Below are positions 1 to 64,000 of a DNA stretch of 64,000 nucleotides, piece after piece. The notes under the pieces were generated by a model. The model ran no database searches and had not been told where the DNA came from. It saw only the letters and a list, made by a program, of their open reading frames with translations. The translations under genes were made by a program, and so were the position numbers. The stretch comes from Gammaproteobacteria bacterium (GTDB lineage: Bacteria > Pseudomonadota > Gammaproteobacteria > GCA-001735895). The stretch lies in contig JBNLGQ010000112.1 of assembly GCA_050306135.1 (NCBI GenBank), forward strand, positions 67,794 through 131,793, written 5' to 3'. Every line of letters begins with the position of its first letter. Positions within the stretch are counted from its first letter, which is position 1.

Positions 1-148
1 AACCAGTTAATATGACAATTCTGGTACTTAAAATTTTTATACCCGTATTGACAGATAAATATGGATAGAGCAGATAGAACTAACAGATATCAGACAAGTC
101 TGACTCACTATACAAAAATAATTTAACACATTCAAAGGTAGTACTTAT

Positions 149-814
149 ATGTTTCGATGGTTTGTTATACCCCTTAGTTTCGCTAGTTTCTTAAACGTGT
201 TTGCCTCCGATAATTTGACATCACTTCAAAACAATGCCATCAACAACTGGGAGAAGAAAATTTTTTCAGGTGAAACCAGCTATCGTTTGCTTGAGTATAA
301 AAATCGTATTGCCTTAAAAGCAACCAGTGAAGATTCAGCATCTGGACTGGTATTTAAAAAACAAATCGACCTCAGGAAAACGCCTTATTTAAACTGGAGC
401 TGGGCAACCAAATATAAGCTTCCAGCGCTGGATGAACGTAGTAAATCAGGTGATGATTATGTAGCTCGAGTTTATGTAGTTATCGATGGTGGATGGCTGG
501 TCTGGAACACCATTTCACTTAGCTATGTCTGGTCAAGTAACCAGGACAAAGGTCAGGTATGGGATAATGCTTTCGCCGGCTCCAATGTCAAAATGTTATC
601 CGTAAGGGGTATGCAGGATGAATCTGGACAATGGTACGATGAAAAGCGCAACGTTTATCAGGACCTGATTGATTATTTTGGTGACAAGGGTAGCGATAAG
701 GAAAACCTCGATGCCTATAGATACATAGACGTTATCGCCATTATGACTGATACAGATAATAGTGGGAGCAAAGCTGAATCTTACTATGGTGATATAATTT
801 TTAGCCCTAAATAA
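149..814 (+). CDS. DUF3047-family secreted protein (signal peptide, unknown function)
   Basis: 221 aa ORF with an N-terminal hydrophobic signal (MFRWFVIPLSFASFLNVFA). Conserved W/Y-rich core (YLNWSWA...YVARVYVV) resembles the DUF3047 family. An AGG-containing RBS lies upstream. Confidence 0.5.
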   Translation: MFRWFVIPLSFASFLNVFASDNLTSLQNNAINNWEKKIFSGETSYRLLEYKNRIALKATSEDSASGLVFKKQIDLRKTPYLNWSWATKYKLPALDERSKSGDDYVARVYVVIDGGWLVWNTISLSYVWSSNQDKGQVWDNAFAGSNVKMLSVRGMQDESGQWYDEKRNVYQDLIDYFGDKGSDKENLDAYRYIDVIAIMTDTDNSGSKAESYYGDIIFSPK

Positions 815-992
815 TTATTACATGACATCACAATGACCCCTATTATGGAAAAAAGTCAAACTCGTTATTTTCTATCTTTAAATAATTCTTATATCTTCCT
901 CGTTTGTAATATTAATCCCACGCAATAACTATGTCTAAAGCCTGGGGATATATGACTATACTGTCTACCGACTTCTTATATTATCCTGAATA

Positions 993-1406
993 ATGGAAAA
1001 TTTAGAAAAGGTTACCTGGTCAAAAGATTTCAGTGTCGGTAATAAAGATCTTGATGCCCAGCATTTAAAGATTGTTAATTTCATCAATGACCTGATTGAT
1101 ATGCCTAGTTTCAAAAATCAGGCTCAAGCACTTGATTGCATCACTAAAATGCTGGCCTATTCAATAGAGCACCTCGACTATGAAGAACAACTATTACAGG
1201 AACTCGGCTATCCTGAAGCTGACAGTCATTCTTTTATTCATCAGTTTTACGTCAGTAAAGTCAAAAACCTGTTAAAATCTTCGTTTCACAATGATGAAAT
1301 GTTCAAGCATGAGATTTTGGATTTTCTTAAGGAATGGTGGACTTATCATATCCTTGAAGAAGACATGAAGTATAAACCCTTTCTGCAAAGTAAAGGGCTG
1401 CTGTAG
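993..1406 (+). CDS. hemerythrin-like metal-binding protein (bacteriohemerythrin)
   Basis: 137 aa. His/Asp/Glu ligand spacing typical of hemerythrin HHE cation-binding domains (H..H..E...H....D). Similar to the second hemerythrin at 33500. Confidence 0.6.
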   Translation: MENLEKVTWSKDFSVGNKDLDAQHLKIVNFINDLIDMPSFKNQAQALDCITKMLAYSIEHLDYEEQLLQELGYPEADSHSFIHQFYVSKVKNLLKSSFHNDEMFKHEILDFLKEWWTYHILEEDMKYKPFLQSKGLL

Positions 1407-1417
1407 TAAGCAGCCCC
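1394..1417. terminator. GC hairpin (gggctgctg...cagcccc) shared by the convergent hemerythrin and prpF 3' ends
   Basis: Perfect 8-9 bp GC stem overlapping the hemerythrin stop. Only weakly T-rich tails on either strand. Confidence 0.35.
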
Positions 1418-1443
1418 TATATCATCTTTAGCTTGTCTGTAGT

Positions 1444-2622
1444 TTAAAAACAATCGCCAGGAACGCGAACCCAACCTTCCATCAATACTCTTGCACTACG
1501 ACTCATAGCGACTTTTTTGACTGTCCACTGACCATCAACTTGAGTAGCTTCTGCACCCACTTTTAAGGTGCCGGAAGGATGGCCAAAAATAACCGAGTCT
1601 CTTTCACCACCACCGGCAGCCAGATTTACCAGCGTACCCGGTATAGTTGCAGCGGTACCAATGGCAACAGCTGCAGTGCCCATCATCGCATGATGTAATT
1701 TGCCCATCGATAGTGCGCGAACATTAAGGTCTATATCTGAAGCATTAATCTGTTTGGCGCTGGATGAGGTATAAGCCTGTGCCGGTGAAACAAAAGCCAC
1801 CTTGGGGGTATGCTGTCGAGCTGCAGCTTCTTCAACTTTCTGTATCAAGCCCATTTTGATCGCACCATGCGCACGGATAGTTTCAAACATGGTCAGTGCT
1901 TTATCATCGCTATTGATGGCATCCTGTAATTCAGTACCAGAGTAACCGATATCTGCGGCATTCAGAAATATGGTTGGGATGCCAGCATTTATCATGGTGG
2001 CCTGAAACGTACCAACACCTGGAACCTCAAGTTCATCTACCAGATTGCCGGTGGGAAACATATCGCCTTCACCATCTGCGGGATCAAGAAACTCAACCTT
2101 CACTTCAGCAGCAGGAAAGGTGACACCATCCAGCTCAAAGTCACCGGTTTCCTGAACCTCTCCATTAGTCATAGGTACATGCGCGATAATGGTTTTTTTG
2201 ATATTCGCCTGCCAGATACGGACTACTGCGGTACCATTTTCAGGTACCTGCTCAGCATCTACCAGTCCACTGCTGATGGCGAACGATCCCACCGCAGCGG
2301 TCAGGTTACCGCAGTTACCACTCCAATCGACAAAAGGCTTATCGATGGAGACCTGTCCGAACAGATAATCTACATCATGGTCGGGCTGACTGCTTTTAGA
2401 CAGGATAACCGTCTTGCTGGTACTGGAAGTTGCACCACCCATGCCATCGGTCTGTTTGCCGTAAGAGTCGGGGCTGCCGATAACACGCAATAACAATTTA
2501 TCGCGCGCTTCACCTGGAACCTGTGCCGCTTCGGGTAAATCACTCAGCTTAAAGAAAACGCCCTTACTAGTACCGCCACGAATATAAGTAGCAGGAATCT
2601 TGATTTGGGATATAAATGTCAT
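1444..2622 (-). CDS. prpF: 2-methylaconitate cis-trans isomerase PrpF
   Basis: N-terminal IKIPATYIRGGTSKGVFF and overall PrpF/AcnD-accessory family similarity. Lies immediately downstream of acnD. Start chosen at the ATG of MTFISQ (392 aa). The track's longer start is a GTG inside the upstream repeat. Confidence 0.85.
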   Translation of the reverse strand: MTFISQIKIPATYIRGGTSKGVFFKLSDLPEAAQVPGEARDKLLLRVIGSPDSYGKQTDGMGGATSSTSKTVILSKSSQPDHDVDYLFGQVSIDKPFVDWSGNCGNLTAAVGSFAISSGLVDAEQVPENGTAVVRIWQANIKKTIIAHVPMTNGEVQETGDFELDGVTFPAAEVKVEFLDPADGEGDMFPTGNLVDELEVPGVGTFQATMINAGIPTIFLNAADIGYSGTELQDAINSDDKALTMFETIRAHGAIKMGLIQKVEEAAARQHTPKVAFVSPAQAYTSSSAKQINASDIDLNVRALSMGKLHHAMMGTAAVAIGTAATIPGTLVNLAAGGGERDSVIFGHPSGTLKVGAEATQVDGQWTVKKVAMSRSARVLMEGWVRVPGDCF

Positions 2623-2640
2623 GGATTTAGTCTCTTGTTT

Positions 2641-2722
2641 AACCACAGAGAACACGGAGTACACAGAGAGATATTTTTATAATTCAATACCTCTGTGCTC
2701 TCTGTGTCCTCTGTGGTTTAAA
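2641..2722. repeat. palindromic CACRGAG nonamer-array repeat, copy 1 (acnD-prpF intergenic)
   Basis: Left arm aaccacagag-aacacggag-tacacagagag, a 20 bp AT-rich loop, then an inverted right arm cctctgtgc-tctctgtgt-cctctgtgg. Same family as 6159-6293 and 39473-39590. Confidence 0.8.
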
Positions 2723-2727
2723 TGTTT

Positions 2728-5313
2728 TTACTGGTTAGATTCAAGAAAGTCCTGAGCAAAACGCTGCAATACACCACCTGCTTCATATACCCGGACTTCT
2801 TCAGCAGTATCCAGACGACAGGTCACTGGAATTTCTACACGCTCACCATTAGCTCGATTCATAACTACCGTCAATTTGGTACGCGCTGTGATTTCACCAA
2901 TCACGTCATAGGTTTCGGTACCATCGATGTTATAGGTATGGCGATTTTCACCCGCCATGAATTCCAGCGGTAGGACGCCCATACCGACTAGATTGGTTCT
3001 ATGAATGCGCTCAAAACCTTCGGCAACAATGGCTTCAACGCCTGCCAGACGAACACCTTTTGCCGCCCAGTCACGTGATGAGCCCTGACCATAGTCAGCA
3101 CCTGCAACGATTATCAAAGGCTGCTTACGCTGCATATAGGTTTCAATCGCTTCCCACATACGTGTGACCTTGCCTTCGGGTTCTATGCGTGCCAGTGAGC
3201 CCTGCTTCACTTCACCATTTTCCTGCACCATTTCATTCAATAGTTTGGGGTTAGCAAAGGTCGCACGTTGCGCGGTCAGATGATCACCACGATGGGTTGC
3301 ATAGGAATTAAAATCGACTTCGGGTAATCCCATTTTGGCGAGGTATTCGCCGGCTGCACTGCTGGCCAGGATCGCGTTGGATGGTGACAGATGGTCGGTA
3401 GTGATGTTGTCACCCAGTACCGCCAGTGGTCGCATGCCCTTCATGGTGCGTTCGCCTGCCAGTGCACCTTCCCAGTAAGGAGGGCGACGGATATAGGTGG
3501 TTTGCGGACGCCAGTCATACAGTGGACTGCTGGCTTCTTCCACTTGGCCCAGGTCGAACATTGGATCGTAGATCTGGTGGAATTGCTCTGGCTTTACGCA
3601 GCTACTGACAATCGCATCGATCTCTTCATCGCTGGGCCAGATATCTTTTAAGGTGATCGGTTTACCGGCTTTATCAGTGCCAAGAACATCCTGTTCGATA
3701 TCAAAGCGCACGGTACCCGCGATGGCATAAGCGACCACCAGTGGTGGCGAGGCGAGGAACGCCTGCTTGGCGTATGGGTGGATACGACCGTCGAAGTTAC
3801 GGTTACCGGAAAGCACCGCTGTTGCATACAGATCACGCTCGATGATTTCCTGTTGAATCTTTGGATCGAGTGCGCCACTCATGCCGTTACAGGTGGTGCA
3901 GGCGTAGCCGACAATACCAAAGCCGAGCTTTTCCATTTCGGACAGCAGACCTGCTTCTTGCAGATACAGTTTGGCAACTTTAGAGCCGGGGGCAAAGGAA
4001 GATTTAACCCAGGGTTTACGTATCAGACCAAGCTCATTCGCTTTACGCGCAACCAGTCCAGCAGCAACGACGTTACGCGGATTACTGGTATTGGTACAAC
4101 TGGTGATGGCGGCAATAATCACCGCACCATCCGGTAATTCACCTTCTTTTTCTTCCCATTTACCTGCAATGCCACGAGATTCAAGATCAGCGGTTGGTAG
4201 ACGACGGTGCGGGTTGGAAGGTCCCGCCATATTACGGCATACAGAAGATAGATCGAATTCCAGTACACGCTCGTATTCAACGTTTGCCAGATCATCCGCC
4301 CACAGGCCGGTGAGTTTGGCGTACTGCTCAACCAGTGCAACCTGCTCCGGTTCACGGCCAGTGAGTTTCAGATAATCGATGGTTTGCTGGTCGATATAGA
4401 ACAGACCTGCTGATGCGCCAAATTCAGGCGTCATATTAGAGATGGTCGCGCGATCACCAATGGTCAGATTAGCGGCACCTTCGCCAAAGAACTCCAGATA
4501 GGATGAAACGACCTTCTCATTACGCAGAAACTCGGTGATTGCCAGTACGATATCGGTGGCGGTGATGCCAGGCTGGCGCTTACCAACCAGCTTGACACCG
4601 ATGATGTCGGGCAGGCGCATCATAGAGGGACGGCCCAGCATGACGGTTTCTGCTTCCAGACCACCAACGCCAATTGCGATAACGCCCAGTGCATCAATAT
4701 GCGGGGTATGGCTGTCAGTACCTACACAGGTATCGGGGTAGGCGACGCCATCACGCGCCTGGATAACGGGCGACATCTTTTCCAGATTGATCTGGTGCAT
4801 GATGCCATTACCGGCAGGAATCACGTCGACATTCTTGAATGCGGTTTTGGTCCATTCGATAAAATGGAAGCGATCATCGTTACGGCGATCTTCAATTTCA
4901 CGATTTTTGTCGAACGCGTCTGGATCAAATCCACCAAACTCAACCGCCAGCGAATGATCCACAATCAACTGAGTAGGTACGACAGGGTTGACTTCGGCTG
5001 GGTCGCCACCCATATCGGCAATCGCATCACGCAGACCAGCCAGATCTACCAGCGCAGTTTGACCCAGAATGTCATGACATACCACACGCGCTGGATACCA
5101 GGGAAAATCCAGATCCTGTTTGCGTTCGATAAGCTGTTTCAGTGAGTCAGTAAGTGCGTCAGGATCACAACGGCGCACCAGTTGTTCGGCCAGTACACGA
5201 GAGGTATAGGGGAGTTTTGCATAGGCACCAGGCTGTATAGCCTCGACAGCCTCACGTGTATCAAAGTAATCAAGCGCTGTGCCAGCCAAAGGCTTGCGAT
5301 ATAGTGTATTCAT
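2728..5313 (-). CDS. acnD: Fe/S-dependent 2-methylisocitrate dehydratase AcnD (aconitase family)
   Basis: 861 aa. N-terminus MNTLYRKPLAGTALDYFDTREAVEAI matches the AcnD family. Aconitase Cys ligands are present. The start codon overlaps the regulator stop (TAATG). Confidence 0.9.
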   Translation of the reverse strand: MNTLYRKPLAGTALDYFDTREAVEAIQPGAYAKLPYTSRVLAEQLVRRCDPDALTDSLKQLIERKQDLDFPWYPARVVCHDILGQTALVDLAGLRDAIADMGGDPAEVNPVVPTQLIVDHSLAVEFGGFDPDAFDKNREIEDRRNDDRFHFIEWTKTAFKNVDVIPAGNGIMHQINLEKMSPVIQARDGVAYPDTCVGTDSHTPHIDALGVIAIGVGGLEAETVMLGRPSMMRLPDIIGVKLVGKRQPGITATDIVLAITEFLRNEKVVSSYLEFFGEGAANLTIGDRATISNMTPEFGASAGLFYIDQQTIDYLKLTGREPEQVALVEQYAKLTGLWADDLANVEYERVLEFDLSSVCRNMAGPSNPHRRLPTADLESRGIAGKWEEKEGELPDGAVIIAAITSCTNTSNPRNVVAAGLVARKANELGLIRKPWVKSSFAPGSKVAKLYLQEAGLLSEMEKLGFGIVGYACTTCNGMSGALDPKIQQEIIERDLYATAVLSGNRNFDGRIHPYAKQAFLASPPLVVAYAIAGTVRFDIEQDVLGTDKAGKPITLKDIWPSDEEIDAIVSSCVKPEQFHQIYDPMFDLGQVEEASSPLYDWRPQTTYIRRPPYWEGALAGERTMKGMRPLAVLGDNITTDHLSPSNAILASSAAGEYLAKMGLPEVDFNSYATHRGDHLTAQRATFANPKLLNEMVQENGEVKQGSLARIEPEGKVTRMWEAIETYMQRKQPLIIVAGADYGQGSSRDWAAKGVRLAGVEAIVAEGFERIHRTNLVGMGVLPLEFMAGENRHTYNIDGTETYDVIGEITARTKLTVVMNRANGERVEIPVTCRLDTAEEVRVYEAGGVLQRFAQDFLESNQ

Positions 5314-6029
5314 TATTTTACTCTCTTGAAGGCGTTTATATGGTTAAGTAATTTGGGTTGCAGGTTTTTCTGGGTATATTGAATGTGTCGCCGCATCAGC
5401 ATCTCAGCCAGCTCGGCATCACGGTTAGCGATCGCCTGTACAATATGCCTGTGCTCGTCAAAAGCCGTAGTGACACGAGGACCGGCCATGCCAAGTTGCA
5501 CTCGATACATGCGAATCAGGTGATAGATGCCATTCATCAATTCAGAGATCAGATGCTGGTTCTTACTACCCAGTATGATGCGGTAATGAAAGTCCACATC
5601 ACCGGCTTCCTGGTAGTAGGTTTCCCCTCCTTTCACGGTCTGAAAATGCGTATTTAACAGGGCTTGCAGGTCTTCAATTTCCTGATCGGTCATATTGCTT
5701 GCCGCAAGTCGAGCCGCCATACCTTCCAGAGCCTCACGAACCTGATACAGACCGGTAAGGCCTTCAGCGGTAAGTGCAACCACACGTGCACCCACATTAG
5801 CCTTGCGCTCGACCAGATGACAGGTTTCCAGTCGGTTGATCGATTCGCGTATCACTGCACGGCTGACCGCGTATTTTGTCGACAAATCGGTTTCACTAAG
5901 CTTCGAACCGGAAACGATAGCACCCTCAACAATATCTGACCGAAGCTGGATAAAGGTTTTATCTGCAACAGTTACAGGTTGTTCGTTGAAAAGCAAAACA
6001 GAGGTCATATTGAGTTTTCCGGGCTCCAA
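5313..6029 (-). CDS. GntR-family transcriptional regulator (FadR/FCD-type), likely regulator of acnD-prpF
   Basis: N-terminal winged-HTH GntR signature (LSETDLSTKYAVSRAVIRESINRLE) with an FCD-like C-terminal domain. Translationally coupled to acnD. Confidence 0.75.
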   Translation of the reverse strand: MEPGKLNMTSVLLFNEQPVTVADKTFIQLRSDIVEGAIVSGSKLSETDLSTKYAVSRAVIRESINRLETCHLVERKANVGARVVALTAEGLTGLYQVREALEGMAARLAASNMTDQEIEDLQALLNTHFQTVKGGETYYQEAGDVDFHYRIILGSKNQHLISELMNGIYHLIRMYRVQLGMAGPRVTTAFDEHRHIVQAIANRDAELAEMLMRRHIQYTQKNLQPKLLNHINAFKRVK

Positions 6030-6158
6030 TTGTCGACAATATAAGCAATATTTAACTAAATATCCACCATTGTTAGGCTATATTGTCGACAAAAGTTAAG
6101 TATGAATACTTATATATAGAGAACTTTTTGCGTTTATTGACACATTTTAAAAGATATT

Positions 6159-6293
6159 AACCACAGAGGGCACAGAGAACACGGAGAATGATGAGTTTGG
6201 TTATCTATCGCTACTTATCATTTTGATAAATCGAATCGATGCAGTTCCAAAAAAACCTGAATACCTCTGTGCTCTCCGTGTCCTCTGTGGTTA
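6159..6293. repeat. palindromic CACRGAG nonamer-array repeat, copy 2
   Basis: Arms aaccacagag-ggcacagag-aacacggag and cctctgtgc-tctccgtgt-cctctgtgg enclose a loop of about 75 bp. Lies in the divergent promoter region between the GntR gene and the GNAT gene. Confidence 0.8.
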
Positions 6294-6334
6294 AACTCTT
6301 TTAACGATGGAAAAATGTTCGAGCAAAAAAGCCT

Positions 6335-6796
6335 ATGAAAATTATTGAAGCCGATTATAAAAGTCTGGCAAAGGTAACGGATTTATTCCGTGAATATCAG
6401 CAATTCATCGGTGTAGATCTGTGTTTTCAGGGCTTTGAAGAAGAACTGGCCGGTCTACCGGGCAAGTATGCGCCACCAGCAGGAGCTATTTTTATTGCCA
6501 TTGATAACGGAGAATTGATTGGTTGTGTGGCGATACAACCCATCGATCAGCAACTGGCAGAGTTAAAGCGACTTTATGTCCGACCAGCCTGGCATGGTCA
6601 GGGGATTGGGAAGCAGTTGTTTGAATGTGCAATGGCGCGGGCGCAATCGATTGGGTATGGCAGTATTGTGCTGGATACGCTGGAATCGATGCGCAGTGCG
6701 CGGAAGTTGTATCTGGGGTATGGATTTAGGGAGATAGAGAGTTATTATCATAATCCGGATCCGACGACTAAGTTTTATCGGTATGATTTTGGGTAA
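6335..6796 (+). CDS. GNAT family N-acetyltransferase
   Basis: 153 aa. Acetyl-CoA binding motif RPAWHGQGIGKQL (R/Q-x-x-G-x-G/A). Confidence 0.75.
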   Translation: MKIIEADYKSLAKVTDLFREYQQFIGVDLCFQGFEEELAGLPGKYAPPAGAIFIAIDNGELIGCVAIQPIDQQLAELKRLYVRPAWHGQGIGKQLFECAMARAQSIGYGSIVLDTLESMRSARKLYLGYGFREIESYYHNPDPTTKFYRYDFG

Positions 6797-6837
6797 TCGT
6801 ATTTTTGTTCATTATTGGTAGTAGTAACTTCCTGGAC

Positions 6838-7880
6838 AGTTGTTTCACACGCCTTAGCTTTTCTTGCTTCGTAGTGTCTAACGAGTAGGCGTGCGAGTGG
6901 CTTTCTTTTGCGCGAAAAGAAAGTCACCAAAGAAAGCGCGCCCCTCAATCCCTTGATTATTCCGGGCTTCCTGCCCTCCACCCTTCGGGCCACACTGTGT
7001 GCGTTCAAAAATGTTCCTGACATTTTTGTCGTCAAAATGGCGCGGGCTTGAAAGGGGAGTTACTGCAGTCTGCTAACATAGTTACTATTTAATTTACTAT
7101 TGTGGTTTAAAGAGATATGGAAATAATTGATATTAGAGAAGCTGTATTAACTGATGTAGATGATTTACAGGAACTTTATGCTCATGTGGATCAAATACAT
7201 CATGACGAATATCCCGAAATATTTAAACCATCAATTAACATCAATAGACCTGCCTCATTTTTTGAAGGAATCTTTTCTGATGACAATATAAAGTTTCTTG
7301 TAGCATGTATTGATAATCAAATTATCGGTTTTATTCATGCGGAATTAAAAAAGGCAAATCACCCTGTGTTACAAGATTACTCTTATGGGCACATATCAGA
7401 TATTGTTATTAGGCCAGATCACAAAAGAACAGGAGTAGGAAGTAAGCTTTTTAAATCAATTGAGAAGTGGTTTAAAGAAAATGAAGTTAAAGAAATAAGC
7501 CTTACCGTATTTAGTTTTATTGAAGAGGCTATAGCTTTTTATAAAAAAACAGGCTTTACCAATAGACATTGTACAATGACTAAAAATGTCGAAGTCTTTT
7601 AACGCCCTTATTGAGTGCCGATTGTGAGTCATTTTGCAGGGTCAGCGCACACGGACGTCCGCTGAGGATCGTTGAGCAGGAGCGAATCTGTTCGTGGCGT
7701 TATTGCCAGGGATGGCGGAAGTGCTGGGAATGCAGGAGCAATTCCCAGTGAAAAGGAGCTCGCACGCCTGTTAGAAAGACACTACGAAGCAAGAAAAGCT
7801 AAGGCGTGTGAAACAACAATCCGGTAAGGTGCAAGCGTAAATAAGATCGCCGCGCTAACGCTCGCGATGACAGGAAAAAA
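6838..7880. repeat. composite repeat element E1 with terminal inverted repeats of about 60 bp (GTTTCACACGC...GCGTGTGAAAC) carrying a GNAT cargo gene
   Basis: The left TIR (6842-6903) is the reverse complement of the right TIR (7750-7812) at about 57 of 62 positions. Internal conserved blocks P (6838-7062) and Q (7606-7812) match element E2 at 40766-41520. The GNAT gene sits where E2 has a 150 bp AT-rich spacer. Confidence 0.75.
7117..7602 (+). CDS. GNAT family N-acetyltransferase (cargo of repeat element E1, low GC)
   Basis: 161 aa. Motif RPDHKRTGVGSKLF. AT-rich relative to the flanking sequence. Confidence 0.7.
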   Translation: MEIIDIREAVLTDVDDLQELYAHVDQIHHDEYPEIFKPSININRPASFFEGIFSDDNIKFLVACIDNQIIGFIHAELKKANHPVLQDYSYGHISDIVIRPDHKRTGVGSKLFKSIEKWFKENEVKEISLTVFSFIEEAIAFYKKTGFTNRHCTMTKNVEVF

Positions 7881-7886
7881 ACAAAA

Positions 7887-8040
7887 ATGCTACTCAACTA
7901 CATAGAACCCGTATTCCGCCCCCCAGTAAGGCTAAATCAATCATTCTACAAGTAACAAACGGTGCTCCTGGAACTAATGTAAATTCTGCGATATGTATAG
8001 CGATGAAAAAAATGCTTCGTCCAAAATCTATAGCGAACTA
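7887..8040 (+). pseudogene. frameshifted 5' remnant of the radical SAM gene (degenerate duplicate of 10335-10490)
   Basis: The first 34 nt are identical to the start of the 10335 gene (atgctactcaactacatagaacccgtattccgcc). Then about 75% identity with a 1-nt deletion, giving MLLNYIEPVFRPPVRLNQSFYK*. The upstream 70 bp is also duplicated (7813-7886 versus 10236-10334). Confidence 0.7.
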
Positions 8041-9374
8041 AAGATATTCCCAGATAGTTTTAATAATAAATCCTTATCAGGCATATTTTTTAGTGTATTA
8101 ACAATTAGAGCATAATTACTTGATTGAATAAGTACTGATTTTTCCTTAGATACATATCTCAAATTTGATGTCTTGTCATGAGTATTTGTAGTGGTTTCGG
8201 TTGTAAATTTAGTCTTCCAACTTTGTGCTATTTTTGAAATAAAGTCTCTACTTTTATCCTCATCACCCATATCTAATAAGAGAATAAAGAAAGAATAATC
8301 ATCAAAGTCATAATAATTTTCATCAGAGAGATTGAAAAGCTTAAGTGTCAGTGACTGATAATATGGTGGCGATTTTTTTGGATAAGTCACTTTTATACCA
8401 GTTAATGATTTTATAGCTGCTAACACCCTTGGCGGTGAATATACATCATAATGATATATATATTCTTCATCCGAAAATTCATTTTTCAGGGTCGATAGTC
8501 CAACCATCATCTGATCTGCAGTTTTAAACGTGTTGTTAACAAGGTCTTTATTCTCAGGATATAAGATAAGCATTGCAGAGTTAGATAACTCAGATAATCT
8601 ACGCGGCATAGGATCAATTCCTTGAGACTTTTTATATTTTTCTGCAATATATTTTTTTCCTAGATGATATTTAAATCGCAGTTCCTGTTTATATAACTTA
8701 GATAATTTTTTCTTAGACGTACTTTCATTATCGTTTTTTTCAGGCTTTTGTTTTGATCCTTTATCTAGAATTTCATAGCCTTCTTCACAGCCATATTCTT
8801 TACATAGCTTTTCAGTGAGATATTCAGAATTTCCTTCTAGTAGCGCGCTGAGTAATTCACTTTGACCAGGTCGATAAATGTCATCATTCATGTTGGCTGG
8901 AAATTTTTCAAAATCAGCTGCATGAACAAATTCATGAATAAATAAAGCCTCGTAAATTTGTTTAGCGACATCAGGATCTTTTAAATCATAAGAATATGCA
9001 ATTTCTAGTTCTTCAGGATTAATAAAAATTGTTTTTATATTATCTTTATACTTACCAAGAACATTTTCCGATGAAGCAGCTGAGGAAGCATCGGATAAAA
9101 GCCGTGCATAAAATGGATGATTAATCATCATTTTATATTCATCATACGCATCTTTATAGGTAAGACGTTTTAGCCGGTATTTATCGGCCAGCTCCCATCG
9201 CACATGGCTAAGATCAACTTGAAGTTCTTTTTCTACAGCATTTCTAGATAATTCGGCTGTAACCCTAAGATTTACCTTGTGTTGATATACACTTTTGAAA
9301 TCGTGAGTAGCACAAGAAGTAATTAGAAATGAAGTTAAGAATAAGATAACCCCACTAGCTTTTCTGATCTTCAT
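8028..9374 (-). CDS. lipoprotein with HExxH zinc-metallopeptidase-like motif (unknown family)
   Basis: 448 aa. Signal peptide plus lipobox (LITSC). HEFVH motif followed downstream by Glu (LLEGNSEY). K/E-rich, low-GC gene that overlaps its upstream partner by 20 nt. Confidence 0.55.
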   Translation of the reverse strand: MKIRKASGVILFLTSFLITSCATHDFKSVYQHKVNLRVTAELSRNAVEKELQVDLSHVRWELADKYRLKRLTYKDAYDEYKMMINHPFYARLLSDASSAASSENVLGKYKDNIKTIFINPEELEIAYSYDLKDPDVAKQIYEALFIHEFVHAADFEKFPANMNDDIYRPGQSELLSALLEGNSEYLTEKLCKEYGCEEGYEILDKGSKQKPEKNDNESTSKKKLSKLYKQELRFKYHLGKKYIAEKYKKSQGIDPMPRRLSELSNSAMLILYPENKDLVNNTFKTADQMMVGLSTLKNEFSDEEYIYHYDVYSPPRVLAAIKSLTGIKVTYPKKSPPYYQSLTLKLFNLSDENYYDFDDYSFFILLLDMGDEDKSRDFISKIAQSWKTKFTTETTTNTHDKTSNLRYVSKEKSVLIQSSNYALIVNTLKNMPDKDLLLKLSGNIFSSL

Positions 9375-10020
9375 TTATGTTCTTTAATTCTTCAAGGTGA
9401 GGGTTGATTGAAATCTTACCTGCTTTGATATCCCCAATAAAACCATTCAGAACAACGTCAGATAACGAGCTAGAGTCATAATTGCATAGATAACCAGTAA
9501 TTTTTGCATCTCCTTTCACATCGAATATTGATGCACCTCCAGAAACATAGTCATAAGATAGGCCAGTAAAATCTCGATATCTTCGAAAGTAGTGGCAATT
9601 GGCATCTTCCAAAGTAAATGGAACAATGGAAATATATTCTACTTTTTTAGGCATTTTATTAATAACTTTAGTTATAATTTTTTCTTTTCCTGTTGATAAA
9701 ACCCTATCTTCAAAAGATTCTTGAATTAAATCTTCAACCGTTGATTCGTTAAGAAATATATAATTATCTAAAAGGTAGGTATAGGAAACAAAGAAATCGA
9801 TGGTTCTTTTTTTATTTATCCAACGGGATGACTCGTAATAATACTGATTCTGTTTTACCTGTTTATAACCATTTACAAATTTTAAATCCAGACTATTTTT
9901 AGGTATAGATACTACTAGAGTAGTTGGTTCTTTTAGTTGACCCTCTAGTGGTACGGTTTGACATGATGCCTGTAAAATTATTGAGATTATTAAAATCAAC
10001 GAAGAAAGGGCTTTTAGCAT
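9355..10020 (-). CDS. lipoprotein of unknown function (first gene of the low-GC two-gene islet)
   Basis: 221 aa. Signal peptide plus lipobox (LQASC). No recognisable domain. Preceded by a 280 bp AT-rich leader. Confidence 0.5.
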   Translation of the reverse strand: MLKALSSLILIISIILQASCQTVPLEGQLKEPTTLVVSIPKNSLDLKFVNGYKQVKQNQYYYESSRWINKKRTIDFFVSYTYLLDNYIFLNESTVEDLIQESFEDRVLSTGKEKIITKVINKMPKKVEYISIVPFTLEDANCHYFRRYRDFTGLSYDYVSGGASIFDVKGDAKITGYLCNYDSSSLSDVVLNGFIGDIKAGKISINPHLEELKNINEDQKS

Positions 10021-10334
10021 AATATTTTGATTTATGTACTACAAAAGGGTCGCTATATTACTAAAGGCAACACTTATATATAATGAGCAATAAACGATTA
10101 TAATTGTAGGGTTCTTCCTACATAAACTAGAAATGAAGTAAGTTCCTATGTATAACAATTGATAAAAATACAAAATAAATCATTTCTAGATACAGAATAA
10201 TGTAGATTAATCGATCCAAATGTTTAAATATTCAGAAATACATCAGCAATCCGGTAAGGTGTAAACCTAAATAAAATCACCGCGCAAAGTTAATACCTTT
10301 GGGTATTTGCGATGACAGGTATAACAAAATATAT

Positions 10335-11222
10335 ATGCTACTCAACTACATAGAACCCGTATTCCGCCCTCCCAGTGAGGCTGAATCACTCATCCTGCAG
10401 GTAACAAACGGTTGCTCCTGGAACCAGTGCACCTTCTGCGATATGTACACCGATGAGCAGAAAAAATTCCGCCCAAAATCCATCGAAAACATCCGCAAGG
10501 AACTCGCTTATGTTGCATCATCAAACTACCCTCTGCGACGGGTATTCCTCGCTGACGGCGATGCAATGACCTTATCATTCCGTCGTCTGCTGGAAATTAT
10601 GCAGGCGATCAATGAATACCTGCCAGATATACAGCGTGTGTCTGCCTATTGCCTGCCCCGTAATATCAAAAATAAAACGATCGATGAATTAACGCAATTA
10701 CGCGAGCTGGGTCTGAGTCTGGTTTATGTGGGCTGCGAGACCGGTGATGATTTAATCCTGGAGAAAATCAGTAAGGGTGAAACCTGGCAAAGCTCACTTG
10801 ATGCTTTATTGAAGCTGGGTGAAGCAGGTATCAAACGCTCAGTCATGATTCTTAATGGTCTGGGAGGTACCCGATATACTGAACAGCATGCCCTGAATTC
10901 AGCGAGTTTGATGAATGAATCTCAACCAGAATATCTGGCTACTCTGGTGGTCACTTTTTATAAAGGGCCAGAGCGATTCCAACAGGGCTTTGGCGGTGAG
11001 TTTACAGCTCTCAATCAGCTGCAACTGGCAAAAGAAATGAAAATGTTGATAGAGTCCTTGTCGCTGGATAAGACCATATTCCGCAGCGATCATGCATCTA
11101 ATTATCTGATCCTTAAGGGTGTATTAAATAAAGACAGGGATAAACTCCTGGGCTTACTGGATAAGGCAATTAATCAACCGGGTTCCGTACCACTTAGACC
11201 GGAATGGCAAAGAGGTCTCTAA
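10335..11222 (+). CDS. radical SAM protein with noncanonical CX4CX2C cluster motif
   Basis: From the DNA: GTA ACA AAC GGT TGC TCC TGG AAC CAG TGC ACC TTC TGC translates to VTNGCSWNQCTFC. A glycine-rich SAM motif follows downstream. ATG start at 10335; the track's start at 10299 is a TTG. Confidence 0.65.
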   Translation: MLLNYIEPVFRPPSEAESLILQVTNGCSWNQCTFCDMYTDEQKKFRPKSIENIRKELAYVASSNYPLRRVFLADGDAMTLSFRRLLEIMQAINEYLPDIQRVSAYCLPRNIKNKTIDELTQLRELGLSLVYVGCETGDDLILEKISKGETWQSSLDALLKLGEAGIKRSVMILNGLGGTRYTEQHALNSASLMNESQPEYLATLVVTFYKGPERFQQGFGGEFTALNQLQLAKEMKMLIESLSLDKTIFRSDHASNYLILKGVLNKDRDKLLGLLDKAINQPGSVPLRPEWQRGL

Positions 11223-11229
11223 TTAACGC

Positions 11230-11871
11230 TTAGTTTCTGGCATCAACTCGTTGCTCTGAAAATCCCAGGGCTATCGCAAAGCCGATAAAGATCACTCCAG
11301 TAACCTTATTAAATACGGTTCTTGTAAAATCATTATTCAACCAGTTTCTAACCTGGCTGGCCATAACGACATACGACATAAATATTAAAAACTGCAACAT
11401 AGCAATGGCAGGATTAATGCTAACTAGTTGAGTGAGTACGGGTTGATGTATATCGATAAACTGTGGCAATAATGCAGTGATATAGATAAATGCTTTGGGG
11501 TTGGATGCGGTTACCAGAAAAGCATGACGAAACAGGTAAGAGAGTTTTCTATGCCTGGGTAAGGTTTCGTTAAGATCAAGTTTATTCACTGGCAAAAACC
11601 AGATTTTCAAACCGAGATAGAGAAGATATAAAGCCCCAGCAATTTTAAACAGATTGAATATAGTGACCGAGGTTGCCAGAATCGATCCAAGTCCAATGGC
11701 ACTGAGAATAATCAAAATCTGTAAAGCGACTACATTACCCAGTACCGCCATAACGGATCGTTTCACACCATGTTGTACACCATTATTGATACACAACAAA
11801 ATGGCTGGTCCCGGAGAGGCCATATAGAAGCCTGTAATGGTTAAAAAGATGACATATTGGTCAAATGTCAT
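11230..11871 (-). CDS. LysE/RhtB family amino-acid exporter
   Basis: 213 aa. Six-TM profile. N-terminal LTITGFYMASPGPA is typical of LysE translocators. Confidence 0.7.
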   Translation of the reverse strand: MTFDQYVIFLTITGFYMASPGPAILLCINNGVQHGVKRSVMAVLGNVVALQILIILSAIGLGSILATSVTIFNLFKIAGALYLLYLGLKIWFLPVNKLDLNETLPRHRKLSYLFRHAFLVTASNPKAFIYITALLPQFIDIHQPVLTQLVSINPAIAMLQFLIFMSYVVMASQVRNWLNNDFTRTVFNKVTGVIFIGFAIALGFSEQRVDARN

Positions 11872-11880
11872 AAAGGTCCC

Positions 11881-12972
11881 TTAATCATGTTGAAGATTGA
11901 TCGGTAAACGTCTTGCTCCCCAGTTTCCTGGAGTAGCTTCAAACACCCCACTGCAGGAAGCACCACAATATTGGCATTTTCCCGTTGCGGTAAGATTCCA
12001 GTCAGAGAGAACATACCAGTCCCGTCCAATCAACATCTCGCCGCATTGATGACAATAGCTACTCTCTCCCCTTTTGTCATGAACATTTCCGGTGTAGGCG
12101 TAATACACACCGTTTGTAATGGCTATGGAGCGTGCTCGCTCAAGAGTCTCGATGGGTGTGGATGGAATATCAAGCATTTTATAATCGGGATGAAAAGCAC
12201 TGAAGTGCATAGGTACATCCGGGCCTAGTTTTTCCACTACCCAGCGGGTCATGGCATCCAGTTCTTCTGCGGAGTCGTTTTTACCGGGAATCAATAGTGT
12301 GGTCAGCTCAAACCAGACATCGGTTTCATGCTTAAGATAGATCAGGGTATCCAGCACAGCCTGTAGATGACTACCGGTCAACTGATAATAGAAATCATCA
12401 GTGAATGCCTTGAGGTCAATATTGGCAGCATCGATATGCCGATAGAACTCTGCGCGTGGTTCAGCGCAGACATAACCCGCTGAAACTGCGACAGTTTTTA
12501 TTCCATACTGATGGCAGGCCCTGGCGACATCAATGGCATACTCGTGAAAAATGACCGGGTCGTTATAGGTAAAAGCGACCGAACGACAGCCATACTCACT
12601 GGCGCTTCTGGCGATCTGATCAGGGCTGGCAGTATTAGCCAGAGTATCTGTTTCGCGCGATTTACTGATATCCCAGTTTTGACAGAATTTACAGGATAGA
12701 TTGCAACCTGCAGTACCAAAACTCAGCACAGGAGTACCAGGCAAAAAATGATTCAGTGGTTTTTTTTCGATAGGGTCAATACAGAATCCACTGGAGCGAC
12801 CATAGCTGGTGAGTACTATCGAGTTAGCTTGATTGGCTCGCACAAAACAAAGCCCACGTTGACCTTCTCTCAATTTACAGTAGCGCGGACAGAGATCGCA
12901 CTGCACTCTTTCACTATCAATAGCGTGCCAGTATCGGGTAGAGACCGTATAGCGAGGATCGAAAGAGCTCAT
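11881..12972 (-). CDS. AmmeMemoRadiSam system radical SAM enzyme
   Basis: 363 aa. CNLSCKFCQN (CX3CX2C) plus a C-terminal Cys cluster (CHQCG...CQYCG). Divergently adjacent to the Memo-like and AMMECR1 genes. Confidence 0.8.
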   Translation of the reverse strand: MSSFDPRYTVSTRYWHAIDSERVQCDLCPRYCKLREGQRGLCFVRANQANSIVLTSYGRSSGFCIDPIEKKPLNHFLPGTPVLSFGTAGCNLSCKFCQNWDISKSRETDTLANTASPDQIARSASEYGCRSVAFTYNDPVIFHEYAIDVARACHQYGIKTVAVSAGYVCAEPRAEFYRHIDAANIDLKAFTDDFYYQLTGSHLQAVLDTLIYLKHETDVWFELTTLLIPGKNDSAEELDAMTRWVVEKLGPDVPMHFSAFHPDYKMLDIPSTPIETLERARSIAITNGVYYAYTGNVHDKRGESSYCHQCGEMLIGRDWYVLSDWNLTATGKCQYCGASCSGVFEATPGNWGARRLPINLQHD

Positions 12973-13081
12973 AGTTATAAGGTTTTAATAAGCAATGAAT
13001 AGCACTATACTTGAATGAGAGCTGATAGAAAAACATCATATTATCCAGAGCCTGTGAACTGGCCCTAATAATTCTAACAAT

Positions 13082-13891
13082 GTGGTACAGATGACTAAAT
13101 CAAAAAATATCAGAAAACCTGCTGTAGCAGGTCAGTTCTATCCAGATGATGCCAGGGAGCTTACCCGAGTATTAAAGGGTCTTTTTGCAGCTTCAAAAAC
13201 CCTTCAGGTTAGTCAGGTCAAAGCCATTATCGTACCTCATGCCGGTTATATTTACTCTGGTGAAGTTGCTGCCACTGCCTATATGACACTGATCCCGCAA
13301 ATACATAAGATCAAGCGCGTCATCCTGATAGGCCCCGCACATAGGGTTGGGTTTCATGGCATCGCGACAACCTCGGTAAGTGATTACTCCACACCACTGG
13401 GTGATGTAACGATTGATAAGTCGGCGATCAATATCATTGAATCACTTCCTCAGGTAATAACACTGGATCGCGCACATACCCATGAACACAGCCTGGAGGT
13501 TCAACTGCCTTTTCTGCAAAACCTGCTCGATGAATTTACTCTGGTTCCATTGATTGTAGGAGACTGTAACTCGCAACAGGTGTCTGAGGTACTCGAATTG
13601 CTATGGGGTGGAGAGGAAACACTGCTCGTCATCAGCTCTGATTTAAGTCACTACAATAACTACAATGATGCCTTACATCAGGACCGAAAAACCTCTCAGG
13701 CCATAATAAATCTACAACCTGAGAATATAGACTTTGATGATGCCTGTGGACGTATTCCAATCAAGGGCCTGCTGATGTGTGCAACTCGGCATAATTTAAC
13801 TCCTCTACAGGTAGACCTGAGAAATTCGGGCGATACCGCCGGTACCAGGGATAGAGTAGTCGGCTATGGTGCCTATATTTTTACTCAATGA
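13082..13891 (+). CDS. AmmeMemoRadiSam system protein B (MEMO1-like)
   Basis: 269 aa. Memo signature AGQFYP...PHAGY...GPAHR...SSDLSHY. The stop overlaps the AMMECR1 start (ATGA). Confidence 0.8.
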   Translation: MVQMTKSKNIRKPAVAGQFYPDDARELTRVLKGLFAASKTLQVSQVKAIIVPHAGYIYSGEVAATAYMTLIPQIHKIKRVILIGPAHRVGFHGIATTSVSDYSTPLGDVTIDKSAINIIESLPQVITLDRAHTHEHSLEVQLPFLQNLLDEFTLVPLIVGDCNSQQVSEVLELLWGGEETLLVISSDLSHYNNYNDALHQDRKTSQAIINLQPENIDFDDACGRIPIKGLLMCATRHNLTPLQVDLRNSGDTAGTRDRVVGYGAYIFTQ

Positions 13892-14445
13892 GCTATAGCC
13901 CTCAACAACAACTAATACTACTGGCCCTTGCCAGAGACTCGATTGCTAACGGCATACAAAGCGGCAAAGCACTTCAGATAAATCCCCTGGATTATGATGC
14001 TGAACTCCAGCTGCTAAGGGCCTCTTTTGTTACTCTTCAAAAAAACAATCAGCTCAGAGGCTGTATTGGAAATCTGCAGGCCAGCAGGTCACTGGTCGTA
14101 GACGTTTGTGAAAACGCCTATGCAGCGGCGTTTCGAGATCCAAGGTTTGACCCTGTTAAACCATCAGAACTAGATAGCCTGCAAATCAGTATTTCAGTGC
14201 TTACACCAGCAGAAGTGATGAGTTTTAAATCCGAGCAGGATTTAATCCAGCAAATAAAACCGGGCATAGATGGCCTGATACTCCAGGAGGGTTACAACAG
14301 AGGCACATTCCTGCCCGCAGTGTGGGAGCAATTACCCAAAGCTGAAGAATTTCTCCAGCATTTGAAACTCAAGGCTGGACTACCTGCCGATTACTGGTCC
14401 GAGTCCATTCAGATCAGCCGTTATGGTGCCGAAAAAATCGAGTAA
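13888..14445 (+). CDS. AmmeMemoRadiSam system protein A (AMMECR1 domain)
   Basis: 185 aa. AMMECR1 core LRGCIGN...PRF.P...FLP. Confidence 0.8.
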   Translation: MSYSPQQQLILLALARDSIANGIQSGKALQINPLDYDAELQLLRASFVTLQKNNQLRGCIGNLQASRSLVVDVCENAYAAAFRDPRFDPVKPSELDSLQISISVLTPAEVMSFKSEQDLIQQIKPGIDGLILQEGYNRGTFLPAVWEQLPKAEEFLQHLKLKAGLPADYWSESIQISRYGAEKIE

Positions 14446-14535
14446 ATAGCTCAAACAGGACTTCCAACTGTAACAGTTTGTATCAATCCGATATATATAT
14501 ATTGACGATACATTTTCATATCGTATAGTCGCGGC

Positions 14536-15096
14536 ATGGATATAAAAACTCTCTGCCTTGGCATACTGACCATGGGTGATGCCAGCGGTTATGAAATCAA
14601 GCAGGTGTTCGAAGATGCTTTCAGCCCTTTCTATGTAGCCGGTTTCGGATCTATTTACCCTGCCCTGGCAGATCTGACTCATGATGGTCATGTTACGGTC
14701 AGTAATATCGAGCAGGAGAAGCGTCCTGCAAAAAAGGTGTATCGCCTGACATCGAGTGGCCATGATGTATTTAATGCTGCATTAACCGAAACCTACCCTC
14801 ATCACCGCTTACGTTCAGATTTCCTGGTACTGATGATATTTGCTGATTTGTTATCAGCTGAGAAAATTTCTCAAATCTTCGATGAAAGACTGGCAGAAAT
14901 ACAACGCAAGATAGATGAAATTGAATCCTGCCTGAATGATGAGAATTGTAAATACGAAACACAACCCGGCGCACAATTTTGTGGTGGGTATGGACTGGCT
15001 ACCTTGACAGCTGGCAAAGATTATATCCTGCAAAATAGAGATAAATTAATTCTAGCGCTACAACATCAAAAGGAAAAAAATAGTGAAAACCTCTAA
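14536..15096 (+). CDS. PadR family transcriptional regulator
   Basis: N-terminal winged HTH (LGILTMGDASGYEIKQ...YPALADL). Overlaps the start of the RND adaptor gene. Confidence 0.7.
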   Translation: MDIKTLCLGILTMGDASGYEIKQVFEDAFSPFYVAGFGSIYPALADLTHDGHVTVSNIEQEKRPAKKVYRLTSSGHDVFNAALTETYPHHRLRSDFLVLMIFADLLSAEKISQIFDERLAEIQRKIDEIESCLNDENCKYETQPGAQFCGGYGLATLTAGKDYILQNRDKLILALQHQKEKNSENL

Positions 15097-16147
15097 CATT
15101 ATTGCAGCTGCAATCGTAGTGATCGTTACACTATGGATGCTCAGCGGTATTTTAAAAGGCGACGAAATGAAGGCCGAAGCTAAAGTTGAGCCTGTTCATA
15201 AACTGACGCGCGTTCAGGTCCAGCGCCATCAGGCGGAGCCAATGCAGCGTGAAGTCATTGTGCAGGGCCAGAGCCAGGCTAAACGCGAGGTAGTTGTCAA
15301 AGCACAGACTTACGGACAGGTGGAACAGGTGCTTGCGGATAAAGGTGCAGCAGTCAGTCGAGGTGCAGCAGTAATCAAGCTGCAGGATGATGCGCGCGCC
15401 CTGCAATTACAGGAGGCTCGCTCTTTAGTGGCTCAACGTAATCTGGAATACGATGCTGCCAGAAAACTGAAAATCAAAAATCTGCAGACTGACAGGCAGG
15501 TTGCCGAAGCAATGACACTTTTGAACAGTGCCAAAACTCAGTTAAAAAATGCCGAATTGAACATTCAGCGACAGAATCTGACAGCACCCTTCGCTGGTCT
15601 GATTCAGGCACGTTATGCAGAAGTGGGGGATTATCTTCAGGTGGGTGATCCCGCTTACACATTAATTAACCTCGATCCATTAGTGCTAAGTGGCGATGTT
15701 TCTGAAAACGAAGTTGACCGTCTTAAACCTGGTCAAACTGCCAATATAGAGCTCAGTAATGGCGTAAAAATGACAGGTAAACTTAGCTTTATTGCGCCAA
15801 TGGCGGATAGCGATACCCGGACTTACTCAATAGAGCTTGAGGCTTCGAATTCTGATCTTAAACAACGCGCAGGTATGAGTGCCACCATTCGTATACCTTT
15901 AGATACTATGCCCGCACATAAAGTATCCCCAGCATTACTATCGCTTAATGATGAAGGGGTTATGGGCTTAAAGATTGTTGATAATGAAAGTATTGTTCGT
16001 TTCTATGCAGTCGAACTTCTAAAATCCGAGCGTGATGGTTTATGGCTAGGTGGTCTGCCGGAGCGTATAGACCTAATCACGGTCGGGCAGGGATTTGTAC
16101 GCGATGGCGATAAGGTGGAGATCGCACGCGAAAAGGAAGCCAACTGA
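15083..16147 (+). CDS. RND efflux pump periplasmic adaptor (membrane fusion protein)
   Basis: 354 aa. N-terminal TM segment, coiled-coil hairpin, and beta-barrel segments typical of HlyD/AcrA-family adaptors. Confidence 0.75.
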   Translation: MKTSNIIAAAIVVIVTLWMLSGILKGDEMKAEAKVEPVHKLTRVQVQRHQAEPMQREVIVQGQSQAKREVVVKAQTYGQVEQVLADKGAAVSRGAAVIKLQDDARALQLQEARSLVAQRNLEYDAARKLKIKNLQTDRQVAEAMTLLNSAKTQLKNAELNIQRQNLTAPFAGLIQARYAEVGDYLQVGDPAYTLINLDPLVLSGDVSENEVDRLKPGQTANIELSNGVKMTGKLSFIAPMADSDTRTYSIELEASNSDLKQRAGMSATIRIPLDTMPAHKVSPALLSLNDEGVMGLKIVDNESIVRFYAVELLKSERDGLWLGGLPERIDLITVGQGFVRDGDKVEIAREKEAN

Positions 16148-16148
16148 G

Positions 16149-19100
16149 ATGAAAAATCTAATCAATGCAGCCTTTTCACGGTCACGTACCGTACTTGCTC
16201 TATTGGTGCTGATTCTGATCAGCGGTAGCATTTCCTATATCACCATTCCAAAAGAGTCAGACCCTGATGTAGCGATTCCCATCATCTATGTTTCGATGAG
16301 TCATGAGGGCATATCACCGGAAGATGCAGAGCGTTTGCTAGTGCGACCTATGGAGAAGGAGCTACAAAGCATAGAAGGCGTGAAGGAAATGCGCTCCAAT
16401 GCAGGTGAAGGCCATGCCTCTGTACTACTGGAATTTGATGCCGGTTTTGATAGTGATCAGGCATTACAGGATGTACGTGAAAAGGTAGATCTGGCAAAAG
16501 GTAAGCTGCCTGCCGACACCGATGATCCAAGCGTCAACGAGGTTAACGTTGCTCTGTTTCCCGTACTAGTGGTAACCCTTGCGGGAAATGTTCCAGAACG
16601 AACTCTGCTCACCCTGTCGCGAGATCTACAGGATAAAATTGAAGGTTTGCGCGAAGTACTGGAAGCAAAGATTGCGGGCGATCGTAAAGAGGTGGTAGAT
16701 ATAGTTGTCGAGTCAAGGGTACTGGATAGCTACGGTATATCGTATGAAGAGTTAATTAACTTTATCTGGCGTAATAATAAGCTAGTAGCGGCTGGTGCAC
16801 TGGATACGGGTAAGGGACGTTTCTCAGTTAAGGTGCCAGGGCTGCTGGAAGGTGCAGTGGATGTACTATCCCTGCCAGTTAAGGTGGTCGAAGACCGGGT
16901 AGTTACCTTCGGTGATGTCGCTACAGTACGTCGTACTTTCAAGGACCCCACCAGTTTCGCACGTGTGAATGGTCGTCCCGCCATCAGTCTGGAGATTACC
17001 AAACGGGTCGGTGAAAACGTTATAGAAACTATCGATAAGGTTCGCGCCATAGTCGCTGAAGAACAGGCTACCTGGCCACAGGGTGTTGAGGTGAGCTTTT
17101 CGCAGGATAAGTCCAAAGATGTGAAGGACATGCTTTCTGATCTTCAGAATAATGTATTAAGTGCTGTGCTGCTAGTAATGGTAGTGATTGTTGCTGTACT
17201 GGGTTTACGGACTGCCGGACTGGTCGGAGTGGCAATCCCGGGCTCCTTTCTAACCGGTATTTTGATCATCAATTCCATGGGCCTGACCATCAACATTGTT
17301 GTGCTGTTCTCACTCATTATGGCGGTTGGCATGTTAATCGACGGTGCCATCGTGGTAACCGAAATGGCGGATCGTAAAATGATTGAAGGCATGCCTCGTG
17401 AGCAGGCTTATGCCTTTGCGGCTAACCGTATGAGCTGGCCAATTACCGCTTCAACAGCCACCACACTAGCTGCATTCATGCCGCTGTTATTCTGGCCTGG
17501 GGTAATCGGTGAGTTCATGAAGTATTTGCCTATCACACTGATCGCCACATTGTCAGCATCACTATTGATGGCCTTGATATTCGTTCCCACACTGGGTGAA
17601 TTGATCGGTAAACGTAGCCCTTTAAGTGATAACACCCTGAAGAGTCTGGCTGCGGCCGAAACTGGTGAGCTACATGAAATAAAAGGATTCACCGGACTTT
17701 ATATACGTATTCTGGAAAATACATTACGTTTCCCTGGTTTAATTCTGTTCGCCTGTTTCGGCTTTCTGATTTTTGTTTACGTGATTTATGGTATTTACGG
17801 CAAAGGGGTAGAGTTCTTTCCAAAGGTAGAACCACCATCGGCCGCTGTTAATGTACTGGCGCGCGGAAACCTGTCTGTGCATGAACAGGATGATTTGGTG
17901 TATGAGGTAGAAAAACGCATTCTTGGTCTGCAAGGAATCAAGACCTTATATAGTCACAGCGGCCTGGGTATAGCCGGTGGTGGGCAGGATGTTCCTCCTG
18001 ATACGATTGGTGTCATCCAGATGGAGTTCGACGACTGGGATAAGCGCGACCCTGCGGATACCATACTGGCCGAAATTCGTCGTCGTACAGCTGATATTGC
18101 TGGTGTACATATTGAGACCCGTAAGCAGGAAGGAGGTCCTCCTGGTGGCAAGCCGGTTCAGTTACAGATTGGCTCGCGTTATCCGCAGCTGCTAGAACCA
18201 GCTGTTATTAAAATCAGAGAGTTAATCGATGAGGCAGACGGTTTTGTAGATGTGGAAGATGATAGACCATTGCCTGGCATCGAATGGCAGATTAGCGTAG
18301 ACCGAACCAAGGCAGCCCGTTTCGGCGCTGATATAACTACCGTCGGCAATGCAATAAAAATGGTCACCAATGGAATCAAGGTGAGTGACTACCGACCCGA
18401 TGATGCCGATGAAGAAGTCGACATTATTGTTCGATTACCTGAAGACCAACGTGATCTTGGAGCACTGGATCGTCTGCGCGTACAGACCAGATACGGTCTG
18501 GTGCCCATCAGCAACTTCGTCACCAGTAAACCTGCTGCCAAACAGGGCACCATCAGTCGGGTAGATGGACAAAGAGTGATGACCGTGAAAGCCGATGTGC
18601 CCGAAGGGATTCTGCCTGCCAACAAGGTAGCTGAGATTCAAAAATGGCTGGATAACAATGCTCAACTCGATTCACGTTTAGATCTTAAGTTCAAGGGAGA
18701 GGATGAAGATCAGCGTGAAGCGGAAGCATTTCTCAGTAAGGCCTTTCTAGTCGCATTATTCATCATGGCGATTATCCTGGTCACTCAGTTCAACAGCTTT
18801 TACCAGGCCTTTCTGATTCTAACCGCAGTCATTTTCTCAACCGTTGGCGTCTTACTAGGCCTGCTCACCACTGGCCAACCATTCGGCATAGTGATGAGCG
18901 GTGTGGGCGTTATTGCACTGGCTGGAATTGTGGTGAATAACAATATCGTTTTGATCGATACCTACAATATATTGAGAGCACAGGGAATGCATGTAAAAGA
19001 GGCAATCTTAAGAACAGCTGCACAACGTCTACGTCCGGTTATGCTTACCACCATTACCACTATTTTAGGTTTGATGCCGATGGTGCTAAAACTCAACATA

Positions 19101-19298
19101 GACCTGATTCACAGAGATATCACGGTAGGTGCACCATCTACTCAATGGTGGGTGCAACTGGCTACCGGAGTCGCGGGTGGTCTAACCTTTGCTACTATTC
19201 TCACACTGGTACTTACCCCCTGTATGTTACTGCTGGGTGATAATACGGCAAAGCGCTGGCTCAATCGAAACAAAGGTAAGCCAATAAATCAGGGTTGA
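16149..19298 (+). CDS. RND family efflux transporter permease (AcrB/CzcA-like)
   Basis: About 1050 aa with 12 TM segments and two large periplasmic loops. ATG start at 16149 right after the adaptor stop (TGAGATG). Confidence 0.85.
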   Translation: MKNLINAAFSRSRTVLALLVLILISGSISYITIPKESDPDVAIPIIYVSMSHEGISPEDAERLLVRPMEKELQSIEGVKEMRSNAGEGHASVLLEFDAGFDSDQALQDVREKVDLAKGKLPADTDDPSVNEVNVALFPVLVVTLAGNVPERTLLTLSRDLQDKIEGLREVLEAKIAGDRKEVVDIVVESRVLDSYGISYEELINFIWRNNKLVAAGALDTGKGRFSVKVPGLLEGAVDVLSLPVKVVEDRVVTFGDVATVRRTFKDPTSFARVNGRPAISLEITKRVGENVIETIDKVRAIVAEEQATWPQGVEVSFSQDKSKDVKDMLSDLQNNVLSAVLLVMVVIVAVLGLRTAGLVGVAIPGSFLTGILIINSMGLTINIVVLFSLIMAVGMLIDGAIVVTEMADRKMIEGMPREQAYAFAANRMSWPITASTATTLAAFMPLLFWPGVIGEFMKYLPITLIATLSASLLMALIFVPTLGELIGKRSPLSDNTLKSLAAAETGELHEIKGFTGLYIRILENTLRFPGLILFACFGFLIFVYVIYGIYGKGVEFFPKVEPPSAAVNVLARGNLSVHEQDDLVYEVEKRILGLQGIKTLYSHSGLGIAGGGQDVPPDTIGVIQMEFDDWDKRDPADTILAEIRRRTADIAGVHIETRKQEGGPPGGKPVQLQIGSRYPQLLEPAVIKIRELIDEADGFVDVEDDRPLPGIEWQISVDRTKAARFGADITTVGNAIKMVTNGIKVSDYRPDDADEEVDIIVRLPEDQRDLGALDRLRVQTRYGLVPISNFVTSKPAAKQGTISRVDGQRVMTVKADVPEGILPANKVAEIQKWLDNNAQLDSRLDLKFKGEDEDQREAEAFLSKAFLVALFIMAIILVTQFNSFYQAFLILTAVIFSTVGVLLGLLTTGQPFGIVMSGVGVIALAGIVVNNNIVLIDTYNILRAQGMHVKEAILRTAAQRLRPVMLTTITTILGLMPMVLKLNIDLIHRDITVGAPSTQWWVQLATGVAGGLTFATILTLVLTPCMLLLGDNTAKRWLNRNKGKPINQG

Positions 19299-19522
19299 GG
19301 GTTAGTGTCAATTCATGGCTATATTGACTATGGACATAGGGAAGCTCTGATTAATTCAGAGCTTTTCCTTGATGATAAGGGTTTTATCTGTCTCTGGCCC
19401 GTTAAATTCAAGCAGCATTACGGTAAGCTATTGGCCCTTAGCAGTGGAAATATATACCTAAAAAATAGTCTCTTTCTGCTAATAACAAATTTGTAACTGA
19501 CCAATATCCGCTGTAGATATGC

Positions 19523-20014
19523 CTAACAGCCCGACGTTGTAGCTGTTATTGTCACCTTTCCGCCACCATGAAAAGCATCTACATATGCTACCGAACAGTT
19601 AGCAGGATCTGCCGCACTTTCAACCTCAAACAGGGTAGTACTATTTGATATCTCGGTGATTCTATAACCCGACGTGATAACCAAACTATCAATTTGTAAT
19701 CCAAATACAGTATTGCCCGCATCAGGCCATCCATAATTGAATCGATAGATGTTACCGTCATCCATGGTAAAGAGTGCTGTTGATGCACTTTCATCACAAG
19801 CAGGCGAAACGATACACGAAACATGAGCTATCTCAGCAGTAGAGCGAAGTTCACCAGCTAGAGCCTGAACTGTTGCCGCTCTCGCATTAGAGCCTAGTGA
19901 TACAAATTTACCCAGTGCTGTTGCAGATAAGATACCTAACAGGACAATAACCACTACCAGCTCAATAAGAGTAAAACCAGATGTTTTTTTCAAAACTGTA
20001 ACCTTAATTATCAA
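19523..20014 (-). CDS. type IV pilin / pseudopilin (prepilin N-terminal methylation motif)
   Basis: Leader KKTSG|FTLIELVVVIVLLGILSA, matching the G|FTLIE prepilin peptidase site. C-terminal Cys pair. Confidence 0.75.
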   Translation of the reverse strand: MIIKVTVLKKTSGFTLIELVVVIVLLGILSATALGKFVSLGSNARAATVQALAGELRSTAEIAHVSCIVSPACDESASTALFTMDDGNIYRFNYGWPDAGNTVFGLQIDSLVITSGYRITEISNSTTLFEVESAADPANCSVAYVDAFHGGGKVTITATTSGC

Positions 20015-20208
20015 AATCTTCCTGTCGAGACTTGTTTTATCAAAATCAGGAATATGAAATGCCTAAAACATTGAATACATATATGCATCAAATATAGCTT
20101 AAAGGGCTAAAGTATCCACTAATACATTAGCGCCATTGAATATGGACTTAGATGGTATTAACGGGATTATGACCGATGATAGATTGAAACCTTGGGTGAC
20201 ATAAATCT

Positions 20209-21219
20209 CTAACCCGCTTTTAAGCTATGATCCGTACTTAAATCGGGTATGTAACGACTGATGGAATAAGGTTGCAGGAAACCAAAAATTAAACTACGAG
20301 TTTTATACCAGTAGGTGCCAAAAAAGATCACGAAAAGGCCCAGCCCTATCAGGATGTACATCAATACATTTTGAGTACTACTAATATGGCTCTGCAACAA
20401 CTGGGTTAAGGCATAGATTACATAGATCTGGGTTGAAATCAGTATCGCTCTTCGATCCAGAAATAATGCGATAAGAAAGAATGCGGCGAAGAATATAATC
20501 ATGATGACTTCTTTATTGATCGACTGTAACCAGGCTGGATTATTGATCAAAAGTGTCACCATCGTCCCATGAACAATAAGTGGTGCAGCCAATAGATGTA
20601 ACCAGAAAGCACTGTCACTTAGATGTGACTTTCTGGCGGTATCCTGAATATCAAAGCCCATTGCAATAGTGAATACAATCAGTCCGAGCAGGATAAACAC
20701 CCATGGTTTTTCTAATAAATCCATGCCTAGTTGCAACATAATAATGGCCAATATCCCGGCAACCAGTGGCAGCAGACTAAATGGCATGCGATAGCGCAGA
20801 TAGTACAAAAGACTGGTCACCGATAATACGGCAAGGCTGAGAGTTGTTGCCTCGTTGTGATTAAACGCTACGGCTTTATTGACGAAATAAAGAATGGCTA
20901 TAAGAATCGCCATGCCGGGTAACACTAGCTTTCTGACTCTTACCAGCCACTCAGCTAGAACCACAAATCCTGCTGCAGGTATCAGATAATAATAACCACT
21001 GATATTGATTTGATGGCTGGCGAGAACCAGTAGCACTATACCCAGCGTTATAAAGATATCTCCAAAACTACGAATAAACTTTAACGGCTCTTCTCGTGAT
21101 TCAACAGCAGCAGAAATTTCCTGCTCATCCTTTTTTAAGAATTCATACAGTGGTTCAAGCTGTTGTTGCTGTATGAGATTGTGTTCAACAGCCTGCTGTA
21201 ACTTTTCACGCGATATCAT
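20209..21219 (-). CDS. polytopic inner-membrane protein of unknown function
   Basis: 336 aa. Soluble N-terminal Q/E-rich segment followed by about 8 predicted TM helices. No diagnostic motif. Confidence 0.45.
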   Translation of the reverse strand: MISREKLQQAVEHNLIQQQQLEPLYEFLKKDEQEISAAVESREEPLKFIRSFGDIFITLGIVLLVLASHQINISGYYYLIPAAGFVVLAEWLVRVRKLVLPGMAILIAILYFVNKAVAFNHNEATTLSLAVLSVTSLLYYLRYRMPFSLLPLVAGILAIIMLQLGMDLLEKPWVFILLGLIVFTIAMGFDIQDTARKSHLSDSAFWLHLLAAPLIVHGTMVTLLINNPAWLQSINKEVIMIIFFAAFFLIALFLDRRAILISTQIYVIYALTQLLQSHISSTQNVLMYILIGLGLFVIFFGTYWYKTRSLIFGFLQPYSISRYIPDLSTDHSLKAG

Positions 21220-21264
21220 GTTTGATGAGAGGATTTATTGAGTTAGTAGCAGGATAGTAATCGA

Positions 21265-21960
21265 TCAAAGCGCTTTAAAGAACCTCTCTGTTCGGGGAAG
21301 ATAATAATTATCGTAGTTTAATGACATCACCACTTCGCTCGAACGACCTACTATTTCTGCTCTGGGCACCAGGCCGATGACTCGCGAATCAGCGCTGTTG
21401 TCCCGGTTATCTCCCAATACCAGATAATAGTTTTCAGGGACTTGAATGGGGCTAAAGCTGCTGTATTGAGGGTTTGCATTTAAATGGACTCGAATGTCGT
21501 GATAAACACCAGTTAGATTTTCCTCGGCATCGATTATGTCCGGATGGCTTTGTTTGATGTGGTAAGGAAGCTGTTTTCCATTAATGGTTAAACGGTTGCT
21601 CAACATGCTGACGCTGTCACCGGGTATTCCAATGACGCGTTTGACCAGACGCTTGTCAGAGACTTTCGAATCAAAAATGATAACATCGCCACGTTCGGGA
21701 TTACCCAGTTCTAGCAGGGAGATATGCGTGAATGGTAGCCGAATATCATAGGCCATCTTGTTCACCAGTATACGATCACCTTCAAGAATAGTGGGTTTCA
21801 TCGATCCAGTGGGTACATTATTCCAGTCAGCGACTACGCTACGAAATACAAACATCAACAGCATAAATACGATAAAAGAACGATTATCACGTATGATTTT
21901 TTTGACAGATTGTTGCATCCTGATCCCTTCAAATAATAATTGAGCCTCTTTTGAAGACAA
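21265..21960 (-). CDS. lepB: signal peptidase I
   Basis: Catalytic Ser box TGSMKPT, Lys box KRVIG, and the C-terminal GDNRDNSADSR box. Confidence 0.85.
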   Translation of the reverse strand: MSSKEAQLLFEGIRMQQSVKKIIRDNRSFIVFMLLMFVFRSVVADWNNVPTGSMKPTILEGDRILVNKMAYDIRLPFTHISLLELGNPERGDVIIFDSKVSDKRLVKRVIGIPGDSVSMLSNRLTINGKQLPYHIKQSHPDIIDAEENLTGVYHDIRVHLNANPQYSSFSPIQVPENYYLVLGDNRDNSADSRVIGLVPRAEIVGRSSEVVMSLNYDNYYLPRTERFFKAL

Positions 21961-21961
21961 A

Positions 21962-21996
21962 AAAAAGCCGGAAAGATTCCGGCTTTAATTTTAATG
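21962..21996 (-). terminator. rho-independent terminator downstream of acnB
   Basis: On the minus strand, gccggaatctttccggc hairpin followed by TTTTTTTT. Confidence 0.75.
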
Positions 21997-22008
21997 CTTG
22001 TTGATGAT

Positions 22009-24615
22009 TTAGAAATTCATCTCTACAGCAACAGTTTTACCGCGTTCTGCAGAGGCAATAAAATCAGGCAGCTTATCAAAATTCAGATACTTGTAGATAT
22101 CGGCTGACATGCTGTTAATTTGACTTGCGTACTGCATATATTCTTCAACCGTTGGTAATTTGCCAAGAATAGAAGCAATTGCAGCGAGTTCAGCGGACGC
22201 CAGATAAACATCAGCGCCTTGCCCTAAACGATTGGGAAAGTTACGTGTTGAAGTTGAAACCGCAGTTGAACCTGCAGCGATACGAGCCTGATTCCCCATA
22301 CATAATGAACAGCCTGGCATTTCGGTACGCGCTCCAGAAGAGGCAAAAATATTGTAGATACCCTCATCCATCAGCTGCTTTTCATCCATCTTGGTGGGCG
22401 GTGCAATCCATAAACGCGTTGGAATCACGCCACCGGAGGCTTCCAGTAATTTGGCAGCCGCACGGAAATGGCCGATATTGGTCATACAGGAACCGATGAA
22501 TACTTCGTCAATTTTAGCTCCGGCGATTTCAGATAATGGTTTTACATCGTCAGGATCATTCGGACAGGCCAGTAGAGGTTCTTTGATTTCTGACATATTG
22601 ATTTCGATGACTTCAGCATATTCTGCATCAGCATCTGCACGCATCAGGGTTGGGTTTTCAAGCCAGTCTTCCATCGCGCGCGCACGACGTTCCAGGGTAC
22701 GTGCATCGTCATAGCCATTGTCGATCATCCAGCGCAGCATAACGATATTCGAACGCAGGTATTCAGCGACTGATTCTTCTGATAATTCAATAGTACAACC
22801 ACCTGCTGAACGTTCGGCAGAAGCATCGGAAAGTTCAAACGCCTGTTCTACGGTTAAATCCGCTGGCAGACCCTGAATCTCAAGGATACGACCGTTATAA
22901 ACATTCTTTTTGCCTTTCTTTTCAACGGTCAGTAAACCACTCTTAATGGCTTCGTAAGGAATCGCATTAACCAGATCACGCAGCGTAATCCCTGGCTGCA
23001 TTTCACCACTAAATTTGACCAGTACTGATTCAGGCATATCCAGAGGAATAACACCTAGCGCAGCACCAAAAGCCACCAGTCCGGAACCTGCAGGGAAGGA
23101 GATACCCAGAGGGAAGCGGGTGTGAGAATCACCACCGGTACCAACCTGATCGGGTAACAGCATGCGGTTCAACCAGGAATGGATGATACCGTCACCGGGA
23201 CGAAGTGATACACCACCACGAGTCTCGATAAAATCTGGCAAAGTGTGTTGTGTATTGATATCAACAGGCTTGGGGTAAGCGGCAGTATGACAGAATGACT
23301 GCATAACCAGATCAGCTGAGAATCCCAGGCAGGCCAGTTCTTTAAGCTCATCACGAGTCATTGGGCCAGTGGTATCCTGTGAACCCACAGTACTCATACG
23401 TGGCTCGCAGTAGGTACCAGCGCGAACACCTTCAACGCCACAGGCCTTGCCGACCATTTTCTGTGCCAGGGTATAGCCCTTGCCACTGTCAGCAGGATCA
23501 ACTGGGCGGCGGAAGACATCACTTGCTCCCAGACCCAGTTCTTCGCGTGCTTTTTCTGTTAACGAGCGGCCAATGATCAATGGTATGCGACCACCCGCCT
23601 GAACTTCATCCAGAATGACATCGGTTTTCAGTTCAAATTCTGAGATCACTTCACCGGCTTCGTTATACACCTTGCCTTCATAAGGCTTAAGGGTAATAAC
23701 ATCGCCCATATTCATTTTATCTACCGGACATTCAATAGGTAGAGCACCGGAGTCTTCCACGGTGTTAAAGAAGATCGGTGCGATCTTGCTACCCAGAACC
23801 ACACCGCCCTGACGCTTGTTAGGAACATAAGGAATGTCATGACCCATGAACCAGAGTACAGAGTTGGTAGCTGATTTACGTGAAGAACCGGTACCAACTA
23901 CGTCACCCACATAGGCTAGCGGCAGGCCCTGTTGCTCCATTGATTCAATCAGTTTGATGGGGCCAACCTTGCCAGCATCATCCGGTTCAATGCCATCGCG
24001 CGCATTCTTTAACATAGCCAGTGCATGTAATGGAATATCAGGACGAGACCAGGCATCCTGTGCTGGTGACAGATCATCGGTATTGGTTTCACCGGTGACC
24101 TTGAATACACGAAGTTTGATTTCTTCAGCGACCTTATCTTTACGGGTAAACCATTCGGCATCCGCCCAGGACTGTAAAACTGCCTTAGCGTTAGCATTGC
24201 CCGCTTTGGCTTTTTCAGCGACATCGTGGAAGGCATCGAACATTAATAAGGTGAATTTAAGCTGTTCTGCTGCCAGTTCACCCAGCTCAGCATCGTCCAG
24301 TAACTCGATCATGGAAACGATATTGTAACCACCCATCATAGTACCGAGTAACTCGACAGCCTGTGATGAACTGATTAGTGGAGATTGAGCCTCACCTTTG
24401 GCTAGCGCAGACAGGAAACCTGCTTTTACATAAGCCGCTTCATCTACACCAGGTGGAACACGATTAGTGAGTAAGTCGACTAGTGCCTCTTCTTCACCTG
24501 CTGGTGGGTTTTTTAATAACTCAACCAGGTCAGCGACCTGTTCAGCATTCAATGGTAAAGGGGGAATACCTTGTTGGGCGCGTTCTTCGACGTGTTGACG
24601 ATAGGCTTCGAGCAT
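22009..24615 (-). CDS. acnB: aconitate hydratase B (bifunctional aconitase / 2-methylisocitrate dehydratase)
   Basis: 868 aa. N-terminus [43 protein letters not shown] is near-identical to enterobacterial AcnB. Confidence 0.95.
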
Positions 24616-24840
24616 GGAGAACCTCTTGTTAGATGTTTGCTAGCGCTATGGTTAGCGCATATAGTTAATTTAAAATGGCGTTGCAATATAGCGAAATGCC
24701 GGATTAAACACAATTTTGACAACCTGGGCAGATCGGAATTACCGGACCACCCAGTTTAATGAATTCATATCCAGTGAATAACTCATCTGCATCAATGCAG
24801 TCTATTGAGTTCTTCAGGGGTTAACGTCTTCCGTTACGGC

Positions 24841-25785
24841 TTAGCTGGCGTTAGCAACCTTTTTATTACAGGTTTCGTCAAACAAATCATTGGACAGTAT
24901 TTCAAGAAATCCACGTGCCTGAGGCGTGAGGAATTTTCCCTTGCGGATAACTGCGCCATAGACTTGCTTGGGGAAGTATTTGGCCAACGAAATCGCTTTA
25001 AGATTTTCCTTACCAGTTAAGGACAGGCAGCTAACGATAGAAACACCCATACCTTCTTCGACGTAGGTTTTGATGACTTCCCAACCACCAACTTCCATCG
25101 ATACCTTATAGGGAACATTATTTTCGTTAAAAATCTTGTCTACCTTACGCCAGGTGGATAACTCACGAGGTGGCAATATCAATCCATAAGGGGAGATATC
25201 TTTAAGAGTGACCTCCTTTTTACTGGCTAGCGGGTGGTCAATCGGTGTAATCAGCACCGGCTCAAATTCATGTAAGGGTTCAAACACCATATCGTCACTG
25301 TTGTCAGCCATGGTGCCTACCGCGAAATCAACGGTATCGCTCTTTAGTAATGCACGACCTTCCTTACCGGTATTGTTAGATAATTTAACATGGATACTGG
25401 GGTATTCTTCTCTGAATTTACTGATGTATTTGGGTAGTAGATACATACAGGCAGTTTGTCCTGCAGTAATATGTAGTTCTCCTGACTCCATACGTCCGGC
25501 TAAACTATTAAAATTTTGTGATAGATTATCGATACCGCCAATTAAAGGCTTGGACAGTTCGTAAAGTATCTGTCCATCTGGCGTGAGGTTGATGACGGGT
25601 CCTCGGCGTTCAAATACCTGAACACAGAGCTCTCGTTCCAGTGCACGTATCTGTAGAGATACAGTTGGCTGAGAAAGGAATAATTCTTCACCGGCTTTTG
25701 AGATGCTTTTTGTTTCAACGGCTTTACAGAATGCACGTAGCTGTTTCAGGCGATTCTGCTTATAACAGGGTGGTGAAATGCTCAT
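24841..25785 (-). CDS. LysR family transcriptional regulator
   Basis: 314 aa. N-terminal HTH (LRAFCKAVETKSISKAGEELFLSQPTVSLQIRALE) plus a periplasmic-binding-protein-like effector domain. Confidence 0.8.
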   Translation of the reverse strand: MSISPPCYKQNRLKQLRAFCKAVETKSISKAGEELFLSQPTVSLQIRALERELCVQVFERRGPVINLTPDGQILYELSKPLIGGIDNLSQNFNSLAGRMESGELHITAGQTACMYLLPKYISKFREEYPSIHVKLSNNTGKEGRALLKSDTVDFAVGTMADNSDDMVFEPLHEFEPVLITPIDHPLASKKEVTLKDISPYGLILPPRELSTWRKVDKIFNENNVPYKVSMEVGGWEVIKTYVEEGMGVSIVSCLSLTGKENLKAISLAKYFPKQVYGAVIRKGKFLTPQARGFLEILSNDLFDETCNKKVANAS

Positions 25786-26035
25786 CTTTAATGCCTCGTA
25801 TGAGTGATTATTAAATTTATTTTTATTATTAAGATGCTGATATATATCATATTAGCTTGATATTAAATACTTAGTATTTAGTATAACTATATTTGATTTT
25901 TTACTTTTGGATCCTTTGTATCTAGTCGACAGCCTCGTCATGGACGAGGCCATCTGGTGTAAAAAGGCGCCTCAGATATTGAGACGCAACGGACATTGAG
26001 GAGTGTCAAATGTCGAGATTCTTTTACTTTCTGCC

Positions 26036-26782
26036 TTAAGCAGACATAAACATACCGCCGTTAACCGGGATATTGGCACCGGTGGTATAGGCATTTTGAG
26101 CATCGGCCAACCAGGCTACAGTATTCGCGATTTCTTCAGGCTTACCCATACGTCCCACAGGAACCGCGTTGACGATAGATTGAAGCACTTCTTCGGGCAT
26201 AGCACTGGTCATAGCAGTTTCGATATATCCAGGAGAAACGGTATTTACTGTTACACCTTTTGATGCAGTTTCCTGAGCAACTGACATGGTAAAACCGTGT
26301 AAACCCGCTTTCGCTGCAGAGTAGTTAGCCTGGCCGAATTGACCTTTCTGACCATTCACTGAAGAAATATTAACGATACGACCGAAACCACGCTCAGTCA
26401 TGCCGGTTACCACATGTTGGGTAACATTGAATGCACTGTTCAGGTTGGTGTTGATGACAGCAGTCCACTGATCAGGTGTCATACGCTTCAAGGTTTTGTC
26501 GCGAGTGATGCCGGCACAGTTAACCAGTACATCGATAGGTCCAATACTGGATTCGATAGACTTAACCATTTCGCCGCATTCTTCATAGCTAGTCACATCA
26601 GCAGGGGCAATATGAACATCAGCATTTCTGCTTTGCATATCGGCTAACCAGCTTTCTGCTGCTTCTTTATCAGCAGGGAAGTAGTTGGCAACAACACTAT
26701 GACCGCTGGAAGCCAGGGCTTCACAGATTGCTGTTCCGATTCCGCCGGTACCGCCAGTGACTAATGCTACTTTCTTGGACAT
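26036..26782 (-). CDS. phaB: acetoacetyl-CoA reductase (PhaB paralogue 2)
   Basis: 248 aa SDR. VTGGTGGIGTAIC and NYSAAKAGLHGFT. About 60% identical by eye to Cupriavidus PhbB. Confidence 0.8.
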   Translation of the reverse strand: MSKKVALVTGGTGGIGTAICEALASSGHSVVANYFPADKEAAESWLADMQSRNADVHIAPADVTSYEECGEMVKSIESSIGPIDVLVNCAGITRDKTLKRMTPDQWTAVINTNLNSAFNVTQHVVTGMTERGFGRIVNISSVNGQKGQFGQANYSAAKAGLHGFTMSVAQETASKGVTVNTVSPGYIETAMTSAMPEEVLQSIVNAVPVGRMGKPEEIANTVAWLADAQNAYTTGANIPVNGGMFMSA

Positions 26783-26960
26783 ATAAACCTCATTAATTCT
26801 TTATATTATTTGTTTCAAAGATGCGTTGAATTTTGATGATCTAAATTTCAGCGCAGTAAAAATTCTTGTGTTTCAACATCTATAATGATGTCCGGTTGAA
26901 TCTGACGGCACAGGTAAACCACTCTGTGCCGTCAGCAGATCTGATTAAATCAGTCTGTAA

Positions 26961-27359
26961 TTAAGCAGCTTTTTTGGCTGTTTTCTTAACAACTTCTACG
27001 CCTGAATCGAAAGCTTTAGTGGCATATTCGCTGTTCAGCTTAACTGCATCATCGATAGCAACTTTCAGTTCGTCGCGAGATTTAACTGCGTCAGCAGCTG
27101 ATTCTTTAACAAAACCAGTTACGCTGTCAGAAACAGTTTGCATCAGAGCACTAGAGGCCTGCATTGCATCAACTGGAGATTTTGCAGAAGAGATTTCTTT
27201 ACTGGTAGCAAGAGCTGCTTCAACGATTGTGTTAGTCAGTTCAACTTGCTTGTTGATGAAAGATTGAGCAGTTGCAACGTTCAGGTCACCAAAAGCACGC
27301 ATAGCTTCCATCGCTTTAGTGTTGTATTCGTAAAATAATTCAACGGTAGGGTTAGACAT
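26961..27359 (-). CDS. phaP: phasin family PHA granule protein
   Basis: Start set at MSNPTVELF (GGAGA RBS 7 nt upstream). Ala/Lys-rich amphipathic helices. Located next to phaR with PhaR-type operator repeats upstream. Confidence 0.65.
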   Translation of the reverse strand: MSNPTVELFYEYNTKAMEAMRAFGDLNVATAQSFINKQVELTNTIVEAALATSKEISSAKSPVDAMQASSALMQTVSDSVTGFVKESAADAVKSRDELKVAIDDAVKLNSEYATKAFDSGVEVVKKTAKKAA

Positions 27360-27409
27360 GGTATATCTCCGAGCTTGGGTTAAATAAGTAAATTTAAAAT
27401 TCTGTTTTG

Positions 27410-27436
27410 TGCACTGCACAATGTTGCACTGCACAA
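27410..27436. promoter_or_regulatory. tandem direct repeat TGCACTGCACAA x2 (15 bp period) upstream of the phasin gene; candidate PhaR operator
   Basis: Copies at 27410-27421 and 27425-27436, 50-75 bp upstream of the phasin start. PhaR is known to bind TGC-rich repeats in Paracoccus and Cupriavidus. Confidence 0.5.
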
Positions 27437-27555
27437 ATAATATGTCTGGACAGAAATTTGTCAAGCGGGAAATGAAATATATTTTTTAATATAAAAAGAT
27501 ATTTATATTATATCCTGATAAATCAATAACTTAATTTATTTTCTGAGGATGAGAT

Positions 27556-28029
27556 TTATTTTTTTAAATCTTCAGAAGAGCCAGATTTGAAAAATTTGCT
27601 CTGTAATTCACTTAGCTTTTCAAGATTTTGACTGGTCATTTGCATCCAGAAATCCATCGGAGAGTTCTTGAAAACCTTATCCATCTGGTTCACTAGAGAG
27701 CCCTGTTGCTCAGAAAATAACTGCATACTGGCCTGTAAAAAGCTGGAGAAATAATCTCGATTGGTCTGACTGTTGTTGCGGATAAATTCGGAAAGAATAT
27801 CGCTATTAAATAGTGGTTCGTTATTGTTTTCCTGCTCCATGATAATCTGTAACAGAATACTACGGGTAAGATCTTCGCCGGTTTTCTGATCCACAACCTT
27901 AAATGGTGTGTTGTCTATAACCATCTGTTTGGCATCATCAAGGGTGATATAACGACTATCCTGAGTATCGTATAAGCGACGGTTGGGGTATTTTTTTATA
28001 AGACGTTCATTATCACTAGTTTCTGACAC
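27556..28029 (-). CDS. phaR: PHA synthesis repressor PhaR
   Basis: KKYPNRRLYDT signature near the N-terminus. 157 aa. Apparent GTG start. Confidence 0.85.
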   Translation of the reverse strand: MSETSDNERLIKKYPNRRLYDTQDSRYITLDDAKQMVIDNTPFKVVDQKTGEDLTRSILLQIIMEQENNNEPLFNSDILSEFIRNNSQTNRDYFSSFLQASMQLFSEQQGSLVNQMDKVFKNSPMDFWMQMTSQNLEKLSELQSKFFKSGSSEDLKK

Positions 28030-28050
28030 AGCATGTTTCCTCAGGTTATT

Positions 28051-28081
28051 TGCAGCGCATCTTAGCTCAAGATGCGCTGCA
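28051..28081. promoter_or_regulatory. 31 bp perfect palindrome TGCAGCGCATCTT-agctc-AAGATGCGCTGCA between phaA and phaR; candidate PhaR autoregulatory site
   Basis: 13 bp arms, TGC-rich, 22 bp upstream of the phaR start. No T-tract on the minus strand, so it is unlikely to be a simple terminator. Confidence 0.4.
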
Positions 28082-28097
28082 TCACTAATAGACTTGA

Positions 28098-29285
28098 TTA
28101 ATCTACCAATTCAACTGCCATAGCAACACCCTGGCCACCACCGATACACAGGGTAGCAAGTCCTTTTTTCGCTGATTTACGTTGCATACCATGTAACAGA
28201 GTTACCAGTATACGAGCACCGGAAGCGCCTATCGGGTGACCTAATGAAATAGCACCACCGCTAACATTAACCTTATCCGTATCCCAGCCAAGTGTTTTAT
28301 TGACTGAAAGTGCCTGTGCTGCGAAAGCTTCATTGGATTCAATTAGATCAAGATCAGAAATATCCCAACCTGCTTTTTGCAGGCATTTCTGAGTAGAAGG
28401 AATGGGTCCTGTGCCCATAATCTTGGGATCAACACCAGCACTGGAGAAAGCCACGATACGGGCAATCGGTTTCAAACCAAGCTCTTTGGCTTTCGATTCT
28501 GTCATTACCATAACTGCGGCCGCGCCATCGTTGATACCGGAAGCGTTACCAGCGGTAACCGTACCATCTTTTTTGAAAGCAGGGCGTAATCCCCCCAGCT
28601 TTTCTGCAGTAGTACCAGCGCGGGGAAATTCGTCTTTTGCAAAGACTAGAGGGTCACCCTTGCGTTGAGGGATAGTGACAGGAGTAATCTCTTTGTCAAA
28701 ATTGCCGGCATTTTGAGCGGCTTCAGTTTTTTGTTGTGAAGCAGCAGAGAAAGCATCCTGATCATCACGTGTTAAGGAGAACTGTTCTGCAATATTTTCT
28801 GCGGTGACACCCATATGAATATTATTCATGGCACACCATAGACCATCAACAATCATGCTGTCTTCCAGCTCCCAGTTACCCATCATCTTACCGTTGCGAG
28901 ACTTAGGTAAAACATGTGCAGAAAGACTCATATTTTCCTGACCACCTGCAATCACAATATCTGCATCACCACAGCTTACTGATTGAAATGCCAGATGAAC
29001 GGCCTTTAAACCACTGCCACAAACTTTATTAATGGTCATTGCTGAAGATGTATCGGGAAGTCCTGCAGCTAAAGCGGTTTGACGAGCAGGGTTTTGACCA
29101 GCACCAGCAGTAAGAACCTGACCTAAAATGACTTCATCGATCTGATCTGCAGGCACACCGGACTGATCAAGCAAAGATTTGACAACAGTGGAGCCGAGCT
29201 CAACTGCAGAAACATTCGACAGTGAGCCTCCGAAGGAGCCAATGGCGGTTCTTGTAGCATGGGTGATGACAATAGATTCGGACAT
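28098..29285 (-). CDS. phaA: acetyl-CoA acetyltransferase (beta-ketothiolase PhaA)
   Basis: Thiolase active-site Cys in NKVCGSGLKA. C-terminal GGGQG motif. Start at MSESIVITHATRTAIGSFGG with an AAGAGG RBS. Confidence 0.85.
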   Translation of the reverse strand: MSESIVITHATRTAIGSFGGSLSNVSAVELGSTVVKSLLDQSGVPADQIDEVILGQVLTAGAGQNPARQTALAAGLPDTSSAMTINKVCGSGLKAVHLAFQSVSCGDADIVIAGGQENMSLSAHVLPKSRNGKMMGNWELEDSMIVDGLWCAMNNIHMGVTAENIAEQFSLTRDDQDAFSAASQQKTEAAQNAGNFDKEITPVTIPQRKGDPLVFAKDEFPRAGTTAEKLGGLRPAFKKDGTVTAGNASGINDGAAAVMVMTESKAKELGLKPIARIVAFSSAGVDPKIMGTGPIPSTQKCLQKAGWDISDLDLIESNEAFAAQALSVNKTLGWDTDKVNVSGGAISLGHPIGASGARILVTLLHGMQRKSAKKGLATLCIGGGQGVAMAVELVD

Positions 29286-29484
29286 GGATTGAAAACCTCT
29301 TGTTATTAATTTATTAGGATGCTTCACTGCCCTTGAGGACATAGTTAAATGCAAATACCTGTCAACAGGCTCTGCTACATAATTTGTATTGAAATTATCC
29401 TACATATTTAAACACGATTAATTGTTGCGGTGCAACATTTAGAATGGTAGTGTTTTACGATTAACACCGCTGGGGGAAAGATTA

Positions 29485-30525
29485 ATGTCAAATAACAATA
29501 ATGATGGTCAGGATTATCTAGCTCAACTTTACGATTTACAAAAACAGTACATGAGCAACCTGCAACAGATGATGCAACCGCAGGCACCCACAAACCCAAT
29601 GGAACAGATGTTTAAAGCCTGGATGCCGGGAAATGCCTCCCCCAGCAATCCATTTGAACAGATGCAGAACCCAATAAATAGCTGGATGCAGCAAACGGGG
29701 ATGGGTTCGATGAACTCACTCTACCAGCAAATGAATGAACAATTTAAATCCCAGTTACAGAATCCATTCGCCTCATTAATGATGCCGGGCATTCAGAACC
29801 AGTTCAAAATGCCAGAATTACCAGATATGAGCAGCATGAAATCGCCTTTTATAGATATGATGCAAGGGTTATTCAATGATGATGAGCGTAGCAAGGCTGA
29901 AGCGCTGATGAATTCTTTAAAGGATTACCAGCAGGTATCGATGGAGATAAACCATTTAATGGCTCAACTCGCTATTGAAAGCCTGGAAAAATTACAGCAA
30001 AAAGTTAACGAAAAAGATAAACAGGATCTTAATAATGTACCTCAGTGGTGGGTTGAGATTACTCAATCTGTTTTTGAAGAATCAAAAACGAGTGAAGCCT
30101 ATCAGGAATTACAGAAAAAAATGGAAATGGTACAGTCAAAACTGGAAGATGATAAAGAGCAGTATCGTGAGACTCTTGCCCAGAGCCTGGGTCTGGTTAC
30201 TGAAAAAACCTATAATGCGATGCAGATGCAACTGGAAGCATTGCAGAAACAAATTAAGGAATTGAGTGAAAAGAAGATTGATCAGGAAGCAATAAATGCA
30301 GCTGCTGAAGATTTCACCGTGCTTAACGGTATTGGGCAGAAGTTTAATGAAAAGCTACATGAACAAGGTGTAAACAACTTGAAGCAGTTAGCCTCTATGT
30401 CAGATGAAATGCTTAAACATCTTGATGGTGAATTGCAGACAAAAGGAAAAGTTTTCCAGGATCAGTGGCGTGAACAGGCCGAGCAGTTTTTAAATTCCAT
30501 GTCGGGAAAACCCGCAAAAAAGTAA
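29485..30525 (+). CDS. Q/M/N/P-rich low-complexity protein with C-terminal helix-hairpin-helix; possible PHA-granule associated protein by context
   Basis: 346 aa. The N-terminal 130 aa contain repeated NP(F/M)EQM and MMPG motifs. A central coiled coil. C-terminal FTVLNGIGQKFNEKLHEQGVNNLKQLA HhH-like motif. Confidence 0.35.
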   Translation: MSNNNNDGQDYLAQLYDLQKQYMSNLQQMMQPQAPTNPMEQMFKAWMPGNASPSNPFEQMQNPINSWMQQTGMGSMNSLYQQMNEQFKSQLQNPFASLMMPGIQNQFKMPELPDMSSMKSPFIDMMQGLFNDDERSKAEALMNSLKDYQQVSMEINHLMAQLAIESLEKLQQKVNEKDKQDLNNVPQWWVEITQSVFEESKTSEAYQELQKKMEMVQSKLEDDKEQYRETLAQSLGLVTEKTYNAMQMQLEALQKQIKELSEKKIDQEAINAAAEDFTVLNGIGQKFNEKLHEQGVNNLKQLASMSDEMLKHLDGELQTKGKVFQDQWREQAEQFLNSMSGKPAKK

Positions 30526-30542
30526 TTCATAGGTAGTTTGTA

Positions 30543-32717
30543 ATGTCATATATCCATATTAAAAATATCAAGGTTGCACAGTCACTGGTTGATTTTGTCA
30601 ATACAGAGGTTTTACCAGAACTGGAAATGGACTCAGCGATTTATTGGGAAAATTTCGAATCCATAATGACCTCTTTCAGTAAAGAGAATGTCGAGTTATT
30701 AAACAAAAGAGATGAAATCCAGCAACAGATTGATGGCTGGCATAAAAAGAATAAGTACGATGCAGGCAACCTGGATAGCTATAAGCAATTTCTAACTGAA
30801 ATCGGTTATATCGTTCCCGAAAAAGAAGATTTTAAAGTCAATATTGAAAATGTAGACCGTGAAATTTCAAGTGTTGCCGCCCCTCAACTGGTGGTTCCCA
30901 TCAATAATGCACGCTTTGCAATCAATGCAGCGAATGCAAGATGGGGCAGTCTATACGATGCACTGTACGGTACTGACATGATTGCTGACGAAGGCGAAAC
31001 TGCGATTGGTAAGCAATATAATAAACAGCGTGGTCAGGCGGTATTTGATTTCTGTACCCAATGGCTGGATAAGGTACTACCGCTGCAGGGTGGTGTATCT
31101 CATGCGGAGGTTAAGGAATACGGCCTGGAACTGATCATGGGCATAGAGAGACCTTTCTTTAAACTGGACAATGGTGTACGAGTCAAGTTACAGGATGCAG
31201 ATCAGTTTAAAGGCTACTCGCATAGTGGTGATCTGGTACTTTTATTTATCCATAATGATCTTTATTTTGAGCTTAGAATCAATAAGAGAAGCATCATAGG
31301 TCAGCATCATCCAGCAGGTTTAACCGATATTATTCTGGAAGCTGCAGTTACCACCATTGAAGATTGTGAAGATTCAGTTGCGGCGGTAGATACAGAAGAC
31401 AAAATGCTGGTGTATCGAAACTGGAGAATGTTAGTGCATGGCGAACTGTGTTTCGAAATGCGCAAAGATGGCAAATCATTTACCCGTGTATTAAACGCGA
31501 ATCGCGAGTATCGAAATAAGAAAGGTGAGGCATTCAGCTTACCTGGTCGCAGTTTGATGCTGGTGCGAAATACAGGCTTACATATGAAGACAGATCTGGT
31601 GCTGGATGCAAAAGATCAAATGATGCCCGAAGGTCTGGTCGATGGTTTAATCACGGTTTTGATTTCGCTTTACGATATTTCAAAGCGCCATGCTTACAAC
31701 AATAGCCGTAAAAAGAGTATTTATATCGTAAAGCCCAAGATGCACGGGCCAGAAGAAGTGGCTTTTACCTGTCGCTTGTTTGATGCCATCGAAGAAGCTT
31801 ATAGCTTACCGAAGAATACCGTAAAAATCGGTATTATGGATGAAGAAAGAAGAACCACTGTAAACCTGAAAGAATGTATCAGAGAGGCTAAGGAAAGAGT
31901 TATTTTTATCAATACCGGTTTTCTGGATCGCACCGGTGATGAAATCCATACCAGTATGAAAATTGGTGCCATGCTGCCTAAAGGAGAGATCAAAGGCGAA
32001 AGCTGGATGACAGCCTATGAGAACTGGAATGTAGATACTGGGTTAATGTGCGGACTGGACGGTGTTGCACAGATTGGTAAGGGCATGTGGGCTGTGCCAG
32101 ACCAGATCAAGGCCATGTACGACAGTAAGCAGACTCACCCGGAAGCCGGTGCCAACTGCGCATGGGTTCCCTCACCTACCGCTGCGGTAATACATGCCCT
32201 GCATTACCATAATGTCTATGTAAAACAGGAACAGCAAAAGATTAAGCTGAGAAATCGCGCCAATATAGACCACATATTGACGGTTCCTCTGCTGCCTAAG
32301 AATAGAAAATTATCTGACAGCGAAATTCAGCAGGAACTGGATAATAATGCCCAGGGTATTTTAGGTTATGTTGTGAAATGGATAGATCAGGGTGTGGGTT
32401 GTTCCAAGGTGCCGGACATCCATGATGTAGGCCTGATGGAAGATCGCGCTACACTGCGTATTTCCAGCCAGCACATGGCTAACTGGCTATTACACGGTTT
32501 ATGCACTGAAGAGCAGGTAGTTGAAACCTTTAAGCGTATGGCCAAGGTGGTGGATAAGCAAAATAGCACAACACCTGGTTACAGAAATATGGCACCGAAA
32601 TTCGACGGTGTGGCATTTGAAGCAGCATTGCAACTGGTTTTACAGGGTGCCGAATCCGCTAATGGCTATACTGAAGACCTGCTACAAAAGTATCGATTAA
32701 AAGCCAAGCATGCCTGA
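30543..32717 (+). CDS. glcB: malate synthase G
   Basis: 724 aa. Length and N-terminus are typical of GlcB. Conserved catalytic region. The RBS overlaps the preceding stop. Confidence 0.85.
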   Translation: MSYIHIKNIKVAQSLVDFVNTEVLPELEMDSAIYWENFESIMTSFSKENVELLNKRDEIQQQIDGWHKKNKYDAGNLDSYKQFLTEIGYIVPEKEDFKVNIENVDREISSVAAPQLVVPINNARFAINAANARWGSLYDALYGTDMIADEGETAIGKQYNKQRGQAVFDFCTQWLDKVLPLQGGVSHAEVKEYGLELIMGIERPFFKLDNGVRVKLQDADQFKGYSHSGDLVLLFIHNDLYFELRINKRSIIGQHHPAGLTDIILEAAVTTIEDCEDSVAAVDTEDKMLVYRNWRMLVHGELCFEMRKDGKSFTRVLNANREYRNKKGEAFSLPGRSLMLVRNTGLHMKTDLVLDAKDQMMPEGLVDGLITVLISLYDISKRHAYNNSRKKSIYIVKPKMHGPEEVAFTCRLFDAIEEAYSLPKNTVKIGIMDEERRTTVNLKECIREAKERVIFINTGFLDRTGDEIHTSMKIGAMLPKGEIKGESWMTAYENWNVDTGLMCGLDGVAQIGKGMWAVPDQIKAMYDSKQTHPEAGANCAWVPSPTAAVIHALHYHNVYVKQEQQKIKLRNRANIDHILTVPLLPKNRKLSDSEIQQELDNNAQGILGYVVKWIDQGVGCSKVPDIHDVGLMEDRATLRISSQHMANWLLHGLCTEEQVVETFKRMAKVVDKQNSTTPGYRNMAPKFDGVAFEAALQLVLQGAESANGYTEDLLQKYRLKAKHA

Positions 32718-32740
32718 TATTTTTTAATATTTAAGACCTG

Positions 32741-32772
32741 AGAAAGCCGCTAAAAGCGGCTTTCTTTTTTAC
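32741..32772 (+). terminator. rho-independent terminator after glcB
   Basis: aaagccgct-aaaa-gcggcttt hairpin followed by cttttttac. Confidence 0.75.
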
Positions 32773-33389
32773 TGACCCGGCTGTTTTATTAAATCCCACC
32801 CTGGCTGGTAAAAAGTCTGCATCGAACGAATAAATAGCTGTGCGCCTTTTTCTGCACAGCTCGCTTCAATTTCTAATCTCGTTGCTGTAGCGGGTTTTAC
32901 ACTCGCCTGTAGTACGATATCACCACAGTCAAATGACTCACTCAATAGGTGTAAGCTCACTCCAAAATTCGACTCCCCAGCATGCAGCTGATCGCTAATC
33001 GGATCAAATCCCCGAAAAGCTGGTAATAAGGAGGGATGAAGATTAACAGCAGCACAATTCACACTATTTATAACTTCAGCAGTGATTAGTTCAGGCCAAC
33101 AGACGACCAGTAAAAAGTCTATATGGTGTTGTTTAATCCAGTCTGCAAGCGGTAGCGAGTTTTGATAATAGTATGCAATATCGTGTTGTTTCGACAGCAT
33201 ATATACAGGCGTCAATGATCGTGAACTTTCAACAGGTATATTCTCAAAATATCCAGTGGCTTCGGATATTTGTGAACCGTATTGTACATAAGCAAGCGGC
33301 ATACAATCAGCGGATATCAGCTGTTTGAGAAGCTGAAAAGTCAGGTTGGAGCCACTGCCAAGCAGTAGAAAGTTTGGGGGCCTGGGCAT
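32769..33389 (-). CDS. formyltransferase-domain protein (Fmt/PurN N-terminal-like)
   Basis: 206 aa. NLHPSLLPAFRG matches the formyl_trans_N catalytic region (HxSLLPxxRG). Confidence 0.55.
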   Translation of the reverse strand: MPRPPNFLLLGSGSNLTFQLLKQLISADCMPLAYVQYGSQISEATGYFENIPVESSRSLTPVYMLSKQHDIAYYYQNSLPLADWIKQHHIDFLLVVCWPELITAEVINSVNCAAVNLHPSLLPAFRGFDPISDQLHAGESNFGVSLHLLSESFDCGDIVLQASVKPATATRLEIEASCAEKGAQLFIRSMQTFYQPGWDLIKQPGQ

Positions 33390-33499
33390 TTACATACAGT
33401 AACAAGAGATTTCAGATAAGAGTATATCTATTCGGACTAAAAAAAATTTTGCCATGTAAAAAATGCCTGATATAAAGATACAACCTTGAGGAGGATACA

Positions 33500-33865
33500 A
33501 TGAAAAAAACCAGTGATCTAATCTGGCAGGATAAACAACATCAGGTTCTATTCGAACTCATAGATCAGCTAGAGACTGGGCATGGTGATTCATCAGTATT
33601 CCGGCGTCTCAATGAATTCGCTGAAAATCATTTTTCACTGGAAGAAGAATATATGATGATACTCGAATTTCCACATTACGATGCGCATAAACGCGCGCAT
33701 GACAAATTCAGGAGTGAGCTGGAATTAATGATAAGAGAATGTCATACCTACGATATCAAGTTCTGTTCAGCATTAGCTGAATTTCTGCGCGAGTGGTTGC
33801 GCAGCCATATTTTTGGAATAGATAAAGCCCTGGAAGACTTTATCCTGAAATCCGACGCCAAATAA
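33500..33865 (+). CDS. hemerythrin-like metal-binding protein
   Basis: 121 aa. W..K.H...F..I..L pattern with His/Glu ligands. A paralogue of the ORF at 993. Confidence 0.6.
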   Translation: MKKTSDLIWQDKQHQVLFELIDQLETGHGDSSVFRRLNEFAENHFSLEEEYMMILEFPHYDAHKRAHDKFRSELELMIRECHTYDIKFCSALAEFLREWLRSHIFGIDKALEDFILKSDAK

Positions 33866-33881
33866 CTGGAAAAACAGGCAA

Positions 33882-34775
33882 TTGAACATTTCGCAAACGA
33901 CACAGGGCTTTCTGTATGGCTTTCTGGCTTACAGTATGTGGGGAGTATTTCCCCTGTTTTTCCATTTATTTCGAGATATCTCTTCAACCGAGGTCCTGTT
34001 ACACAGGGTTATCTGGTCATTTGTATTTGTGTTAGGCATCCTGCTGTTGAGGGGCTGGTATAAACGTTTAATTGAGGCCATTCGTAAACCTGCATTGATA
34101 CGAGGCCTGGTATTCTCGGCTTTTCTGGTAAGTTTAAACTGGCTGATCTATATCTGGGCGGTAGGTCAGGGTCGTGTTGTTGAATCCAGTCTGGGTTATT
34201 TTTTGACACCTTTAGTGAGTGTATTTCTGGCACGGGTATTTCTGCAGGAAAGGTTAAACCGAAAACAGCTACTAGCTATTGTTTTAGCCACTTTGGGCAT
34301 TATCTGGCTGGTAGTCAAACTGGGTAATTTACCCTGGATCTCATTAACCCTGGCAGCAAGTTTTGGACTGTATGGTCTGGTTAGAAAACGCCTGGAGGTT
34401 GATACATTAACCGGTTTGACGGTAGAAACGGGTTTAATGTTTCCTCTGGCCATGTGTTACTGGTTTTATCTTATTCAGCATAACGCTGACCATTTTTATC
34501 AGGCGCAAGATACCTACACACTGTTACTGCTTTCCTGTGGCGCAGTCACTTCAGTTCCTTTATTACTGTTTGCTTCAGCCACCAAAAAGCTAACGCTATC
34601 GATTATTGGTTTCATGATGTATATAAACCCGACTTTGCAATTCTTAATCGCGCTGTTTATCTTAAAAGAACCTTTTAATCATGATCAATTTATCGGTTTC
34701 TGCTTTATTTGGGCCGCATTGATCGTATTCACACTGGGATCGATAAAGAAAAGAACTCAGTTGGTCCGAGGTTAA
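33882..34775 (+). CDS. rarD: EamA-family transporter RarD
   Basis: 297 aa, 10 TM. N-terminus GFLYGFLAYSMWGVFPLFF is typical of RarD. Confidence 0.75.
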   Translation: MNISQTTQGFLYGFLAYSMWGVFPLFFHLFRDISSTEVLLHRVIWSFVFVLGILLLRGWYKRLIEAIRKPALIRGLVFSAFLVSLNWLIYIWAVGQGRVVESSLGYFLTPLVSVFLARVFLQERLNRKQLLAIVLATLGIIWLVVKLGNLPWISLTLAASFGLYGLVRKRLEVDTLTGLTVETGLMFPLAMCYWFYLIQHNADHFYQAQDTYTLLLLSCGAVTSVPLLLFASATKKLTLSIIGFMMYINPTLQFLIALFILKEPFNHDQFIGFCFIWAALIVFTLGSIKKRTQLVRG

Positions 34776-35825
34776 TCAACGCTGTACACCGCTATAACGG
34801 CGCCATTGCTGAAAGCTATCGTATTTTAAATAGCCTTTGGTCAGAATATAACCAAGAATACTGCGCATACGATAGAGTTTGACCACTGAATCGACACGCA
34901 AAATTTCTATACCCTGCTCATTAAAGAAGACTGTTGTCGGTGAGTAATGTATACCCAGCTTCTCGGCCCAATCGCGTGCGGATGTTTTCTCACCCGCGGG
35001 TGTCATGACAGGCGTATCCGACCATGCATCCAGTTGTCTTATTTCAAACCCTGCTAACCATTGCTGTGTAACTTCATTATTGAGCGGTTCTGAATGTAAT
35101 TGATCGCAGGCATGGCATTCCTTTTGTTCAAAGATTACTGCCAGAGGTTTACTCCCTGCGATAACACGTCTATCAAGAATAATAGGACCTTTCAGTATTT
35201 GCTCATGTTCGTTCAGGTCTTCCTGTGAGAATTTTGGTGGGGGGGCGGCGCGTTCAAGGTAATCACGAAAGCTTTCAAATTTATAAAAATCTTCAACAAC
35301 ATAGGTGAGCATGGCCTGAAAGCGATACGGGGGATAGTAACCGCGCATCCTGAAAGCCATATCACCGACTTCGTCGTAAAAAATAATGGAGGGCGTGAAA
35401 TTGGTATTTTCTCGAATCGACAAATTACGTTCACTAATCTGACTGCCATCAAACATGGTGATCATACGACTACCCCAGATATCCAGAGGAATAATTTCAT
35501 AGTTATCCTGAAGGTATTTAACGATATCGGGTTTGGTTAAGTTTATTTCCATCAGTGCCTTGCAATAGGCACAATGCTCCTGACCAAAGTATAAAGCGAT
35601 GCCCTGTTTGCCCTCGGCTTTTGCCTGCTGTAGATCTTCACGAAGATCGAGAAAGGATTCCTTAAACCATTCAGGATGATGAATTTCACGTTCCAGTGGG
35701 GCATCGTTAAAGCCCTCTTCAAAATCTTTTTGAAAACTGGAAGACTGCTTAGCGTTAACTGCTGTAATCGGGAAAAATATTAATACGGTGAGGAAGACAG
35801 ATTTCAGAGCAAAGAGCTTAAACAT
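34776..35825 (-). CDS. secreted thioredoxin-fold protein with two CxxC motifs
   Basis: Signal peptide. CAYC and CHAC motifs, each in a thioredoxin-like context. Confidence 0.5.
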   Translation of the reverse strand: MFKLFALKSVFLTVLIFFPITAVNAKQSSSFQKDFEEGFNDAPLEREIHHPEWFKESFLDLREDLQQAKAEGKQGIALYFGQEHCAYCKALMEINLTKPDIVKYLQDNYEIIPLDIWGSRMITMFDGSQISERNLSIRENTNFTPSIIFYDEVGDMAFRMRGYYPPYRFQAMLTYVVEDFYKFESFRDYLERAAPPPKFSQEDLNEHEQILKGPIILDRRVIAGSKPLAVIFEQKECHACDQLHSEPLNNEVTQQWLAGFEIRQLDAWSDTPVMTPAGEKTSARDWAEKLGIHYSPTTVFFNEQGIEILRVDSVVKLYRMRSILGYILTKGYLKYDSFQQWRRYSGVQR

Positions 35826-35883
35826 CTTCGAAAATTACTACTCAGCTACTACTGCTAAGGAAAATTTTTTTAAAGTCATCTGC

Positions 35884-36333
35884 TTATTGCACAAGAAAAT
35901 TAGAAAATAAAACTTCTTCTATATCATCCCTTCCCACCAGATCTTTATAAACACTACGCACTTTATCGGTAATCTGTTTACGAAGCTTTTCGCGCTCAAC
36001 TGGCGATTTCATTTTGGCAGAATCCTGTTCACTAAGCATTAAAATGACCTGATGACGTAGGGCAGGCATGTGTAACGTAACCGAATCAATACTATCTTCA
36101 TCCCTGACCAGAACATCCGCCTTCAATTGAACAAAGGTCAGGCGAGGACTATCTGTGGCCAGATTAAGCACCATTGCCTCACCCATAGAAACATAACCCG
36201 GTGTTAATTCAACCTTTTCCGGTTCATCTGCTGCCATCAGCGGTAAGGTGAAAATCAGTAGCAACAGGCCGAGTAATATTTTTTGCATGGTTATTTCCGA
36301 GTGAATTGATACTATATTCATGTTTTTTAACAA
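35884..36333 (-). CDS. FliL-like membrane protein (orphan)
   Basis: Single TM, then YVSMGEAMVLNL...VLFSNFLVQ matching the FliL family pattern. The likely real start is MQKILLG at 36288. Confidence 0.5.
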   Translation of the reverse strand: MLKNMNIVSIHSEITMQKILLGLLLLIFTLPLMAADEPEKVELTPGYVSMGEAMVLNLATDSPRLTFVQLKADVLVRDEDSIDSVTLHMPALRHQVILMLSEQDSAKMKSPVEREKLRKQITDKVRSVYKDLVGRDDIEEVLFSNFLVQ

Positions 36334-36345
36334 TTTTTAAATTCT

Positions 36346-36582
36346 ATGACACCACAACATATCGAGCAAAAAATTATTCAGGGTATGCCTGATGCCAGTG
36401 TTTCAGTTTCTGGCGATGAAGGTAAATATACCGCTCAGGTAGTTAGCGAACAATTTGCCGGCCTGACTACGATTAAACGACATAAACTGGTCTATGCCTG
36501 TGTGAATGATGATATTGCTTCAGGTGCATTACACGCTTTAACGATAGTTGCAAAAACGCCGCAGGAAATCACTCAGGGGTAG
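36346..36582 (+). CDS. BolA family protein (IbaG/YrbA-like)
   Basis: 78 aa. BolA fold signature with conserved His (TPQEI...HAL). Confidence 0.7.
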   Translation: MTPQHIEQKIIQGMPDASVSVSGDEGKYTAQVVSEQFAGLTTIKRHKLVYACVNDDIASGALHALTIVAKTPQEITQG

Positions 36583-38107
36583 TTACCACCAGTCTATCAC
36601 GGCCTGAATTCTTTGCCTGATAGAGTGCCTTATCAGCACGTTCGTAGAGTGATTCGGTCGTATCGTTTTCGCGCATGCAGCTAAGCCCGGCAGAAAGGCT
36701 GATATTGACTTTCTGCTGCTTGAAATGAAAATTGGTTTCTCCCACTGATTTACGAATCTTTTCTACCAGTGGTGCTGCACCCTGTAGAGATGTTTTAGGC
36801 AGAATCAATACGAATTCTTCGCCACCAATACGAAACAGAAAATCAGTTTTGCGGATATTCCTCGACATCATCTGAGCGACAATCTGTAATGCCTTATCAC
36901 CGGCATTATGCCCGTATTCATCGTTGATACGTTTGAAGTGGTCGATATCCAGCAGCGCATAGCTAAAGGTCTCATGATATCGCGCATATCGTGAAAACTC
37001 CTGTTCGAGTATTTCGTCGTAAGAAAGTCGATTGCGTACCCCGGTAAGTGTATCGAACATCAGCTTTTTGCGGTTTTCGCTGAGCTTCTTTTTAAGCTGA
37101 TTGGACTCCTGTTCCATAAATTGTATCTGTTGCTGTAACTTCTGGTTACGCGATTCAGCTTTTTCGTAACGCTGTGTATCATGCACAACAAATTCCGTCA
37201 GGCCAGTTTTGATAGATAACAGACTATCGCTGATAGCAGACTTCAGTTGATTGATATCCGTTTCCGATTGCACTGTTTGCTGGATGTTTTGTACGCTTTT
37301 ATCCATAACTTCCTGTAATTTCTGTGTTTCTTTACGGCCTTCCAGCGTATCCTCGCGGTCGTCGTTGAGCGCACTGGATATTTCGCCAAGCTGACGTGTC
37401 ACATCAACGATCAGACCCTCTAACTCGACCTTCTCATTGCTGATTCCATGAAAAATGACACGGATTTCCCTGATAATTTGATCTAGATAATCACGCCAGT
37501 TGTCATTCTTACCGACATTTTCAAGCTTATCGGTCAGCGCATCCAGCTCTGCTGTATTACCGAAAGTGAAGGTGATTTTTTCAATCATGCAGATCAAAAC
37601 CTGAAAGCTCTCACCCTTATCTTCACTGTTAGAAGCATCAATTTTCAAAAGTTTGTTAATCAGTAATGCAAGTTCGGACAGGCAGTTTTCGGGTGAAGTA
37701 CCAGGTAGCTTATTACGCAGTTGATCAACTTGAAGTTGCTGTTCCTGATTTACCTGTAGTTGATCGATGAGGGCAAGTGTAAACGAACTTTCATCCACAC
37801 CATGACTGATATCTGTATCGATTTCGGGCAGTTCTGTCTTGCTTGATGGCTTTTCATCGATGCGTAAAAGCGTCTGTGCCAGATTTTCCAGATCATCCTG
37901 CAGCTCCAGGTCTTTTTTATTGCGCGTATGCTTCTGGATATCATTCAGGATTCTATCAAGTTGAGGATCAATGCCCTTGGCAGTGATAGTTACTCTGGAA
38001 ATGGTTTTACGCAGCATATCCTCGAGCTTGCCCCAGGATTTCTCCATCTCTTCGAGCTCTTTGAGGCTGGTAAAATATTTTGATTTCCAGTCCTTATCGT
38101 CTGACAC
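36569..38107 (-). CDS. diguanylate cyclase (GGDEF) with long N-terminal coiled-coil region
   Basis: C-terminal GGDEF domain with RxGGEEF, preceded by about 330 aa of heptad-rich sequence. No TM. Confidence 0.8.
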   Translation of the reverse strand: MSDDKDWKSKYFTSLKELEEMEKSWGKLEDMLRKTISRVTITAKGIDPQLDRILNDIQKHTRNKKDLELQDDLENLAQTLLRIDEKPSSKTELPEIDTDISHGVDESSFTLALIDQLQVNQEQQLQVDQLRNKLPGTSPENCLSELALLINKLLKIDASNSEDKGESFQVLICMIEKITFTFGNTAELDALTDKLENVGKNDNWRDYLDQIIREIRVIFHGISNEKVELEGLIVDVTRQLGEISSALNDDREDTLEGRKETQKLQEVMDKSVQNIQQTVQSETDINQLKSAISDSLLSIKTGLTEFVVHDTQRYEKAESRNQKLQQQIQFMEQESNQLKKKLSENRKKLMFDTLTGVRNRLSYDEILEQEFSRYARYHETFSYALLDIDHFKRINDEYGHNAGDKALQIVAQMMSRNIRKTDFLFRIGGEEFVLILPKTSLQGAAPLVEKIRKSVGETNFHFKQQKVNISLSAGLSCMRENDTTESLYERADKALYQAKNSGRDRLVVTTPE

Positions 38108-38201
38108 CAGGTTACCTGCTTATAGTTTTATTGAGGGAAAGAGTAAATGTATTAGTATTGTAGAATTTATACTACAGGTTTCCACTTAAAGCGGAGATAT
38201 T

Positions 38202-39089
38202 TTGCAAACTCTTTCACCCAAATTGCTGATCGTTGGCAATTGCATTCTGGACCAGATCTGGGAAATAGACAGGTTTCCAGATGAAGATGCTGAATTTCGC
38301 GCTCAGTCACGTTTGCAGCAACTGGGCGGTAACGCCAGTAATACGGCCAGTGTCCTTGGCAAACTTGGCCATGAAGTAGAGCTGATAAGCCTGATGGCAG
38401 ATGACACAAATGCCAGCTGGTTACGTCAACAGCTGGAAAATAAAGCGGTCCAGACATCTCTATGTCCTACTGTAAAAAACAGTATTACACCTGTTTCCAA
38501 TATCTGGCTAAACACCAGTAACGGTAGCAGAACCATCTGTCACTATCGTGATCTGCCAGAACTTTCTTTGCAACAACTTAAACAGATACAACCCGATAGC
38601 TATAAGTGGATACATTTTGAGGGTAGAAATATCCCGGTATTACTTGAGTATTTACCGCTGTTACACAATCTGCATGCTGTGCCTATTTCACTGGAGATTG
38701 AAAAACCACGCGCTGACATCGAAAAGCTGTTGCCTTATGTGAGTGTAGTCATCGTTTCCAACGACTATCTAAAACAACAGCACAACAGTGCTCATGCCTG
38801 CATAAAGCAATTTGCTGAGATTAATCCGCAGCTGAAAATAGTCTGTACACAGGGATCCAAAGGCCTGATCGCGGCTGATGAACAGAAAGAAATTATTGAA
38901 TTAAAAGCTGAAGCCGTTGTTAAAGTTGTCGATAGCATTGGTGCAGGTGACTGCTTTATTGCCGGATTAATCAGCCGATTGAGCCAGCGACAGTCGTTTA
39001 AGCAGGCGTTAATATTTGCCAATAAACTGGCAGCGATTAAAGTGCAACATCATGGCATGAATTTCAATACGGAATGTTTCAATGAATGA
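38202..39089 (+). CDS. PfkB-family carbohydrate kinase (ribokinase/ketohexokinase-like)
   Basis: 295 aa. N-terminal GNCILD, and the C-terminal GAGDCFIAG anion-hole motif. Confidence 0.7.
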   Translation: MQTLSPKLLIVGNCILDQIWEIDRFPDEDAEFRAQSRLQQLGGNASNTASVLGKLGHEVELISLMADDTNASWLRQQLENKAVQTSLCPTVKNSITPVSNIWLNTSNGSRTICHYRDLPELSLQQLKQIQPDSYKWIHFEGRNIPVLLEYLPLLHNLHAVPISLEIEKPRADIEKLLPYVSVVIVSNDYLKQQHNSAHACIKQFAEINPQLKIVCTQGSKGLIAADEQKEIIELKAEAVVKVVDSIGAGDCFIAGLISRLSQRQSFKQALIFANKLAAIKVQHHGMNFNTECFNE

Positions 39090-39423
39090 AGATTTGTATA
39101 TATGTAAGCTAAGTGAAATCAGCGACCCAGCTAGCCGAGGATTTAGTGTCAAAAAGGGTGACAAAGATATCGAAGGGTTTGTGGTGCATCAGGATGGGCA
39201 GTTTTTTGCTTACCTTAATCAGTGTCCTCATACCGGCGCGCCATTAGACTGGGTAGAGCATCAGTTTCTGGATACTGATTCAGCATTGATACAATGTGCG
39301 GTACATGACGCCCGATTTGACATACGAACCGGGCTTTGTGTATCCGGCCCCTGTGTAGGTGATTCCCTGTATCAGCTTGAGGTAGAAATCCGTAACGACA
39401 GTCTATATCTTGTGCTGGCTTAA
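39082..39423 (+). CDS. Rieske [2Fe-2S] domain protein
   Basis: CPHTGAPL ... CAVHDARF (CxH...CxxH). Overlaps the pfkB end by 8 nt. Confidence 0.75.
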   Translation: MNEDLYICKLSEISDPASRGFSVKKGDKDIEGFVVHQDGQFFAYLNQCPHTGAPLDWVEHQFLDTDSALIQCAVHDARFDIRTGLCVSGPCVGDSLYQLEVEIRNDSLYLVLA

Positions 39424-39472
39424 GCTTTCCTGGTAGTTACCAATTTTCGGCTATTATAAAAATTAGAACCTT

Positions 39473-39590
39473 CTCACCACAGAGTACACAGAGATCACAG
39501 AGGTTAAAACGTCCATCTTTTAGTTTCAGAAGATTTCTAAAGTATCAAAACATGTTGATAATCAGTTTAAATTCTCCTCTCTGTGGTGAG
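39473..39590. repeat. palindromic CACRGAG nonamer-array repeat, copy 3
   Basis: ctcaccacagag-tacacagag-atcacagagg, a 70 bp loop, then cctctctgtggtgag. Lies between the convergent Rieske and qor genes. Confidence 0.75.
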
Positions 39591-39642
39591 TGCATTTTTA
39601 CATGCGGTAAATTAAATGAGTATCAGAAGTATTGAGGTAAAC

Positions 39643-40617
39643 TTAAACTGTCAAAACCGTACAGCCACTGGTTTGTCTTCCTTCCAGTGCACGATGTGCA
39701 GCAGCACAATCAGACAGGGCAAAGGTTTGATTCACATGAATCTTGACCTCACCACTGGCAACCACGCTCATCAAACGATTGGCGCCTTCCAGAAATAATT
39801 CCTTGGTCGCTATATGTGTTGCCAGGGTAGGACGTGTGACATACAGCGAACCCCTGGGAGCCAGAATGCCAGGATTAAAGGCTTCTACCGGACCGCTTGC
39901 ATTACCATAGGTCGCCAGAACACCAAAAGGCCGCAGGGAATCCAGTGAAGCCTCAAAAGTCGCCTGGCCTATAGAGTCATAAGCCACCGCAACGCCCTCG
40001 CCATTGGTGATTTCGGCTACACGGCTTGGGATATCTTCATCACGATACATGATAATATGGTCACAGCCATTGGCCCGAGCAAGGTCGGCCTTATCTTTGG
40101 AACCAACGCAGCCGATCACGGTGGCGCCCAGTAATTTCGCCCACTGGCAAAGGATTAATCCAACCCCGCCTGCGGCAGCGTACATCAGGATGGTATCACC
40201 CGGTTTAACGGGATAGGTTCTGAACAATAGATAATGTGCAGTCAGCCCTTTCAGCATCATGGCTGCAGCAGTCTGATCGTCAATATTTTCTGGAACCTTG
40301 CATAGCTTTTCCGCATCAATTAGACGTTCTTCGGCGTAAGCACCGAGGCACATTGGATAGGCCACTCTATCGCCAACTTTAAATGAATTTACGCCGTCAC
40401 CGAGCTCAGTAATGATCCCTACTGCTTCCATACCCAGTATGGCGGGCATTTCGCCTACTGAGTAGAGGCCAGTTCTACCGTAAACATCGATGTAGTTAAG
40501 GCCACAGGCTGTTTGTTTGAGTTTTACCTGGCCCGGGGCAGGTTGACCTACTTCGATATCTTCCCATTTTAGGACTTCGGTACCGCCAGTTTTGTGGATT
40601 CGGATGGCTTTAGTCAT
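39643..40617 (-). CDS. qor: NADPH:quinone oxidoreductase (MDR/zeta-crystallin family)
   Basis: 324 aa. GAAGGVG nucleotide-binding motif. N-terminus similar to Qor. Confidence 0.8.
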   Translation of the reverse strand: MTKAIRIHKTGGTEVLKWEDIEVGQPAPGQVKLKQTACGLNYIDVYGRTGLYSVGEMPAILGMEAVGIITELGDGVNSFKVGDRVAYPMCLGAYAEERLIDAEKLCKVPENIDDQTAAAMMLKGLTAHYLLFRTYPVKPGDTILMYAAAGGVGLILCQWAKLLGATVIGCVGSKDKADLARANGCDHIIMYRDEDIPSRVAEITNGEGVAVAYDSIGQATFEASLDSLRPFGVLATYGNASGPVEAFNPGILAPRGSLYVTRPTLATHIATKELFLEGANRLMSVVASGEVKIHVNQTFALSDCAAAHRALEGRQTSGCTVLTV

Positions 40618-40765
40618 GGTGGCTCTCCTCTTTTTGAGGAAGATAATTTAACCTTTTTTTGTTTTGTGTGCTTTGGTTTTTTGAAGAGGGTGTAGCTTAA
40701 ATTTGATAGTGTCATTGTGAAGGTAGTAAAACTACCTTTTAACAATAGCTAATTCCCGGATAATG

Positions 40766-41520
40766 GTTTCACACGCAATGCTTTCCTTACTCCGTAGCCA
40801 ATGACGAGTACGCGTGCTAGTGGCTTTCTTTTGCGCGAAAAGAAAGTCACCAAAGAAAGCGCGCCCCTCAATCCCTTCATCGTCAAAATGGCATCCAGAG
40901 CGCGGTCGGCTCAGACGCGGGTCCAACCGCGCTGAGCCTCAAATGACATCCTTGTCATTTGACCCCACTCTGAATGCCATTTTGCCGCGGGCTTGAAAGG
41001 GGGATATAAAGGAACTTCTTATCTCCGTTAACATAAAAGTATGTCATAACTCTATCTAATCAATAATAAAGAATATCCAAAGAAATGGTTAATAAATGGC
41101 CAATAGCAAATGTATAACACGTTATTTTTTACTGCCAGTTAACCATAGCGCTTTCCCATTGCCCTTATTGAGTGCCGATTGTGAGTCATTTTGTAGGGTC
41201 AGCGCACACGGACGTGCGCTGAGGACAGTCGAGCATGGATGCGAGTCTGGCCGTGGCGTTATTGCCAGGGATGTCATGTATGCAGAAAATGCAGGAGCAA
41301 TTTTCTGTTCAAAATGGCTTAATTTTCGGGAAGCCGCTGGCCACTCAATTGGGATGTCCTTTTTTTCGTCTCTTTTTGTGGACAAGCAAAAGAAAGCCAC
41401 TCGCACGCGTACCCGTCATTGGCTACGGAGTAAGGAAAGCATTGCGTGTGAAACAGTAATCCGGTCAGTTGCTAACCTTTTAAAGATTGCAGCGATAAAG
41501 CTCGCAATGACATTATCGAC
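40766..41520. repeat. composite repeat element E2 with terminal inverted repeats of about 62 bp, no cargo
   Basis: The TIRs at 40766-40827 and 41395-41456 are reverse complements, with 2 mismatches. Internal P and Q blocks are homologous to E1 (ggctttcttttgcgcgaaaagaaagtcaccaaagaaagcgcgcccctcaatccctt, and cccttattgagtgccgattgtgagtcattttg-agggtcagcgcacacggacgt). The flanking R block aatccggt-ag-tg also matches. Confidence 0.75.
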
Positions 41521-41539
41521 TTGCGGCAGTAGCCAACAA

Positions 41540-42247
41540 TCACTCCACCAACTCAATAATTATCCGCCTATTCTGCTTCCCCTTCTTCTCAATCTTCTTA
41601 ACCCTGACCGCCCCAATCTCATTTGAATTCGCAACATGCGTCCCACCACAAGGCTGCAAATCCACTCCCTCAAAATTAACCAGTCTCACCTTACCATGCC
41701 CCATCGGGGGCTTAACACTCATGGTGCGAATCAACTCTGGTTGCGCTTCCATTTCTGCATCACTGATCCATTGCATAGTCATCGGATGATCTGCTGTGGT
41801 GATATCATTCAGGGCCTGCTCAATCGCCAGCTTGTCCGGCGGCTCAGGTAAATCAAAATCCAGCCGTGCAGTGCCGTCATCACGGATGCTGCCGCCAGTC
41901 ACCGGCTCGGGTATCACAGCACATAACATATGCATACAACTATGTAATCGCATAATCTGATAGCGTCGATCCCAGTCTATGCTTAGTGTCAGCTGTTCGC
42001 CTATCTCGGGCAGGTTATCGCCTTCAACCTGATGTAATATCTCAGCACTTTCTCTATCCTTGATGGTATTGATGATTTTTATTTCCGAGTGATCAGGACG
42101 CAGCATAATTCCACTGTCTCCTGGCTGTCCACCGCCTACTGGGTAGAATACGGTTTGGTCAACGATAATATGGCCATCCTGAATGCCAGTTACCTTTGAT
42201 GTACATTGTTTGAGATAACCATCTTCTCGAAATAATTCTAGAGTCAT
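41540..42247 (-). CDS. AlaX-like alanyl-tRNA editing protein (tRNA synthetase second additional domain, SAD)
   Basis: 235 aa. HSCMHMLC...CGGTH zinc-binding editing-domain motifs (HxxxH...CxxxH). Confidence 0.7.
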   Translation of the reverse strand: MTLELFREDGYLKQCTSKVTGIQDGHIIVDQTVFYPVGGGQPGDSGIMLRPDHSEIKIINTIKDRESAEILHQVEGDNLPEIGEQLTLSIDWDRRYQIMRLHSCMHMLCAVIPEPVTGGSIRDDGTARLDFDLPEPPDKLAIEQALNDITTADHPMTMQWISDAEMEAQPELIRTMSVKPPMGHGKVRLVNFEGVDLQPCGGTHVANSNEIGAVRVKKIEKKGKQNRRIIIELVE

Positions 42248-42302
42248 TGTTTTATCCTTAGCTTAAATAATATTTACTTTAAAACAGTATGGCAGAAACA
42301 AC

Positions 42303-42332
42303 AACGGCCCTGAAAAGGGCCGTTAGTTTTTT
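42303..42332. terminator. GC hairpin (aacggccc-tgaaaa-gggccgtt) flanked by an A-run and a T-run; terminator of the phaC-phaB operon
   Basis: Lies 13 nt past the phaB stop. The flanking A6 and T6 tracts make it bidirectional in form. Confidence 0.5.
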
Positions 42333-42344
42333 AGGTCTAAAGCT

Positions 42345-43067
42345 TTAGTACATCTGCTGACCGCCGTTAACGTCCAGTGTGGAACCAGTGATAAAACCCG
42401 CTTCATCGGCTATTAGAAACATGACGCTACGCGCAATATCTTCCGGGTCGCCCAGACGTCCTACCGGTATACGCTGGATGATTTTTTCCAGTACCTTTTC
42501 CGGAACCGCTCGCACCATATCTGTCAGTACATAACCAGGAGCAACTGCATTAACCGTAATGCCTTTAGCTGCACCTTCAAGTGCTAATGCTTTGGTGAAT
42601 CCGTGGATGCCAGATTTGGCTGCTGCATAGTTCACCTGTCCATACTGTCCTGCACGACCATTGATGGAACCGATATTGACGATGCGCCCGAATTCACGTT
42701 CGCGCATTCCATCGATTACCGCACGACACATATTAAAGCAGGATGCCAGATTGGTCTGAATGACTTCATTCCATTGCTCGAAAGTCATTCTATGCATGGT
42801 GGTATCTCTGGTAATACCTGCATTGTTAACCAGTACTTCAACCGGACCGAGATCAGCTTCAATGGTTTCTATACCTTTTTGACAGGCTTCGAAATCTGCG
42901 ACATCAAATTTATAAGCCGGTATTTTGGTAACTTCGGTAAAAGCTTTAGCAGAGGCTTCATTACCTGCATAGGTTGCCGCTACATTGTATCCTGCTTTTT
43001 TTAACGCCAGGCAAATTGCTTCACCTATGCCACGTGTACCACCTGTAACAACTGCAACTCTTCCCAT
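42345..43067 (-). CDS. phaB: acetoacetyl-CoA reductase PhaB
   Basis: 240 aa SDR. VTGGTRGIGEAIC and NYAAAKSGIHGFT. Confidence 0.8.
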   Translation of the reverse strand: MGRVAVVTGGTRGIGEAICLALKKAGYNVAATYAGNEASAKAFTEVTKIPAYKFDVADFEACQKGIETIEADLGPVEVLVNNAGITRDTTMHRMTFEQWNEVIQTNLASCFNMCRAVIDGMREREFGRIVNIGSINGRAGQYGQVNYAAAKSGIHGFTKALALEGAAKGITVNAVAPGYVLTDMVRAVPEKVLEKIIQRIPVGRLGDPEDIARSVMFLIADEAGFITGSTLDVNGGQQMY

Positions 43068-43083
43068 TTCACTCCCCTCATAG

Positions 43084-44877
43084 TTATATATTCACGATTT
43101 TAGTTTTTACATATCGGCCGGGGGCATCTTCGATAACTTTGAGCTGATGATCCCCGGGTTGCCTTGCATCAATTTGTTCACCGCTATATTTGCTTACCCA
43201 TTTATCCCATGCAGGCCACCATGACCCCTCATTCTGTTTGGCCTTATCTGCCCATGCCTGTGCATCTTTAGGTAACTTAGCTGTGGTCATTTTGTAACCG
43301 TATTTGTTAGCTGCAGGAGGATTCACGATTCCTGCAATATGGCCAGATCCACCCAGGATAAATTTTACCGGTCCAGAGAAATTTTGGGCCCCCATCCAGG
43401 TCGATTTCCATGGAGCTATATGATCCTCTACGGTAGAGATAAAAAGTGCCGGAGTTTTGATTTTTGTTAAATCAATAGGCGTGCCATCTATTTCCAGTGT
43501 TCCAGGTTTAACCAGATTATTGTGCAGATATAGATTTCGTAAATACCATTTATGCATAGCTGCTGGCATACGTGTGGAATCTGAATTCCAGTACAACAGG
43601 TCAAATGCACGAGGGTCATTTCCCATTAGATAATTGTTGATATAAAAAGACCAGATTAAATCGTTTGAGCGCAGCAGATTAAAGGTGCCAGACATCTTGC
43701 CACCATCCAGATATCCTTCCTGATCCATTTTCTCTTCCAGTGAAGCTAACTGCTGTTCATCAATGAACATACCCAACTCACCCGGTTCAGAAAAATCGAT
43801 CATGCTAGTAAAGAAGGTTGCACTTTTAATACGATTGTCATCGTGTGCAGCCATATAGGCAAGGGTGGTCGCTAATAATGTTCCACCGATGCAATAACCG
43901 ATGGCATTGATGTCTTTTTCTCCAGTGGCCTGTTCGATCTGATCGATGGCGGTGAGTACACCTTCCTTCATGTATTCAGTGAAGCCAACCTCTTTGTAAC
44001 TTTCGTCAGGATTCACCCATGAGATGACAAATACCGAATGGCCCTGTTCAACCAGCCAGTGAATCAGTGAATTTTTTTCCTGTAGATCGAGAATATAAAA
44101 TTTATTGATCCAGGGTGGCACTATCAGCAATGGTGTCTTATTTACCTTTTCGGTAGTGGGTGTGTACTGAATCAGCTGAAACATGCGATTTTCATAAACC
44201 ACCTTGCCTGGGGTGGTAGCCACATTTTTGCCCAGTTCAAAAGCACTGTAATCGGTCATGCTGATCTGCAGCTTGCCTTCTCCACGCTCCAGATCATCGA
44301 TCATATTTTTCATCCCATGCAGCAGACTCATGCCGCGCGTTTCTATGACTTTTTCAAGTACCGCTGGATTAGTCGTAGCAAAGTTAGTGGGGGATAAGGC
44401 ATTCAGAAAAAGGTGGGTAAAAAACTCTGCCCTTTGTGCAGTTTTTTCATCCAGGCCTTCTGTCTCTTTGACCAGTCGAAGCATATGCTGAGATAACAGA
44501 AGATAAGATTGCTTAATCATATTGAAAGAGGGTTGATCCCAGCCTTCATGTCTAAATCGTCGATCTGTTTTATCTGCTTCTACGGTAGTCGGCAGAGGTT
44601 GTTGTGTCATTATAGCCTGTAGAGAATTCTGGTATAATTCCAGACTTTGTTTCCAGAAATCAATATTAGCTGTTAAAACTTTTTGCGGGTTTTCATTCAT
44701 ATGCGCAAAAAGATCCGTATAAACATCACCCATCTTTAGCGGGTCAAAGTCCGGTTTGTCCTGTTGTGTAGTAAAAGCTTTTAACAGTTTTTCAGCCTGT
44801 TTGTAACTGGCTTCGATTCCCTGAGAAATAGATGTGAAACCTAAGGCATCCTGAAACGTTGATTGTTGATCGGACAT
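43084..44877 (-). CDS. phaC: class I poly(R)-hydroxyalkanoate synthase PhaC
   Basis: 597 aa. Lipase box GYCIGG with catalytic Cys. Conserved Asp and His downstream. Confidence 0.9.
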   Translation of the reverse strand: MSDQQSTFQDALGFTSISQGIEASYKQAEKLLKAFTTQQDKPDFDPLKMGDVYTDLFAHMNENPQKVLTANIDFWKQSLELYQNSLQAIMTQQPLPTTVEADKTDRRFRHEGWDQPSFNMIKQSYLLLSQHMLRLVKETEGLDEKTAQRAEFFTHLFLNALSPTNFATTNPAVLEKVIETRGMSLLHGMKNMIDDLERGEGKLQISMTDYSAFELGKNVATTPGKVVYENRMFQLIQYTPTTEKVNKTPLLIVPPWINKFYILDLQEKNSLIHWLVEQGHSVFVISWVNPDESYKEVGFTEYMKEGVLTAIDQIEQATGEKDINAIGYCIGGTLLATTLAYMAAHDDNRIKSATFFTSMIDFSEPGELGMFIDEQQLASLEEKMDQEGYLDGGKMSGTFNLLRSNDLIWSFYINNYLMGNDPRAFDLLYWNSDSTRMPAAMHKWYLRNLYLHNNLVKPGTLEIDGTPIDLTKIKTPALFISTVEDHIAPWKSTWMGAQNFSGPVKFILGGSGHIAGIVNPPAANKYGYKMTTAKLPKDAQAWADKAKQNEGSWWPAWDKWVSKYSGEQIDARQPGDHQLKVIEDAPGRYVKTKIVNI

Positions 44878-44976
44878 ACAGTTCTCTTATTTGTTTAAAG
44901 CGGATCAGCCATCCTATAACACTTTAGCTATTTCAGCATTGTTAATTTTAATAGTTTTTATACTGCTAATCGATGA

Positions 44977-45618
44977 TTAAAATAAAATGATATGGCGTAG
45001 CATCGATTGACTCAGCCCCATAATATTTTGAAAAATAGGAACGCCCAGCAGCGATAATCCAATGATAGATAATAATACCCACTGACCATAGCGGTCATTG
45101 TAGTAAAAGTAAAATCGAGCCATTTTCTTTGGCAGCAAAAAGGGCAGGATATAATGTCCATCTAGCGGCCCGATAGGAATCAGATTAAACAACATCAATA
45201 ACATGTTGATACTAGCCAGATAAACAAAAAAGATATTGGCCGCCTGACCTTCGAAAAGGGGGACACCTAGCTGGAGACCTAGTCCATATAAATTTACCGC
45301 CATAAAAGCCACCAGCAAGTTCATCATGGGCCCTGCTGCTGCGACAAAAAAGATTCCCCATCGCGTACTGTAGTTACGCGGATTTGTCGGTACCGGTTTG
45401 GCAAATCCGAAACCGATCATGATGACCATCAATAAACCCATCGGGTCAATATGTGCAATTGGATTCAGGGTTAACCTACCCTGCATTTCTGCTGTGCGAT
45501 CACCAAAGTATTTCGCCACGATGCCATGACCATACTCGTGGAAGGTTAAGGAAAATATCAGACAGAACAGGATAAGGGTGAAAAGCATTACATGCCCTTC
45601 CAGTAAAAGCTCAATCAT
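44977..45618 (-). CDS. site-2 protease family (M50) membrane metalloprotease
   Basis: HEYGHGIVAKYFGD within a TM helix. Additional TM segments. 213 aa. Confidence 0.75.
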   Translation of the reverse strand: MIELLLEGHVMLFTLILFCLIFSLTFHEYGHGIVAKYFGDRTAEMQGRLTLNPIAHIDPMGLLMVIMIGFGFAKPVPTNPRNYSTRWGIFFVAAAGPMMNLLVAFMAVNLYGLGLQLGVPLFEGQAANIFFVYLASINMLLMLFNLIPIGPLDGHYILPFLLPKKMARFYFYYNDRYGQWVLLSIIGLSLLGVPIFQNIMGLSQSMLRHIILF

Positions 45619-45739
45619 TAAGGTTTACACCGGTCATTATTGCAGTTTTAGATTATGAGTTAGCTTGCAAGGTATCACAATCAACCTTTTCAGCCATAAT
45701 TTGCGTTCATTTGTTATGACAAATACTAACCCAAAAAGG

Positions 45740-46681
45740 TCATACTGATTGAAGACAAAAGCTATTGTAGGCTAAGGATAGATTGCGACTAAACAATTGC
45801 ATTAAATCGAAGTTACTGCTGGATATGTATTCAATTTCTGAAAAATAGATTAAACCATAATAACCCTGCATATTCGCCGAGAGAAAAACTGCTTTGCCAT
45901 TTTCGATGATGGTTGCCCTTTTAATAATCGCCTTCTTGATGATATGCATATCTTCTAGGTCGAGTACACTATCAATACGATGCCCAGCTGAATCAGTAAA
46001 TCGCCCATTTCCAGATAAAATCCATGGAAAACAGTCAGTCTCGTCTTTGTTACAGGCGGCAAGCAGGAAAGATTGTTTAGTTTTATCACTCAATTGCCCT
46101 GTATCTATTCCCAGTACCTTAGCAATTTGAATGCTTATGTCCGAGATAAACTCTTCCACCTGAGTGTGTTCAAACAGATTAGACGTTGAATCTATAACTC
46201 TTCGCAACACGGAGCGTTGCTTATCCAGATTGATTAAATCACGATACATACGCAACGATGTATACATAGTGGTTTTCAACTTCTGGATGGTTAGTTCGTT
46301 TTTGGACTTGTAATCGTTGATGTCATAGTCGCGGACTATGTTTTCTTCTGGTGCCGCATCTGGCAGACCGGTGCGGATTATAAGACGTACAAATGGATTT
46401 TTGAGTTCTTCGCGGATATAACGCGCTGCCTGCAGACCCGCATCGTCAGTTTCCATCACCACATCCAGCAGTGCAACCGCCATATCCGGGTTTTGCCTGA
46501 GCATTTCTCCTGCCTCGACACCACTATAGGCATGATAAAAGCTGATGGGTTTATTGTTGAAGAGGAAGCGTTTTAACGCCAGGGTTGTCACATCGTGAAT
46601 AAGTTGTTCATCATCTGCGATCAAAACCTTCCAACTATCCAGAGCATAAGCAGCTGGTGTTAGATCAGTCATATACGACAT
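45740..46681 (-). CDS. response regulator receiver fused to a DUF3369-like output domain
   Basis: REC domain (LIADDE ... LLDVVM ... K) followed by about 180 aa of uncharacterised domain. Immediately downstream of the HDOD gene. Confidence 0.6.
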   Translation of the reverse strand: MSYMTDLTPAAYALDSWKVLIADDEQLIHDVTTLALKRFLFNNKPISFYHAYSGVEAGEMLRQNPDMAVALLDVVMETDDAGLQAARYIREELKNPFVRLIIRTGLPDAAPEENIVRDYDINDYKSKNELTIQKLKTTMYTSLRMYRDLINLDKQRSVLRRVIDSTSNLFEHTQVEEFISDISIQIAKVLGIDTGQLSDKTKQSFLLAACNKDETDCFPWILSGNGRFTDSAGHRIDSVLDLEDMHIIKKAIIKRATIIENGKAVFLSANMQGYYGLIYFSEIEYISSSNFDLMQLFSRNLSLAYNSFCLQSV

Positions 46682-46769
46682 ATAAATTCACATACCCTTA
46701 ACTATTTCTGCGTTGGTACTTATAGCTTACAAATCAAGTTTATTTTAGCAATCAGTATTTTCACGCCAG

Positions 46770-47648
46770 CTAAGCTTCTATTTTCATTTGCGTCATACCT
46801 AAGGAATCCATGACTTCATGCACCTGCTCCTCGGCAATTATACAGGCCGCAGTGATATTCTCCAGAGATAGTCCATAATCCTGCCAGCCTGGAATATCCT
46901 GCAGGGCATACTCGACTTCTTCTTCCTCTATAGGGGCAATCAGAAAACCCAGGTTATTCGCCACATAAATAATGCCGGTTTCAAGAATATATTCTGTAAT
47001 TGACTGTGGATTATGATGAGACTGGGCAGCAGACGCCAGAATATCAGGTAACTCCCATTTTTTGATAAAGCCAGCTCCTACATCACAATGGGTAAATCCC
47101 AATATTCGCTCTTCTGCGTGGTAAAGGTCTCCATCCTCAATATCTACGGCCTCCAGAACCTGTTTGGTTTGCTCAGGAATCATTTTTGCCATAATCAAAC
47201 GACCAACATCATGTAGCAACCCCGCTGTAAATAGGGAGTCAGACTGTTGTGCACAATCTGTCTGCAGACTGAGATATCGTGCAAGAATCGCAGTTTTTAC
47301 ACTGTGTCTCCAAAAGTCTTCCATGTGGAATACATGATTTTCCATTTTTCCGAACACACCACTCAGTACAGAACCGATCAATATCTGCTTCAGTCGTTCA
47401 CGACCCAGAATGGTAATAGCCTGGGCAATACTGTCGATCTTATGTTGAAAGCCATAAAACGCGCTATTTACCATCTTCAATATTCGTAAACTTAACGCTG
47501 GATCAGTTTCCACAACCTGTCCGATCTGTGCTGATGTGGCGGTTTCACTATCCAGCAAATCGGAAATTCGAATATATATCTCGGGTAAAGAAGATAACTC
47601 ACTTTCTCTGGAAAGCAGTGATTGCAGCGTAATAGTAGATGATTCCAT
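46770..47648 (-). CDS. HDOD domain signalling protein
   Basis: HDOD motifs (LLHDVGRL ... H..ER...G..H). Confidence 0.7.
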   Translation of the reverse strand: MESSTITLQSLLSRESELSSLPEIYIRISDLLDSETATSAQIGQVVETDPALSLRILKMVNSAFYGFQHKIDSIAQAITILGRERLKQILIGSVLSGVFGKMENHVFHMEDFWRHSVKTAILARYLSLQTDCAQQSDSLFTAGLLHDVGRLIMAKMIPEQTKQVLEAVDIEDGDLYHAEERILGFTHCDVGAGFIKKWELPDILASAAQSHHNPQSITEYILETGIIYVANNLGFLIAPIEEEEVEYALQDIPGWQDYGLSLENITAACIIAEEQVHEVMDSLGMTQMKIEA

Positions 47649-47808
47649 ATGTCTTTCCTTTATTAAACTCAGATGAGCATAGCAGAATCATGGCTCATTT
47701 TTATCCTCTGGATCAGAGTATTTTTTCACTCACCAGTGACAAATGGCTATGACTGCTGATTAATTGCAAAACTGTTACAATTGCGCTTTCTAGCCTACGT
47801 TCATTTGT

Positions 47809-49245
47809 ATGACACTTACCGAACAACAATTATATCTGCTTCTGATCTGCCTGCCTGCCTTGATTAGTTCCATCGTTGTTTATGGCATCTGTGCAATTTA
47901 TCGTGAGAAAACCGTTAGCCAGTTACGTGAGCAGAATGAAAATACTCTGACTGACTTACATAATGCAAACGATCAGCTTCAGGATAGCACTACTCAGAAT
48001 GCATTGGCGCAACAAAAGATACAGTATCTGCAACAGTCACTGAACGATATTCAACAACAAAACAATAATCTATCCCTTCACAATGAGCAATTATCCAGTG
48101 ACTTAAATAAATCTCAAAGCTTGGCACATGAGCTACAGGTTTTACAACAACAGGAACGCCGACATCATGACGAAAAGTTGCAACAACTGGAGAATAGTCG
48201 TTTACAGTTGAAGAAAGAGTTTGAAAGCCTGGCGCAGCAAATTCTTAAATCAACCCAGCAGGAATTCACTCAATCCAGCAAAGAAGGTATGGAAAACTTC
48301 CTGCAGCCTTTTCGACAGCAAATTACAGATTTCAACCAGAAGGTAGAAACCATTCATACCAATGATTTAAAACAGCGAGAAGAGTTAAAAACCGAGCTTA
48401 AAAACCTGCAAAAACTGAACCTGCAGATGACTGAGGAAGCCCATCAGTTATCCACAGCACTGAAAGGGCAGAAAAAAACTCAGGGCAACTGGGGTGAGTT
48501 AATACTAGAAAATGTACTCGATCGATCTGGCTTACAGCTGGATAAGGATTACAAACGTGAAGTTAGTATAAATACCCAGGATGGACGCAAAAGGCCTGAT
48601 GTAATTGTGTATTTACCTGATGAAAAGCATCTGGTCATCGATGCCAAGGTATCATTGAATGCCTACACGAGATACGTAAATGCTGAAAATGACATTGAAC
48701 GCGCGCAGGCTTTAAAGGAACATATTCTCGCGCTGTCTTCTCGCATCAAGGAACTGTCTGATAAAAATTATTTTGATTTACCCGGCCTGAAATCACCCGA
48801 AATGGTTTTCATGTTCGTACCTATAGAGTCTGCTTTTGTCGAGGCTATTCGAGCAGATCAAGCCCTGTTCCAGCTAGCTATAGACAAACAGGTTCTGGTC
48901 ACAACACCAACTACTTTATTGACCAGCCTGAATATAGTACGCCAGCTGTGGCGCTTTGAAGATCAGAATAAATACAGTGCACGCCTGGCAGAAGAGGCGA
49001 GTAAGGTTTATAACCAGTTGAGGTTATTTCTGGAAAGTATGGATGCTCTCGGCAAACAACTGGATAAATCCAGACAAACCTACGATACCGCGCTCAAACA
49101 GTTTATCTCGGGCAAGGGGAATCTGGTCAAACGAGTGGAAGACTTCCAAAAGCTGGGTGTATCAGTGCAAAAGGAAATGCCCGCAGAAATGCTTGAAAAA
49201 GCGCGCCTGGAACTGGATTTAATCGAGCATAAGACTGAAGATTAA
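47809..49245 (+). CDS. rmuC: DNA recombination protein RmuC
   Basis: N-terminal TM, long coiled coil, and the conserved RmuC C-terminal domain (GNWGELILENVLDRSGL...VIDAK). Confidence 0.85.
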   Translation: MTLTEQQLYLLLICLPALISSIVVYGICAIYREKTVSQLREQNENTLTDLHNANDQLQDSTTQNALAQQKIQYLQQSLNDIQQQNNNLSLHNEQLSSDLNKSQSLAHELQVLQQQERRHHDEKLQQLENSRLQLKKEFESLAQQILKSTQQEFTQSSKEGMENFLQPFRQQITDFNQKVETIHTNDLKQREELKTELKNLQKLNLQMTEEAHQLSTALKGQKKTQGNWGELILENVLDRSGLQLDKDYKREVSINTQDGRKRPDVIVYLPDEKHLVIDAKVSLNAYTRYVNAENDIERAQALKEHILALSSRIKELSDKNYFDLPGLKSPEMVFMFVPIESAFVEAIRADQALFQLAIDKQVLVTTPTTLLTSLNIVRQLWRFEDQNKYSARLAEEASKVYNQLRLFLESMDALGKQLDKSRQTYDTALKQFISGKGNLVKRVEDFQKLGVSVQKEMPAEMLEKARLELDLIEHKTED

Positions 49246-49370
49246 TCAGACTCTTCTGCTGCAGCCTGGTCTGAATCCATCTTTTTCAGCAACCAGAGTA
49301 TTTTCCATACCACCACTCCAATAAACAACACTGAAGATCCAATCACAATAAATAGAATAGAGTTATCCAT
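49242..49370 (-). CDS. 42-aa single-pass membrane small protein (unannotated)
   Basis: GGAGG then 5 nt then ATG. The start overlaps the FNR-like stop (ATGGATAA). Product MDNSILFIVIGSSVLFIGVVVWKILWLLKKMDSDQAAAEESD. The 3' end overlaps the rmuC stop by 4 nt. Confidence 0.45.
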   Translation of the reverse strand: MDNSILFIVIGSSVLFIGVVVWKILWLLKKMDSDQAAAEESD

Positions 49371-50403
49371 TTTTACCTCCCTGCATTGCAGTTAATGCAT
49401 CGGTTGAATAATCAAAAGAATCATAATACAGACGGTTTACATCAAGCCCCGCTGCGATAAAGCTTTCTTTGCAGGATTCTATCATCTGTGGAGGGCCGGC
49501 CATATAGACGGCATAACCACTTAAATCAGGATAAGCTTGAATTACGGACTTATGTACAAATCCAGTTGCTCCCTGCCAGTCATCTTCTGCGGCTGGGTCA
49601 GAAAGCACAGGCGTATATTGAATGGAAAAATCATCCACCCATTGATGAACCATTGCTTCCTGATAAAGATCTTTTCTGGCCCTGGATCCCCAGAATAGAT
49701 GGATGGGTTGTTGGATACTCTGTTGACTGATTTCTTCGAAAATACCCTTAATAGGTGCAAACCCGGTACCACCAGCTACCAGCAGAACAGGACAGTCATC
49801 ATGTTGAAACCAGAATGTGCCGTGCGGCCCTTCGATACGCAACATGGCACCCACCTTTAACTCGTTGAATACAAAATCGGTAAATACTCCACCTACGGCA
49901 TGTCGAATCTGTATTTCCAGCTGATTGTTTTCATTGGGTGAATTCGCTAATGAAAAGGCTCTTTTGCGACCATCTTTCAATAGAAAATATATCCATTGTC
50001 CAGCCTTAAAATGAAACGTCTCTAATGCAGGCAACTGTAGCATGAGCTTAATCACATCGTCAGACAGATGTTCAACCTGCGCAACTTTACAGGGCAGTGT
50101 CTTAACCACGATTTCGGGCTGAGGTTCCACCAACTTAACATCGATTGTGACATCTGATACAGGAACCGCTTTACAAAACAGTGCTTCACCTTTTTCCATT
50201 TCCTGCTGTTGAAGGCCACCGGGCTGTCCTTCGGGATAATCTATCTGGCCACTGATCAATTGTCCTTTGCAGGATCCACAGAACCCATTACGACAGCCGT
50301 ATGAAATGGTAATTCCTTCAGCCAGCGCTGCATCAAGAATGGTTTGGTCTGCTGCACAGGGAAAGGTTAAATCCTGTTCAGCGATGGTAACAACAAAAGT
50401 CAT
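49363..50403 (-). CDS. 2Fe-2S ferredoxin / FAD / NAD(P)H oxidoreductase (FNR-family reductase, AscD-like)
   Basis: N-terminal plant-type ferredoxin Cys motif (CRNGFCGSC...C). FAD-binding RAFS and NAD-binding GGTGFAP motifs. Confidence 0.7.
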   Translation of the reverse strand: MTFVVTIAEQDLTFPCAADQTILDAALAEGITISYGCRNGFCGSCKGQLISGQIDYPEGQPGGLQQQEMEKGEALFCKAVPVSDVTIDVKLVEPQPEIVVKTLPCKVAQVEHLSDDVIKLMLQLPALETFHFKAGQWIYFLLKDGRKRAFSLANSPNENNQLEIQIRHAVGGVFTDFVFNELKVGAMLRIEGPHGTFWFQHDDCPVLLVAGGTGFAPIKGIFEEISQQSIQQPIHLFWGSRARKDLYQEAMVHQWVDDFSIQYTPVLSDPAAEDDWQGATGFVHKSVIQAYPDLSGYAVYMAGPPQMIESCKESFIAAGLDVNRLYYDSFDYSTDALTAMQGGKNG

Positions 50404-50473
50404 AGGGTTCAGGCCTGATTAAACAAGCGGCTGAGTCTAAGTGTTTTATCTGTATTAATAAAGTACCGGATAG

Positions 50474-51121
50474 TCAGGAATTTATTGCGCGACTACGTTT
50501 ACTGTTTAACCACTTGATGACAGGATCCCATTGTTCAAGATCGCGAGCAATCTGGTAGGGTGGTAATTCAAAGATTCCCAGTCCTCTTTCAGCAGCGCGA
50601 TTATAGTTTTGTGTTTCACGTAGCACTGAGATAAATGGGACTTTTTTGATCTTGCTGAGAAAAGTCTCCAGCTGGTGATATACATTGGTATTTTCTCGAC
50701 AACGGTTGGCTAATAGCGCCAGCCGAGTTTCTTTGCGACTTACACGACCATTCGCCAGGATTTCCTGTATGAAATTTGTGGCTGCGCGCATATCTATTGG
50801 TGAGGGTAAAACAGGTATGATGACTGATTCAGCTTTACGCAGCATGGCGGTTAGTTCCTTACCTCGCACAGCGGCTGGCGTATCGTAGATGACATAATCG
50901 ATATTGCGCGGGGTACGAAAAGTGCCAGCGCTACCATCTATTGCGGTAATAGACTGTCGCCCTGATGGCCTTGCGTTTAGCCAGTCCAGACTAGAATGTT
51001 GTGGATCATAATCTACCAGCATGACTTTATTGCCATTGCTAGCATAATAGCTTGCGAGGTTGGTTGCTACGGTGCTTTTTCCAGATCCGCCCTTAGCATT
51101 CAAAACCATGATCGATCTCAT
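50474..51121 (-). CDS. ParA/MinD-family P-loop ATPase
   Basis: Deviant Walker A NAKGGSGKST. About 210 aa. Confidence 0.7.
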   Translation of the reverse strand: MRSIMVLNAKGGSGKSTVATNLASYYASNGNKVMLVDYDPQHSSLDWLNARPSGRQSITAIDGSAGTFRTPRNIDYVIYDTPAAVRGKELTAMLRKAESVIIPVLPSPIDMRAATNFIQEILANGRVSRKETRLALLANRCRENTNVYHQLETFLSKIKKVPFISVLRETQNYNRAAERGLGIFELPPYQIARDLEQWDPVIKWLNSKRSRAINS

Positions 51122-51222
51122 CCGTCATTCCTCTTTTTTATTTTATGTTTGACTGATAGTCAGGCAAAGATAGCCTCTGTACTAAAAATTCTCAAGTTCA
51201 TTCATTAATTATCAGCGTTCCC

Positions 51223-52695
51223 TTAATCTAGAGAAATACCCAGTTCCTCCCACATATCATCAACGCGTTGTTTCACCGATGATTCCATTTGAATGGGTAC
51301 ACCCCATTCTCGGTGGGTTTCACCTGGCCATTTATTGGTAGCATCCAGACCCATTTTTGAACCCAGCCCTGAAACAGGAGAAGCAAAATCCAGGTAATCG
51401 ATAGGCGTGTTTTCGACCAGAGTTATATCTCTTGCCGGATCAACTCTTGTCGATATCGCCCAGATAACATCCTGCCAGTTTCGTGTATCTACATCATCAT
51501 CAACCACGATAACAAATTTGGTATACATAAATTGTCGCAAAAATGACCATACGCCCATCATCACGCGTTTGGCATGGCCAGCGTACTGTTTTTTCATACT
51601 GACTATCGCCACCCGGTATGAGCAACCTTCTGGTGGTAGATAAAAATCTATAATTTCAGGAAACTGTTTCTGCAAAATGGGAATGAACACTTCATTTAAA
51701 GCGAGTCCTAATATGGCAGGTTCATCCGGTGGCCGTCCAGTATAGGTACTGTGATAGATCGGTTGTTCCCTTGTGGTGATAGTTTCTATGGTAAAAACCG
51801 GGAAGCTGTCGACCTCGTTATAATATCCAGTGTGATCTCCAAATGGCCCTTCATCAGCCTGTTCACCTGGATAGATAAAACCTTCCAGTACAATCTCTGC
51901 TCTAGCGGGAATTTGCAGATCAGACAATAAAGCTTTTGCCAGTTCAGTTTTACTACCACGTAATAAACCGGCAAATGCATATTCCGATAGATTATCGGGT
52001 ATTGGAGTTACCGCTGCCAGGATAGTTGCAGGATCACACCCCAGAGTCACGGTTACCGGGAAAGGTTCTTCGGGTCTTTGTTGTAGCCATTCCTGATAAT
52101 CAAGTGCACCACCGCGATGGGATAACCAGCGCATAATCACCTTGTTTTTAGCAATCACCTGTTGCCGGTAAATACCCATATTCTGACGATCTTTATGAGG
52201 TCCCCGAGTGGTGACCAAACCCCAGGTGATCAAAGGGCCCGCATCTCCAGGCCAGCAGGTCTGTATTGGCAGCATGGACAGGTCTACTTCATCTGAGTTA
52301 TAGACTTTTTGCTGACAAACGGGTTTTTTCACGACTTTTGGCGACATATCGAGGATTTTTCGATATATGGGCAAGGTAGACAGGGCTTCTTTAAATCCCT
52401 TTGGTGGCTCAGGCTCTTTCAGGAATGCGAGTAATTTACCCACCTCTCTTAAGGCTGTAGCTTCAACTTCTCCTAAAGCTCGCGCCACTCTCTGTTCTGT
52501 ACCAAACAGATTGGCCAATAGAGGAATGTCACTATCGCCTGCCTTTTCGAACAATAACGCCGGCCCGCCCGCACGTAATGTACGGTCAGATATCTCAGTG
52601 ATTTCCAGGTAAGGATCTACCTCTTTTTCAACCCGAACCAATTCGCCATCCTGCTCCAGAGCCTGGATGAAATCTCTTAAATCCCGATATTTCAT
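51223..52695 (-). CDS. ubiD: 4-hydroxy-3-polyprenylbenzoate decarboxylase UbiD
   Basis: 490 aa. N-terminus [22 protein letters not shown] and conserved UbiD family regions. Confidence 0.9.
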
Positions 52696-52702
52696 TGTGT
52701 GC

Positions 52703-53419
52703 TTACCAGACCTTCACACCCTGGAAACGCCGCTTAACCTGAGCTTCGACCATTTTTTTGCCTGCGAGAAATCCTATTAAAACAAAAACAAGCAGAACAC
52801 CCGCTAATACGTACCAGTATTGTTTAACAATATCGATTATCTCGAGAATCCCTATCTTACCCTGTTTTGCATCTTCAAGCTGTTGCTGAAGTTGTTGATT
52901 TTTTTGTTGCGCCTGTTCATAGTTTTTCTGAAGTTCTTCAATCTCAGATGACATTTTTGTTTCATCAGATTTCATCAGACTAATCGTATTTTCATAATCT
53001 GCTACCAACTGTTGAGTGTTAGAATACTGCTCTAACTGATTTACAAGTATCTCGTTTTTTTTCTTTTCTTCTATTAACTGAAAACTCGCGGTTGGTTCAG
53101 AAACCAGAAATCCTGTTTTAACCCACCCGACCAGACCCTGGTCAGTTTTCACCCTGGCATAATTACCTGAACTTTCTAATATTTTAAGTTTATCACCCGA
53201 GGTCAGTAATTTGATCGTCGCACTATTTCCGTTTGGTAATTTATACAAAGAGAGTCTTAACTTGTCGGTGACATATTTTATTTCCTGAACCTCTTCTTCT
53301 GGCGCAGATTCATGAGCTTGCGCAACGACAATCTCCTCGCCCTCAGTGGTTTGCTGAGCAAAAACAGAAAAGCTGATTAAGCCTAAAATTAAAAACATCC
53401 AGCGAATAAAATTTTTCAT
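52703..53419 (-). CDS. SH3-domain protein with coiled coil and C-terminal TM anchor (YgiM-like)
   Basis: Signal peptide, then bacterial SH3 ([13 protein letters not shown]), a Q-rich coiled coil, and a C-terminal TM. Confidence 0.6.
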
Positions 53420-53420
53420 A

Positions 53421-55481
53421 TTATTGTACCGATACCGACTCTATTCCATTATGTCTCAACAATGCATCTATCTCAGGCTCTCTACCCATAAAACAGATAA
53501 AAGATTCCAGAGCTGGACGCATTCCACCTTTCTGTAATATGCACTGAAGAAATTTCCTGCCCGTTTGCGGGTTAAAAACCCCTTCCTCTTCAAATCGAGA
53601 AAATGCATCTGCAGATAATACTTCTGCCCATTTGTAACTGTAGTATCCAGCTGCATATCCACCAGCAAATATATGAGAAAAACTATTCTGAAACCGATTA
53701 AATGAAGGTGGAATGATCACGGCTACCTGTTCTCGTACCTCATTTACTATTTGCTGGATTTGTTCAGTAGTTTCTATGTTTACCAATTGATGAAGTTTAA
53801 TATCAAATATAGAGAATTCCAGCTGTCTTACCATTTGCATGGCAGATTGATAATTTTTAGCTGCAATCATCCTGTTATACAGATTCTCAGGTAATGCTTC
53901 ATGCGTTTGATAGTGACGCGCAAATAAATCGAGAGCTTCACGTTGCCAGCAAAAATTTTCCATAAACTGACTGGGCAACTCAACAGCATCCCACTCAACA
54001 CCATTTATACCAGATACCTCAGGTACATCGACCTGAGTCAGCATGTGATGTATGCCATGGCCAAATTCATGAAACAGCGTTATCACTTCATCATGGGTAA
54101 ATAATGCCGGTTCGTCACCGACTGGTGGCGTTAAATTACAGGTCAGGTATGCCACTGGTAGCTGAACATTATCTCCAATGACATGCCTGTTAATACATTC
54201 ATCCATCCAGGCACCACCACGTTTATGTTCCCTGGCGTATAGATCAAGATAGAACTGCCCTATCAAGCGCTGCTGCTCATCAAATATCTGATAAAAGCGA
54301 ACATCCTTATGCCATAGCTCGATACCGTCATTCACCTGTTTGATATTGATTGAAAACAGTTTCTCTACAATATCGAATAAACCTTGAATGACCCTGTTAT
54401 CGGAAAAATACGGTTTTAGATCTTCATCACTAAATTCAAATAACTGCTTTCTCTGTTTTTCACTGTAATAAGCAATATCCCAGGCCTGTATATCGTCATC
54501 TAAACCATTGTTTTGTGCGAATTCCTGAAGTTGTTGATATTCCAGCTTTGCTGCAGCGTGACTCTTATCAGCCATTTGTGACAGAAAATCGATCACCTGA
54601 TTTACATCTTTCGCCATTTTTGTCTCAAGCGATAGCTCTGCATAGTTGTTGAATCCGAGCAGAGCTGCTTTTTGCTGACGCTTTTGTAAAATCTTCAGCA
54701 TGATTTCAGCATTATCCCATTTTTTATCAGTAATGCCCTGATCTGAGGCTCTTGTACTGTAGGCCTGATAAATCTCTTTGCGCAATTCCCTGTCATCTGC
54801 ATAGGTGACTATTGCGATGTAACAGGGCATATCCAGTGTTAAACGGTAACCTTGCAGTGACTTACTTTCTGCATTCTGTTTTAACATGGCCAAAGCATAT
54901 TCCGGCAAGCCACTTAGTCGATCATTGCTTTCTAGTGTTTTTTCCCAGGACTGGTTAGCATCAAGAACATTATTTTCGAATCTGGATTGTAATTCAGACA
55001 GCTCCTTCTGAATCATTTGATACTCTTTTTTTGCCTCACCAGATAAACCAACACCAGCAAGCTCAAAATGTTTCAAAGAGTCTGTGATGGTTTTTTTCTG
55101 GGCCTGTGATAATTCACTGAAATCTTCACTTTGCGCTATAGACTTATAGGCCTGATAAAGCTTTTGATTTTGACCAATCTCTGTCGAGTATTCACTTAAC
55201 ATGGGTAGACACTGATTATAAGCTTCGCGTAACTCATCACTGCTTTTAACCGAGTTTAAATGCCGGACTGGTGACCATGCCTTATTTAAGCGGTCATCCA
55301 TAATTTCCAGTGGTTGAATCAGGTTCTCCCAGTTCACTTCTGTAAGGTCTTGCAGTTGTTTTATCAGCTCGAGGTTATCCTGCAATATTTGCTGGATTGC
55401 AGGTTCTATCATATCGCTAGTAATCTGAGTAAATGCTGGTAAATCTGGCTGATCTAATAATGGATTTTTCAATATTTTCAC
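53421..55481 (-). CDS. prlC: oligopeptidase A (M3 family)
   Basis: 686 aa. HEFGHGIHH zinc motif. N-terminus typical of PrlC. Confidence 0.9.
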   Translation of the reverse strand: MKILKNPLLDQPDLPAFTQITSDMIEPAIQQILQDNLELIKQLQDLTEVNWENLIQPLEIMDDRLNKAWSPVRHLNSVKSSDELREAYNQCLPMLSEYSTEIGQNQKLYQAYKSIAQSEDFSELSQAQKKTITDSLKHFELAGVGLSGEAKKEYQMIQKELSELQSRFENNVLDANQSWEKTLESNDRLSGLPEYALAMLKQNAESKSLQGYRLTLDMPCYIAIVTYADDRELRKEIYQAYSTRASDQGITDKKWDNAEIMLKILQKRQQKAALLGFNNYAELSLETKMAKDVNQVIDFLSQMADKSHAAAKLEYQQLQEFAQNNGLDDDIQAWDIAYYSEKQRKQLFEFSDEDLKPYFSDNRVIQGLFDIVEKLFSINIKQVNDGIELWHKDVRFYQIFDEQQRLIGQFYLDLYAREHKRGGAWMDECINRHVIGDNVQLPVAYLTCNLTPPVGDEPALFTHDEVITLFHEFGHGIHHMLTQVDVPEVSGINGVEWDAVELPSQFMENFCWQREALDLFARHYQTHEALPENLYNRMIAAKNYQSAMQMVRQLEFSIFDIKLHQLVNIETTEQIQQIVNEVREQVAVIIPPSFNRFQNSFSHIFAGGYAAGYYSYKWAEVLSADAFSRFEEEGVFNPQTGRKFLQCILQKGGMRPALESFICFMGREPEIDALLRHNGIESVSVQ

Positions 55482-56401
55482 TTATTCGGTAGGGTTATCA
55501 TGGTTATTAAAGCTGTCAACATGACAAAGAATAACATCACATACAAAATTAATGATAGACGCTTTTTATTTAATAATTCAGCTTCCAGTTTTGTAGAAAT
55601 CAGGAATGGGTGATTTTGCTCCACTGGCTTTCGTATAGTATGGATGACGGTTTGCTGATTTTGTTCCCTGACCTTAAATTCAGCATGTCTTTTAATTTCA
55701 CGCCATTCATTTTTCTGTATCTTTCCATTCCCATCCAGATCAAAAGGTTTTAAAAATCGCATGGGCTGAATTTTCCAGTGACGTATTAATTCCTTAACCT
55801 GCTGCTGTATAGATTGTTCAGCAGGATTTTTTCTTATGGATTCAAAATCACCCAGCACGTATATTGGATCAGCTACAAATATCATTTTTTCAGTAAATCG
55901 ATAGTTCCCCATTCCTGAAAAACCCGGAAAACCCGAATCCTTTGGCGCTAACTTTGATGCCTGTATGCTGTTGCCATACCAGACTCTTTGATGTGAAGGT
56001 ATTACCTCTGCCTGATCGGGGATAACGATACATTCACCAGTATCATCTTTAAGCAAAAATATCTCATCTGAAACCTGATCGCTTTCTTCAACCCAATGAC
56101 TACGTTTACCTGTGGATTTTTTTATTTCTACTCTGCATTGATACCAGATACATTTTCTTTGACTGAAAGGCGATACAATTTTTGATTCAGGTAATAACTC
56201 TGCCAGCCCCTTTAATTCAACGTAACCCTGAGCAGCTGAAGCGATACGCGAGGTCGCTGTATCCTGGATAAACCGATATTGGTGGTGAGTCTGGTAAATT
56301 TTATACAGACTAAATAACACTGTAATAAAAAGTACCAGAGTAAAAAAGTTAAATTCAGCCTGACTTAATCCGTAAATATAGTCCGATAACCATTGTGGCA
56401 T
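55478..56401 (-). CDS. two-TM membrane protein with EF-hand Ca-binding loop (LemA-partner, GIDE-like)
   Basis: N- and C-terminal TM helices. DLDGNGKIQKNE canonical EF-hand loop. 4-nt overlap with prlC. Directly follows lemA. Confidence 0.5.
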   Translation of the reverse strand: MPQWLSDYIYGLSQAEFNFFTLVLFITVLFSLYKIYQTHHQYRFIQDTATSRIASAAQGYVELKGLAELLPESKIVSPFSQRKCIWYQCRVEIKKSTGKRSHWVEESDQVSDEIFLLKDDTGECIVIPDQAEVIPSHQRVWYGNSIQASKLAPKDSGFPGFSGMGNYRFTEKMIFVADPIYVLGDFESIRKNPAEQSIQQQVKELIRHWKIQPMRFLKPFDLDGNGKIQKNEWREIKRHAEFKVREQNQQTVIHTIRKPVEQNHPFLISTKLEAELLNKKRLSLILYVMLFFVMLTALITMITLPNK

Positions 56402-56410
56402 TCAGAATGG

Positions 56411-56986
56411 TCACTCTTTAAATAGAGAACTTAAATTTACGTCCTGAATTTCCTGCTGTTCAAACTCTAGTAAGTCTCGTTCGGTAAAATTCAATAGACG
56501 CGCTACGATAATATCCGGAAATTGCTCGATACGTGTATTATTGATATTCACCGATTCATTATAGAATTCACGACGATCTGCTATTGCGGATTCCAGACCA
56601 CTGATACGGCCCTGTAGATGCTGGAAATTTTCATTAGCTTTTAATTCAGGATAGGCCTCGGCTACAGCAAACAGATTACCTAAACCCATTCTTAGCATAC
56701 CCTCGGCAGGCCCTAAACTCGCCATATCCTGAGACTGCCTGGCACTGGAAACCTGCGATCTAGCCTGCATGACTTTTTCCAGGGTTTCCTTTTCAAACTT
56801 CATATATTGTTTGCAGGTTTCTACCAGCTTGGGAATTTCATCATGGCGTTGCTTGAGCAAAACATCAATATTTGACCAGGCTTTAGATACATTATGCTTA
56901 ATCCTGACCAGATGGTTATAGATATTGATAATGTAAAATGCCAGCCCAGCTACAACTACCCAGAATATAATTGATCCTGTTTCCAT
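56411..56986 (-). CDS. lemA: LemA family protein
   Basis: 191 aa. N-terminal TM plus the conserved LemA core (LVARL...FNESVN..N..I..FP). Confidence 0.75.
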   Translation of the reverse strand: METGSIIFWVVVAGLAFYIINIYNHLVRIKHNVSKAWSNIDVLLKQRHDEIPKLVETCKQYMKFEKETLEKVMQARSQVSSARQSQDMASLGPAEGMLRMGLGNLFAVAEAYPELKANENFQHLQGRISGLESAIADRREFYNESVNINNTRIEQFPDIIVARLLNFTERDLLEFEQQEIQDVNLSSLFKE

Positions 56987-57005
56987 CTAATCTAAAACCC
57001 TGTTC

Positions 57006-60490
<3,485 letters not shown>

Positions 60491-60510
60491 AAAGCTTGTA
60501 TAAGATTTAA

Positions 60511-61611
60511 CTACAGGCGCATGGGCATCACTACATATCTAAATTGATTAGAGTCTGGAGTGGTAATTACACAGCTACTGTTGGAATCTTTCAATTTAAT
60601 CAAAACCTGTTCTGAATCCAGTACCGATAATACATCGAGTAAGTAGGTCACATTGAACCCAATTTCCAGGGTCGATTCATCAAAATCTACGGTTATCTCT
60701 TCTTCTGCTTCTTCTCGATCAGGGTTATTAGCCTGAATTGAAAGATTATTTTCTCCAAGCGTTAAACGAATCCCTCTATATTTTTCATTCGATAAAATTG
60801 AGATCCTGTGTAATGACTGCTTTAACAGATCCCTGTTTACACTCAGGGTTTTATTTCCATCTAGCGGTATAACCCTGTTGTAATCAGGAAATTTTCCATC
60901 GATCAATTTTGAAGTAAAAGTAAACTGTTTTGTTTCTACACGGATATGATTATTACTGATTTTAACTTCTGCAATTTCGTCCGTGTTGGACAGTAATCTG
61001 GCTAACTCAAGAATTCCCTTGCGAGGAATAATGATCTGCTCCTCTGTGGTTATATTATTTTCACTTTCATATTCACTTAAAGCAAGCCTGTGCCCATCAG
61101 TGGCAACAAGACGCAAAAAGTCTTTACTGAGTTCCATCAATAAGCCATTCAGATAATACCGAACATCCTGCTGTGCCATTGCAAAAGCTGTTTTATCTAT
61201 TAACAGCTTGAGATTCTTTTGTGGAATCTCAAAGGTGAGTTTAGCTTCGATATCTTCAGTACCCGGAAAATCCTTTCCAGGCAGAGAGGATAGGATAAAA
61301 CGAGATCTCGCCGAAGTAAGCGTGACCTGATTATCTTCTATATTAAACTTGATTTCGCTTTTATCAGGTAGCGCTTTACAGATATCGAGTAGTTTTCTGG
61401 CCGGCAATGTGGTGAGAATATCTTCATTAATCGGAATATCCAGATGAGTTATTAATTCTATCTCAAGATCGGTAGCCGTAAGGGAAAGATTCCCATTGTT
61501 GGATTGAAATAAAACATTCCCCAAAATAGGTAAGGTTTGTTTACGTTCTACCGCTCCTATCACCTGTTGAAGAGGATTGAGCAAGTCTTCTCTATTAATA
61601 ACAATATTCAT
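60511..61611 (-). CDS. dnaN: DNA polymerase III beta sliding clamp
   Basis: 366 aa three-domain clamp. N-terminus and length are typical. Confidence 0.95.
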   Translation of the reverse strand: MNIVINREDLLNPLQQVIGAVERKQTLPILGNVLFQSNNGNLSLTATDLEIELITHLDIPINEDILTTLPARKLLDICKALPDKSEIKFNIEDNQVTLTSARSRFILSSLPGKDFPGTEDIEAKLTFEIPQKNLKLLIDKTAFAMAQQDVRYYLNGLLMELSKDFLRLVATDGHRLALSEYESENNITTEEQIIIPRKGILELARLLSNTDEIAEVKISNNHIRVETKQFTFTSKLIDGKFPDYNRVIPLDGNKTLSVNRDLLKQSLHRISILSNEKYRGIRLTLGENNLSIQANNPDREEAEEEITVDFDESTLEIGFNVTYLLDVLSVLDSEQVLIKLKDSNSSCVITTPDSNQFRYVVMPMRL

Positions 61612-61847
61612 TATATATATTATCTGTTGTTGTTATTAGCATCTGCCAAAAAAATAGTAAGTCAAAATTATCTTTAAAATTCAATGAGTTATTTTAAAAA
61701 TAGGCTTTCGGTTGTTGTGACTATATTATCAGTAAACTGTGGATAACATAGGGATAAACTTACCGCAAATTTTTATTAAATACTTATCCACAAGCTGCAC
61801 ACAGGCTTATGCATTTTATGCTATTTGTCTTCATGTGCAACATCCCA
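61612..61847. promoter_or_regulatory. dnaA-dnaN intergenic region with two perfect inverted DnaA boxes and an AT-rich tract (oriC-like or dnaN control region)
   Basis: TGTGGATAA at 61738-61746 and TTATCCACA at 61784-61792, plus a weaker gggataaac. About 120 bp of 75% AT sequence at 61612-61735. Confidence 0.5.
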
Positions 61848-63188
61848 TTAATTACTCAGGGTTAGATAAAGATTTTCGTAATCTTCGCTAAACCTTTGAT
61901 CCTGTTGTTTTAATTCCTCTACCTTACGGCAGGCATGTAGCACTGTCGTATGATCCCTTCCCCCAAAAGCAGCACCAATCTCAGGCAAGCTGTGTCGAGT
62001 CAGCAATTTTGATAAAGACATGGCTATCTGACGAGGTCGGGTGATAGAACGGGTTCGTCTGTTGGATAACAGATCAGAAACATTGATTTTGAAATAATCA
62101 GCGACTGTTTTCTGAATATTGATCATGGAAACATTTCGTTCCTGTACTGCCAACAGGTCTTTTAGCGCTAACTTGGTGAATTCCTGAGTGATTGCTTCAC
62201 CTGTAAAACGTGCATGAGCAATTACCCTTTTCAAAGAACCTTCCAGTTCACGAATATTCGATTTGAATTTATTAGCGATGAAGAATGCCACTTCTTCTGG
62301 TAATACGACATTCGCGGATTCTGCCTTGGTGTGCAATATGGCAACACGGGTTTCCAGATCCGGTGGTTTAATATCAACGGCAAGTCCCCAGCCAAGTCTT
62401 GAGCGGATGCGATCGTCTAGTCCATCGATCTCTTTTGGAAAACGATCGCAGGTAATAATCATCTGAGATTTAGCTTCGTAGAGAGAATTGAAGGTATGGA
62501 AAAATTCTTCCTGTGAGCGGTTCTTATCCGCCAGGAACTGAATATCATCAATCAGTAAGGCATCCACATTGCGATAAAAGTTCTTGAATTCGTTGATTTT
62601 GCTATGTTGCAGGGCCTTAACCATATCTGAAACAAAGCGTTCACAATTTACATAAACGACATTGCTATCCGGTTTTAGGCGTCGAATCTGGTTTCCAGCA
62701 GCCTGCATTAAATGAGTTTTGCCAAGACCTACTCCGCCATAAATATACAGCGGATTATAATCAGCACCCGGATGATTACTTACCTGGATGGAAGCAGCCC
62801 TGGCCAGCTGATTTGATTTACCCTCAACATAGTTTTCAAACGTTTGAGATACATCCAGACCACTGGGATAGCTATTGGTAAGCGTTTCAGCTGAATTATG
62901 CTTTACCTGGGGTTGAGCAGATGGTGCAGAACTGGCAGATCGGGTTTGACTGCCAATGCCAATGGTCACATCCATGGATTTACTGTCATCCAGTTGCAGT
63001 ACAATATTTCGAATTTGATCCAGAAAATTTTTCTTCACCCAGTCCATCACGAAACGATTGGGAGCCAATAAACATAACTGATTGTCTTTAAGCTCTGTTT
63101 GCAGCGGGAGAATCCAGGTATTGAATTGCTGTTCACTCAGTTCGCCTTCCAGATAGGAAAGGCACTGCTCCCATAACTCGAGTTTCAA
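61848..63188 (-). CDS. dnaA: chromosomal replication initiator DnaA
   Basis: AAA+ Walker A GGVGLGKTHL. C-terminal DNA-binding domain with DnaA signature. Confidence 0.97.
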   Translation of the reverse strand: MKLELWEQCLSYLEGELSEQQFNTWILPLQTELKDNQLCLLAPNRFVMDWVKKNFLDQIRNIVLQLDDSKSMDVTIGIGSQTRSASSAPSAQPQVKHNSAETLTNSYPSGLDVSQTFENYVEGKSNQLARAASIQVSNHPGADYNPLYIYGGVGLGKTHLMQAAGNQIRRLKPDSNVVYVNCERFVSDMVKALQHSKINEFKNFYRNVDALLIDDIQFLADKNRSQEEFFHTFNSLYEAKSQMIITCDRFPKEIDGLDDRIRSRLGWGLAVDIKPPDLETRVAILHTKAESANVVLPEEVAFFIANKFKSNIRELEGSLKRVIAHARFTGEAITQEFTKLALKDLLAVQERNVSMINIQKTVADYFKINVSDLLSNRRTRSITRPRQIAMSLSKLLTRHSLPEIGAAFGGRDHTTVLHACRKVEELKQQDQRFSEDYENLYLTLSN

Positions 63189-63303
63189 GATGTTTTACCT
63201 TAGTGTTTTATATCAAAATCAAACAATTGCCCAATCTTAAAGCATCATGGCCAATTTTATTCTGACATCAGGGTTGTTAAAAAAGAAACGCAGATTATCA
63301 TAC

Positions 63304-63312
63304 TTATCCACA
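63304..63312 (+). promoter_or_regulatory. perfect DnaA box TTATCCACA in the rpmH-dnaA divergent promoter region
   Basis: Exact 9-mer in a 280 bp AT-rich intergenic region. Confidence 0.6.
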
Positions 63313-63470
63313 GCAGGTGCAAAACAAAAAGCGCTATATATCAGAAATAATCGAATATAACTGGGATTTGATATTGACGAACTGGTAACTTATCGGTATC
63401 TTTTCGCGCCTGCTTTTAAACAGGCCCTTTTCGCCAGTAAAAAGCGACTGATCAGTATTGAGGCAATAAC

Positions 63471-63605
63471 ATGAAACGTACATTTCAACCCAGTAACTTA
63501 AAACGCGCCAGAACTCATGGTTTTCGCGCTCGCATGCAAACTCGTGGTGGCCGTTTAGTCATCAAGGCAAGAAGAGCTAAAGGCAGAGCACGTCTTACTC
63601 CTTAG
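63471..63605 (+). CDS. rpmH: 50S ribosomal protein L34
   Basis: Not in the ORF track because it is under 60 aa. Translates to [44 protein letters not shown], a canonical L34. Confidence 0.95.
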
Positions 63606-63608
63606 TCG

Positions 63609-63977
63609 ATGATTCAAAAGACCGGGGAATCGTTTTCCAGGTCATCCAGGTTGACCAGTGCCGCTGATTTTCAACCGGTATTTCAGGATAATTTTCGAAT
63701 TGGCGATGACTGTTTCACTATTCTTGTTTGCAGAAAAAAAGGCAGTTGTGCAAGGCTGGGGTTCGCTATCGCCAAAAAACAGCTTAAACGAGCTGTAGAT
63801 AGAAATCGTATAAAACGGTTAATACGCGAAAGCTTTCGCCACAACCTAAAAGATTTACCGGATCATGATCTAGTAGTTATGGTACGCTTCAAAATTCTGA
63901 GTTTAAGCAATCCTGAAATATTTACTCGATTAAGTAAGCACTGGTCCAGCGTCCAAAGAAAATGCGAAAACTGCTAA
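63609..63977 (+). CDS. rnpA: ribonuclease P protein component
   Basis: 122 aa, basic. RNR-like motif KKQLKRAVDRNRIKRLIRE. Immediately follows rpmH. Confidence 0.9.
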   Translation: MIQKTGESFSRSSRLTSAADFQPVFQDNFRIGDDCFTILVCRKKGSCARLGFAIAKKQLKRAVDRNRIKRLIRESFRHNLKDLPDHDLVVMVRFKILSLSNPEIFTRLSKHWSSVQRKCENC

Positions 63978-64000
63978 TTCTGCCTATTCGATTTTATCAA

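Follow-up and report, generated by a model that had tools for sequence, protein, structure and literature searches.

A widespread heptamer-array hairpin of bacterial intergenic regions and its probable relation to a GxxExxY gene cassette

Introduction

REP and REPIN sequences are dispersed palindromes that occur as doublets, persist vertically, and have an associated protein gene that is flanked by inverted units. The Correia elements of Neisseria can, when transcribed, form stems that are targets of RNase III. Sub-terminal repeated binding sites occur in some transposons, and PD-(D/E)XK homing enzymes exist.

Closer still to the elements described here are the intervening sequences (IVSs) of 23S rRNA genes, which carry an S23p/four-helix-bundle ORF and are found in Coxiella burnetii, Leptospira and Azospirillum. 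The Coxiella IVS, which RNase III excises, has a decaying ORF, a 28-bp terminal stem, and GACAGAT heptamers, two to three in tandem (PMC4990558). In Azospirillum lipoferum AZO_p2 (L337), too, the 23S gene contains a four-helix-bundle ORF, accompanied by GACRGAG-type arrays in inverted orientation.

Here we analyse three palindromic arrays of nonamers, claimed in an earlier note, in a window of 64,000 nucleotides (the whole stretch of DNA analysed, referred to throughout as the window). All three arrays are real, and are referred to as E1 (2638-2721), E2 (6157-6294) and E3 (39473-39590). Like the IVSs, they are discrete inserted units with terminal inverted repeats made of tandem heptamers (GACAGAT, two to three times, in Coxiella; GACRGAG or GACGGAT in Azospirillum), and their unit number varies by slippage, as it does between Coxiella strains with two and three units. 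The full-length form of the family shares with the IVSs a small loop ORF that is prone to decay. The Coxiella stem is cut by RNase III; for the window elements such processing is an analogy. Unlike the IVSs, the window elements reside in mRNA or intergenic DNA rather than in rRNA, and have no ORF. Their heptamer is CRCNGAG with a spacer of 1-2 nt, as opposed to the 7-nt period of the IVSs, and the cargo of this arm type is a gene for a GxxExxY protein, a predicted nuclease, not S23p.

With REP/BIME and REPIN-RAYT systems the elements share a dispersed, intergenic, imperfectly palindromic form, in most cases shortly after the end of a gene; numerous ORF-less doublets per protein-coding copy; a protein gene flanked by inverted units; and long vertical persistence with conserved arms. 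However, their arms lack the GTAG/CGTC head and begin TT[C/A][A/G]C-CACRGAG, and are heptamer arrays where a REP is a single palindrome of 20-40 nt. The protein seen to recur with them is a predicted PD-(D/E)XK nuclease, where REPIN systems have a RAYT of the HUH/Y1 (IS200-like) type, and one motif is common to many phyla, whereas REPs are species- or genus-specific. In the gene sets examined, in which the window genome is represented by one contig, GxxExxY was the only recurrent array-flanked gene.

Small size, terminal inverted repeats, presence/absence polymorphism, and insertion both between genes and within operons also recall MITEs such as the Correia elements; in contrast to these, there is neither a target-site duplication nor a DDE-transposase parent, the putative parent being a nuclease cassette of ~490 bp. 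As in free-standing homing-endonuclease genes, this small gene can sit precisely between host genes (fabD and fabG), co-oriented with them, but the flanking heptamer arrays have no counterpart there, the cassettes are stable at orthologous loci, and cleavage and homing are analogies. We class the window elements as REP/MITE-like and IVS-related, i.e., as a variant of an established element type. The earlier note's REP/MITE-like family thus stands as far as discrete inserted palindromes, defined ends and polymorphism are concerned, and falls short in the GTAG/CGTC head and the target-site duplication.

Results

Anatomy of the window elements

Read from the sequence, each of the three intergenic elements begins with CACRGAG heptamers repeated in tandem every 9 bp, which a loop separates from inverted copies of these units. 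Their features are:

2638..2721, no strand: E1, ORF-less heptamer-array hairpin within the acnD-prpF transcription unit (minus strand)
2639-2643 and 2716-2720: E1 termini, TTAAC and GTTTA
2644..2668, plus strand: E1 arm A, CACAGAG aa CACGGAG ta CACAGAG
2669..2690, no strand: E1 loop, 22 nt, AT-rich
2691..2715, minus strand: E1 arm A′, three inverted units, on the plus strand CTCTGTG ct CTCTGTG tc CTCTGTG
6157..6294, no strand: E2, ORF-less heptamer-array hairpin in the divergent GntR/acetyltransferase intergenic region; termini TTAAC and GTTAA
6162..6186, plus strand: E2 arm A, three units, CACAGAG gg CACAGAG aa CACGGAG
6187..6264, no strand: E2 loop, 78 nt
6265..6289, minus strand: E2 arm A′, three inverted units, on the plus strand CTCTGTG ct CTCCGTG tc CTCTGTG
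39424..39642, no strand: whole intergenic block containing E3, 219 nt
39473..39590, no strand: E3, partly decayed ORF-less element; termini CTCAC and GTGAG
39478..39502, plus strand: E3 arm A, three units, CACAGAG ta CACAGAG at CACAGAG
39579..39585, minus strand: E3 arm A′, one inverted unit left intact

The arms thus hold 3+3 units in E1 and in E2, and 3+1 in E3. The purine pairs given as spacers in the earlier note are found between many units, but TA and AT also occur. Compared with the terminus TT[C/A][A/G]C, E2 reads TTAAC on the left and, reverse-complemented, TTAAC on the right; E1 reads TTAAC and TAAAC, and E3 CTCAC and CTCAC, each with one mismatch.

The heptamer CACRGAG occurs 22 times in the window, compared with 10.1 ± 3.2 times in shuffled versions of it, none of which reached 22 (0/100); 16 of the 22 matches fall in the E1, E2 and E3 clusters. 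In an inverted-repeat search, E2 and E1 were the top two inverted repeats of the window by rank. The repeat of E1 has 31-nt arms that are 84% complementary, and the outer repeat of E2 reaches 6147-6304, with 40-nt arms that are 85% complementary; the terminal stem of E3 is 12 nt long and perfect. As RNA, E1 folds with -43.5 kcal/mol (z = -9.0) and E2 with -61.5 kcal/mol (z = -8.2). The decay of one arm leaves E3 at only -32 kcal/mol (z = -2.7). The loop of E3, of about 76 nt, has no ORF, nor do those of E1 and E2, and a profile search of translated loops recognised no GxxExxY remnant in the window copies.

No further copies were found elsewhere in the 64-kb window, degenerate CRCNGAG arrays included, nor was there GxxExxY similarity anywhere in it. 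Rfam families gave 0 matches in the window at gathering score, and the window has no rRNA. A promoter scan located nothing at E1, E2 or E3. We also considered, and rejected, a reading of the elements as intrinsic terminators: no terminator-like site coincides with them, their loops are 22-78 nt long, and no T-run follows.

Gene context

E1 lies 6 nt past the acnD stop codon and 16 nt ahead of the prpF start codon, both genes being on the minus strand, and E2 sits between the divergently transcribed GntR and acetyltransferase genes; the context claimed earlier, with one copy between acnD and prpF and one in the GntR promoter region, is therefore correct. E3 lies between the convergent Rieske (39082-39423, plus strand) and quinone-reductase (39643-40617, minus strand) genes. 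The bracketing of GntR-acnD by E1 and E2 looks incidental. Near the GntR-acnD promoter there is also a pair of TTGTCGACAA palindromes, at 5869-5885 and 6030-6046, which overlaps a promoter-like site and is kept in relatives, among them L124, which lacks the hairpin. This palindrome is probably the GntR operator, distinct from the heptamer arrays.

Conservation and absence in relatives

E1 is present at the same site in the relatives with 98% and 92% PrpF identity, and E2 in the 92% relative. Both are missing from an 85% relative, in which the acnD-prpF gap is 13 nt. In the comparison with the 92% relative, arm A′ of E1 is identical at 30/30 positions and its loop has diverged while the arms are conserved; the arms of E2 are identical at 58/60 positions and its loop at about 75%. 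Taken together, 88/90 positions of the E1 and E2 arms are identical, one of the two differences affecting a spacer and the other position 4 of a heptamer, whereas only 57% of prpF third codon positions are. We therefore conclude that the arms of the window copies, but not the loops, are kept constant at positions 1-3 and 5-7 of the heptamer, whether by selection or by concerted evolution.

At the E3 site, the distance between the Rieske and quinone-reductase stop codons is 2 nt in two relatives with 90% ADH identity (L342 and L343), and 11 nt in a third (L344, 89%), although both E1 and E2 are present in its assembly. In L340 (92%) the stop codons are 253 nt apart and a fuller E3 lies between them; the arm reduced to one unit in the window has three there, pointing to an 18-nt unit deletion in the window. 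The block 39424..39642 is missing from relatives, and thus marks an insertion polymorphism. It exceeds the hairpin in length by about 100 nt; no informative structure was found in the flanks of E3 of about 50 nt, which are also missing from the empty sites, and neither an insertion boundary nor a target duplication is definable at the E3 empty site. Unit number varies among the relatives at E1 (3 vs 2) and at E3 (1 vs 3). The window copies are thus inserted DNA at unrelated intergenic sites, folding into long imperfect stems.

Breadth of the family

A pattern search in a collection of genomes recovers the arrays, for the most part inverted likewise, in many phyla: the triple-heptamer pattern CACRGAGNNCACRGAGNNCACRGAG is present in at least 119 stretches in 596 Gb of genomes, where by our own arithmetic about two are expected by chance. 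At least 120 stretches of viral contigs also contain the pattern. Hosts among the matches listed are Acidobacteria, Planctomycetes, Proteobacteria, Bacteroidetes, Chloroflexi, Cyanobacteria and Spirochaetes; no copy was found in 5,426 complete genomes of E. coli. The family is much larger than one window can show, and is not species-specific.

The layout of arm, loop and inverted arm was found in 67 elements among the matches listed. Each of the inverted arms has one to about five tandem C-R-C-N-G-A-G heptamers with a period of 8-9 bp, and the loop varies from 11 to 204 nt. In 91 elements, the logo TT[C/A][A/G]C appears on both sides, directly outside the outermost heptamer, with mirror covariation only at outward positions 1-4 (z = 8, 10, 6.6 and 3) and none from position 5 on. 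The same 91 elements are not enriched in 2-6-nt direct repeats at any offset, either past the end of the inverted repeat or at fixed offsets, i.e., no target-site duplication. At three loci (L029, L053 and L066), complete inner elements are nested in the loops of outer ones.

The positions relative to gene ends were checked in 45 ORF-less elements, of which 31 lie between tandem, 11 between convergent and 3 between divergent genes, at a median of 24 nt from the 3′ end of the upstream gene. On a phage-like contig (L278), which has six elements in 14 kb, a hairpin follows several genes of a co-directional array. No recurrent neighbour gene family was seen when translations beside the 67 elements were compared by eye, and no transposase ORF was found beside or inside the elements examined. 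Nor do genome-specific subfamilies clearly emerge, arm identity being 0.64 at the same locus and 0.60 at different loci (p = 0.10).

In the PGAP-annotated records examined, no mobile-element annotation lies under the matches. Rfam searches of eight element-bearing loci gave only sub-threshold, miRNA-precursor-like matches, as a generic hairpin would, and literature searches with the heptamer or the literal arm sequences returned nothing relevant. The heptamer-array hairpin, as we name it here, is a very widespread and so far unannotated bacterial element.

The GxxExxY cassette

Three of the 119 CACRGAG loci among the matches listed carry the GxxExxY ORF. In L042, L081 and L090, a GxxExxY ORF or remnant begins right after the 5′ arm, and a profile search recognised a remnant of this gene in one of 84 ORF-less loops, that of L090. 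Derivation of the ORF-less form by deletion is thereby shown for one case only. Four-helix-bundle cargo within CACRGAG arms was also sought, and there was none in the loci examined.

The reverse test started from 80 metagenomic GxxExxY genes, 22 of which have CACRGAG-type arms on both sides; the flanking inverted repeat is above the 99th percentile of controls in 68 of the 79 testable genes. About 15 nt lie between the 5′ arm and the start codon, and about 6 nt separate the stop codon from the 3′ arm. The gene, of about 123 aa, forms with its arms a cassette of ~490 bp that is co-oriented between host genes. Annotated records show this arrangement as fabD-[GxxExxY]-fabG in Sphingomonas and as radA-[GxxExxY] in Bacteroides.

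The cassette protein matches TIGR04256 and PF13366, and in cassette proteins D67, E77 and K79 (D...ExK) and the GxxExxY motif are invariant. Its AF2 model has a pLDDT of 92, and the best PDB neighbours of the model are PD-(D/E)XK nucleases; the protein is thus predicted to have a PD-(D/E)XK nuclease fold. A search by sequence found no solved structure, PHROGs gave no match, and the defence library PADLOC gave only a marginal Cas4-like match. The family is large, with 34,464 clusters at 50% identity (E ≤ 0.001). PDDEXK_3 is listed as of unknown function (PMC3424549), and in literature naming GxxExxY nothing on repeats was found.

In five orthologous cassettes, third positions of the ORF are 33-58% identical, and the arms 93-100%. 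Hairpins and cassettes stay at their loci while synonymous sites saturate, a pattern that resembles maintained function more than active hopping of a parasite.

Strand asymmetry was also looked for in the arms, and none was found: among arm mismatches in 65 ORF-oriented cassettes, G.U would form 95 times on the sense strand and 92 times on the antisense strand. This count supports neither the presence nor the absence of a sense-strand RNA helix. Position 4 and the spacers are often unpaired, with no strand bias of G.U versus A.C, and action at the RNA level is an analogy.

Discussion

We consider it probable that E1, E2 and E3 are ORF-less copies of a widespread heptamer-array hairpin whose full-length form encloses a GxxExxY gene, in a build like that of the IVSs. 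Since 68 of 79 GxxExxY genes are flanked by inverted arrays, the window copies can be read as ORF-less versions of the ~490-bp cassette; and since they lack an ORF, like at least 95% of the sampled CACRGAG elements, they are the ORF-less form. Such hairpins may have arisen from GxxExxY cassettes, or may be serviced by them in trans, although the window itself holds no GxxExxY gene. The GxxExxY protein, the predicted nuclease, or another conserved factor would recognise the heptamers. Where the stem is transcribed, as E1 must be within the acnD-prpF mRNA, it may form a double-stranded RNA that RNase III processes, by analogy with the Coxiella IVS. Processing of this kind would make the insertion tolerable, and might uncouple the stabilities of the upstream and downstream mRNA.

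A more far-reaching proposal, which we put forward tentatively and with considerable doubt, is that the GxxExxY gene and its flanking CRCNGAG arrays form an autonomous hairpin cassette of ~490 bp, of a kind not yet described. The cassette would spread in Bacteria and phages by homing or by transposition free of target-site duplication, entering intergenic sites and hairpin loops, with the heptamers as recognition sites of its putative nuclease. The ORF-less hairpins would then be REPIN- or MITE-like dependants, and the 23S IVSs with S23p a sister branch.

Alternatively, the hairpins could be non-mobile RNA or DNA structural signals selected by the host, e.g., mRNA-processing or -stabilising stem-loops that punctuate operons, with the GxxExxY genes as frequent lodgers or users. 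Strong conservation of the arms in place, despite saturated synonymous sites, would be natural for such signals, as would the median of 24 nt after the upstream stop, the rarity of divergent promoter regions (3/45), the hairpins after several co-directional genes of L278, and the great stability of the stems, the Coxiella IVS stem being an RNase III site. Yet that distant phyla share one heptamer and the same termini, and that complete copies are nested, is hard to explain without horizontal spread of a discrete unit, and E3 is polymorphic for presence and absence. The conservation, moreover, depends on sequence and leaves position 4 and the spacers free, often unpaired, and without G.U bias, which a purely structural RNA signal would not predict; E2 lies in a promoter region, not behind a gene; and a U-tract terminator signature was not found. 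We thus regard this explanation as unlikely.

Less probable still, and in our view quite improbable, is that the elements are non-autonomous IS remnants (MITEs or solo ends), i.e., terminal repeats whose heptamers bind a DDE or other transposase encoded elsewhere. Their defined, symmetric termini, small units and insertion polymorphism agree with this idea, and the sub-terminal repeated binding sites of some transposons offer a parallel. Against it, 91 elements show no target-site duplication, loci are fixed over long divergence, no mobile-element annotation lies under the matches in PGAP records, and no transposase ORF is found by or in the elements examined, the sole recurrent cargo being the 123-aa GxxExxY protein.

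That the arrays are binding sites, the regulator-binding hairpins of the earlier note, for the adjacent GntR or another propionate-pathway regulator of GntR-acnD-prpF, as the flanking of GntR-acnD by two of the three copies and the resemblance of repeated heptamers to operator arrays might suggest, is effectively refuted by the unrelated genes at E3 and the pan-bacterial spread of the same arrays beside unrelated genes in many phyla, all the more so as E1 follows acnD rather than lying at a promoter and the likely operator is the TTGTCGACAA pair, kept in L124 without a hairpin. E1, E2 and E3 are not regulators specific to propionate genes.

The heptamer-array hairpin is a conserved, strongly folding element that is absent from Rfam and has no annotated feature in the records examined. 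If the window copies are indeed ORF-less relatives of GxxExxY cassettes, it would be wrong to take the palindromes around GntR-acnD-prpF for operators of a propionate regulon, and hairpins within operons may act in mRNA processing or stabilisation. The origin and mobility of the 23S rRNA IVSs, and the role of their ORFs, would then be tied to a larger population of elements outside rRNA. The large GxxExxY family, in turn, would gain a testable function, that of acting on the arrays that flank its own gene.

Hairpin elements of the window

Three palindromic arrays had been described in the window by the earlier note, and reading of the sequence confirmed all three (E1, E2 and E3), each built of tandem CACRGAG heptamers, a loop and the same units inverted. 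Their gene context also agrees with the placement of one copy in the upstream region of GntR-acnD (E2) and of another between acnD and prpF (E1).

Hairpin elements as read from the sequence, with their gene context
E1, 2638-2721: arm CACAGAG-aa-CACGGAG-ta-CACAGAG, AT-rich loop of 22 nt, arm CTCTGTG-ct-CTCTGTG-tc-CTCTGTG; within the acnD-prpF gap (acnD stop 2728, prpF start 2622), both genes on the - strand
E2, core 6157-6294: arms of three units each, loop of 78 nt; between the divergent GntR gene (5313-6029, - strand) and acetyltransferase gene (6335, + strand)
E3, 39473-39590: three units in one arm, one intact inverted unit in the other; between the convergent Rieske and quinone-reductase genes

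The window has 22 copies of CACRGAG, as compared with 10.1 +/- 3.2 in shuffled sequences, and the three clusters account for 16 of them; no extra array was found in the window beyond E1-E3, degenerate CRCNGAG arrays included. The hairpin elements fold strongly. E2 and E1 are the strongest two inverted repeats of the whole window in an inverted-repeat search, and their single-strand folds reach -61.5 kcal/mol (z -8.2 relative to shuffles) and -43.5 kcal/mol (z -9.0), respectively, with near-equal values on either strand. The fold of E3, in which only a 12-bp terminal stem is left, has a z of -2.7. E1 and E2 have TTAAC termini and E3 a CTCAC terminus. E1-E3 are not terminators; a terminator scan finds no such site at any of them. 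About 260 nt upstream of the quinone-reductase start (40617) there is an unrelated inverted repeat with arms of 27 nt (40881-40907 / 40961-40987), which are 85% complementary and separated by 53 nt.

The propionate-related cluster GntR-acnD-prpF (locus L120) spans 1444-6029, with acetyltransferases, hemerythrin and DUF3047 as neighbors; neither prpB nor prpC was found within ~6 kb on either side. Its upstream region contains a pair of palindromes, TTGTCGACAA, at 5869-5885 and 6030-6046, one of which adjoins a sigma-70-like promoter site (6066->6038, - strand). The pair is kept in a relative with 92% PrpF identity, and the core TGTCGACA is also found upstream of acnD in the hairpin-less 85% relative (L124). 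The TTGTCGACAA pair is probably the operator of the GntR-family regulator. The proposal that the arrays are regulator-binding hairpins, i.e., a prp operator, was therefore rejected: they occur in many phyla, and the likely operator is this separate palindrome, kept even where the hairpins are absent.

Breadth and anatomy of the family

Beyond the window, we scanned the array pattern CACRGAGNNCACRGAGNNCACRGAG over 185,579 species genomes (596 Gb), and found at least 119 stretches, while about 2 are expected by chance according to our own arithmetic. The hosts among the listed matches include Acidobacteria, Planctomycetes, beta-, gamma- and delta-Proteobacteria, Bacteroidetes, Chloroflexi, Cyanobacteria, Spirochaetes and others, and the loci of these matches contain 67 elements with the arm-loop-inverted-arm layout seen in the window. 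By contrast, 5,426 complete E. coli genomes contain no copy of the heptamer array. No annotated feature lies under the matches examined in the Pseudoalteromonas shioyasakiensis and Bacteroides finegoldii records; on the P. shioyasakiensis megaplasmid (CP076682; L330, 2390-2700), a hairpin sits within a tandem duplication with a unit of ~200 bp, its second copy being degenerate. No Rfam family corresponds to the elements; the only resemblances, to miRNA precursors, are sub-threshold and reflect a generic hairpin. When scanned for the array pattern, viral contigs likewise gave at least 120 stretches. One phage-like contig (L278, IMGVR_UViG_3300005936_000040, ~450-13750) carries six hairpins in 14 kb, with TCTCT|CACAGAG ends; several stand directly 3' of a gene in a co-directional array, as if punctuating an operon. 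Its proteins are mostly unannotatable, apart from a weak SU10-adaptor match.

Outside the outermost heptamer, both flanks read T-T-[C/A]-[A/G]-C (91-122 elements). Mirroring between the two ends beyond this consensus is confined to outward positions 1-4 (z = 8, 10, 6.6 and 3), with none at all from position 5 on, and thus the hairpin unit has discrete ends. Loop length varies between 11 and 204 nt (median 61). In four cases a complete inner hairpin is nested in the outer loop (L029 808-1015, L053 3751-3964, L066 456-687 and L066 1720-1920), as predicted of discrete insertable units. The inner hairpins have their own ends, TTCAAC...GTTGAA or TTTCAC...GTGAAA, and heptamers of the CGCGGAG, CGGGGA or CACGGAG type, as opposed to CACAGAG in the outer ones. 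No target-site duplication was detectable in 91 elements, and no transposase ORF was seen within or beside the elements examined. With respect to gene ends, based on a crude gene call, ORF-less elements lie a median of 24 nt from the upstream stop, and the 45 classifiable ones fall between tandem (31), convergent (11) and, in only 3 cases, divergent genes.

Comparison of related genomes reveals occupied and empty sites. E1 and E2 are at the same sites in the 98% and 92% PrpF relatives, where one arm of E1 has two units instead of three. In the 85% relative the acnD-prpF gap is 13 nt and the locus is devoid of any CACRGAG array; therefore E1 and E2 are both absent. E3 is kept in all near-identical strains. 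A relative with 92% ADH identity (L340) has a fuller copy, with three units opposite the single one of the window, which has lost 18 nt by deletion between tandem heptamers. At 89-90% ADH identity, the stop-to-stop gap at this site is 2 nt (L342, L343) or 11 nt (L344); the L344 assembly carries E1 and E2, yet lacks E3. The block missing at empty E3 sites is the whole 219-nt spacer, which exceeds the hairpin by ~50 nt per side. The hairpin element is inserted DNA, a discrete unit of pan-bacterial distribution.

The GxxExxY cassette

An ORF directly follows the 5' arm in two loci (L042, L081), and an ORF remnant does so in a third (L090). The cargo in all three is a GxxExxY protein (TIGR04256 / PF13366, PDDEXK_3). 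In the reverse test, we took 80 metagenomic loci encoding GxxExxY proteins: 27 have at least two CACRGAG units within 90 nt upstream of the gene, 28 have at least two CTCYGTG units within 110 nt downstream, and 22 have both. Most of the remaining loci show equal geometry with variant heptamers that co-vary between the arms of an element (CGCAGAG/CTCTGCG, CACGAAG/CTTCGTG, CACAAAG/CTTTGTG). Of the 79 genes whose flanks were long enough, 68 are flanked by an inverted repeat that exceeds the 99th percentile of shuffled controls. The whole cassette measures ~490 bp, with medians of 15 nt from the 5' arm end to the start codon and 6 nt from the stop to the 3' arm. Translated arms appear as spurious extensions of some database proteins (TENTEDTEM, TEGTEDTEA, SSVVSSVSS). 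In annotated genomes the cassette lies co-oriented inside conserved gene pairs, e.g., fabD and fabG in Sphingomonas, and radA and an FAD protein in Bacteroides; another is found in Bernardetia. A reversed order, 3' arm, ORF, 5' arm, is seen in L130 (metagenome FWPV01000156.1, ~1501-1866), L153, L189 and L202, where the ORF stands between two hairpins or arms, not within one loop.

In the GxxExxY protein, D67...E77-x-K79 is invariant, and the motif G24xxE27xxY30 is present. The best structural neighbors of its model (pLDDT 92) are PD-(D/E)XK nucleases, namely LHK-Exo, Cas4 SSO0001 and lambda exonuclease (TM 0.46-0.56, E about 5e-3). This arm type is specifically associated with a PD-(D/E)XK gene whose catalytic residues are intact. 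No solved structure matches by sequence, PHROGs has no such family, and PADLOC yields only a marginal Cas4-like match. The family comprises 34,464 clusters at 50% identity (E <= 0.001), and its function was given as 'Unknown' by Steczkiewicz et al. 2012 (PMC3424549). Two natural fusions (P0361, P0363; 276-295 aa) contain two GxxExxY domains per protein, which is compatible with dimeric action of the domain.

To assess constraint on the arms, the 5' arm of each of 65 cassettes was aligned to its reverse-complemented 3' arm. Mismatches cluster in the spacers (1-2 nt) and at position 4 of the heptamer, and in the sense RNA those of the G.U type (95) equal those of the A.C type (92). What each arm conserves is therefore a core sequence, C-R-C-N-G-A-G, beyond complementarity, and the counts give no hint of an RNA helix on one strand. 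Among five cassettes with common flanking genes (L129, L140, L144, L154, L176), ORF third positions are 33-58% identical and first and second positions 84-94%, while the arms are 93-100% identical and differ solely in spacer bases. Likewise, between the window and the 92% PrpF relative, prpF third positions are 57% identical and the E2 loop ~75%, while E1/E2 arms match at 88 of 90 positions, the two changes being at one position 4 and one spacer. Because the arms are conserved while third positions and loop diverge, we conclude that they are actively maintained, by either selection or concerted evolution. The elements are long-lived at a given locus, and heptamer upkeep is sequence-specific in ORF-bearing and ORF-less copies alike.

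Relation to known elements

Four-helix-bundle ('S23 ribosomal') genes were found with a consensus, which the annotation of the matches validated. The five inspected, in plasmid records (L335-L339), are flanked by arrays of ~7-nt tandem units. At three the arrays are inverted and lineage-specific (GGGAAAA in Geminocystis, AAGGTTY in Riemerella, TTAGCTG in Calothrix); in Pseudanabaena they are in direct orientation, and the gene lies between cas6 and cas4. The inverted units of the cyanobacteria resemble STRR heptamers. In Azospirillum lipoferum, a four-helix-bundle ORF with inverted GACRGAG/GACGGAT arrays lies within the 23S rRNA gene (Rfam LSU model, 492 bits), and so is a classical intervening sequence (IVS).

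According to Warrier et al. 2016 (PMC4990558), the IVS of Coxiella burnetii is a selfish element, and its terminal stem measures 28 bp. It has 2 or 3 tandem GACAGAT heptamers, depending on the strain, upstream of a decaying S23p ORF, and is excised by RNase III, which cuts at the first repeat (PMC4990558). It is the closest experimentally studied relative of the hairpin elements, with which it shares architecture and unit-number slippage, although location, cargo and heptamer period differ.

In population structure, the closest analogue is the REP/REPIN-RAYT system. Such systems combine many ORF-less palindromes with a repeat-flanked protein gene and long persistence. The reading of the arrays as a REP/MITE-like family holds for a discrete, inserted repeat unit, but not for a species-specific REP: this family spans phyla, and its head sequence and protein class differ.

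The heptamers may be recognition sites of the GxxExxY nuclease, which would act in cis on the cassette that encodes it and in trans on copies lacking the ORF. By analogy with the IVS, transcribed copies such as E1 may be processed by RNase III. E1-E3 are ORF-less members of an apparently undescribed family of elements that spans phyla and is related to the intervening sequences of rRNA genes, a finding that goes beyond a species-specific REP.

Follow-up and report, generated by a model that had tools for sequence, protein, structure and literature searches.

A candidate family of non-autonomous foldback repeats with long inverted arms and a gene-holding slot in uncultured marine gammaproteobacteria

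We suggest that the two composite repeats, E1 and E2, present in the 64-kb window (the whole stretch of DNA analysed here) are members of a family of non-autonomous foldback repeats, rich in hairpins and confined to one lineage, which resemble REPINs, MITEs and mobile insertion cassettes, a reading to which we assign a probability of roughly 55%. The designation proposed in the first-pass annotation of this DNA, a foldback-type, cargo-carrying, MITE-like element, is still the best overall label. The repeat family is undescribed and is found only in a few uncultured marine gammaproteobacteria.

The left half of a complete member would run from a REP-like hairpin through an outer arm, an inner arm starting with GTTTCACACGC, block P and sometimes module N to module M, and the right half from block Q through an inner and an outer arm to another REP-like hairpin, the two halves being inverted and bracketing a slot. 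The family would spread and reshuffle at the DNA level, probably mobilised through its hairpins or ends by an enzyme encoded elsewhere, as REPINs and MITEs are, with homologous recombination between copies contributing to the reshuffling. We infer that the arms of one copy are alike through possession of the same subtype at both ends, combined with recombination or conversion between inverted arms lying <1 kb apart. Such arm recombination may also flip the interiors and, when it takes place between copies, may invert large chromosomal segments.

Anatomy of the two elements

A repeat search agrees with the earlier description: the composite repeat is present twice, with long inverted arms and common internal blocks. 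E1 extends over ~6820–7874 and E2 over ~40710–41512, in direct orientation relative to each other. Their parts, together with one solo copy, are as follows (window positions).

E1
6820–6841, + strand: outer left arm AGTAGTAACTTCCTGGACAGTT, a weak match to the outer-arm consensus TAGCAACTnnCCGGATnAnn in an alignment of 13 arm ends; the inverted repeat reaches 6828
6842–6896, + strand: inner left arm, starting GTTTCACACGC; its first 38 nt are the reverse complement of the right arm
6889–6957, + strand: P block with a hairpin at 6901–6923; 58 consecutive nt are shared exactly by E1 and E2
6962–7029, + strand: N module, a small hairpin unit that has either orientation in other copies
7030–7060, + strand: remnant of the M hairpin, its interior deleted; GGGCTTGAAAGGGG at 7044–7057 is the left edge of the slot
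7061–7603, + strand: slot, with the GNAT acetyltransferase ORF (7117–7602, 161 aa) and the region upstream of it
7604–7754, + strand: Q block, starting with GCCCTTATTGAGTGCC, the right edge of the slot; hairpins at 7643–7664 (loop ACGGAC) and 7724–7748 (loop GCAGGAGCA)
7757–7814, + strand: inner right arm, ending GCGTGTGAAAC (repeat search, arm-end alignment, arm identity matrix)
7815–7842, + strand: outer right arm, starting AACAATCCGGTAAGGTGC, with further copies at 10244 and 41455 (repeat family D3)
7843–7874, + strand: adjoining REP-like hairpin GATCGCCGCGCTAACGCTCGCGATGACAGG; the same motif forms an inverted doublet in L010 at 1889–1952

Solo copy
10244–10330, + strand: outer arm and REP-like hairpin without an inner arm, upstream of an intact radical SAM gene

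E2
40710–40743, + strand: REP remnant, starting TGTCATTGTGAAGG, outside the left arm
40744–40765, + strand: outer left arm AATAGCTAATTCCCGGATAATG (repeat search, arm-end alignment)
40766–40834, + strand: inner left arm, sharing 96% identity with the partner arm and 95% with the L025 left arm
40812–40880, + strand: P block with a hairpin at 40824–40846
40881–41003, + strand: M module, a ~100-nt hairpin with 44 predicted pairs, ending in GGGCTTGAAAGGGG at 40989–41002
41004–41160, + strand: slot, 157 nt of AT-rich non-coding DNA
41161–41385, + strand: Q block with closing pair 41164–41176 / 41339–41349
41200–41221 (loop ACGGAC), 41223–41252 (loop AUGGAU) and 41283–41307 (loop GCAGGAGCA), + strand: hairpins of the Q block
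41386–41454, + strand: inner right arm (repeat search, arm identity matrix)
41455–41485, + strand: outer right arm, starting AGTAATCCGGTCAGTTGCTAACC (arm-end alignment)
41486–41512, + strand: adjoining REP-like hairpin ATTGCAGCGATAAAGCTCGCAATGACA, with a positional counterpart in L025 at 5490–5519

The arm tips GTTTCACACGC / GCGTGTGAAAC are found at 6842, 7804, 40766 and 41444, and the hairpin shared by the two P blocks is CTTTCTTTTGCGCGAAAAGAAAG, whose GCGCG loop in E1 could pair with a downstream CGCGC. According to the repeat search, the arms of E2 (40746–40834 and 41386–41474) are complementary at 90% over 89 nt and those of E1 (6828–6904 and 7752–7828) at 84% over 77 nt. The same search matched 6857–6957 of E1 to 40780–40880 of E2 (89%), 7604–7678 to 41161–41235 (93%), and 7682–7754 to 41241–41313 (77%). 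Outwards, the inverted repeat continues for ~22 nt beyond GTTTCAC as TAGCAACTnnCCGGATnAnn and is followed by the REP-like hairpin TGTCATYGCGAGC..GCRATC. In L025 and L009 such a hairpin flanks each arm externally; in E2 it is complete on the right side and reduced to a remnant on the left.

Arm matching and arm subtypes

The arms were previously described as near-perfect over ~60 nt. This holds for E2, with 96% arm-to-arm identity in the arm matrix, but not for E1, where the first 38 nt are identical and an indel and a rearrangement follow. The middle portions of the arms do differ between the two elements, as was noted before, but retain about two-thirds identity when aligned with a 1-nt indel, and the arm matrix gives 68–75% identity for whole inner arms of E1 and E2. 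Folding the joined arms as DNA, a check put forward at the outset, distinguished cognate pairs, at -72 kcal/mol for E1 and -94 kcal/mol for E2, from swapped arms, which reached only -51 and -33 kcal/mol.

The first-pass annotation took this co-variation as a sign of selection or gene conversion. The first of these is weakened by the finding that arm subtypes are common to several genomes: the right arm of E1 shares 95% identity with arms of L009 and L013 and only 91% with its own left arm, and the left arm of L025 matches the E2 arms at 95% (arm matrix). Further to that, complementarity is not maintained in several further copies, a result named in advance as one that would count against the claim, with arm-to-arm identity falling to 75% in L025 and ≤67% in L009 (arm matrix) and the right arm of L032 being decayed. 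Because the subtypes cross genomes and several copies are mismatched or decayed, arm co-variation is weak evidence of selection for pairing. Conversion or arm-to-arm recombination is plausible for E1, E2 and L014, in the last of which the same ~45-nt deletion is present in both arms.

Further copies and the possibility of a static mosaic

Within the species, copies occur at unrelated loci, namely E1, E2, L010 (a thiolase / GIY-YIG locus) and a fragment in L006, giving at least four loci; copies from related genomes are those in L009, L013, L014, L025 and L032. In total ~ten copies, all from one small clade, were recovered by searches with exact 18–21-mers, a thin sampling. Short-read assemblies break within the arms and blocks (L003, L005, L016, L017). 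An assembly artefact was rejected as an explanation, since NCBI, JGI, ENA and Logan assemblies, made independently, show the same structures. The P block is 94–100% identical in L010, L013 and L025. Protein databases searched with a spurious ORF across arm and P returned only two more contigs, L013 and L014; the apparent peptide is not a gene, because its frame is lost between E1 and E2.

The composition of individual copies is highly variable. Modules N and M occur in either orientation, N having both orientations within L009 and lying inside the P block in L014. Half counts are unequal, with one left and three right halves in L009 and a left half only in L013. Q is mostly deleted in L025, L010 and L014, insertions interrupt P in L009 and L014, and L032 lacks it. 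REP-like hairpins are also seen without the element in L030, L027 and the L010 doublet (adjoined by the GIY-YIG gene, not by a RAYT), as is the solo outer arm with its REP at 10244–10330. Such independence of the modules, with their variable order and orientation, can alternatively be interpreted as a static BIME-like mosaic, in which small repeats (REP, arms, P, N, M, Q) would have gathered independently around resident genes, the GNAT gene included, the arms would have arisen by local inverted duplication, and no unit would ever have moved. We consider this unlikely: the order arm-P-M-slot-Q-arm recurs with common sharp boundaries at unrelated loci (E1, E2, L010 and L025), the GNAT gene and the other slot contents are compositionally foreign, and the element is conserved far above its surroundings.

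Element ends and mobility genes

The window contains no transposase, integrase or recombinase gene, in agreement with the earlier statement that no transposase is present, and no RAYT. The ends of the elements are not clearly defined, as the inverted repeat fades outward into REP-like hairpins; no direct repeat indicative of a target-site duplication is present at any candidate boundary, and the flanks of all 13 arm ends continue as inverted repeat. No match was obtained with E2 by blastn against plasmids and phages, with a 19-mer from the Q block in a scan of viral contigs, with 54 nt of arm sequence searched against plasmids at an E-value cut-off of 10, or with a Q 20-mer in a metagenome scan. 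Four metagenome contigs were retrieved with a P 21-mer and have only 23 nt in common, and were taken as chance matches. Since the window and these searches yielded neither a cognate transposase, a RAYT nor an autonomous relative, and similarity to plasmids, phages or viral contigs is likewise absent, we infer the mobility of the foldback family rather than observe it.

Conservation of the left half and the structured-RNA alternative

The window and L025 share 95.8% identity over the left half (arm, P and M), at an apparently orthologous site whose flanking genes are no more than 54–75% identical at third codon positions. The left half is conserved between species to the same degree as second codon positions. 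Selfish spread explains this no better, and possibly less well, than purifying selection acting on a functional sequence. At every scale, hairpins retain pairing despite double changes: 9 of the 44 predicted pairs of the M hairpin stay paired through changes on both sides, and hairpin H3 co-varies, being CUGGGAAU/AUUCCCAG in E1 and CAGAAAAU/AUUUUCUG in E2. Folded as RNA, E2 is far more stable than shuffled sequences (z = -17 on the + strand and -26 on the - strand).

Selection at the RNA level would give the same pattern of pairing kept through double changes. The elements could accordingly be selected structured RNAs, either cis-acting 3'-UTR elements or small RNAs, with the arms forming a terminal stem (e.g. 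an RNase III processing stalk) and P-M and/or Q acting as functional domains; predicted Q loops containing GGA could presumably bind a CsrA-type protein. Besides the conservation of the left half and the co-varying M and H3 pairs, this is supported by the upstream gene being co-directional with the left half in 5/6 copies, by a terminator-like hairpin following M in three copies, and by a weak match of E2 to the TwoAYGGAY RNA (RF01731; 29.2 bits against a gathering score of 43, E = 0.03), the only hit of E2 to Rfam at E up to 10 and one restricted to this element.

At gathering thresholds, no Rfam family was detected anywhere in the window, nor does the window contain a tRNA or tmRNA. TwoAYGGAY was rejected as falling below threshold and having loops that vary from copy to copy: in E1 and L009 the second AYGGAY loop is replaced by GCAGGAGC, and L009 has AUAGAU as its first. 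Promoter and terminator signals in E1 and E2 do not rise above those of shuffled sequences. The extensive loss of Q (L025, L010, L014), the absence or interruption of P (L032; L009, L014) and the decayed arms of some copies also argue against a functional RNA, and the occurrence of N and M in either orientation would be odd for a strand-specific one. A structured RNA under selection is therefore improbable in our view.

The slot and its contents

The GNAT ORF (Pfam Acetyltransf_1, E = 9e-18) occupies a slot with a GC content of 31–33%, compared to 42.7% for the window, and its position in E1 coincides exactly with that of the 157 nt at 41004–41160 in E2. The cargo slot proposed in the first-pass annotation is thereby borne out as a site of variable content and fixed position. 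The slot edges are sharp (...GGGCTTGAAAGGG / slot / GCCCTTATTGAG...), and the following contents were observed.

E1 and L014: GNAT gene, in the same slot in both
E2: 157 nt of AT-rich DNA
L010 and L025: terminator-like hairpins
L009: three ORFs of unknown function
L009, beside a separate right half: HATPase/DUF4325 gene in opposite orientation

The GNAT gene of L014 is followed downstream only by GGCGTGTGAAAC and the outer arm. PADLOC returned no defence-system match for the slot genes. We take the GNAT gene to be a probable passenger, a piece of foreign low-GC DNA sitting in the slot, and it is for this reason that E1 resembles a mobile insertion cassette.

A more far-reaching and rather doubtful possibility is that the foldback constitutes a new kind of integron-independent cassette or gene-capture platform. 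The arms and the P, M and Q hairpins would then fold into a scaffold, in single-stranded DNA or as a cruciform, and offer the GGGCTTGAAAGGG / GCCCTTATTGAG site to some recombinase, which would insert or swap unrelated DNA there (the GNAT gene, genes of unknown function, terminators).

Interior orientation and gene order

Positions 1–5614 of L025 align to 46969–41386 of the window on the minus strand, and positions 5543–5782 align to 40763–41002 on the plus strand. The arm is exactly where these alignments overlap, and the interior of E2 is therefore flipped compared to its L025 counterpart. This could reflect an inverton switch, with a recombinase encoded elsewhere flipping the interior to switch expression of slot or flanking genes: inverted repeats do enclose a segment of 550–850 nt, the E2 and L025 interiors have opposite orientations relative to the AlaX flank, and recombination in the arms would keep them alike. 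However, this orientation difference lies between species and accompanies larger rearrangements, rather than being found within a population, and E1 has one orientation in all five assemblies carrying it and in L014. Known inverton repeats are far shorter than the arms of 60–150 nt seen here, some copies have decayed arms, and the window lacks a recombinase gene, all of which makes an inverton very unlikely.

Copies of the foldback family sit at junctions where gene order differs among relatives. AlaX/rSAM and 83aa/ADH junctions are found in L025, L027/L029 and L030, an 83aa/rSAM junction in L032, and an AlaX/ADH junction in the window. The arrangement AlaX-E-rSAM of L025 corresponds in L027 to only a truncated REP/X remnant at the same position, and relatives L029 and L030 carry no element upstream of ADH. 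A single inversion was rejected as a sufficient origin of the E1/E2 pair, because the two elements are in direct orientation and the neighbour of ADH in relatives is the OAD operon and not the first GNAT; at least two rearrangements are needed.

The resemblance to integron attC sites suggested in the first-pass annotation did not withstand closer inspection. The motifs GTCTAAC / GTTAGAA occur only in E1, 860 nt apart, and E2 has CAATGAC / GTCATTG instead; a regular-expression search of both strands of E1 and E2 with their flanks found no RYYYAAC...GTTRRRY pair 40–160 nt apart; and the arms, lying 550–850 nt apart, flank the ORF on both sides instead of forming one site of 57–141 nt downstream of it. 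The element is not an attC site. An integron-type cassette system, with the arms serving an IntI-type integrase as an attC-like folded single-strand site and the slot as the cassette insertion point, would account for slot contents typical of cassette arrays (GNAT, ORFs without a family match), for arms of E1 and E2 that conserve structure more than sequence, and for the truncated integron-integrase N-terminus ~270 nt outside the left arm of L013 (NCBIfam NF011946, E = 4e-16; Pfam PF13495, E = 9e-19), but it is largely refuted and barely credible given that the GNAT gene of L014 has no downstream hairpin site, that there is no intI in the window, and that the only one seen, the L013 pseudogene, reads towards the element rather than diverging from it.

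Significance and comparison with known systems

If the foldback reading is correct, these elements represent an undescribed transposase-less repeat family with unusually long inverted arms (60–150 nt), nested hairpin modules, and one fixed, sharply bounded slot, occupied in some copies by foreign genes. It marks the places where gene order has changed repeatedly, in a region adjoining the replication origin, in bacteria closely related to Candidatus Thiodiazotropha, a genus of sulfur-oxidising symbionts. Lying at such points, the family can serve as a practical marker for genome rearrangement in these uncultured organisms and is probably a cause of it. An explanation for the conservation of the left half, or for the sharp slot edges, could further point to a role as an RNA or a protein-binding site, or to a new mechanism of recombination.

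Similar to REPINs, which are REP doublets that form hairpins, members of the family carry inverted REP-like hairpins at both ends (E2, L025, L009), fold as a whole into a long hairpin, and are non-coding, intergenic, multi-copy and vertically persistent. For REPINs, changes that compensate each other across the hairpin have been described as common [PMC3116915]; they are seen in the E1/E2 family as well. REPINs are, however, ~100 nt in length with a short spacer, whereas here the REPs are 0.4–5 kb apart, the arms extend over 60–150 nt, and the place of the spacer is taken by 0.5–5 kb of modules together with a slot able to hold genes. In addition, REPINs are mobilised by RAYT transposases, of which the window has none.

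Terminal inverted repeats, the lack of a transposase, the presence of several copies and presence/absence between relatives are features shared with MITEs. E2, at ~770 bp, without a credible ORF and in multiple copies, falls under the MITE limit of ~800 bp; E1 is an exception to the non-coding criterion because it carries a gene. That gene, placed between the ends, instead makes E1 similar to a mobile insertion cassette, in which IS-type inverted ends bracket passenger genes without a transposase [PMC5444012, PMC4337579]. A GNAT gene also lies between the arms in L014, as do other ORFs in L009. Unlike MITEs and mobile insertion cassettes, the present family shows no target-site duplication and no cognate IS in plasmid, phage and viral searches. 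Its arms far exceed usual TIRs in length and grade outward without a sharp end, its interior consists of conserved hairpin modules, and the passenger occupies one fixed, sharply bounded position.

The BIMEs of enterobacteria are mosaics of REP-type palindromes and short motifs, located in intergenic regions, often after co-directional genes. The family shares with them this variable mosaic organisation and intergenic location; BIMEs have no long matched arms, no slot and no genes inside, and are far less conserved between species. With attC sites it has in common a folded imperfect palindrome whose pairing outlasts its sequence, and an association with accessory low-GC genes; it differs in the absence of core sites, in its geometry and in there being no integrase in the window. 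Finally, recombination between TIRs inverts the interiors of IS elements in Wolbachia [PMC3004938], which is similar to the flipped interior between terminal inverted repeats in E2 as compared to L025. The Wolbachia elements are autonomous and have short TIRs, whereas those described here have no transposase and possess arms long enough for ordinary homologous recombination.

Organisation of the elements and their genomic setting

The window, included in a MAG contig labelled Gammaproteobacteria bacterium (JBNLES010000051.1), carries ordinary chromosomal genes that terminate in gyrB-recF-dnaN-dnaA; it therefore adjoins the chromosomal replication origin, and the rearranged ~30-kb segment is origin-proximal. 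The radical SAM protein encoded there shares 74-76% identity with Candidatus Thiodiazotropha homologues and 80-91% with those of closer relatives. Both elements proposed in the first-pass annotation, E1 and E2, were recovered with inverted arms and shared blocks and, as it had stated, no transposase (nor any integrase) gene is present in the 64 kb.

Features of the window
2637-2731, 6147-6304, 39473-39504, 42036-42081, 61040-61065: repeats rich in CACAGAG / CTCTGTG heptamers
6335-6796: first GNAT gene, on one side of E1 (radical SAM gene on the other)
6828-6904 / 7752-7828: E1 inverted arms, 77 nt, 84% complementary (repeat search)
8028-9374 and 9355-10020, minus strand: two ORFs in a low-GC block
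39643-40617: quinone oxidoreductase gene (ADH), beside E2
40746-40834 / 41386-41474: E2 inverted arms, 89 nt, 90% complementary (repeat search)
41540-42247: AlaX-type gene, on the other side of E2
57006-63188, minus strand: gyrB, recF, dnaN, dnaA

The heptamer-rich family is unrelated to E1 and E2, includes a 40-nt inverted pair (6147-6186 / 6265-6304) and also occurs in two relatives (L030 and L031).

Direct matches between E1 and E2 comprise one left block and two right blocks, and both elements share the hairpin CTTTCTTTTGCGCGAAAAGAAAG as well as the tips GTTTCACACGC / GCGTGTGAAAC. The inverted repeat extends ~22 nt beyond GTTTCAC as TAGCAACTnnCCGGATnAnn, outside which lies a REP-like hairpin (TGTCATYGCGAGC..GCRATC). 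The left half thus reads REP-like hairpin, outer arm, inner arm, P (with a 58-nt stretch identical between E1 and E2), optional N, and M, a hairpin of ~100 nt with the 3' terminus GGGCTTGAAAGGGG; after M come the slot, Q (opening with GCCCTTATTGAGTGCC and holding three hairpins), inner arm, outer arm and REP-like hairpin. No target-site duplication was found at the arm ends. As RNA, E2 folds 17 SD (plus strand) and 26 SD (minus strand) better than shuffled sequences.

REP-like hairpins also take other forms. In the X block the hairpin is split by a 40-nt insert carrying CUACAGGGAUGUAG, itself a hairpin whose loop contains GGA; tandem and inverted copies lie outside the arms (L009 454-545, 5361-5415 and 5444-5495; L014 1154-1208), and a truncated one (3725-3765) is retained in L027, a contig otherwise devoid of the element. 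In L010 a small GIY-YIG nuclease gene (1984-2358; Pfam E = 2e-16) is closely followed by a tail-to-tail doublet (ATTGCCGCGCTATCGCTCGCAATGACA / TGTCATCGCGAGCGTTAGCGCGGCGATC, 1889-1952).

Further copies and the slot

Copies were sought with an exact 18-mer from Q, which hit only MAGs of the same project (L006, L009 and L010), with a spurious ORF in a protein-database search, which added L013 and L014, and through orthologues of the flanking genes, which gave L025 and L032.

Copies on contigs of the same species or of relatives, with slot contents
L006: fragment
L009 (L007 being a duplicate): island of 5 kb in a different species, comprising a single left half plus three right halves; slot with three ORFs without family match
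L010: third locus in the species of the window, copy truncated; terminator-like hairpin
L013: left half only
L014: E1 locus of a related strain, same ~45-nt deletion in both arms; GNAT gene
L025: compact element flanked by AlaX and the radical SAM gene; terminator-like hairpin
L032: decayed element

Five other flanking-gene contigs (L027, L029, L030, L034 and L036) carry no element, and no genuine match came from plasmid, phage, viral or JGI metagenome collections. In L013 a truncated integron-integrase N-terminus (3553-3779, minus strand; 70 residues, NCBIfam E = 4e-16) lies ~270 nt outside the arm and reads towards it, small ORFs without family match diverging on its far side; this looks like a disrupted integron. 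L004 (3,984 nt) differs from window positions 4760-8742 at 73 sites, all in its first 390 and last 230 nt, and is identical in the middle, which suggests chimeric contig ends or inter-strain recombination tracts.

The proposed slot is borne out. Its edges fall at identical nucleotides in E1, E2, L010, L025, L009 and L014, while the contents are unrelated: a GNAT gene in E1 as in L014 (31-33% GC, against 42.7% for the window) and 157 nt of AT-rich DNA in E2. In L009 a HATPase/DUF4325 gene in opposite orientation lies beside a separate right half. No slot gene matched a defence system. The terminator-like hairpin AAGASYATTCGAGC-ARA-GCTCGAATRSTCT follows M in two species (L009 4900-4935, L025 5790-5825) with differing upstream genes, and is thus a family module rather than a native terminator. 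In one sample the GNAT content forms a separate 671-nt contig, NODE_239 (L008 / L005), at a coverage of 2.1 versus ~12 for same-bin neighbours, so some members of that population may lack the passenger.

Similarity of the arms

The first-pass annotation described near-perfect arms whose middles differ between elements, and inferred selection or gene conversion for arm pairing. The E2 arms are indeed 96% identical to each other, whereas those of E1 share 38 identical nt and then diverge; if a 1-nt indel is permitted, the middles of E1 and E2 still agree at about two-thirds of positions. Cognate arms, joined and folded as DNA, reach -72 (E1) and -94 kcal/mol (E2), against -51 and -33 kcal/mol for swapped arms. 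An identity matrix of 15 inner arms revealed subtypes common to different genomes: the E2 arms are 95% identical to the L025 left arm, and the E1 right arm matches arms of L009 and L013 at 95% but its own partner at only 91%. Arm pairs match poorly in L025 (75%; -43 kcal/mol) and L009 (at most 67%) and have decayed in L032 (-17 kcal/mol). Pairing is therefore not kept across the family, an outcome that the annotation had itself named as contradicting selection. Concerted change within an element, seen in E1, E2 and L014 (the shared deletion), suggests that the arms convert each other or were recently copied in inverted orientation; compensatory change of the same kind is known from REPINs (PMC3116915).

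Probable arm recombination and gene order

Against L025, the AlaX flank of E2 and its adjacent arm align in minus-strand orientation and arm-P-M in plus-strand orientation, with the arm shared by both alignments. The E2 interior is therefore flipped relative to the AlaX flank; TIR-TIR recombination is known to flip the interior of IS elements (PMC3004938). Gene order among relatives differs exactly at such junctions, where elements or REP remnants are present: AlaX|rSAM (radical SAM) and 83aa|ADH in L025, L027/L029 and L030, 83aa|rSAM in L032, and AlaX|ADH in the window. As no fewer than two rearrangements lie between the gene order of the window and that of L027, we claim no single specific event.

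A 193-nt direct repeat (~85% identical; 7814-8006 and 10244-10456), made up of outer arm, REP and some 120 nt from the 5' end of the radical SAM gene (a decayed fragment of that end in the copy at 7888-8006), encloses a low-GC block (28-35%; 8007-10243). Both genes of this block recur in L027, there placed between AlaX and the radical SAM gene. The arrangement is consistent with a circular piece having integrated through one crossover within the shared segment.

Interpretation

Over 240 nt of arm, P and M, the window and L025 share 95.8% identity, versus 54-75% at third codon positions of the PhaC, SDR, AlaX and radical SAM genes, and 9 of 44 M pairs are kept through double changes, a point against a purely selfish reading. 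Selection acting on an RNA or on a DNA-binding site could account for this conservation, as could concerted evolution or a recent exchange of the family among co-occurring relatives. The lack of P in L032, the deletion of most of Q in L025, L010 and L014, and the occurrence of modules in both orientations argue against a strict functional requirement.

With a probability of roughly 0.55, we read E1 and E2 as a lineage-restricted, non-autonomous foldback repeat family, in which shared subtype and arm-to-arm recombination would keep the arms alike and the slot could accommodate foreign genes. A static BIME-like mosaic seems unlikely. Somewhat less likely still is a selected structured RNA, for which the M pairs might speak; no Rfam family reached threshold. 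(TwoAYGGAY RNA scored 29 bits against a threshold of 43, in a match not conserved among copies.) An invertible switch, as the flipped interior of E2 might suggest, is improbable, and an integron-like cassette site, prompted by the attC-like motifs of the first-pass annotation, very nearly negligible, as the attC layout is absent. The foldback family that we favour is akin to REPINs, MITEs and MICs, though of modular build and far greater size.

Follow-up and report, generated by a model that had tools for sequence, protein, structure and literature searches.

A diverged duplication of a radical-SAM gene start around a two-lipoprotein operon, in an intergenic spacer built on a palindromic repeat

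Background

In a 64,000-nt stretch of contig JBNLGQ010000112.1 from a metagenome-assembled genome (MAG) of a gammaproteobacterium (hereafter the window), two overlapping low-GC lipoprotein genes lie between two direct copies of the 5' end of a radical-SAM (rSAM) gene. A first-pass annotation of the sequence had read this arrangement as an integrative islet. The question raised by the locus is whether the duplication is the footprint of such an insertion or the trace of another kind of recombination.

A diverged direct repeat of the rSAM gene start

The duplication around the lipoprotein genes was reported correctly: positions 7814-8027 align with 10244-10477 at 80.4% identity over 214 aligned columns, with 20 further gap columns, and the equivalent segment of the repeat is recovered in the 64-kb window with a blastn E-value of about 2e-46. 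The repeat is composed of an R block (73 or 91 nt, depending on the copy) and nt 1-141 of the rSAM gene, and its copies flank 8028-10243 in direct orientation. In the left copy (A), the R block (7814-7872) is followed by a 14-nt spacer and an ATG at 7887; in the right copy (B), the corresponding segment R' (10244-10334, plus strand) carries a 15-18-nt insertion and is followed by the true rSAM ATG at 10335. This ATG opens an intact plus-strand gene of 295 aa (10335-11222; Pfam Radical_SAM, E = 1.5e-19) with the cluster motif CX4CX2C (C-SWNQ-C-TF-C), a GC content of 45.9% and a GC3 of 48%, whose orthologues are 85-92% identical in the related sequences L004-L007 and 89% in L038. The right limit of the left copy had been placed at 8040, which is too far, since homology stops at 8027. 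Positions 8028-8039 resemble the rSAM sequence at only 7/11 positions (counted from the sequences) and form the genuine 3' terminus of the 448-aa lipoprotein gene, whose C-terminus (...NIFSSL*) is kept in all homologues.

The coding part of copy A (7887-8027, plus strand) harbors three indels (-1, -1 and -2 nt) and is therefore a pseudogene: it reads MLLNYIEPVFRPP, after which the frame shifts, and a stop is reached after 22 codons. The identical first coding nucleotides followed by a drop in identity and a frameshift, as first described, are confirmed by the mismatches between copies A and B, which number 0/35 over coding nt 1-35, 6/47 with two 1-nt deletions over nt 36-84, and 13/55 with a 2-nt deletion over nt 85-141. 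A homologous pseudogene is found on the same operon in L055/L058, and its nt 85-141 are 94.5% identical to those of the window. Mismatches between copy A and the L055 pseudogene amount to 12/35, 14/47 and 3/55 along the fragment. Copy A is a mosaic (Fisher p = 0.02 and 0.002), similar to copy B for nt 1-84 and to the L055 pseudogene for nt 85-141, and copy B is a normal conserved gene start with no decayed 5' segment. This pattern suggests that the 5' third of the pseudo-start was homogenised with the live gene, probably by gene conversion. A consensus built from both pseudogene copies comes nearest to L006/L007 (93-94%, versus 91% to the window's own gene), the phylogenetic signal of a 141-nt fragment being too small to tell an origin in another lineage.

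At the inner end of copy A (8027/8028), nt 141 of the rSAM sequence abuts the TAG stop codon (reverse complement) of the 448-aa gene, with a microhomology of at most 1-2 nt. The match to rSAM runs no further than 8027, and that to the operon of L038 starts exactly at 8028, the stop codon; past the stop codon of the 448-aa gene, only L055 has related sequence, the flanks in all other contexts being unrelated. A new joint of unrelated sequences with so little microhomology is that of an illegitimate recombination. L055, a 94%-identical relative, carries the same stop-codon joint in a different context, as does L058, so that the joint predates their split from the window (third codon positions about 91% identical).

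A MAG as source, and the fact that the related contigs L002 and L003 break at the neighbouring element E1 (see below) and inside the pseudo-start, could raise the suspicion of an assembly artefact, either a chimeric join or a collapsed or expanded repeat. However, a single locus read twice would not give copies with 20% divergence and indels, three independent assemblies (L001, L002 and L003) present the same arrangement and agree at 99.9-100% across the joint, and a diverged orthologous joint exists in L055/L058; an artefact is thus hardly credible. The partial duplication of the rSAM gene start is real but old.

The two-lipoprotein operon

The two genes between the repeats are encoded on the minus strand, overlap by 20 nt and are indeed of low GC with respect to their surroundings (31.6% versus 42.7% for the whole window, with a GC3 of 22-24%). 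The first gene of the operon (9355-10020) codes for a probable lipoprotein of 221 aa, in which the cysteine of the lipobox lies in an invariant ...Q-x-S-C20 (...ILQASC20; Q17, S19 and C20 invariant) with a non-canonical -3 residue, and the second (8028-9374) for a probable lipoprotein of 448 aa with the signal peptide ...FLITSC21, whose cysteine is likewise invariant. The 221-aa gene is paired with a 448-aa homologue in 7/7 contexts seen. The AT-rich leader of the operon (10021-10243, minus strand) has a GC content of 24.7%; about 115 nt nearest the gene are kept in all contexts (seven upstream regions, four unrelated genomic contexts) and hold the palindrome TTGTAGG-N-CCTACA (10104-10122).

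The 448-aa protein has no significant match in Pfam, NCBIfam or the PDB; remote relatives of it give only sub-threshold metallopeptidase matches, to DUF6782, Tox-MPTase3 and Zincin_2, and its family is rare, as in 1.84 billion proteins no more than 54 representatives reach E <= 1e-3. An HEXXH motif at aa 147-151 (roughly 8922-8936) is invariant, as are, in the family, H147, E148, H151, E180 and E184. From this motif together with an EGNxEY motif, the protein is a putative zincin-like metallopeptidase of an unnamed family, the AlphaFold model of the HEXXH region being unreliable (pLDDT below 50).

The low GC had been taken as a signal of import. However, wherever the gene pair was examined, in whatever genome or context, its GC is 8-12 points lower than that of the flanks, which makes low GC a family trait and no sign of recent arrival. 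The pair occurs at several unrelated loci of related genomes (L040, L042, L052/L053 and L055). In L055-L058, a unit made of the leader, the 221-aa gene, a 447-aa gene and the pseudo-start sits in a different locus; the pseudo-start travels there with the operon, and it is therefore not a target duplication generated by insertion at the rSAM gene. Moreover, in L055 the operon and pseudo-start are bracketed by another direct repeat of 42 nt or more (978-1019 and 3622-3663), which hints at a recurrent duplicative process and not at a single accident.

The palindromic element E

The R block had been described as a promoter-proximal block of the rSAM gene, but it turned out to be the right terminal inverted repeat of a repeated palindromic intergenic element, here called E, and R' is a remnant of the same terminal repeat in front of the live gene. 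The copy next to the pseudo-start, E1 (6806-7886), consists of a left tip (TGTTCATTATTGG...), a left arm reaching 7056, a central cargo, a right arm formed by the P, Q and R blocks, and the 14-nt spacer; the R block (plus strand), which is the left non-coding copy, ends in ...GCTCGCGATGACA. It is 84% identical to 10244-10288 and 69% to 41454-41498. The second copy, E2 (40701-41512), lies between quinone oxidoreductase and AlaX-like genes, and the P, Q and R blocks recur in it at 41161-41512. Its junction is seen in five independent contigs of 50-200 kb. E2 is 90% identical to the E of L005, with its interior flipped relative to AlaX. The arms of E1 (6828-6904 and 7752-7828) are 84% complementary and those of E2 (40746-40834 and 41386-41474) 90%, that is, E has terminal inverted repeats complementary at 84-90% over 77-89 nt. 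Across copies the arms share 77-93% identity, and the tips read TGTCATTG(C/T)GA... and ...TCGC(A/G)ATGACA.

Between the arms, a central slot is bounded by ...GGGCTTGAAAGGGG and GCCCTTATT... and its content varies: it holds 55 nt in L005, an AT-rich centre of 155 nt in E2, and in E1 a low-GC gene (7117-7602, plus strand; GC 30.5%, GC3 20.4%) coding for a GNAT acetyltransferase of 161 aa (Pfam Acetyltransf_1, E = 9e-18). Besides the two copies of the window, orthologous copies are present in L004, L005 and L006, and short fragments in L045 and L004. No exact match to E was found in the metagenome collection or in plasmids, no transposase was seen, and no target-site duplication borders E2 (GATAG on one side, TTATC on the other) or the L005 copy (AATG and GGAAA). 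E may, although this is unlikely, be a palindromic carrier whose defined central slot captures low-GC genes and which seeds inversions; as a mobile element it is only a candidate.

The AlaX-rSAM spacer in related genomes

An AlaX-like editing-domain gene is the immediate left neighbour of the E/lipoprotein/rSAM spacer in L004, L005 and L038; in the window it lies about 31 kb from the spacer, and inverted (41540-42247, minus strand). The spacer exists in two long-lived versions. In version 1, found in L005, L006 and L007, a complete E abuts the rSAM gene, and the proposed inspection of syntenic loci showed Q, R and rSAM to be uninterrupted there and free of lipoprotein genes. The distance from the end of the R block to the rSAM ATG is 11-14 nt in these three and in copy A, and 17 nt in copy B. 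In version 2, found in L038 and L004, the interior of E is replaced by the lipoprotein operon with its conserved leader, and remnants of the inverted repeats are left. The order in L038 is AlaX, a left inverted repeat of about 95 nt that abuts the stop codon of the 448-aa homologue, a 449-aa and a 221-aa gene (76% and 70% aa identity with the operon of the window), the leader, a shortened R' (ATTCCTGCAGGT + TTTGCAATGTCAGG) and rSAM; the rSAM start occurs there only once. In L004, the left arm of E comes next to AlaX, and after some 290 nt there follow what is left of the 448-aa gene (a 5' part), then the 221-aa gene, the leader, R' and rSAM; the pseudo-start is likewise absent from the spacer.

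The window shares with L004, and probably with L038 (about 10/13 nt by reading), the junction of leader and R', and with L004 the insertion inside R', the 15-18 nt of the window corresponding by homology to a portion of the 60 nt inserted in L004. It follows that copy B and the operon represent the vertically inherited state, and the operon is old at the AlaX-rSAM spacer. The R block of copy A is devoid of this insertion and stands in an intact P-Q-R context like that of version 1.

The AlaX-SDR-PhaC block (41540-44877) of the window is on the opposite strand relative to L004, L005 and L038, and copies of E are present at both junctions of the apparent inversion, which suggests that E mediated it. 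The ancestral position of E2 is not confirmed by L045, L047 and L049, where different genes adjoin the quinone oxidoreductase gene and E is absent. The AlaX-rSAM spacer is a rearrangement hot spot built around the palindromic E.

Origin of the duplication

A site-specific integrative islet in the rSAM 5' end, which would have brought a replacement 5' end and later lost its integrase, would fit the direct repeats around a low-GC cargo, the presence of one decayed and one intact gene start, and the occurrence of the gene pair at several unrelated loci. Such an origin is nevertheless very improbable. Pfam and NCBIfam scans of the genes in 5313-12972 and Pfam calls over +/-10 kb identified, among others, GNAT, radical SAM, LysE, GntR and aconitase but no recombinase, no integrase or transposase lies within reach of the operon, ARAGORN detected no tRNA or tmRNA gene in the 64-kb window, and plasmid and phage collections gave no matches. 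Short near-identical att repeats are absent, the repeats being 214 nt long, 80% identical and interrupted by indels; the low GC is a family trait, and in L055 the pseudo-start moves with the operon. Moreover, relatives would be expected to show either the island with its repeats or a clean empty site, whereas L005-L007 are operon-free and L038 and L004 have the operon at the same site with no duplication, the very arrangement named in the first-pass annotation as evidence against its own reading. What stands of that reading is an old recombination at the rSAM start, with a decayed pseudo-start on one side and an intact gene on the other; the integrative islet falls with L038 and L004. The duplication is the scar of a non-site-specific recombination and not the footprint of an integrase-driven island.

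Campbell-type integration is an insertion-duplication by a single crossover. By this route, a circle carrying the operon and an R/rSAM-start fragment would have entered R-rSAM by one homologous crossover and duplicated the homologous segment, the operon then being a recombinase-independent hitch-hiking module with a piece of a former neighbour. The repeats bracket the operon exactly as in an insertion-duplication, the L055-L058 unit is again bracketed by a direct repeat in its different context, and near nt 84 the identity pattern shifts in the way expected of a crossover. The polarity is wrong, however, as a crossover near nt 84 would leave the live copy with the decayed 5' part: copy B is normal and only copy A is mosaic, so the copies are not reciprocal chimaeras. 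R' and its junction with the leader are shared with duplication-free relatives, which makes copy B resident and not imported; in addition, a circle with homology to the target presupposes an earlier copy of the same structure, and no circular contig was seen. We regard this route as unlikely, and equally so a tandem duplication of the segment formed by the 448-aa gene, the 221-aa gene, the leader, R and rSAM nt 1-141, with the joint at rSAM nt 141/stop codon, followed by a swap of the upstream operon for the GNAT-P-Q interior through recombination in the inverted repeats shared with another E copy. With microhomology scarce or absent, the joint looks as such a junction should; the L055 contigs, as in a tandem array, run at their ends into a repeat of sequence that lies upstream in them; the E arms are similar enough (77-93% identity) to support an exchange of cargo; and PMC3784515 documents partial duplications in bacteria. 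On the other hand, this route needs two events when a single one would do, nothing is left of a second operon copy, and the R of copy A is free of the insertion that R' shares with L004, so that A and B do not simply derive one from the other after that insertion, unless R was also replaced. Less likely again is that the operon is a recombinase-less mobile module, relocated by duplicative homology- or hairpin-assisted events with a fragment of its previous neighbour, E being the carrier of cargo. Wherever such a module lands, the 5' end of the adjacent gene would be duplicated as a long direct repeat, rSAM here and a response-regulator-like gene in L055.

The reading that we tentatively favour, as possible rather than probable, is that illegitimate recombination brought two alternative versions of the spacer together, before an inversion between E copies. 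As reconstructed from the comparison of relatives, version 1 and version 2 would have become joined in tandem in an ancestor, a version-1 segment (E with its GNAT cargo, R and rSAM nt 1-141) recombining into a version-2 chromosome, with homology as its anchor on the AlaX/E side and, at its other end, an illegitimate join of rSAM nt 141 to the stop codon of the 448-aa gene. The process would be homology-facilitated illegitimate recombination or an equivalent partial duplication. The left arm of E1 is orthologous to the AlaX-adjacent arm of L004 (90% identity), and version 1 exists in L005-L007. The truncated rSAM start would never have worked again and would have decayed by AT-biased substitutions and the three indels; gene conversion by the live copy, 2.4 kb distant, would later have replaced its first 35-84 nt. 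Finally, the inversion between the two E copies would have displaced the AlaX block by about 31 kb and placed an AcnD-GntR-GNAT block beside E1. The predicted donor, an E carrying the 161-aa GNAT beside an intact rSAM gene, was found in no genome, and metagenome scans returned nothing. As the joint falls exactly on the stop codon, where an inverted repeat is also placed in L038, the operon could have a fixed left boundary and be itself the inserted unit.

The locus indicates that direct repeats around a low-GC cargo are insufficient to call an integrative island. It is a natural example of how alternative intergenic versions can be concatenated, how gene conversion can keep a pseudogene fragment partly fresh, and how a palindromic repeat can organise local insertions and an inversion of roughly 31 kb. 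Two by-products are an operon of two lipoprotein genes that is rare and unnamed, encodes an HEXXH protein and has a conserved palindromic leader, and a repeat element with a variable central slot.

Comparison with known systems

The locus resembles integrase-mediated islands that regenerate the end of their target gene, in that low-GC cargo lies between direct repeats including a gene end, of which one copy is decayed and the other functional. It differs from them by the lack of a recombinase and of a tRNA, by repeats that are long and diverged instead of short and identical, and by the presence of the same cargo at the same site in relatives that are devoid of the repeats.

Mobile insertion cassettes and MITE-like palindromic repeats carry passenger genes, for example MIC231 of Bacillus cereus. 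Similarly, E has terminal inverted repeats (TGTCATTGCGAG...CTCGCAATGACA), no transposase and a variable centre, made of 55 nt, 155 nt, the GNAT gene or the lipoprotein operon. Unlike these elements, it has neither a target-site duplication nor a known cognate transposase, few copies are seen and most of them are orthologous, and its arms, of roughly 250-350 nt, are of unusual length and resemble small repeats nested in one another.

Merodiploids, or partial duplications, are a documented outcome of bacterial recombination according to PMC3784515. As in these and in Campbell-type products, direct repeats of a gene 5' end flank DNA here, one truncated and the other intact, and such repeats may subsequently recombine or be subject to gene conversion. 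The present repeats are however old and 20% diverged, the crossover polarity expected of a Campbell event is not seen, and copy B is vertically shared with duplication-free relatives.

In homology-facilitated illegitimate recombination, as outlined in PMC3240628, homology directs the joining of DNA at one end, the join at the other end being illegitimate. Here, the event is reconstructed from comparative sequence instead of being observed, with a donor allele that was not found, and the process gives a direct partial duplication only if the locus exists in different versions in donor and recipient. The locus nevertheless resembles the process in that it would be anchored by homology on the AlaX/E side, its other end is a nearly homology-free join at rSAM nt 141/stop codon, and the result is added DNA together with a truncated gene fragment.

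The duplicated start of the rSAM gene

The 5' end of the 295-aa radical-SAM gene (rSAM; 10335-11222, plus strand) is preceded by a second, damaged copy of itself. Sequence reading, a repeat finder and pairwise alignment delimit a direct repeat of 7814-8027 (copy A) and 10244-10477 (copy B), at 80.4% identity over 214 aligned columns plus 20 gap columns, and blastn of the repeat against the window gives E ~2e-46. Each copy consists of a non-coding segment, R (R' in copy B), followed by nt 1-141 of rSAM, with ATGs at 7887 and 10335. The coding part of copy A, which has indels of -1, -1 and -2 nt, translates as MLLNYIEPVFRPP before the frame is lost, with a stop after 22 codons, and is a pseudogene. 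Its mismatches to the live copy are graded, from 0/35 (nt 1-35) through 6/47 (nt 36-84) to 13/55 (nt 85-141). The first-pass annotation had described such a 5'-end duplication, with identity falling off after an identical start and a frameshift, and alignment and translation bear this out. The direct repeat is real, but the right limit of 8040 given for it is too far: the stretch 8028-8039 is not rSAM-derived but belongs to the adjoining 448-aa lipoprotein gene as its own end, and the ...NIFSSL* C-terminus of the 448-aa protein is kept in all homologues. The same conservation rules out that this C-terminus was created by the joint.

R as part of a palindromic element

A whole-window repeat search showed that R and two blocks preceding it, P and Q (together 7604-7872), recur at 41161-41512. 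An inverted arm accompanies them in both places: 6828-6904 pairs with 7752-7828 (84% complementary), and 40746-40834 with 41386-41474 (90%). This recurrence of R with P-Q beside inverted arms indicates that R is the right terminal inverted repeat of a palindromic element, E, and is not private to rSAM. The tips of E, identified by sequence reading, are TGTCATTG(C/T)GA... and ...TCGC(A/G)ATGACA, and its variable centre is bounded by ...GGGCTTGAAAGGGG and GCCCTTATT...; its terminal inverted repeats can be written TGTCATTGCGAG.../...CTCGCAATGACA, with a fixed central slot. The first copy in the window, E1 (~6806-7886), holds a low-GC GNAT gene at 7117-7602 in its centre, and the second, E2 (40701-41512), holds 155 nt. 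At L005, one of the related loci, a complete E of 495 bp (5492-5987) holds 55 nt, and a further copy lies at 4224-4645 of locus L004. Neither a target-site duplication nor a transposase was seen for the E copies. No match was obtained with Rfam at the gathering threshold for the whole window, in a metagenome scan with a 23-nt E core, or for E2 in a plasmid collection. The E1 cargo codes for a 161-aa acetyltransferase (GC 30.5%, GC3 20%) and directly follows a normal-GC GNAT gene at 6335-6796; across copies, the slot contains 55 nt, 155 nt, a GNAT gene or the lipoprotein operon. The window also carries a second repeat family of CACAGAG/CTCTGTG heptamer-like units (2637-2731, 6147-6305 and 39473-39503), which includes an inverted pair, 6147-6186/6265-6304, in the GntR-GNAT intergenic region.

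The lipoprotein operon

Between the repeat copies lie two overlapping minus-strand genes, coding for proteins of 448 aa (8028-9374) and 221 aa (9355-10020), and their leader (10021-10243). GC is 31.6% in the operon (GC3 22-24%) and 24.7% in the leader, against 45.9% in rSAM and 42.7% in the whole window. This low GC had been taken as a sign of an islet; the composition is confirmed, but homologues, always the same overlapping pair, occur at unrelated loci, and the pair lies 8-12 GC points under its surroundings in every case examined. It is found between EamA and DUF6892 genes (L040), between fasciclin and protoglobin genes (L042, in the same genome as L005) and at another unrelated locus (L052/L053). 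Low GC is therefore an inherited trait of the gene-pair family. About 115 nt of the leader are also kept upstream of homologous pairs in all four unrelated genomic contexts and contain a palindrome, TTGTAGG-N6-CCTACA (10104-10122), which is likely an operator or promoter module.

The family of the 448-aa protein is rare and unnamed. A first search returned eight homologues, and 54 representatives were found at E <= 1e-3 among 1.84 billion proteins; the family has no match in Pfam or NCBIfam, the protein has none in plasmid and phage collections, its profile has none in a metagenome scan, and a PDB profile search returned only noise. Both proteins have a signal peptide with a terminal invariant Cys. 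The larger one also has an invariant HEXXH (HEFVH, aa 147-151, window 8922-8936) with downstream Glu residues in an EGNxEY motif, and metallopeptidase matches appear only below threshold, in its remote relatives; an AlphaFold2 model (mean pLDDT 51) is unreliable in the HEXXH region, where pLDDT is <50. We hypothesize from these motifs that it may be a zincin-like metallopeptidase lipoprotein. A promoter and terminator scan found fewer promoter-like sites than in shuffled sequence, and a single weak hairpin resembling a terminator, located in R on the operon (minus) strand (7867-7850), whose orientation is suggestive of a stop for transcripts leaving the operon. Because this hairpin faces those transcripts, the retained R and pseudo-start could serve as the 3' end of the operon.

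The spacer upstream of rSAM in related genomes

The window derives from a gammaproteobacterial MAG. Orthologous rSAM loci were sought by a scan of species-representative genomes, and L038 was added through look-ups of lipoprotein homologues. The orthologues share 91% (L004), 92% (L005), 85% (L006 and L007), 89% (L038) and 74% (“Ca. Thiodiazotropha”) amino acid identity with the rSAM of the window. The spacer of L005 consists of an AlaX-like editing-domain gene (AlaX) and the complete E, directly followed by rSAM; L006 and L007 have a short E (Q-R) before rSAM and different genes upstream. R ends 11-14 nt from the rSAM start codon in these three loci and in copy A, and 17 nt from it in copy B. 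L038 holds, in order, AlaX, a left inverted repeat of ~95 nt, a 449-aa and a 221-aa lipoprotein gene, the leader, a shortened R' and rSAM; a second rSAM start is absent, and homology to the window stops exactly at the stop codon. In L004, AlaX is followed by the E left arm, ~290 nt, a 5' remnant of the 448-aa gene, the 221-aa gene (58% aa identity), the leader, R' with a 60-nt insertion, and rSAM, again with the pseudo-start absent. The insertion inside R' and the leader/R' junction are common to the window and L004, and the junction is probably also common to L038. The presence of the operon at this site without duplication in L038 and L004, together with the common junction, indicates that the operon between E inverted-repeat remnants is older than the divergence of these lineages, and that copy B represents the inherited state. 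Just downstream of rSAM and a LysE exporter gene, a complete AmmeMemoRadiSam system (radical-SAM enzyme, Memo-like protein and AMMECR1; 11881-14445) is syntenic in all close relatives.

An old joint with a mosaic pseudo-start

On four further contigs, L055-L058, the operon has 94% nucleotide identity to that of the window (~91% at third codon positions), with the same pseudo-start fused to the same stop codon, and both outer flanks unlike those of the window. The pseudogene copies of the window and L055 are 94.5% identical in nt 85-141 and only ~73% in nt 9-84 (Fisher p = 0.002), whereas identity between the window pseudo-start and its own live gene is 92% over nt 9-84 and falls to 76% over nt 85-141 (Fisher p = 0.02). 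We infer that the joint formed before the window and L055 lineages split, and that gene conversion, with the live gene 2.4 kb away as template, later replaced the 5' part of the window pseudo-start. Recent conversion is the preferred explanation of the 35 identical nucleotides, given that decay has reached this very stretch in the L055 pseudogene (12/35 mismatches to copy A). A consensus built from both pseudogene copies is nearest to L006/L007 (93-94%, vs 91% to the gene of the window), a signal too weak to name a donor. In L055, two copies of a 42-nt direct repeat (978-1019 and 3622-3663, one mismatch) flank the unit and lie in a degenerate response-regulator-like 5' end, a pattern hinting that the operon may relocate by a duplicative mechanism. 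The reverse-complemented pseudo-start gives the right-hand repeat copy an in-frame ATG in L055, and likewise in L056-L058, and the four contigs end inside the bracketing repeat.

A proposed rearrangement between E copies

The rSAM spacer of L004, L005 and L038 has an AlaX-SDR-PhaC block as its immediate neighbour; the window carries this block on the other strand beside E2 (41540-44877), ~31 kb from the spacer. The window is collinear with the L038 contig over 8028-40617, from the 449-aa gene through the quinone oxidoreductase gene, and five independent contigs of 50-200 kb show the same E2 junction. E2 and the L005 copy of E share 90% identity, but the asymmetric interior of E2 is flipped relative to AlaX; the left arm of E1 has its orthologue in the L004 arm next to AlaX. 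These relations, and E copies at both junctions, suggest that two E copies recombined through their inverted arms and so inverted the DNA between them. Compared with L038, one inversion spanning 8028-41534 fits the AlaX side, but the order and orientation of AcnD/PrpF differ in L047, which indicates that more than one rearrangement separates these genomes. The displaced block in full is AlaX-SDR-PhaC-M50-DUF3369-HDOD-RmuC. Two related strains seem to have been binned together in the MAG GCA_050297295.1: one of its contigs, L002, is identical to the window, but its quinone oxidoreductase contig, L049, is only 92% identical to that of the window and has different neighbours.

Origin of the duplication

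Direct repeats around a low-GC operon make an attractive case for a site-specific integrative islet, as the first-pass annotation had proposed. This reading is contradicted by the assignment of R to E, by the operon standing without duplication at the same site in L038 and L004 (the kind of finding that the first-pass annotation had itself named as refuting it), by the GC trait of the gene pair and by the old mosaic joint; moreover, no recombinase or tRNA was found around the operon in domain scans of the surrounding genes and a tRNA search of the window, and we regard it as very improbable. An assembly artefact deserves hardly any credence: the repeat structure is not one, because three assemblies concur on it at 99.9-100% agreement and the repeat copies are 20% apart.

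Campbell-type insertion of a circular module with rSAM homology would also leave a repeated gene start, but the polarity is wrong and copy B is vertically shared with relatives, which makes it unlikely. The 35 identical nucleotides were considered as its crossover point and dropped, the same stretch being identical in the functional rSAM genes of L005, L006 and L007 and copy B having no imported 5' part. A tandem duplication followed by a cargo swap is a doubtful alternative too, as it requires two steps and a second operon copy that left no trace. The best model, which we favour tentatively and at somewhat less than even probability, is that a piece with complete E abutting rSAM (E with GNAT cargo, R and rSAM nt 1-141) would have recombined into a chromosome where the operon had replaced the E interior (operon, R' and rSAM). 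Homology would have anchored the incoming piece at its AlaX/E end, and an illegitimate join at the stop codon of the 448-aa gene would have closed the other end; pseudo-start decay, gene conversion and inversion between E copies would have followed. Against this model count the location of the joint exactly on that stop codon and the fact that no donor allele (E with GNAT cargo, R and intact rSAM) was found.

The islet reading, appealing but wrong, is corrected by this case. Relics of truncated gene starts at recombination joints are nothing unusual, and the particular one beside the operon is well resolved. The event of the favoured model would correspond to homology-facilitated illegitimate recombination, as defined in PMC3240628, or to an equivalent partial duplication as in PMC3784515.

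What the first reader, a model, noticed from the sequence alone, without database searches (positions are those of the whole stretch)
29485..30525. Low-complexity Q/M/N-rich protein with C-terminal HhH embedded in the PHA locus
The N-terminal 130 aa are dominated by NP(F/M)EQM, MMPG and QQM repeats, which is prion-like or phase-separation-like composition. A coiled coil follows, then a C-terminal helix-hairpin-helix resembling DNA-binding HhH modules. The gene sits between phaA and glcB, 1.5 kb from phaR and the phasin gene. It is a candidate novel granule-associated or nucleoid-tethering protein, PhaM-like in role but not in sequence.
Basis: partly seen in the sequence, partly recalled or inferred. 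Interest (0 to 1): 0.55.

Follow-up and report, generated by a model that had tools for sequence, protein, structure and literature searches.

The report
Orphan PhaE-like protein with HhH tail
This gene encodes a diverged relative of PhaE, the small subunit of two-part bioplastic (PHA) synthases. It carries a possible DNA-binding tail, has lost its usual enzyme partner gene, and probably now acts as a storage-granule surface or anchoring protein.

Summary
The ORF at 29485-30525 (+, 346 aa) is real. Its 42 known relatives all come from uncultured Gammaproteobacteria, and it is under strong purifying selection (dN/dS about 0.045).

Profile comparison shows it is homologous along its whole length to PhaE, the non-catalytic subunit of class III PHA synthase. 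That includes the Q/M/N-rich N-terminus. A C-terminal helix-hairpin-helix (HhH) module follows the PhaE-like part.

Bona fide PhaE proteins with the same HhH tail exist. In 5 of 5 such loci a class III phaC follows immediately. In the window family (0 of 6 loci) phaC is missing from that position, and the only synthase seen is class I.

A conserved palindrome matches the published PhaR operator consensus at 16 of 17 positions. It overlaps the gene's promoter and recurs at the phasin promoter.

Best reading: an orphan, PhaR-controlled PhaE-HhH granule protein that may link granules or the synthase to the nucleoid, as PhaH and PhaM do. The tethering step is inferred only, and the HhH domain here is net acidic. 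I rate it a new variant of a known kind, of moderate interest.

The parts
29485..30525 (+). CDS of the 346-aa orphan PhaE-like protein with a C-terminal HhH domain (stop codon included)
   Evidence: ORF list and sequence. It has 42 homologues. PF09712 scores 26.7 bits against a gathering score of 25.7. Full-length hhalign to PhaE/PhaE-HhH gives E 1.5e-41. dN/dS is about 0.045.
29485..29874 (+). N-terminal Q/M/N/P-rich region (aa 1-130), a diverged PhaE N-terminal region
   Evidence: Composition Q 16, M 15, N 11%. hhalign to the PhaE N-terminus gives probability 96.3%, E 1.6e-9, with crossed controls below 1%. Q19, Q21, P38 and W67 are invariant in the family. Predicted helices 7-29 and 38-46 are more amphipathic than shuffled versions (about 1% of shuffles reach the observed value). 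AF2 pLDDT is only 40-67.
29875..30279 (+). Central helical PhaE-like region (aa 131-265), four long helices
   Evidence: PF09712 aligns aa 133-260 to profile positions 178-310 of 311. hhalign to the PhaE C-terminal half gives probability 98.5%, E 3.7e-15. AF2 pLDDT is about 90 with helices 132-176, 179-201, 204-234 and 240-262.
30298..30504 (+). C-terminal HhH (COG3743/H3TH-type) module, aa 272-340, the most conserved part of the protein
   Evidence: It matches PDB 8yy9_O and 9wqv_a. The NCBIfam models for PhaH, L21, NuoE and S2 hit it through their HhH extension segment. Mean pairwise identity is 71.5% here against 41% elsewhere in the protein. The domain is net acidic, K+R 7 against D+E 10.
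29423..29437 (.). Palindrome TGTTGCGGTGCAACA, a putative PhaR operator overlapping the -35 element and spacer of the gene's promoter
   Evidence: The only exact match in the window. It is present upstream of the gene in all 12 homologous loci examined: at -59 to -72 from the start in 11 of them, and at -148 in L003, which has an insertion. These include the class III loci L010 and L011. It matches the published R. eutropha PhaR consensus YTKNTGCRNYGCANMAR at 16 of 17 positions.
29425..29453 (+). Inferred promoter: -35 TTGCGG (29425-29430), 17-nt spacer, extended -10 TG-n-TAGTGT (TG at 29445-29446, hexamer 29448-29453)
   Evidence: The TGnTAnnnT block is invariant or nearly so across 8 aligned loci. 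I inferred the hexamers by eye. The consensus scanner did not list this promoter.
27422..27436 (.). Sister operator TGTTGCACTGCACAA at the phasin promoter
   Evidence: It abuts the -10 of a strong sigma-70-like promoter on the minus strand (27464-27437, TTGACA, 16 nt, TATTAT). The same site lies upstream of the phasin gene in L001, L003 and L008.
30543..32717 (+). glcB (malate synthase G), 18 nt downstream and probably co-transcribed
   Evidence: NF002825 scores 1079 bits. No terminator-like site on the + strand occurs before 32740-32766. The same gene order is seen in L001, L006/L007 and L008.
28098..29285 (-). phaA (acetyl-CoA acetyltransferase), divergently transcribed
   Evidence: TIGR01930 scores 486 bits. 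The start is taken at MSESIV, where the family models begin to align.
27556..28029 (-). phaR (PHA synthesis repressor)
   Evidence: TIGR01848 scores 126 bits against a cut-off of 109.
26961..27359 (-). Phasin gene (132 aa from the internal ATG)
   Evidence: TIGR01841 scores 26 bits, below its cut-off of 30. The orthologous 132-139-aa genes carry PF09361 Phasin_2.
26036..26782 (-). phaB (acetoacetyl-CoA reductase)
   Evidence: TIGR01829 scores 375 bits.
43084..44877 (-). Class I PHA synthase PhaC, the only synthase in the window
   Evidence: TIGR01838 scores 775 bits against a cut-off of 623, and PhaC_N is present. A tblastn search with a class III PhaC hits only this gene.

Best explanation
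**What it is (shown).** The gene encodes a diverged member of the PhaE family, the non-catalytic subunit of two-component class III PHA synthases. It carries a C-terminal helix-hairpin-helix module. It still sits at the ancestral phaE position, divergent from phaA and phaR. In this gammaproteobacterial lineage the class III phaC that normally follows phaE is absent from the locus. The only synthase seen nearby is class I, so this is an orphan PhaE-HhH.

**Regulation (inferred from a motif match and its conservation).** The gene is transcribed from a promoter whose -35 element and spacer are covered by a PhaR-type operator. The phasin promoter carries the same operator. The protein should therefore be made when PhaR is titrated away by nascent PHB, as phasins are.

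**Mechanism (inferred).** The Q/M-rich amphipathic N-terminal half and the helical middle, both inherited from PhaE, bind the granule surface and/or the synthase. The very highly conserved HhH module attaches that complex to a second partner. That partner is most likely nucleoid DNA, as reported for the HhH of Caulobacter PhaH. The effect would be to space and segregate granules. This role is like that of PhaM, PhaH or PhaF, but on a PhaE scaffold.
For: **Homology to PhaE**
- PF09712 is above its gathering score. 22 of 25 family members match it, with a best E of 1.4e-18.
- Full-length hhalign gives E 1.5e-41. The N-terminal and middle segments are each significant on their own, and crossed controls are negative.

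**HhH-tailed PhaE exists with a class III partner**
- P0066, P0074 and P0111 score above the TIGR01834 cut-off (176-193 bits against 155) and carry the same tail.
- In 5 of 5 such loci a class III phaC follows directly. The three full-length copies score 501-531 bits on TIGR01836; the other two are partial.

**Orphan status**
- No class III phaC appears in 6 distinct family loci or in the 64-kb window.
- Class I phaC is present in the window and in L005.

**pha context.** It is conserved down to 33% identity.

**Operator**
- The palindrome is present upstream of the gene in all 12 loci examined. It recurs at phasin promoters.
- It matches the published PhaR consensus at 16 of 17 positions (compare).

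**Selection and conservation**
- dN/dS is about 0.045.
- The HhH module is 71.5% identical on average, against 41% for the rest of the protein.

**Precedents for HhH on PHA-granule proteins**
- PhaH uses an HhH domain to bind DNA non-specifically and organises granules.
- Haloferax PhaC has an HhH extension.

**Basic linkers in relatives.** Many class III-linked relatives have Lys/Ala/Pro-rich, histone H1-like linkers or tails. This fits a DNA-contacting C-terminus in the wider family.
Against: - No experiment exists on any member of this family.
- In the window family the HhH module is net acidic (K+R 5-9, D+E 9-13), and the linker before it is not basic. This differs from many class III-linked relatives.
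- The same module occurs in proteins where DNA binding is not obvious, such as the complex I NuoE extension, reaction-centre protein O, L21 and S2. It also resembles weakly the protein-binding NusA acidic repeats.
- The PhaH model scores only 49 bits against a cut-off of 250, and most of that score comes from the HhH module.
- A class III phaC elsewhere in the genome cannot be excluded from 64 kb of sequence.
- The count of operator-core matches in the window is not above chance (2 found, 2.2 expected). Its weight comes from position and cross-locus conservation.
- The AF2 N-terminus has low confidence, and Foldseek found nothing significant.
Confidence: 0.55

Rival explanations
1. It is still a working synthase subunit or activator. 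Either it pairs with a class III PhaC encoded elsewhere in the genome, or it has been recruited to bind and activate the class I PhaC, as PhaM activates PhaC1. In this reading the HhH tail is secondary.
For: It is homologous to PhaE along its whole length. PhaE pairs with PhaC in every class III locus examined. In Haloferax, unlinked PhaC paralogues form an active synthase with PhaE. PhaM both activates PhaC1 and tethers granules, so the two roles can coexist.
Against: TIGR01834 scores only 30 bits against a cut-off of 155, so the PhaE part is strongly diverged. No class III phaC lies within 64 kb or in any family locus. Class I synthases are known to be active without a PhaE subunit (established knowledge). 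The HhH module, not the PhaE-like part, is the most conserved region.
Confidence: 0.22
2. It is a granule-associated PhaE-like protein whose HhH module binds a protein partner or mediates oligomerisation, not DNA. It would link granules to something other than the nucleoid.
For: The HhH module is net acidic and has no basic linker. The same module sits in complex I, reaction-centre and ribosomal proteins. There is weak similarity to the NusA C-terminal acidic HhH repeats, which bind proteins (the NusA function is established knowledge).
Against: The only studied PHA protein with this module, PhaH, is reported to bind DNA through it. Class III-linked relatives combine it with histone-H1-like basic linkers.
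Confidence: 0.15
3. It is a prion-like or phase-separating scaffold. The Q/M/N-rich N-terminus would drive condensate formation around granules.
For: There is a strong Q/M/N bias. AF2 confidence is low over aa 1-130.
Against: The region aligns position by position with the PhaE N-terminus. It has invariant residues and 41% mean identity. dN/dS is 0.04-0.06. The Met-richness is confined to the window's close clade. Its helices are amphipathic, as in surface-binding proteins.
Confidence: 0.05
4. It is a DNA-repair nuclease, as the JGI annotation of relatives suggests ('predicted flap endonuclease-1-like 5' DNA nuclease').
For: The only support is the automatic name given to the HhH/H3TH module.
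Against: No nuclease catalytic domain was found by Pfam or NCBIfam. Only the 65-aa HhH module matches. The genomic context is exclusively pha genes.
Confidence: 0.01

Closest known systems
PhaE, the subunit of class III PHA synthase (Pfam PF09712, NCBIfam TIGR01834), including the HhH-tailed PhaE proteins of class III operons found here
   Same: It is homologous over the entire PhaE length. It occupies the same locus position, divergent from phaA, phaB and phaR. It has the same PhaR-type operator upstream and the same C-terminal HhH module as P0066, P0074 and P0111.
   Different: No class III phaC follows it, and the synthase at hand is class I. It falls far below the TIGR01834 cut-off. The W-rich PhaE N-terminus has become Q/M/N-rich. 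The linker before the HhH module is short and not basic.
PhaH of Caulobacter crescentus, an HhH-domain phasin (NCBIfam NF045508; Salinas et al. 2023, seen only through reviews)
   Same: A PHA-associated protein with a C-terminal HhH module of the same COG3743/H3TH type. An N-terminal helical part is presumed to bind granules. It is the best functional analogue.
   Different: The score is 49 bits against a cut-off of 250, and the match is essentially the HhH module alone. PhaH is about 234 aa and is not reported to be a PhaE relative. I could not obtain its sequence for a direct test.
PhaM (Cupriavidus necator) and PhaF (Pseudomonas putida), nucleoid-tethering granule proteins
   Same: The proposed role is the same: one protein binds the granule or synthase at one end and a second partner, proposed to be the nucleoid, at the other. 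PhaM also partners a class I PhaC.
   Different: Those proteins bind DNA through Lys/Ala/Pro-rich, histone-H1-like tails. The window protein has no such tail and is net acidic at its C-terminus. There is no sequence relationship beyond weak PF05597 hits in 7 of 25 relatives.
HhH extension of haloarchaeal PhaC (Haloferax mediterranei)
   Same: An HhH module appended to the PHA synthase machinery.
   Different: There it sits on the catalytic subunit PhaC, not on PhaE. It is known only from an AlphaFold model quoted in that paper. It was not compared here.

Membership tests
PhaE (class III PHA synthase subunit; PF09712 / TIGR01834) | Matches the Pfam PF09712 model above its gathering score | tested here: met
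   26.7 bits against 25.7 for the window protein. 22 of 25 family members match, with a best E of 1.4e-18.
PhaE (class III PHA synthase subunit; PF09712 / TIGR01834) | Matches NCBIfam TIGR01834 above its curated cut-off | tested here: not met
   30 bits against a cut-off of 154.95. Outgroup PhaE-HhH proteins reach 176-193 bits.
PhaE (class III PHA synthase subunit; PF09712 / TIGR01834) | Homology along the full length, including the N-terminal half | tested here: met
   hhalign gives probability 100%, E 1.5e-41 over 369 columns. The N-terminus alone gives 96.3%, E 1.6e-9, and crossed controls are below 1%.
PhaE (class III PHA synthase subunit; PF09712 / TIGR01834) | Encoded next to, and partnered with, a class III PhaC of about 350 aa | tested here: not met
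   glcB follows the gene instead. No class III phaC is found in the window or in 6 family loci. In contrast, 5 of 5 outgroup loci have one. The rest of the genome was not available.
PhaE (class III PHA synthase subunit; PF09712 / TIGR01834) | Required for synthase activity | not testable with these tools
   This needs biochemistry or genetics.
PhaH (HhH phasin, NF045508) | Matches the equivalog model above its cut-off | tested here: not met
   49.3 bits against 250. None of the 20 more distant relatives tested reaches the cut-off.
PhaH (HhH phasin, NF045508) | C-terminal HhH (H3TH/COG3743-type) domain | tested here: met
   aa 272-340. JGI applies the COG3743-style name to relatives.
PhaH (HhH phasin, NF045508) | Binds PHB granules at the N-terminus and DNA non-specifically at the C-terminus | not testable with these tools
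   Known for PhaH only through a review. No data exist for this family.
PhaM / PhaF type tethers | Lys/Ala/Pro-rich, histone-H1-like DNA-binding tail | tested here: not met
   In the window protein the 60 aa before the HhH module have K+R 8 and D+E 12, and the HhH module has K+R 7 and D+E 10. There are no KAP repeats.
Prion-like / low-complexity domain proteins | Composition is conserved but sequence is free to drift, with no position-specific homology | tested here: not met
   The compositional bias is present. However, the region aligns to PhaE, has invariant residues and has dN/dS of 0.04-0.06.
PhaR regulon | PhaR operator at the promoter | tested here: inconclusive
   It matches the published consensus at 16 of 17 positions, overlaps the -35 element, is conserved in all loci and is shared with the phasin promoter. 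Binding itself was not tested.
FEN-like 5' nuclease (automatic annotation) | Nuclease catalytic domain | tested here: not met
   No such domain is found in Pfam or NCBIfam scans.

The most novel reading that the evidence does not exclude
HhH or basic tails on PhaE may be a widespread feature that has gone unreported. If so, they reveal the long-unclear job of the PhaE subunit: anchoring the PHA synthase initiation complex and its nascent granule to the nucleoid. The window clade would then show this anchoring module surviving alone after the catalytic partner was exchanged for a class I synthase. It would be a PhaM-like tether that arose from a synthase subunit.
Probability: 0.3. Interest if true: 0.7.

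Novelty: new variant of a known kind. Interest (0 to 1): 0.5.

Why it matters
The role of PhaE in class III synthases is still described as unclear. Three unrelated granule-to-nucleoid tethers are known: PhaM, PhaF and PhaH.

This work finds that many PhaE proteins carry the same HhH module as PhaH. It also finds one clade that keeps such a PhaE, under strong selection and apparent PhaR control, after losing the adjacent class III phaC. Together these give a concrete, testable idea: PhaE is, at least in part, a localisation and tethering subunit.

The finding also corrects misleading automatic names. Relatives are called 'flap endonuclease-like nuclease' or 'hypothetical'. Finally, it flags a probable PhaR-controlled operon that joins this protein to malate synthase G, linking PHB turnover to the glyoxylate bypass.

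Tried and rejected
1. **First AF2 run.** The 25-sequence alignment gave pLDDT 52.6 and an uninterpretable HhH region. A 46-sequence alignment raised this to 72.4.
2. **Foldseek against the PDB.** No match reached E below 1. There were only short local similarities to the Y-family polymerase thumb HhH and to generic helical bundles. No PhaE structure appears to be available for comparison.
3. **Equivalence to PhaH.** Rejected on score. Small 200-260-aa HhH proteins picked from the exhaustive search as possible PhaH relatives turned out to be tandem HhH proteins or L21-like.
4. **The primary PhaH paper.** It is not held in the library, so PhaH properties are quoted from reviews only. I could not compare its sequence with the PhaE-like middle region.
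5. **Palindrome search allowing 2 mismatches.** Not enriched in the window (6 found, 3.7 expected). The operator core TTGCNNTGCAM also occurs at the chance rate (2 found, 2.2 expected). The case for the operator rests on position, conservation and the literature consensus, not on counts.
6. **Prion-like and nuclease readings.** Both rejected; see the rival explanations.
7. **Word-indexed homology search.** It found only the 42 close relatives. The link to canonical PhaE needed the exhaustive profile search.
8. **Literature search.** I looked for PhaE together with HhH or nucleoid and found no report of HhH-tailed PhaE.
Full report
**1. The observation**

The ORF at 29485-30525 on the + strand exists as described. 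It has an ATG start, encodes 346 aa and is preceded by a GGGGGA ribosome-binding site.

The first 130 residues contain Q 16.2%, M 14.6%, N 10.8%, P 9.2% and S 9.2%. Sequence entropy is only mildly reduced, so the region is biased in composition rather than truly repetitive.

Residues 132-262 are predicted as four long helices at pLDDT about 90. The C-terminal 70 residues form short helices typical of an HhH module.

- phaA at 28098-29285 (-)
- phaR at 27556-28029 (-)
- a phasin gene at 26961-27359 (-)
- phaB at 26036-26782 (-)
- glcB at 30543-32717 (+)

The gene is real. It has 42 homologues, all from uncultured Gammaproteobacteria. dN/dS against orthologues of 82-84% identity is about 0.045. 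The figure is similar in the N-terminal, middle and C-terminal thirds. dS is near saturation, so these ratios are approximate.

**2. What it is**

Pfam places residues 133-260 in PF09712, the PhaE subunit of class III PHA synthase, just above the gathering score. Of 25 family members, 22 match that model, with E values down to 1.4e-18.

An exhaustive profile search of 1.84 billion representative proteins gave many multi-HhH proteins, but also full-length single-stretch hits of 400-490 aa. Three of these (P0066, P0074, P0111) score above the curated TIGR01834 PhaE cut-off and carry the same C-terminal HhH module. Others (P0173, P0180) are classical PhaE proteins without the module.

Profile-profile comparison of the window family with 13 such proteins gave probability 100% and E 1.5e-41 over 369 columns, from the N-terminus to the C-terminus.

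I then compared the regions separately:

| Window family segment | PhaE segment | Probability | E value |
|---|---|---|---|
| N-terminus (aa 1-130) | N-terminal half | 96.3% | 1.6e-9 |
| Middle (aa 131-265) | C-terminal half | 98.5% | 3.7e-15 |
| N-terminus | C-terminal half (control) | below 1% | - |
| Middle | N-terminal half (control) | below 1% | - |

The 'prion-like' N-terminus is therefore a diverged PhaE N-terminal region. Canonical PhaE N-termini are already rich in M (up to 13%) and Q (up to 13%) and contain about 6% W. This clade has pushed Q to 12-21%. Only the window's close relatives reach 15% M.

**3. The C-terminal module**

Residues 272-340 match two solved chains with the same roughly 65-residue module:
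- 8yy9_O (E 3.4e-6; 7e-9 with the family profile)
- 9wqv_a, a complex I NuoE-type extension

The segment also matches the HhH extension of the NCBIfam models for alphaproteobacterial L21, NuoE and S2, and the model for the Caulobacter phasin PhaH.

It is the most conserved part of the protein, at 71.5% mean pairwise identity against 41% elsewhere.

The PhaH model scores only 49 bits against a cut-off of 250, and most of that comes from the HhH segment. None of the 20 more distant relatives I tested reaches the cut-off either. This protein is therefore not a PhaH orthologue.

**4. Genomic context and the orphan status**

In five independent loci, an HhH-tailed PhaE is followed immediately by a class III phaC. 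These are L010, L011, L012, L014 and L015. The full-length copies score 501-531 bits on TIGR01836. The upstream genes phaA, phaB and phaR are divergent where the contig extends far enough to show them.

The window locus has the same layout, except that glcB sits where phaC should be. The same holds across the window family:
- L001-L003 (81-84% identity)
- L008 (40% identity) and L006/L007 (33% identity), where glcB is downstream
- L004/L005 (41% identity), where a peroxiredoxin gene on the opposite strand is downstream

A tblastn search with a class III PhaC finds only the class I phaC genes in the window and in these loci. Class I phaC lies 13 kb away in the window (775 bits on TIGR01838). 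In L005 it lies about 4 kb upstream (764 bits).

The simplest history is that an ancestral phaE(HhH)-phaC operon lost phaC in a lineage that uses a class I synthase, while the phaE-HhH gene was kept under strong selection. The limit of this inference is clear: I saw only 64 kb of this genome.

**5. Regulation**

A perfect palindrome, TGTTGCGGTGCAACA (29423-29437), lies 48 nt upstream of the ATG. It overlaps an inferred -35 element (TTGCGG) and the spacer of an extended -10 promoter (TG-n-TAGTGT).

The palindrome and the TGnTAnnnT block are invariant or nearly so across eight aligned loci. These include homologues of 33-41% identity and the class III loci L010 and L011.

A sister site, TGTTGCACTGCACAA (27422-27436), abuts the -10 of a strong promoter for the phasin gene. 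The same arrangement is seen in L001, L003 and L008.

Both sites match the published R. eutropha PhaR consensus YTKNTGCRNYGCANMAR at 16 of 17 positions (PMC12849132). They also fit the YGCR-N-YGCR core defined in S. meliloti (PMC12542648).

Raw counts of the core motif in the window are not above chance. The argument rests on position, conservation and the literature consensus. I infer that the gene belongs to the PhaR regulon and is induced together with the phasin when PHB appears.

glcB starts 18 nt after the stop codon. There is no terminator-like site on the + strand before 32740, so glcB is probably co-transcribed.

**6. How it most likely works**

Shown:
- It is a PhaE-family protein with an HhH module.
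- It has a conserved pha context, no adjacent class III phaC and strong purifying selection.

Inferred:
- The PhaE-derived part binds the granule surface and/or the synthase. Predicted helices 7-29 and 38-46 are significantly amphipathic, as expected for a surface-binding protein.
- The HhH module attaches the complex to the nucleoid. This follows the report for PhaH (review PMC13052382) and parallels PhaM and PhaF.

Supporting this, many class III-linked relatives put a Lys/Ala/Pro-rich, histone-H1-like linker in front of the HhH module, or end in such a tail (P0065, P0141, P0173). An HhH extension is also described on haloarchaeal PhaC.

Against it, in the window family the HhH module is net acidic and the linker is not basic. 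The module also occurs in proteins with no obvious DNA role. A protein-binding role for the module is therefore a serious rival. A residual role as partner or activator of a synthase is another.

**7. Comparison with what is known, and novelty**

- PhaE is the family it belongs to by homology. It fails the defining operational feature of a PhaE, which is partnership with an adjacent class III PhaC, and it fails the curated TIGR01834 threshold.
- PhaH is the closest functional analogue. It shares the module but not the rest of the protein.
- PhaM and PhaF share only the proposed role.

Searches of the held literature found no description of HhH-tailed PhaE or of orphan PhaE in class I organisms. 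One relative is annotated as PhaE by NCBI. Others are called 'flap endonuclease-like nuclease' or 'hypothetical'.

I classify this as a new variant of a known kind.

**8. Verdict**

The claims of sequence novelty and prion-like character are not supported.

Interest is moderate (0.5). The wider implication is that PhaE may in general be a nucleoid-anchoring subunit. That would be of real interest to the PHA field, but it rests on inference.

Noticed in passing
window 29379-29396: A second conserved non-coding block, ATAATTTGTATTGAAAT(T/A)AT, lies in the phaA / phaE-like intergenic region. It is nearly identical in all six loci of the window family but absent from the class III loci L010 and L011. 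Its function is unknown. It could be the phaA promoter or a site for another regulator.
   Followed up: partly
window 30526-32766: glcB (malate synthase G) starts 18 nt after the stop codon, with no terminator on the + strand until 32740-32766. The same gene order is seen in L001, L006/L007 and L008. A PhaR-controlled operon would tie PHB turnover to the glyoxylate bypass. Related pha loci also have isocitrate lyase (L014) or mqo (L011) nearby.
   Followed up: partly
L011 3184-3202: A perfect PhaR-type palindrome (ATGTTGCACTGCAATAAA, matching the operator core on both strands) lies between phaR and the malate:quinone oxidoreductase gene mqo in a class III locus.
   Followed up: no
window 42345-44877: A second pha cluster lies on the minus strand: class I phaC (43084-44877) followed by a second acetoacetyl-CoA reductase gene (42345-43067). 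The same phaC-phaB pair sits next to the pha regulatory cluster in L005.
   Followed up: yes
L004 2441-4791 compared with L005 2023-4585: Two contigs carry identical copies of the homologue P0026 but differ upstream. L005 has class I phaC plus phaB. L004 has an IS66-family element (TnpB and transposase) at that place. This suggests an insertion-sequence-mediated rearrangement of the synthase genes.
   Followed up: no
window 26961-27464: The mechanical ORF for the phasin (167 aa, TTG start) is probably too long. A near-consensus sigma-70 promoter (27464-27437) and the PhaR-type site lie inside its 5' end. Orthologues are 132-139 aa, which points to a start at the ATG at 27359.
   Followed up: partly
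proteins P0044, P0045, P0047, P0048: Giant proteins of 1,800-3,100 aa from metagenomes contain 12-22 tandem copies of the same roughly 65-aa HhH module. Their function is unknown.
   Followed up: no
window 59420-61611: recF (59420-60490) and dnaN (60511-61611) lie on the minus strand. The pha locus is therefore within about 30 kb of the likely replication-origin region. The flanking ORFs, presumably gyrB and dnaA, were not checked.
   Followed up: no
proteins P0043 (294 aa) and P0046 (275 aa): Two relatives of the window family end right after the helical region and lack the HhH module. Their contigs were not examined, so they may be natural tail-less variants or truncated gene calls.
   Followed up: no
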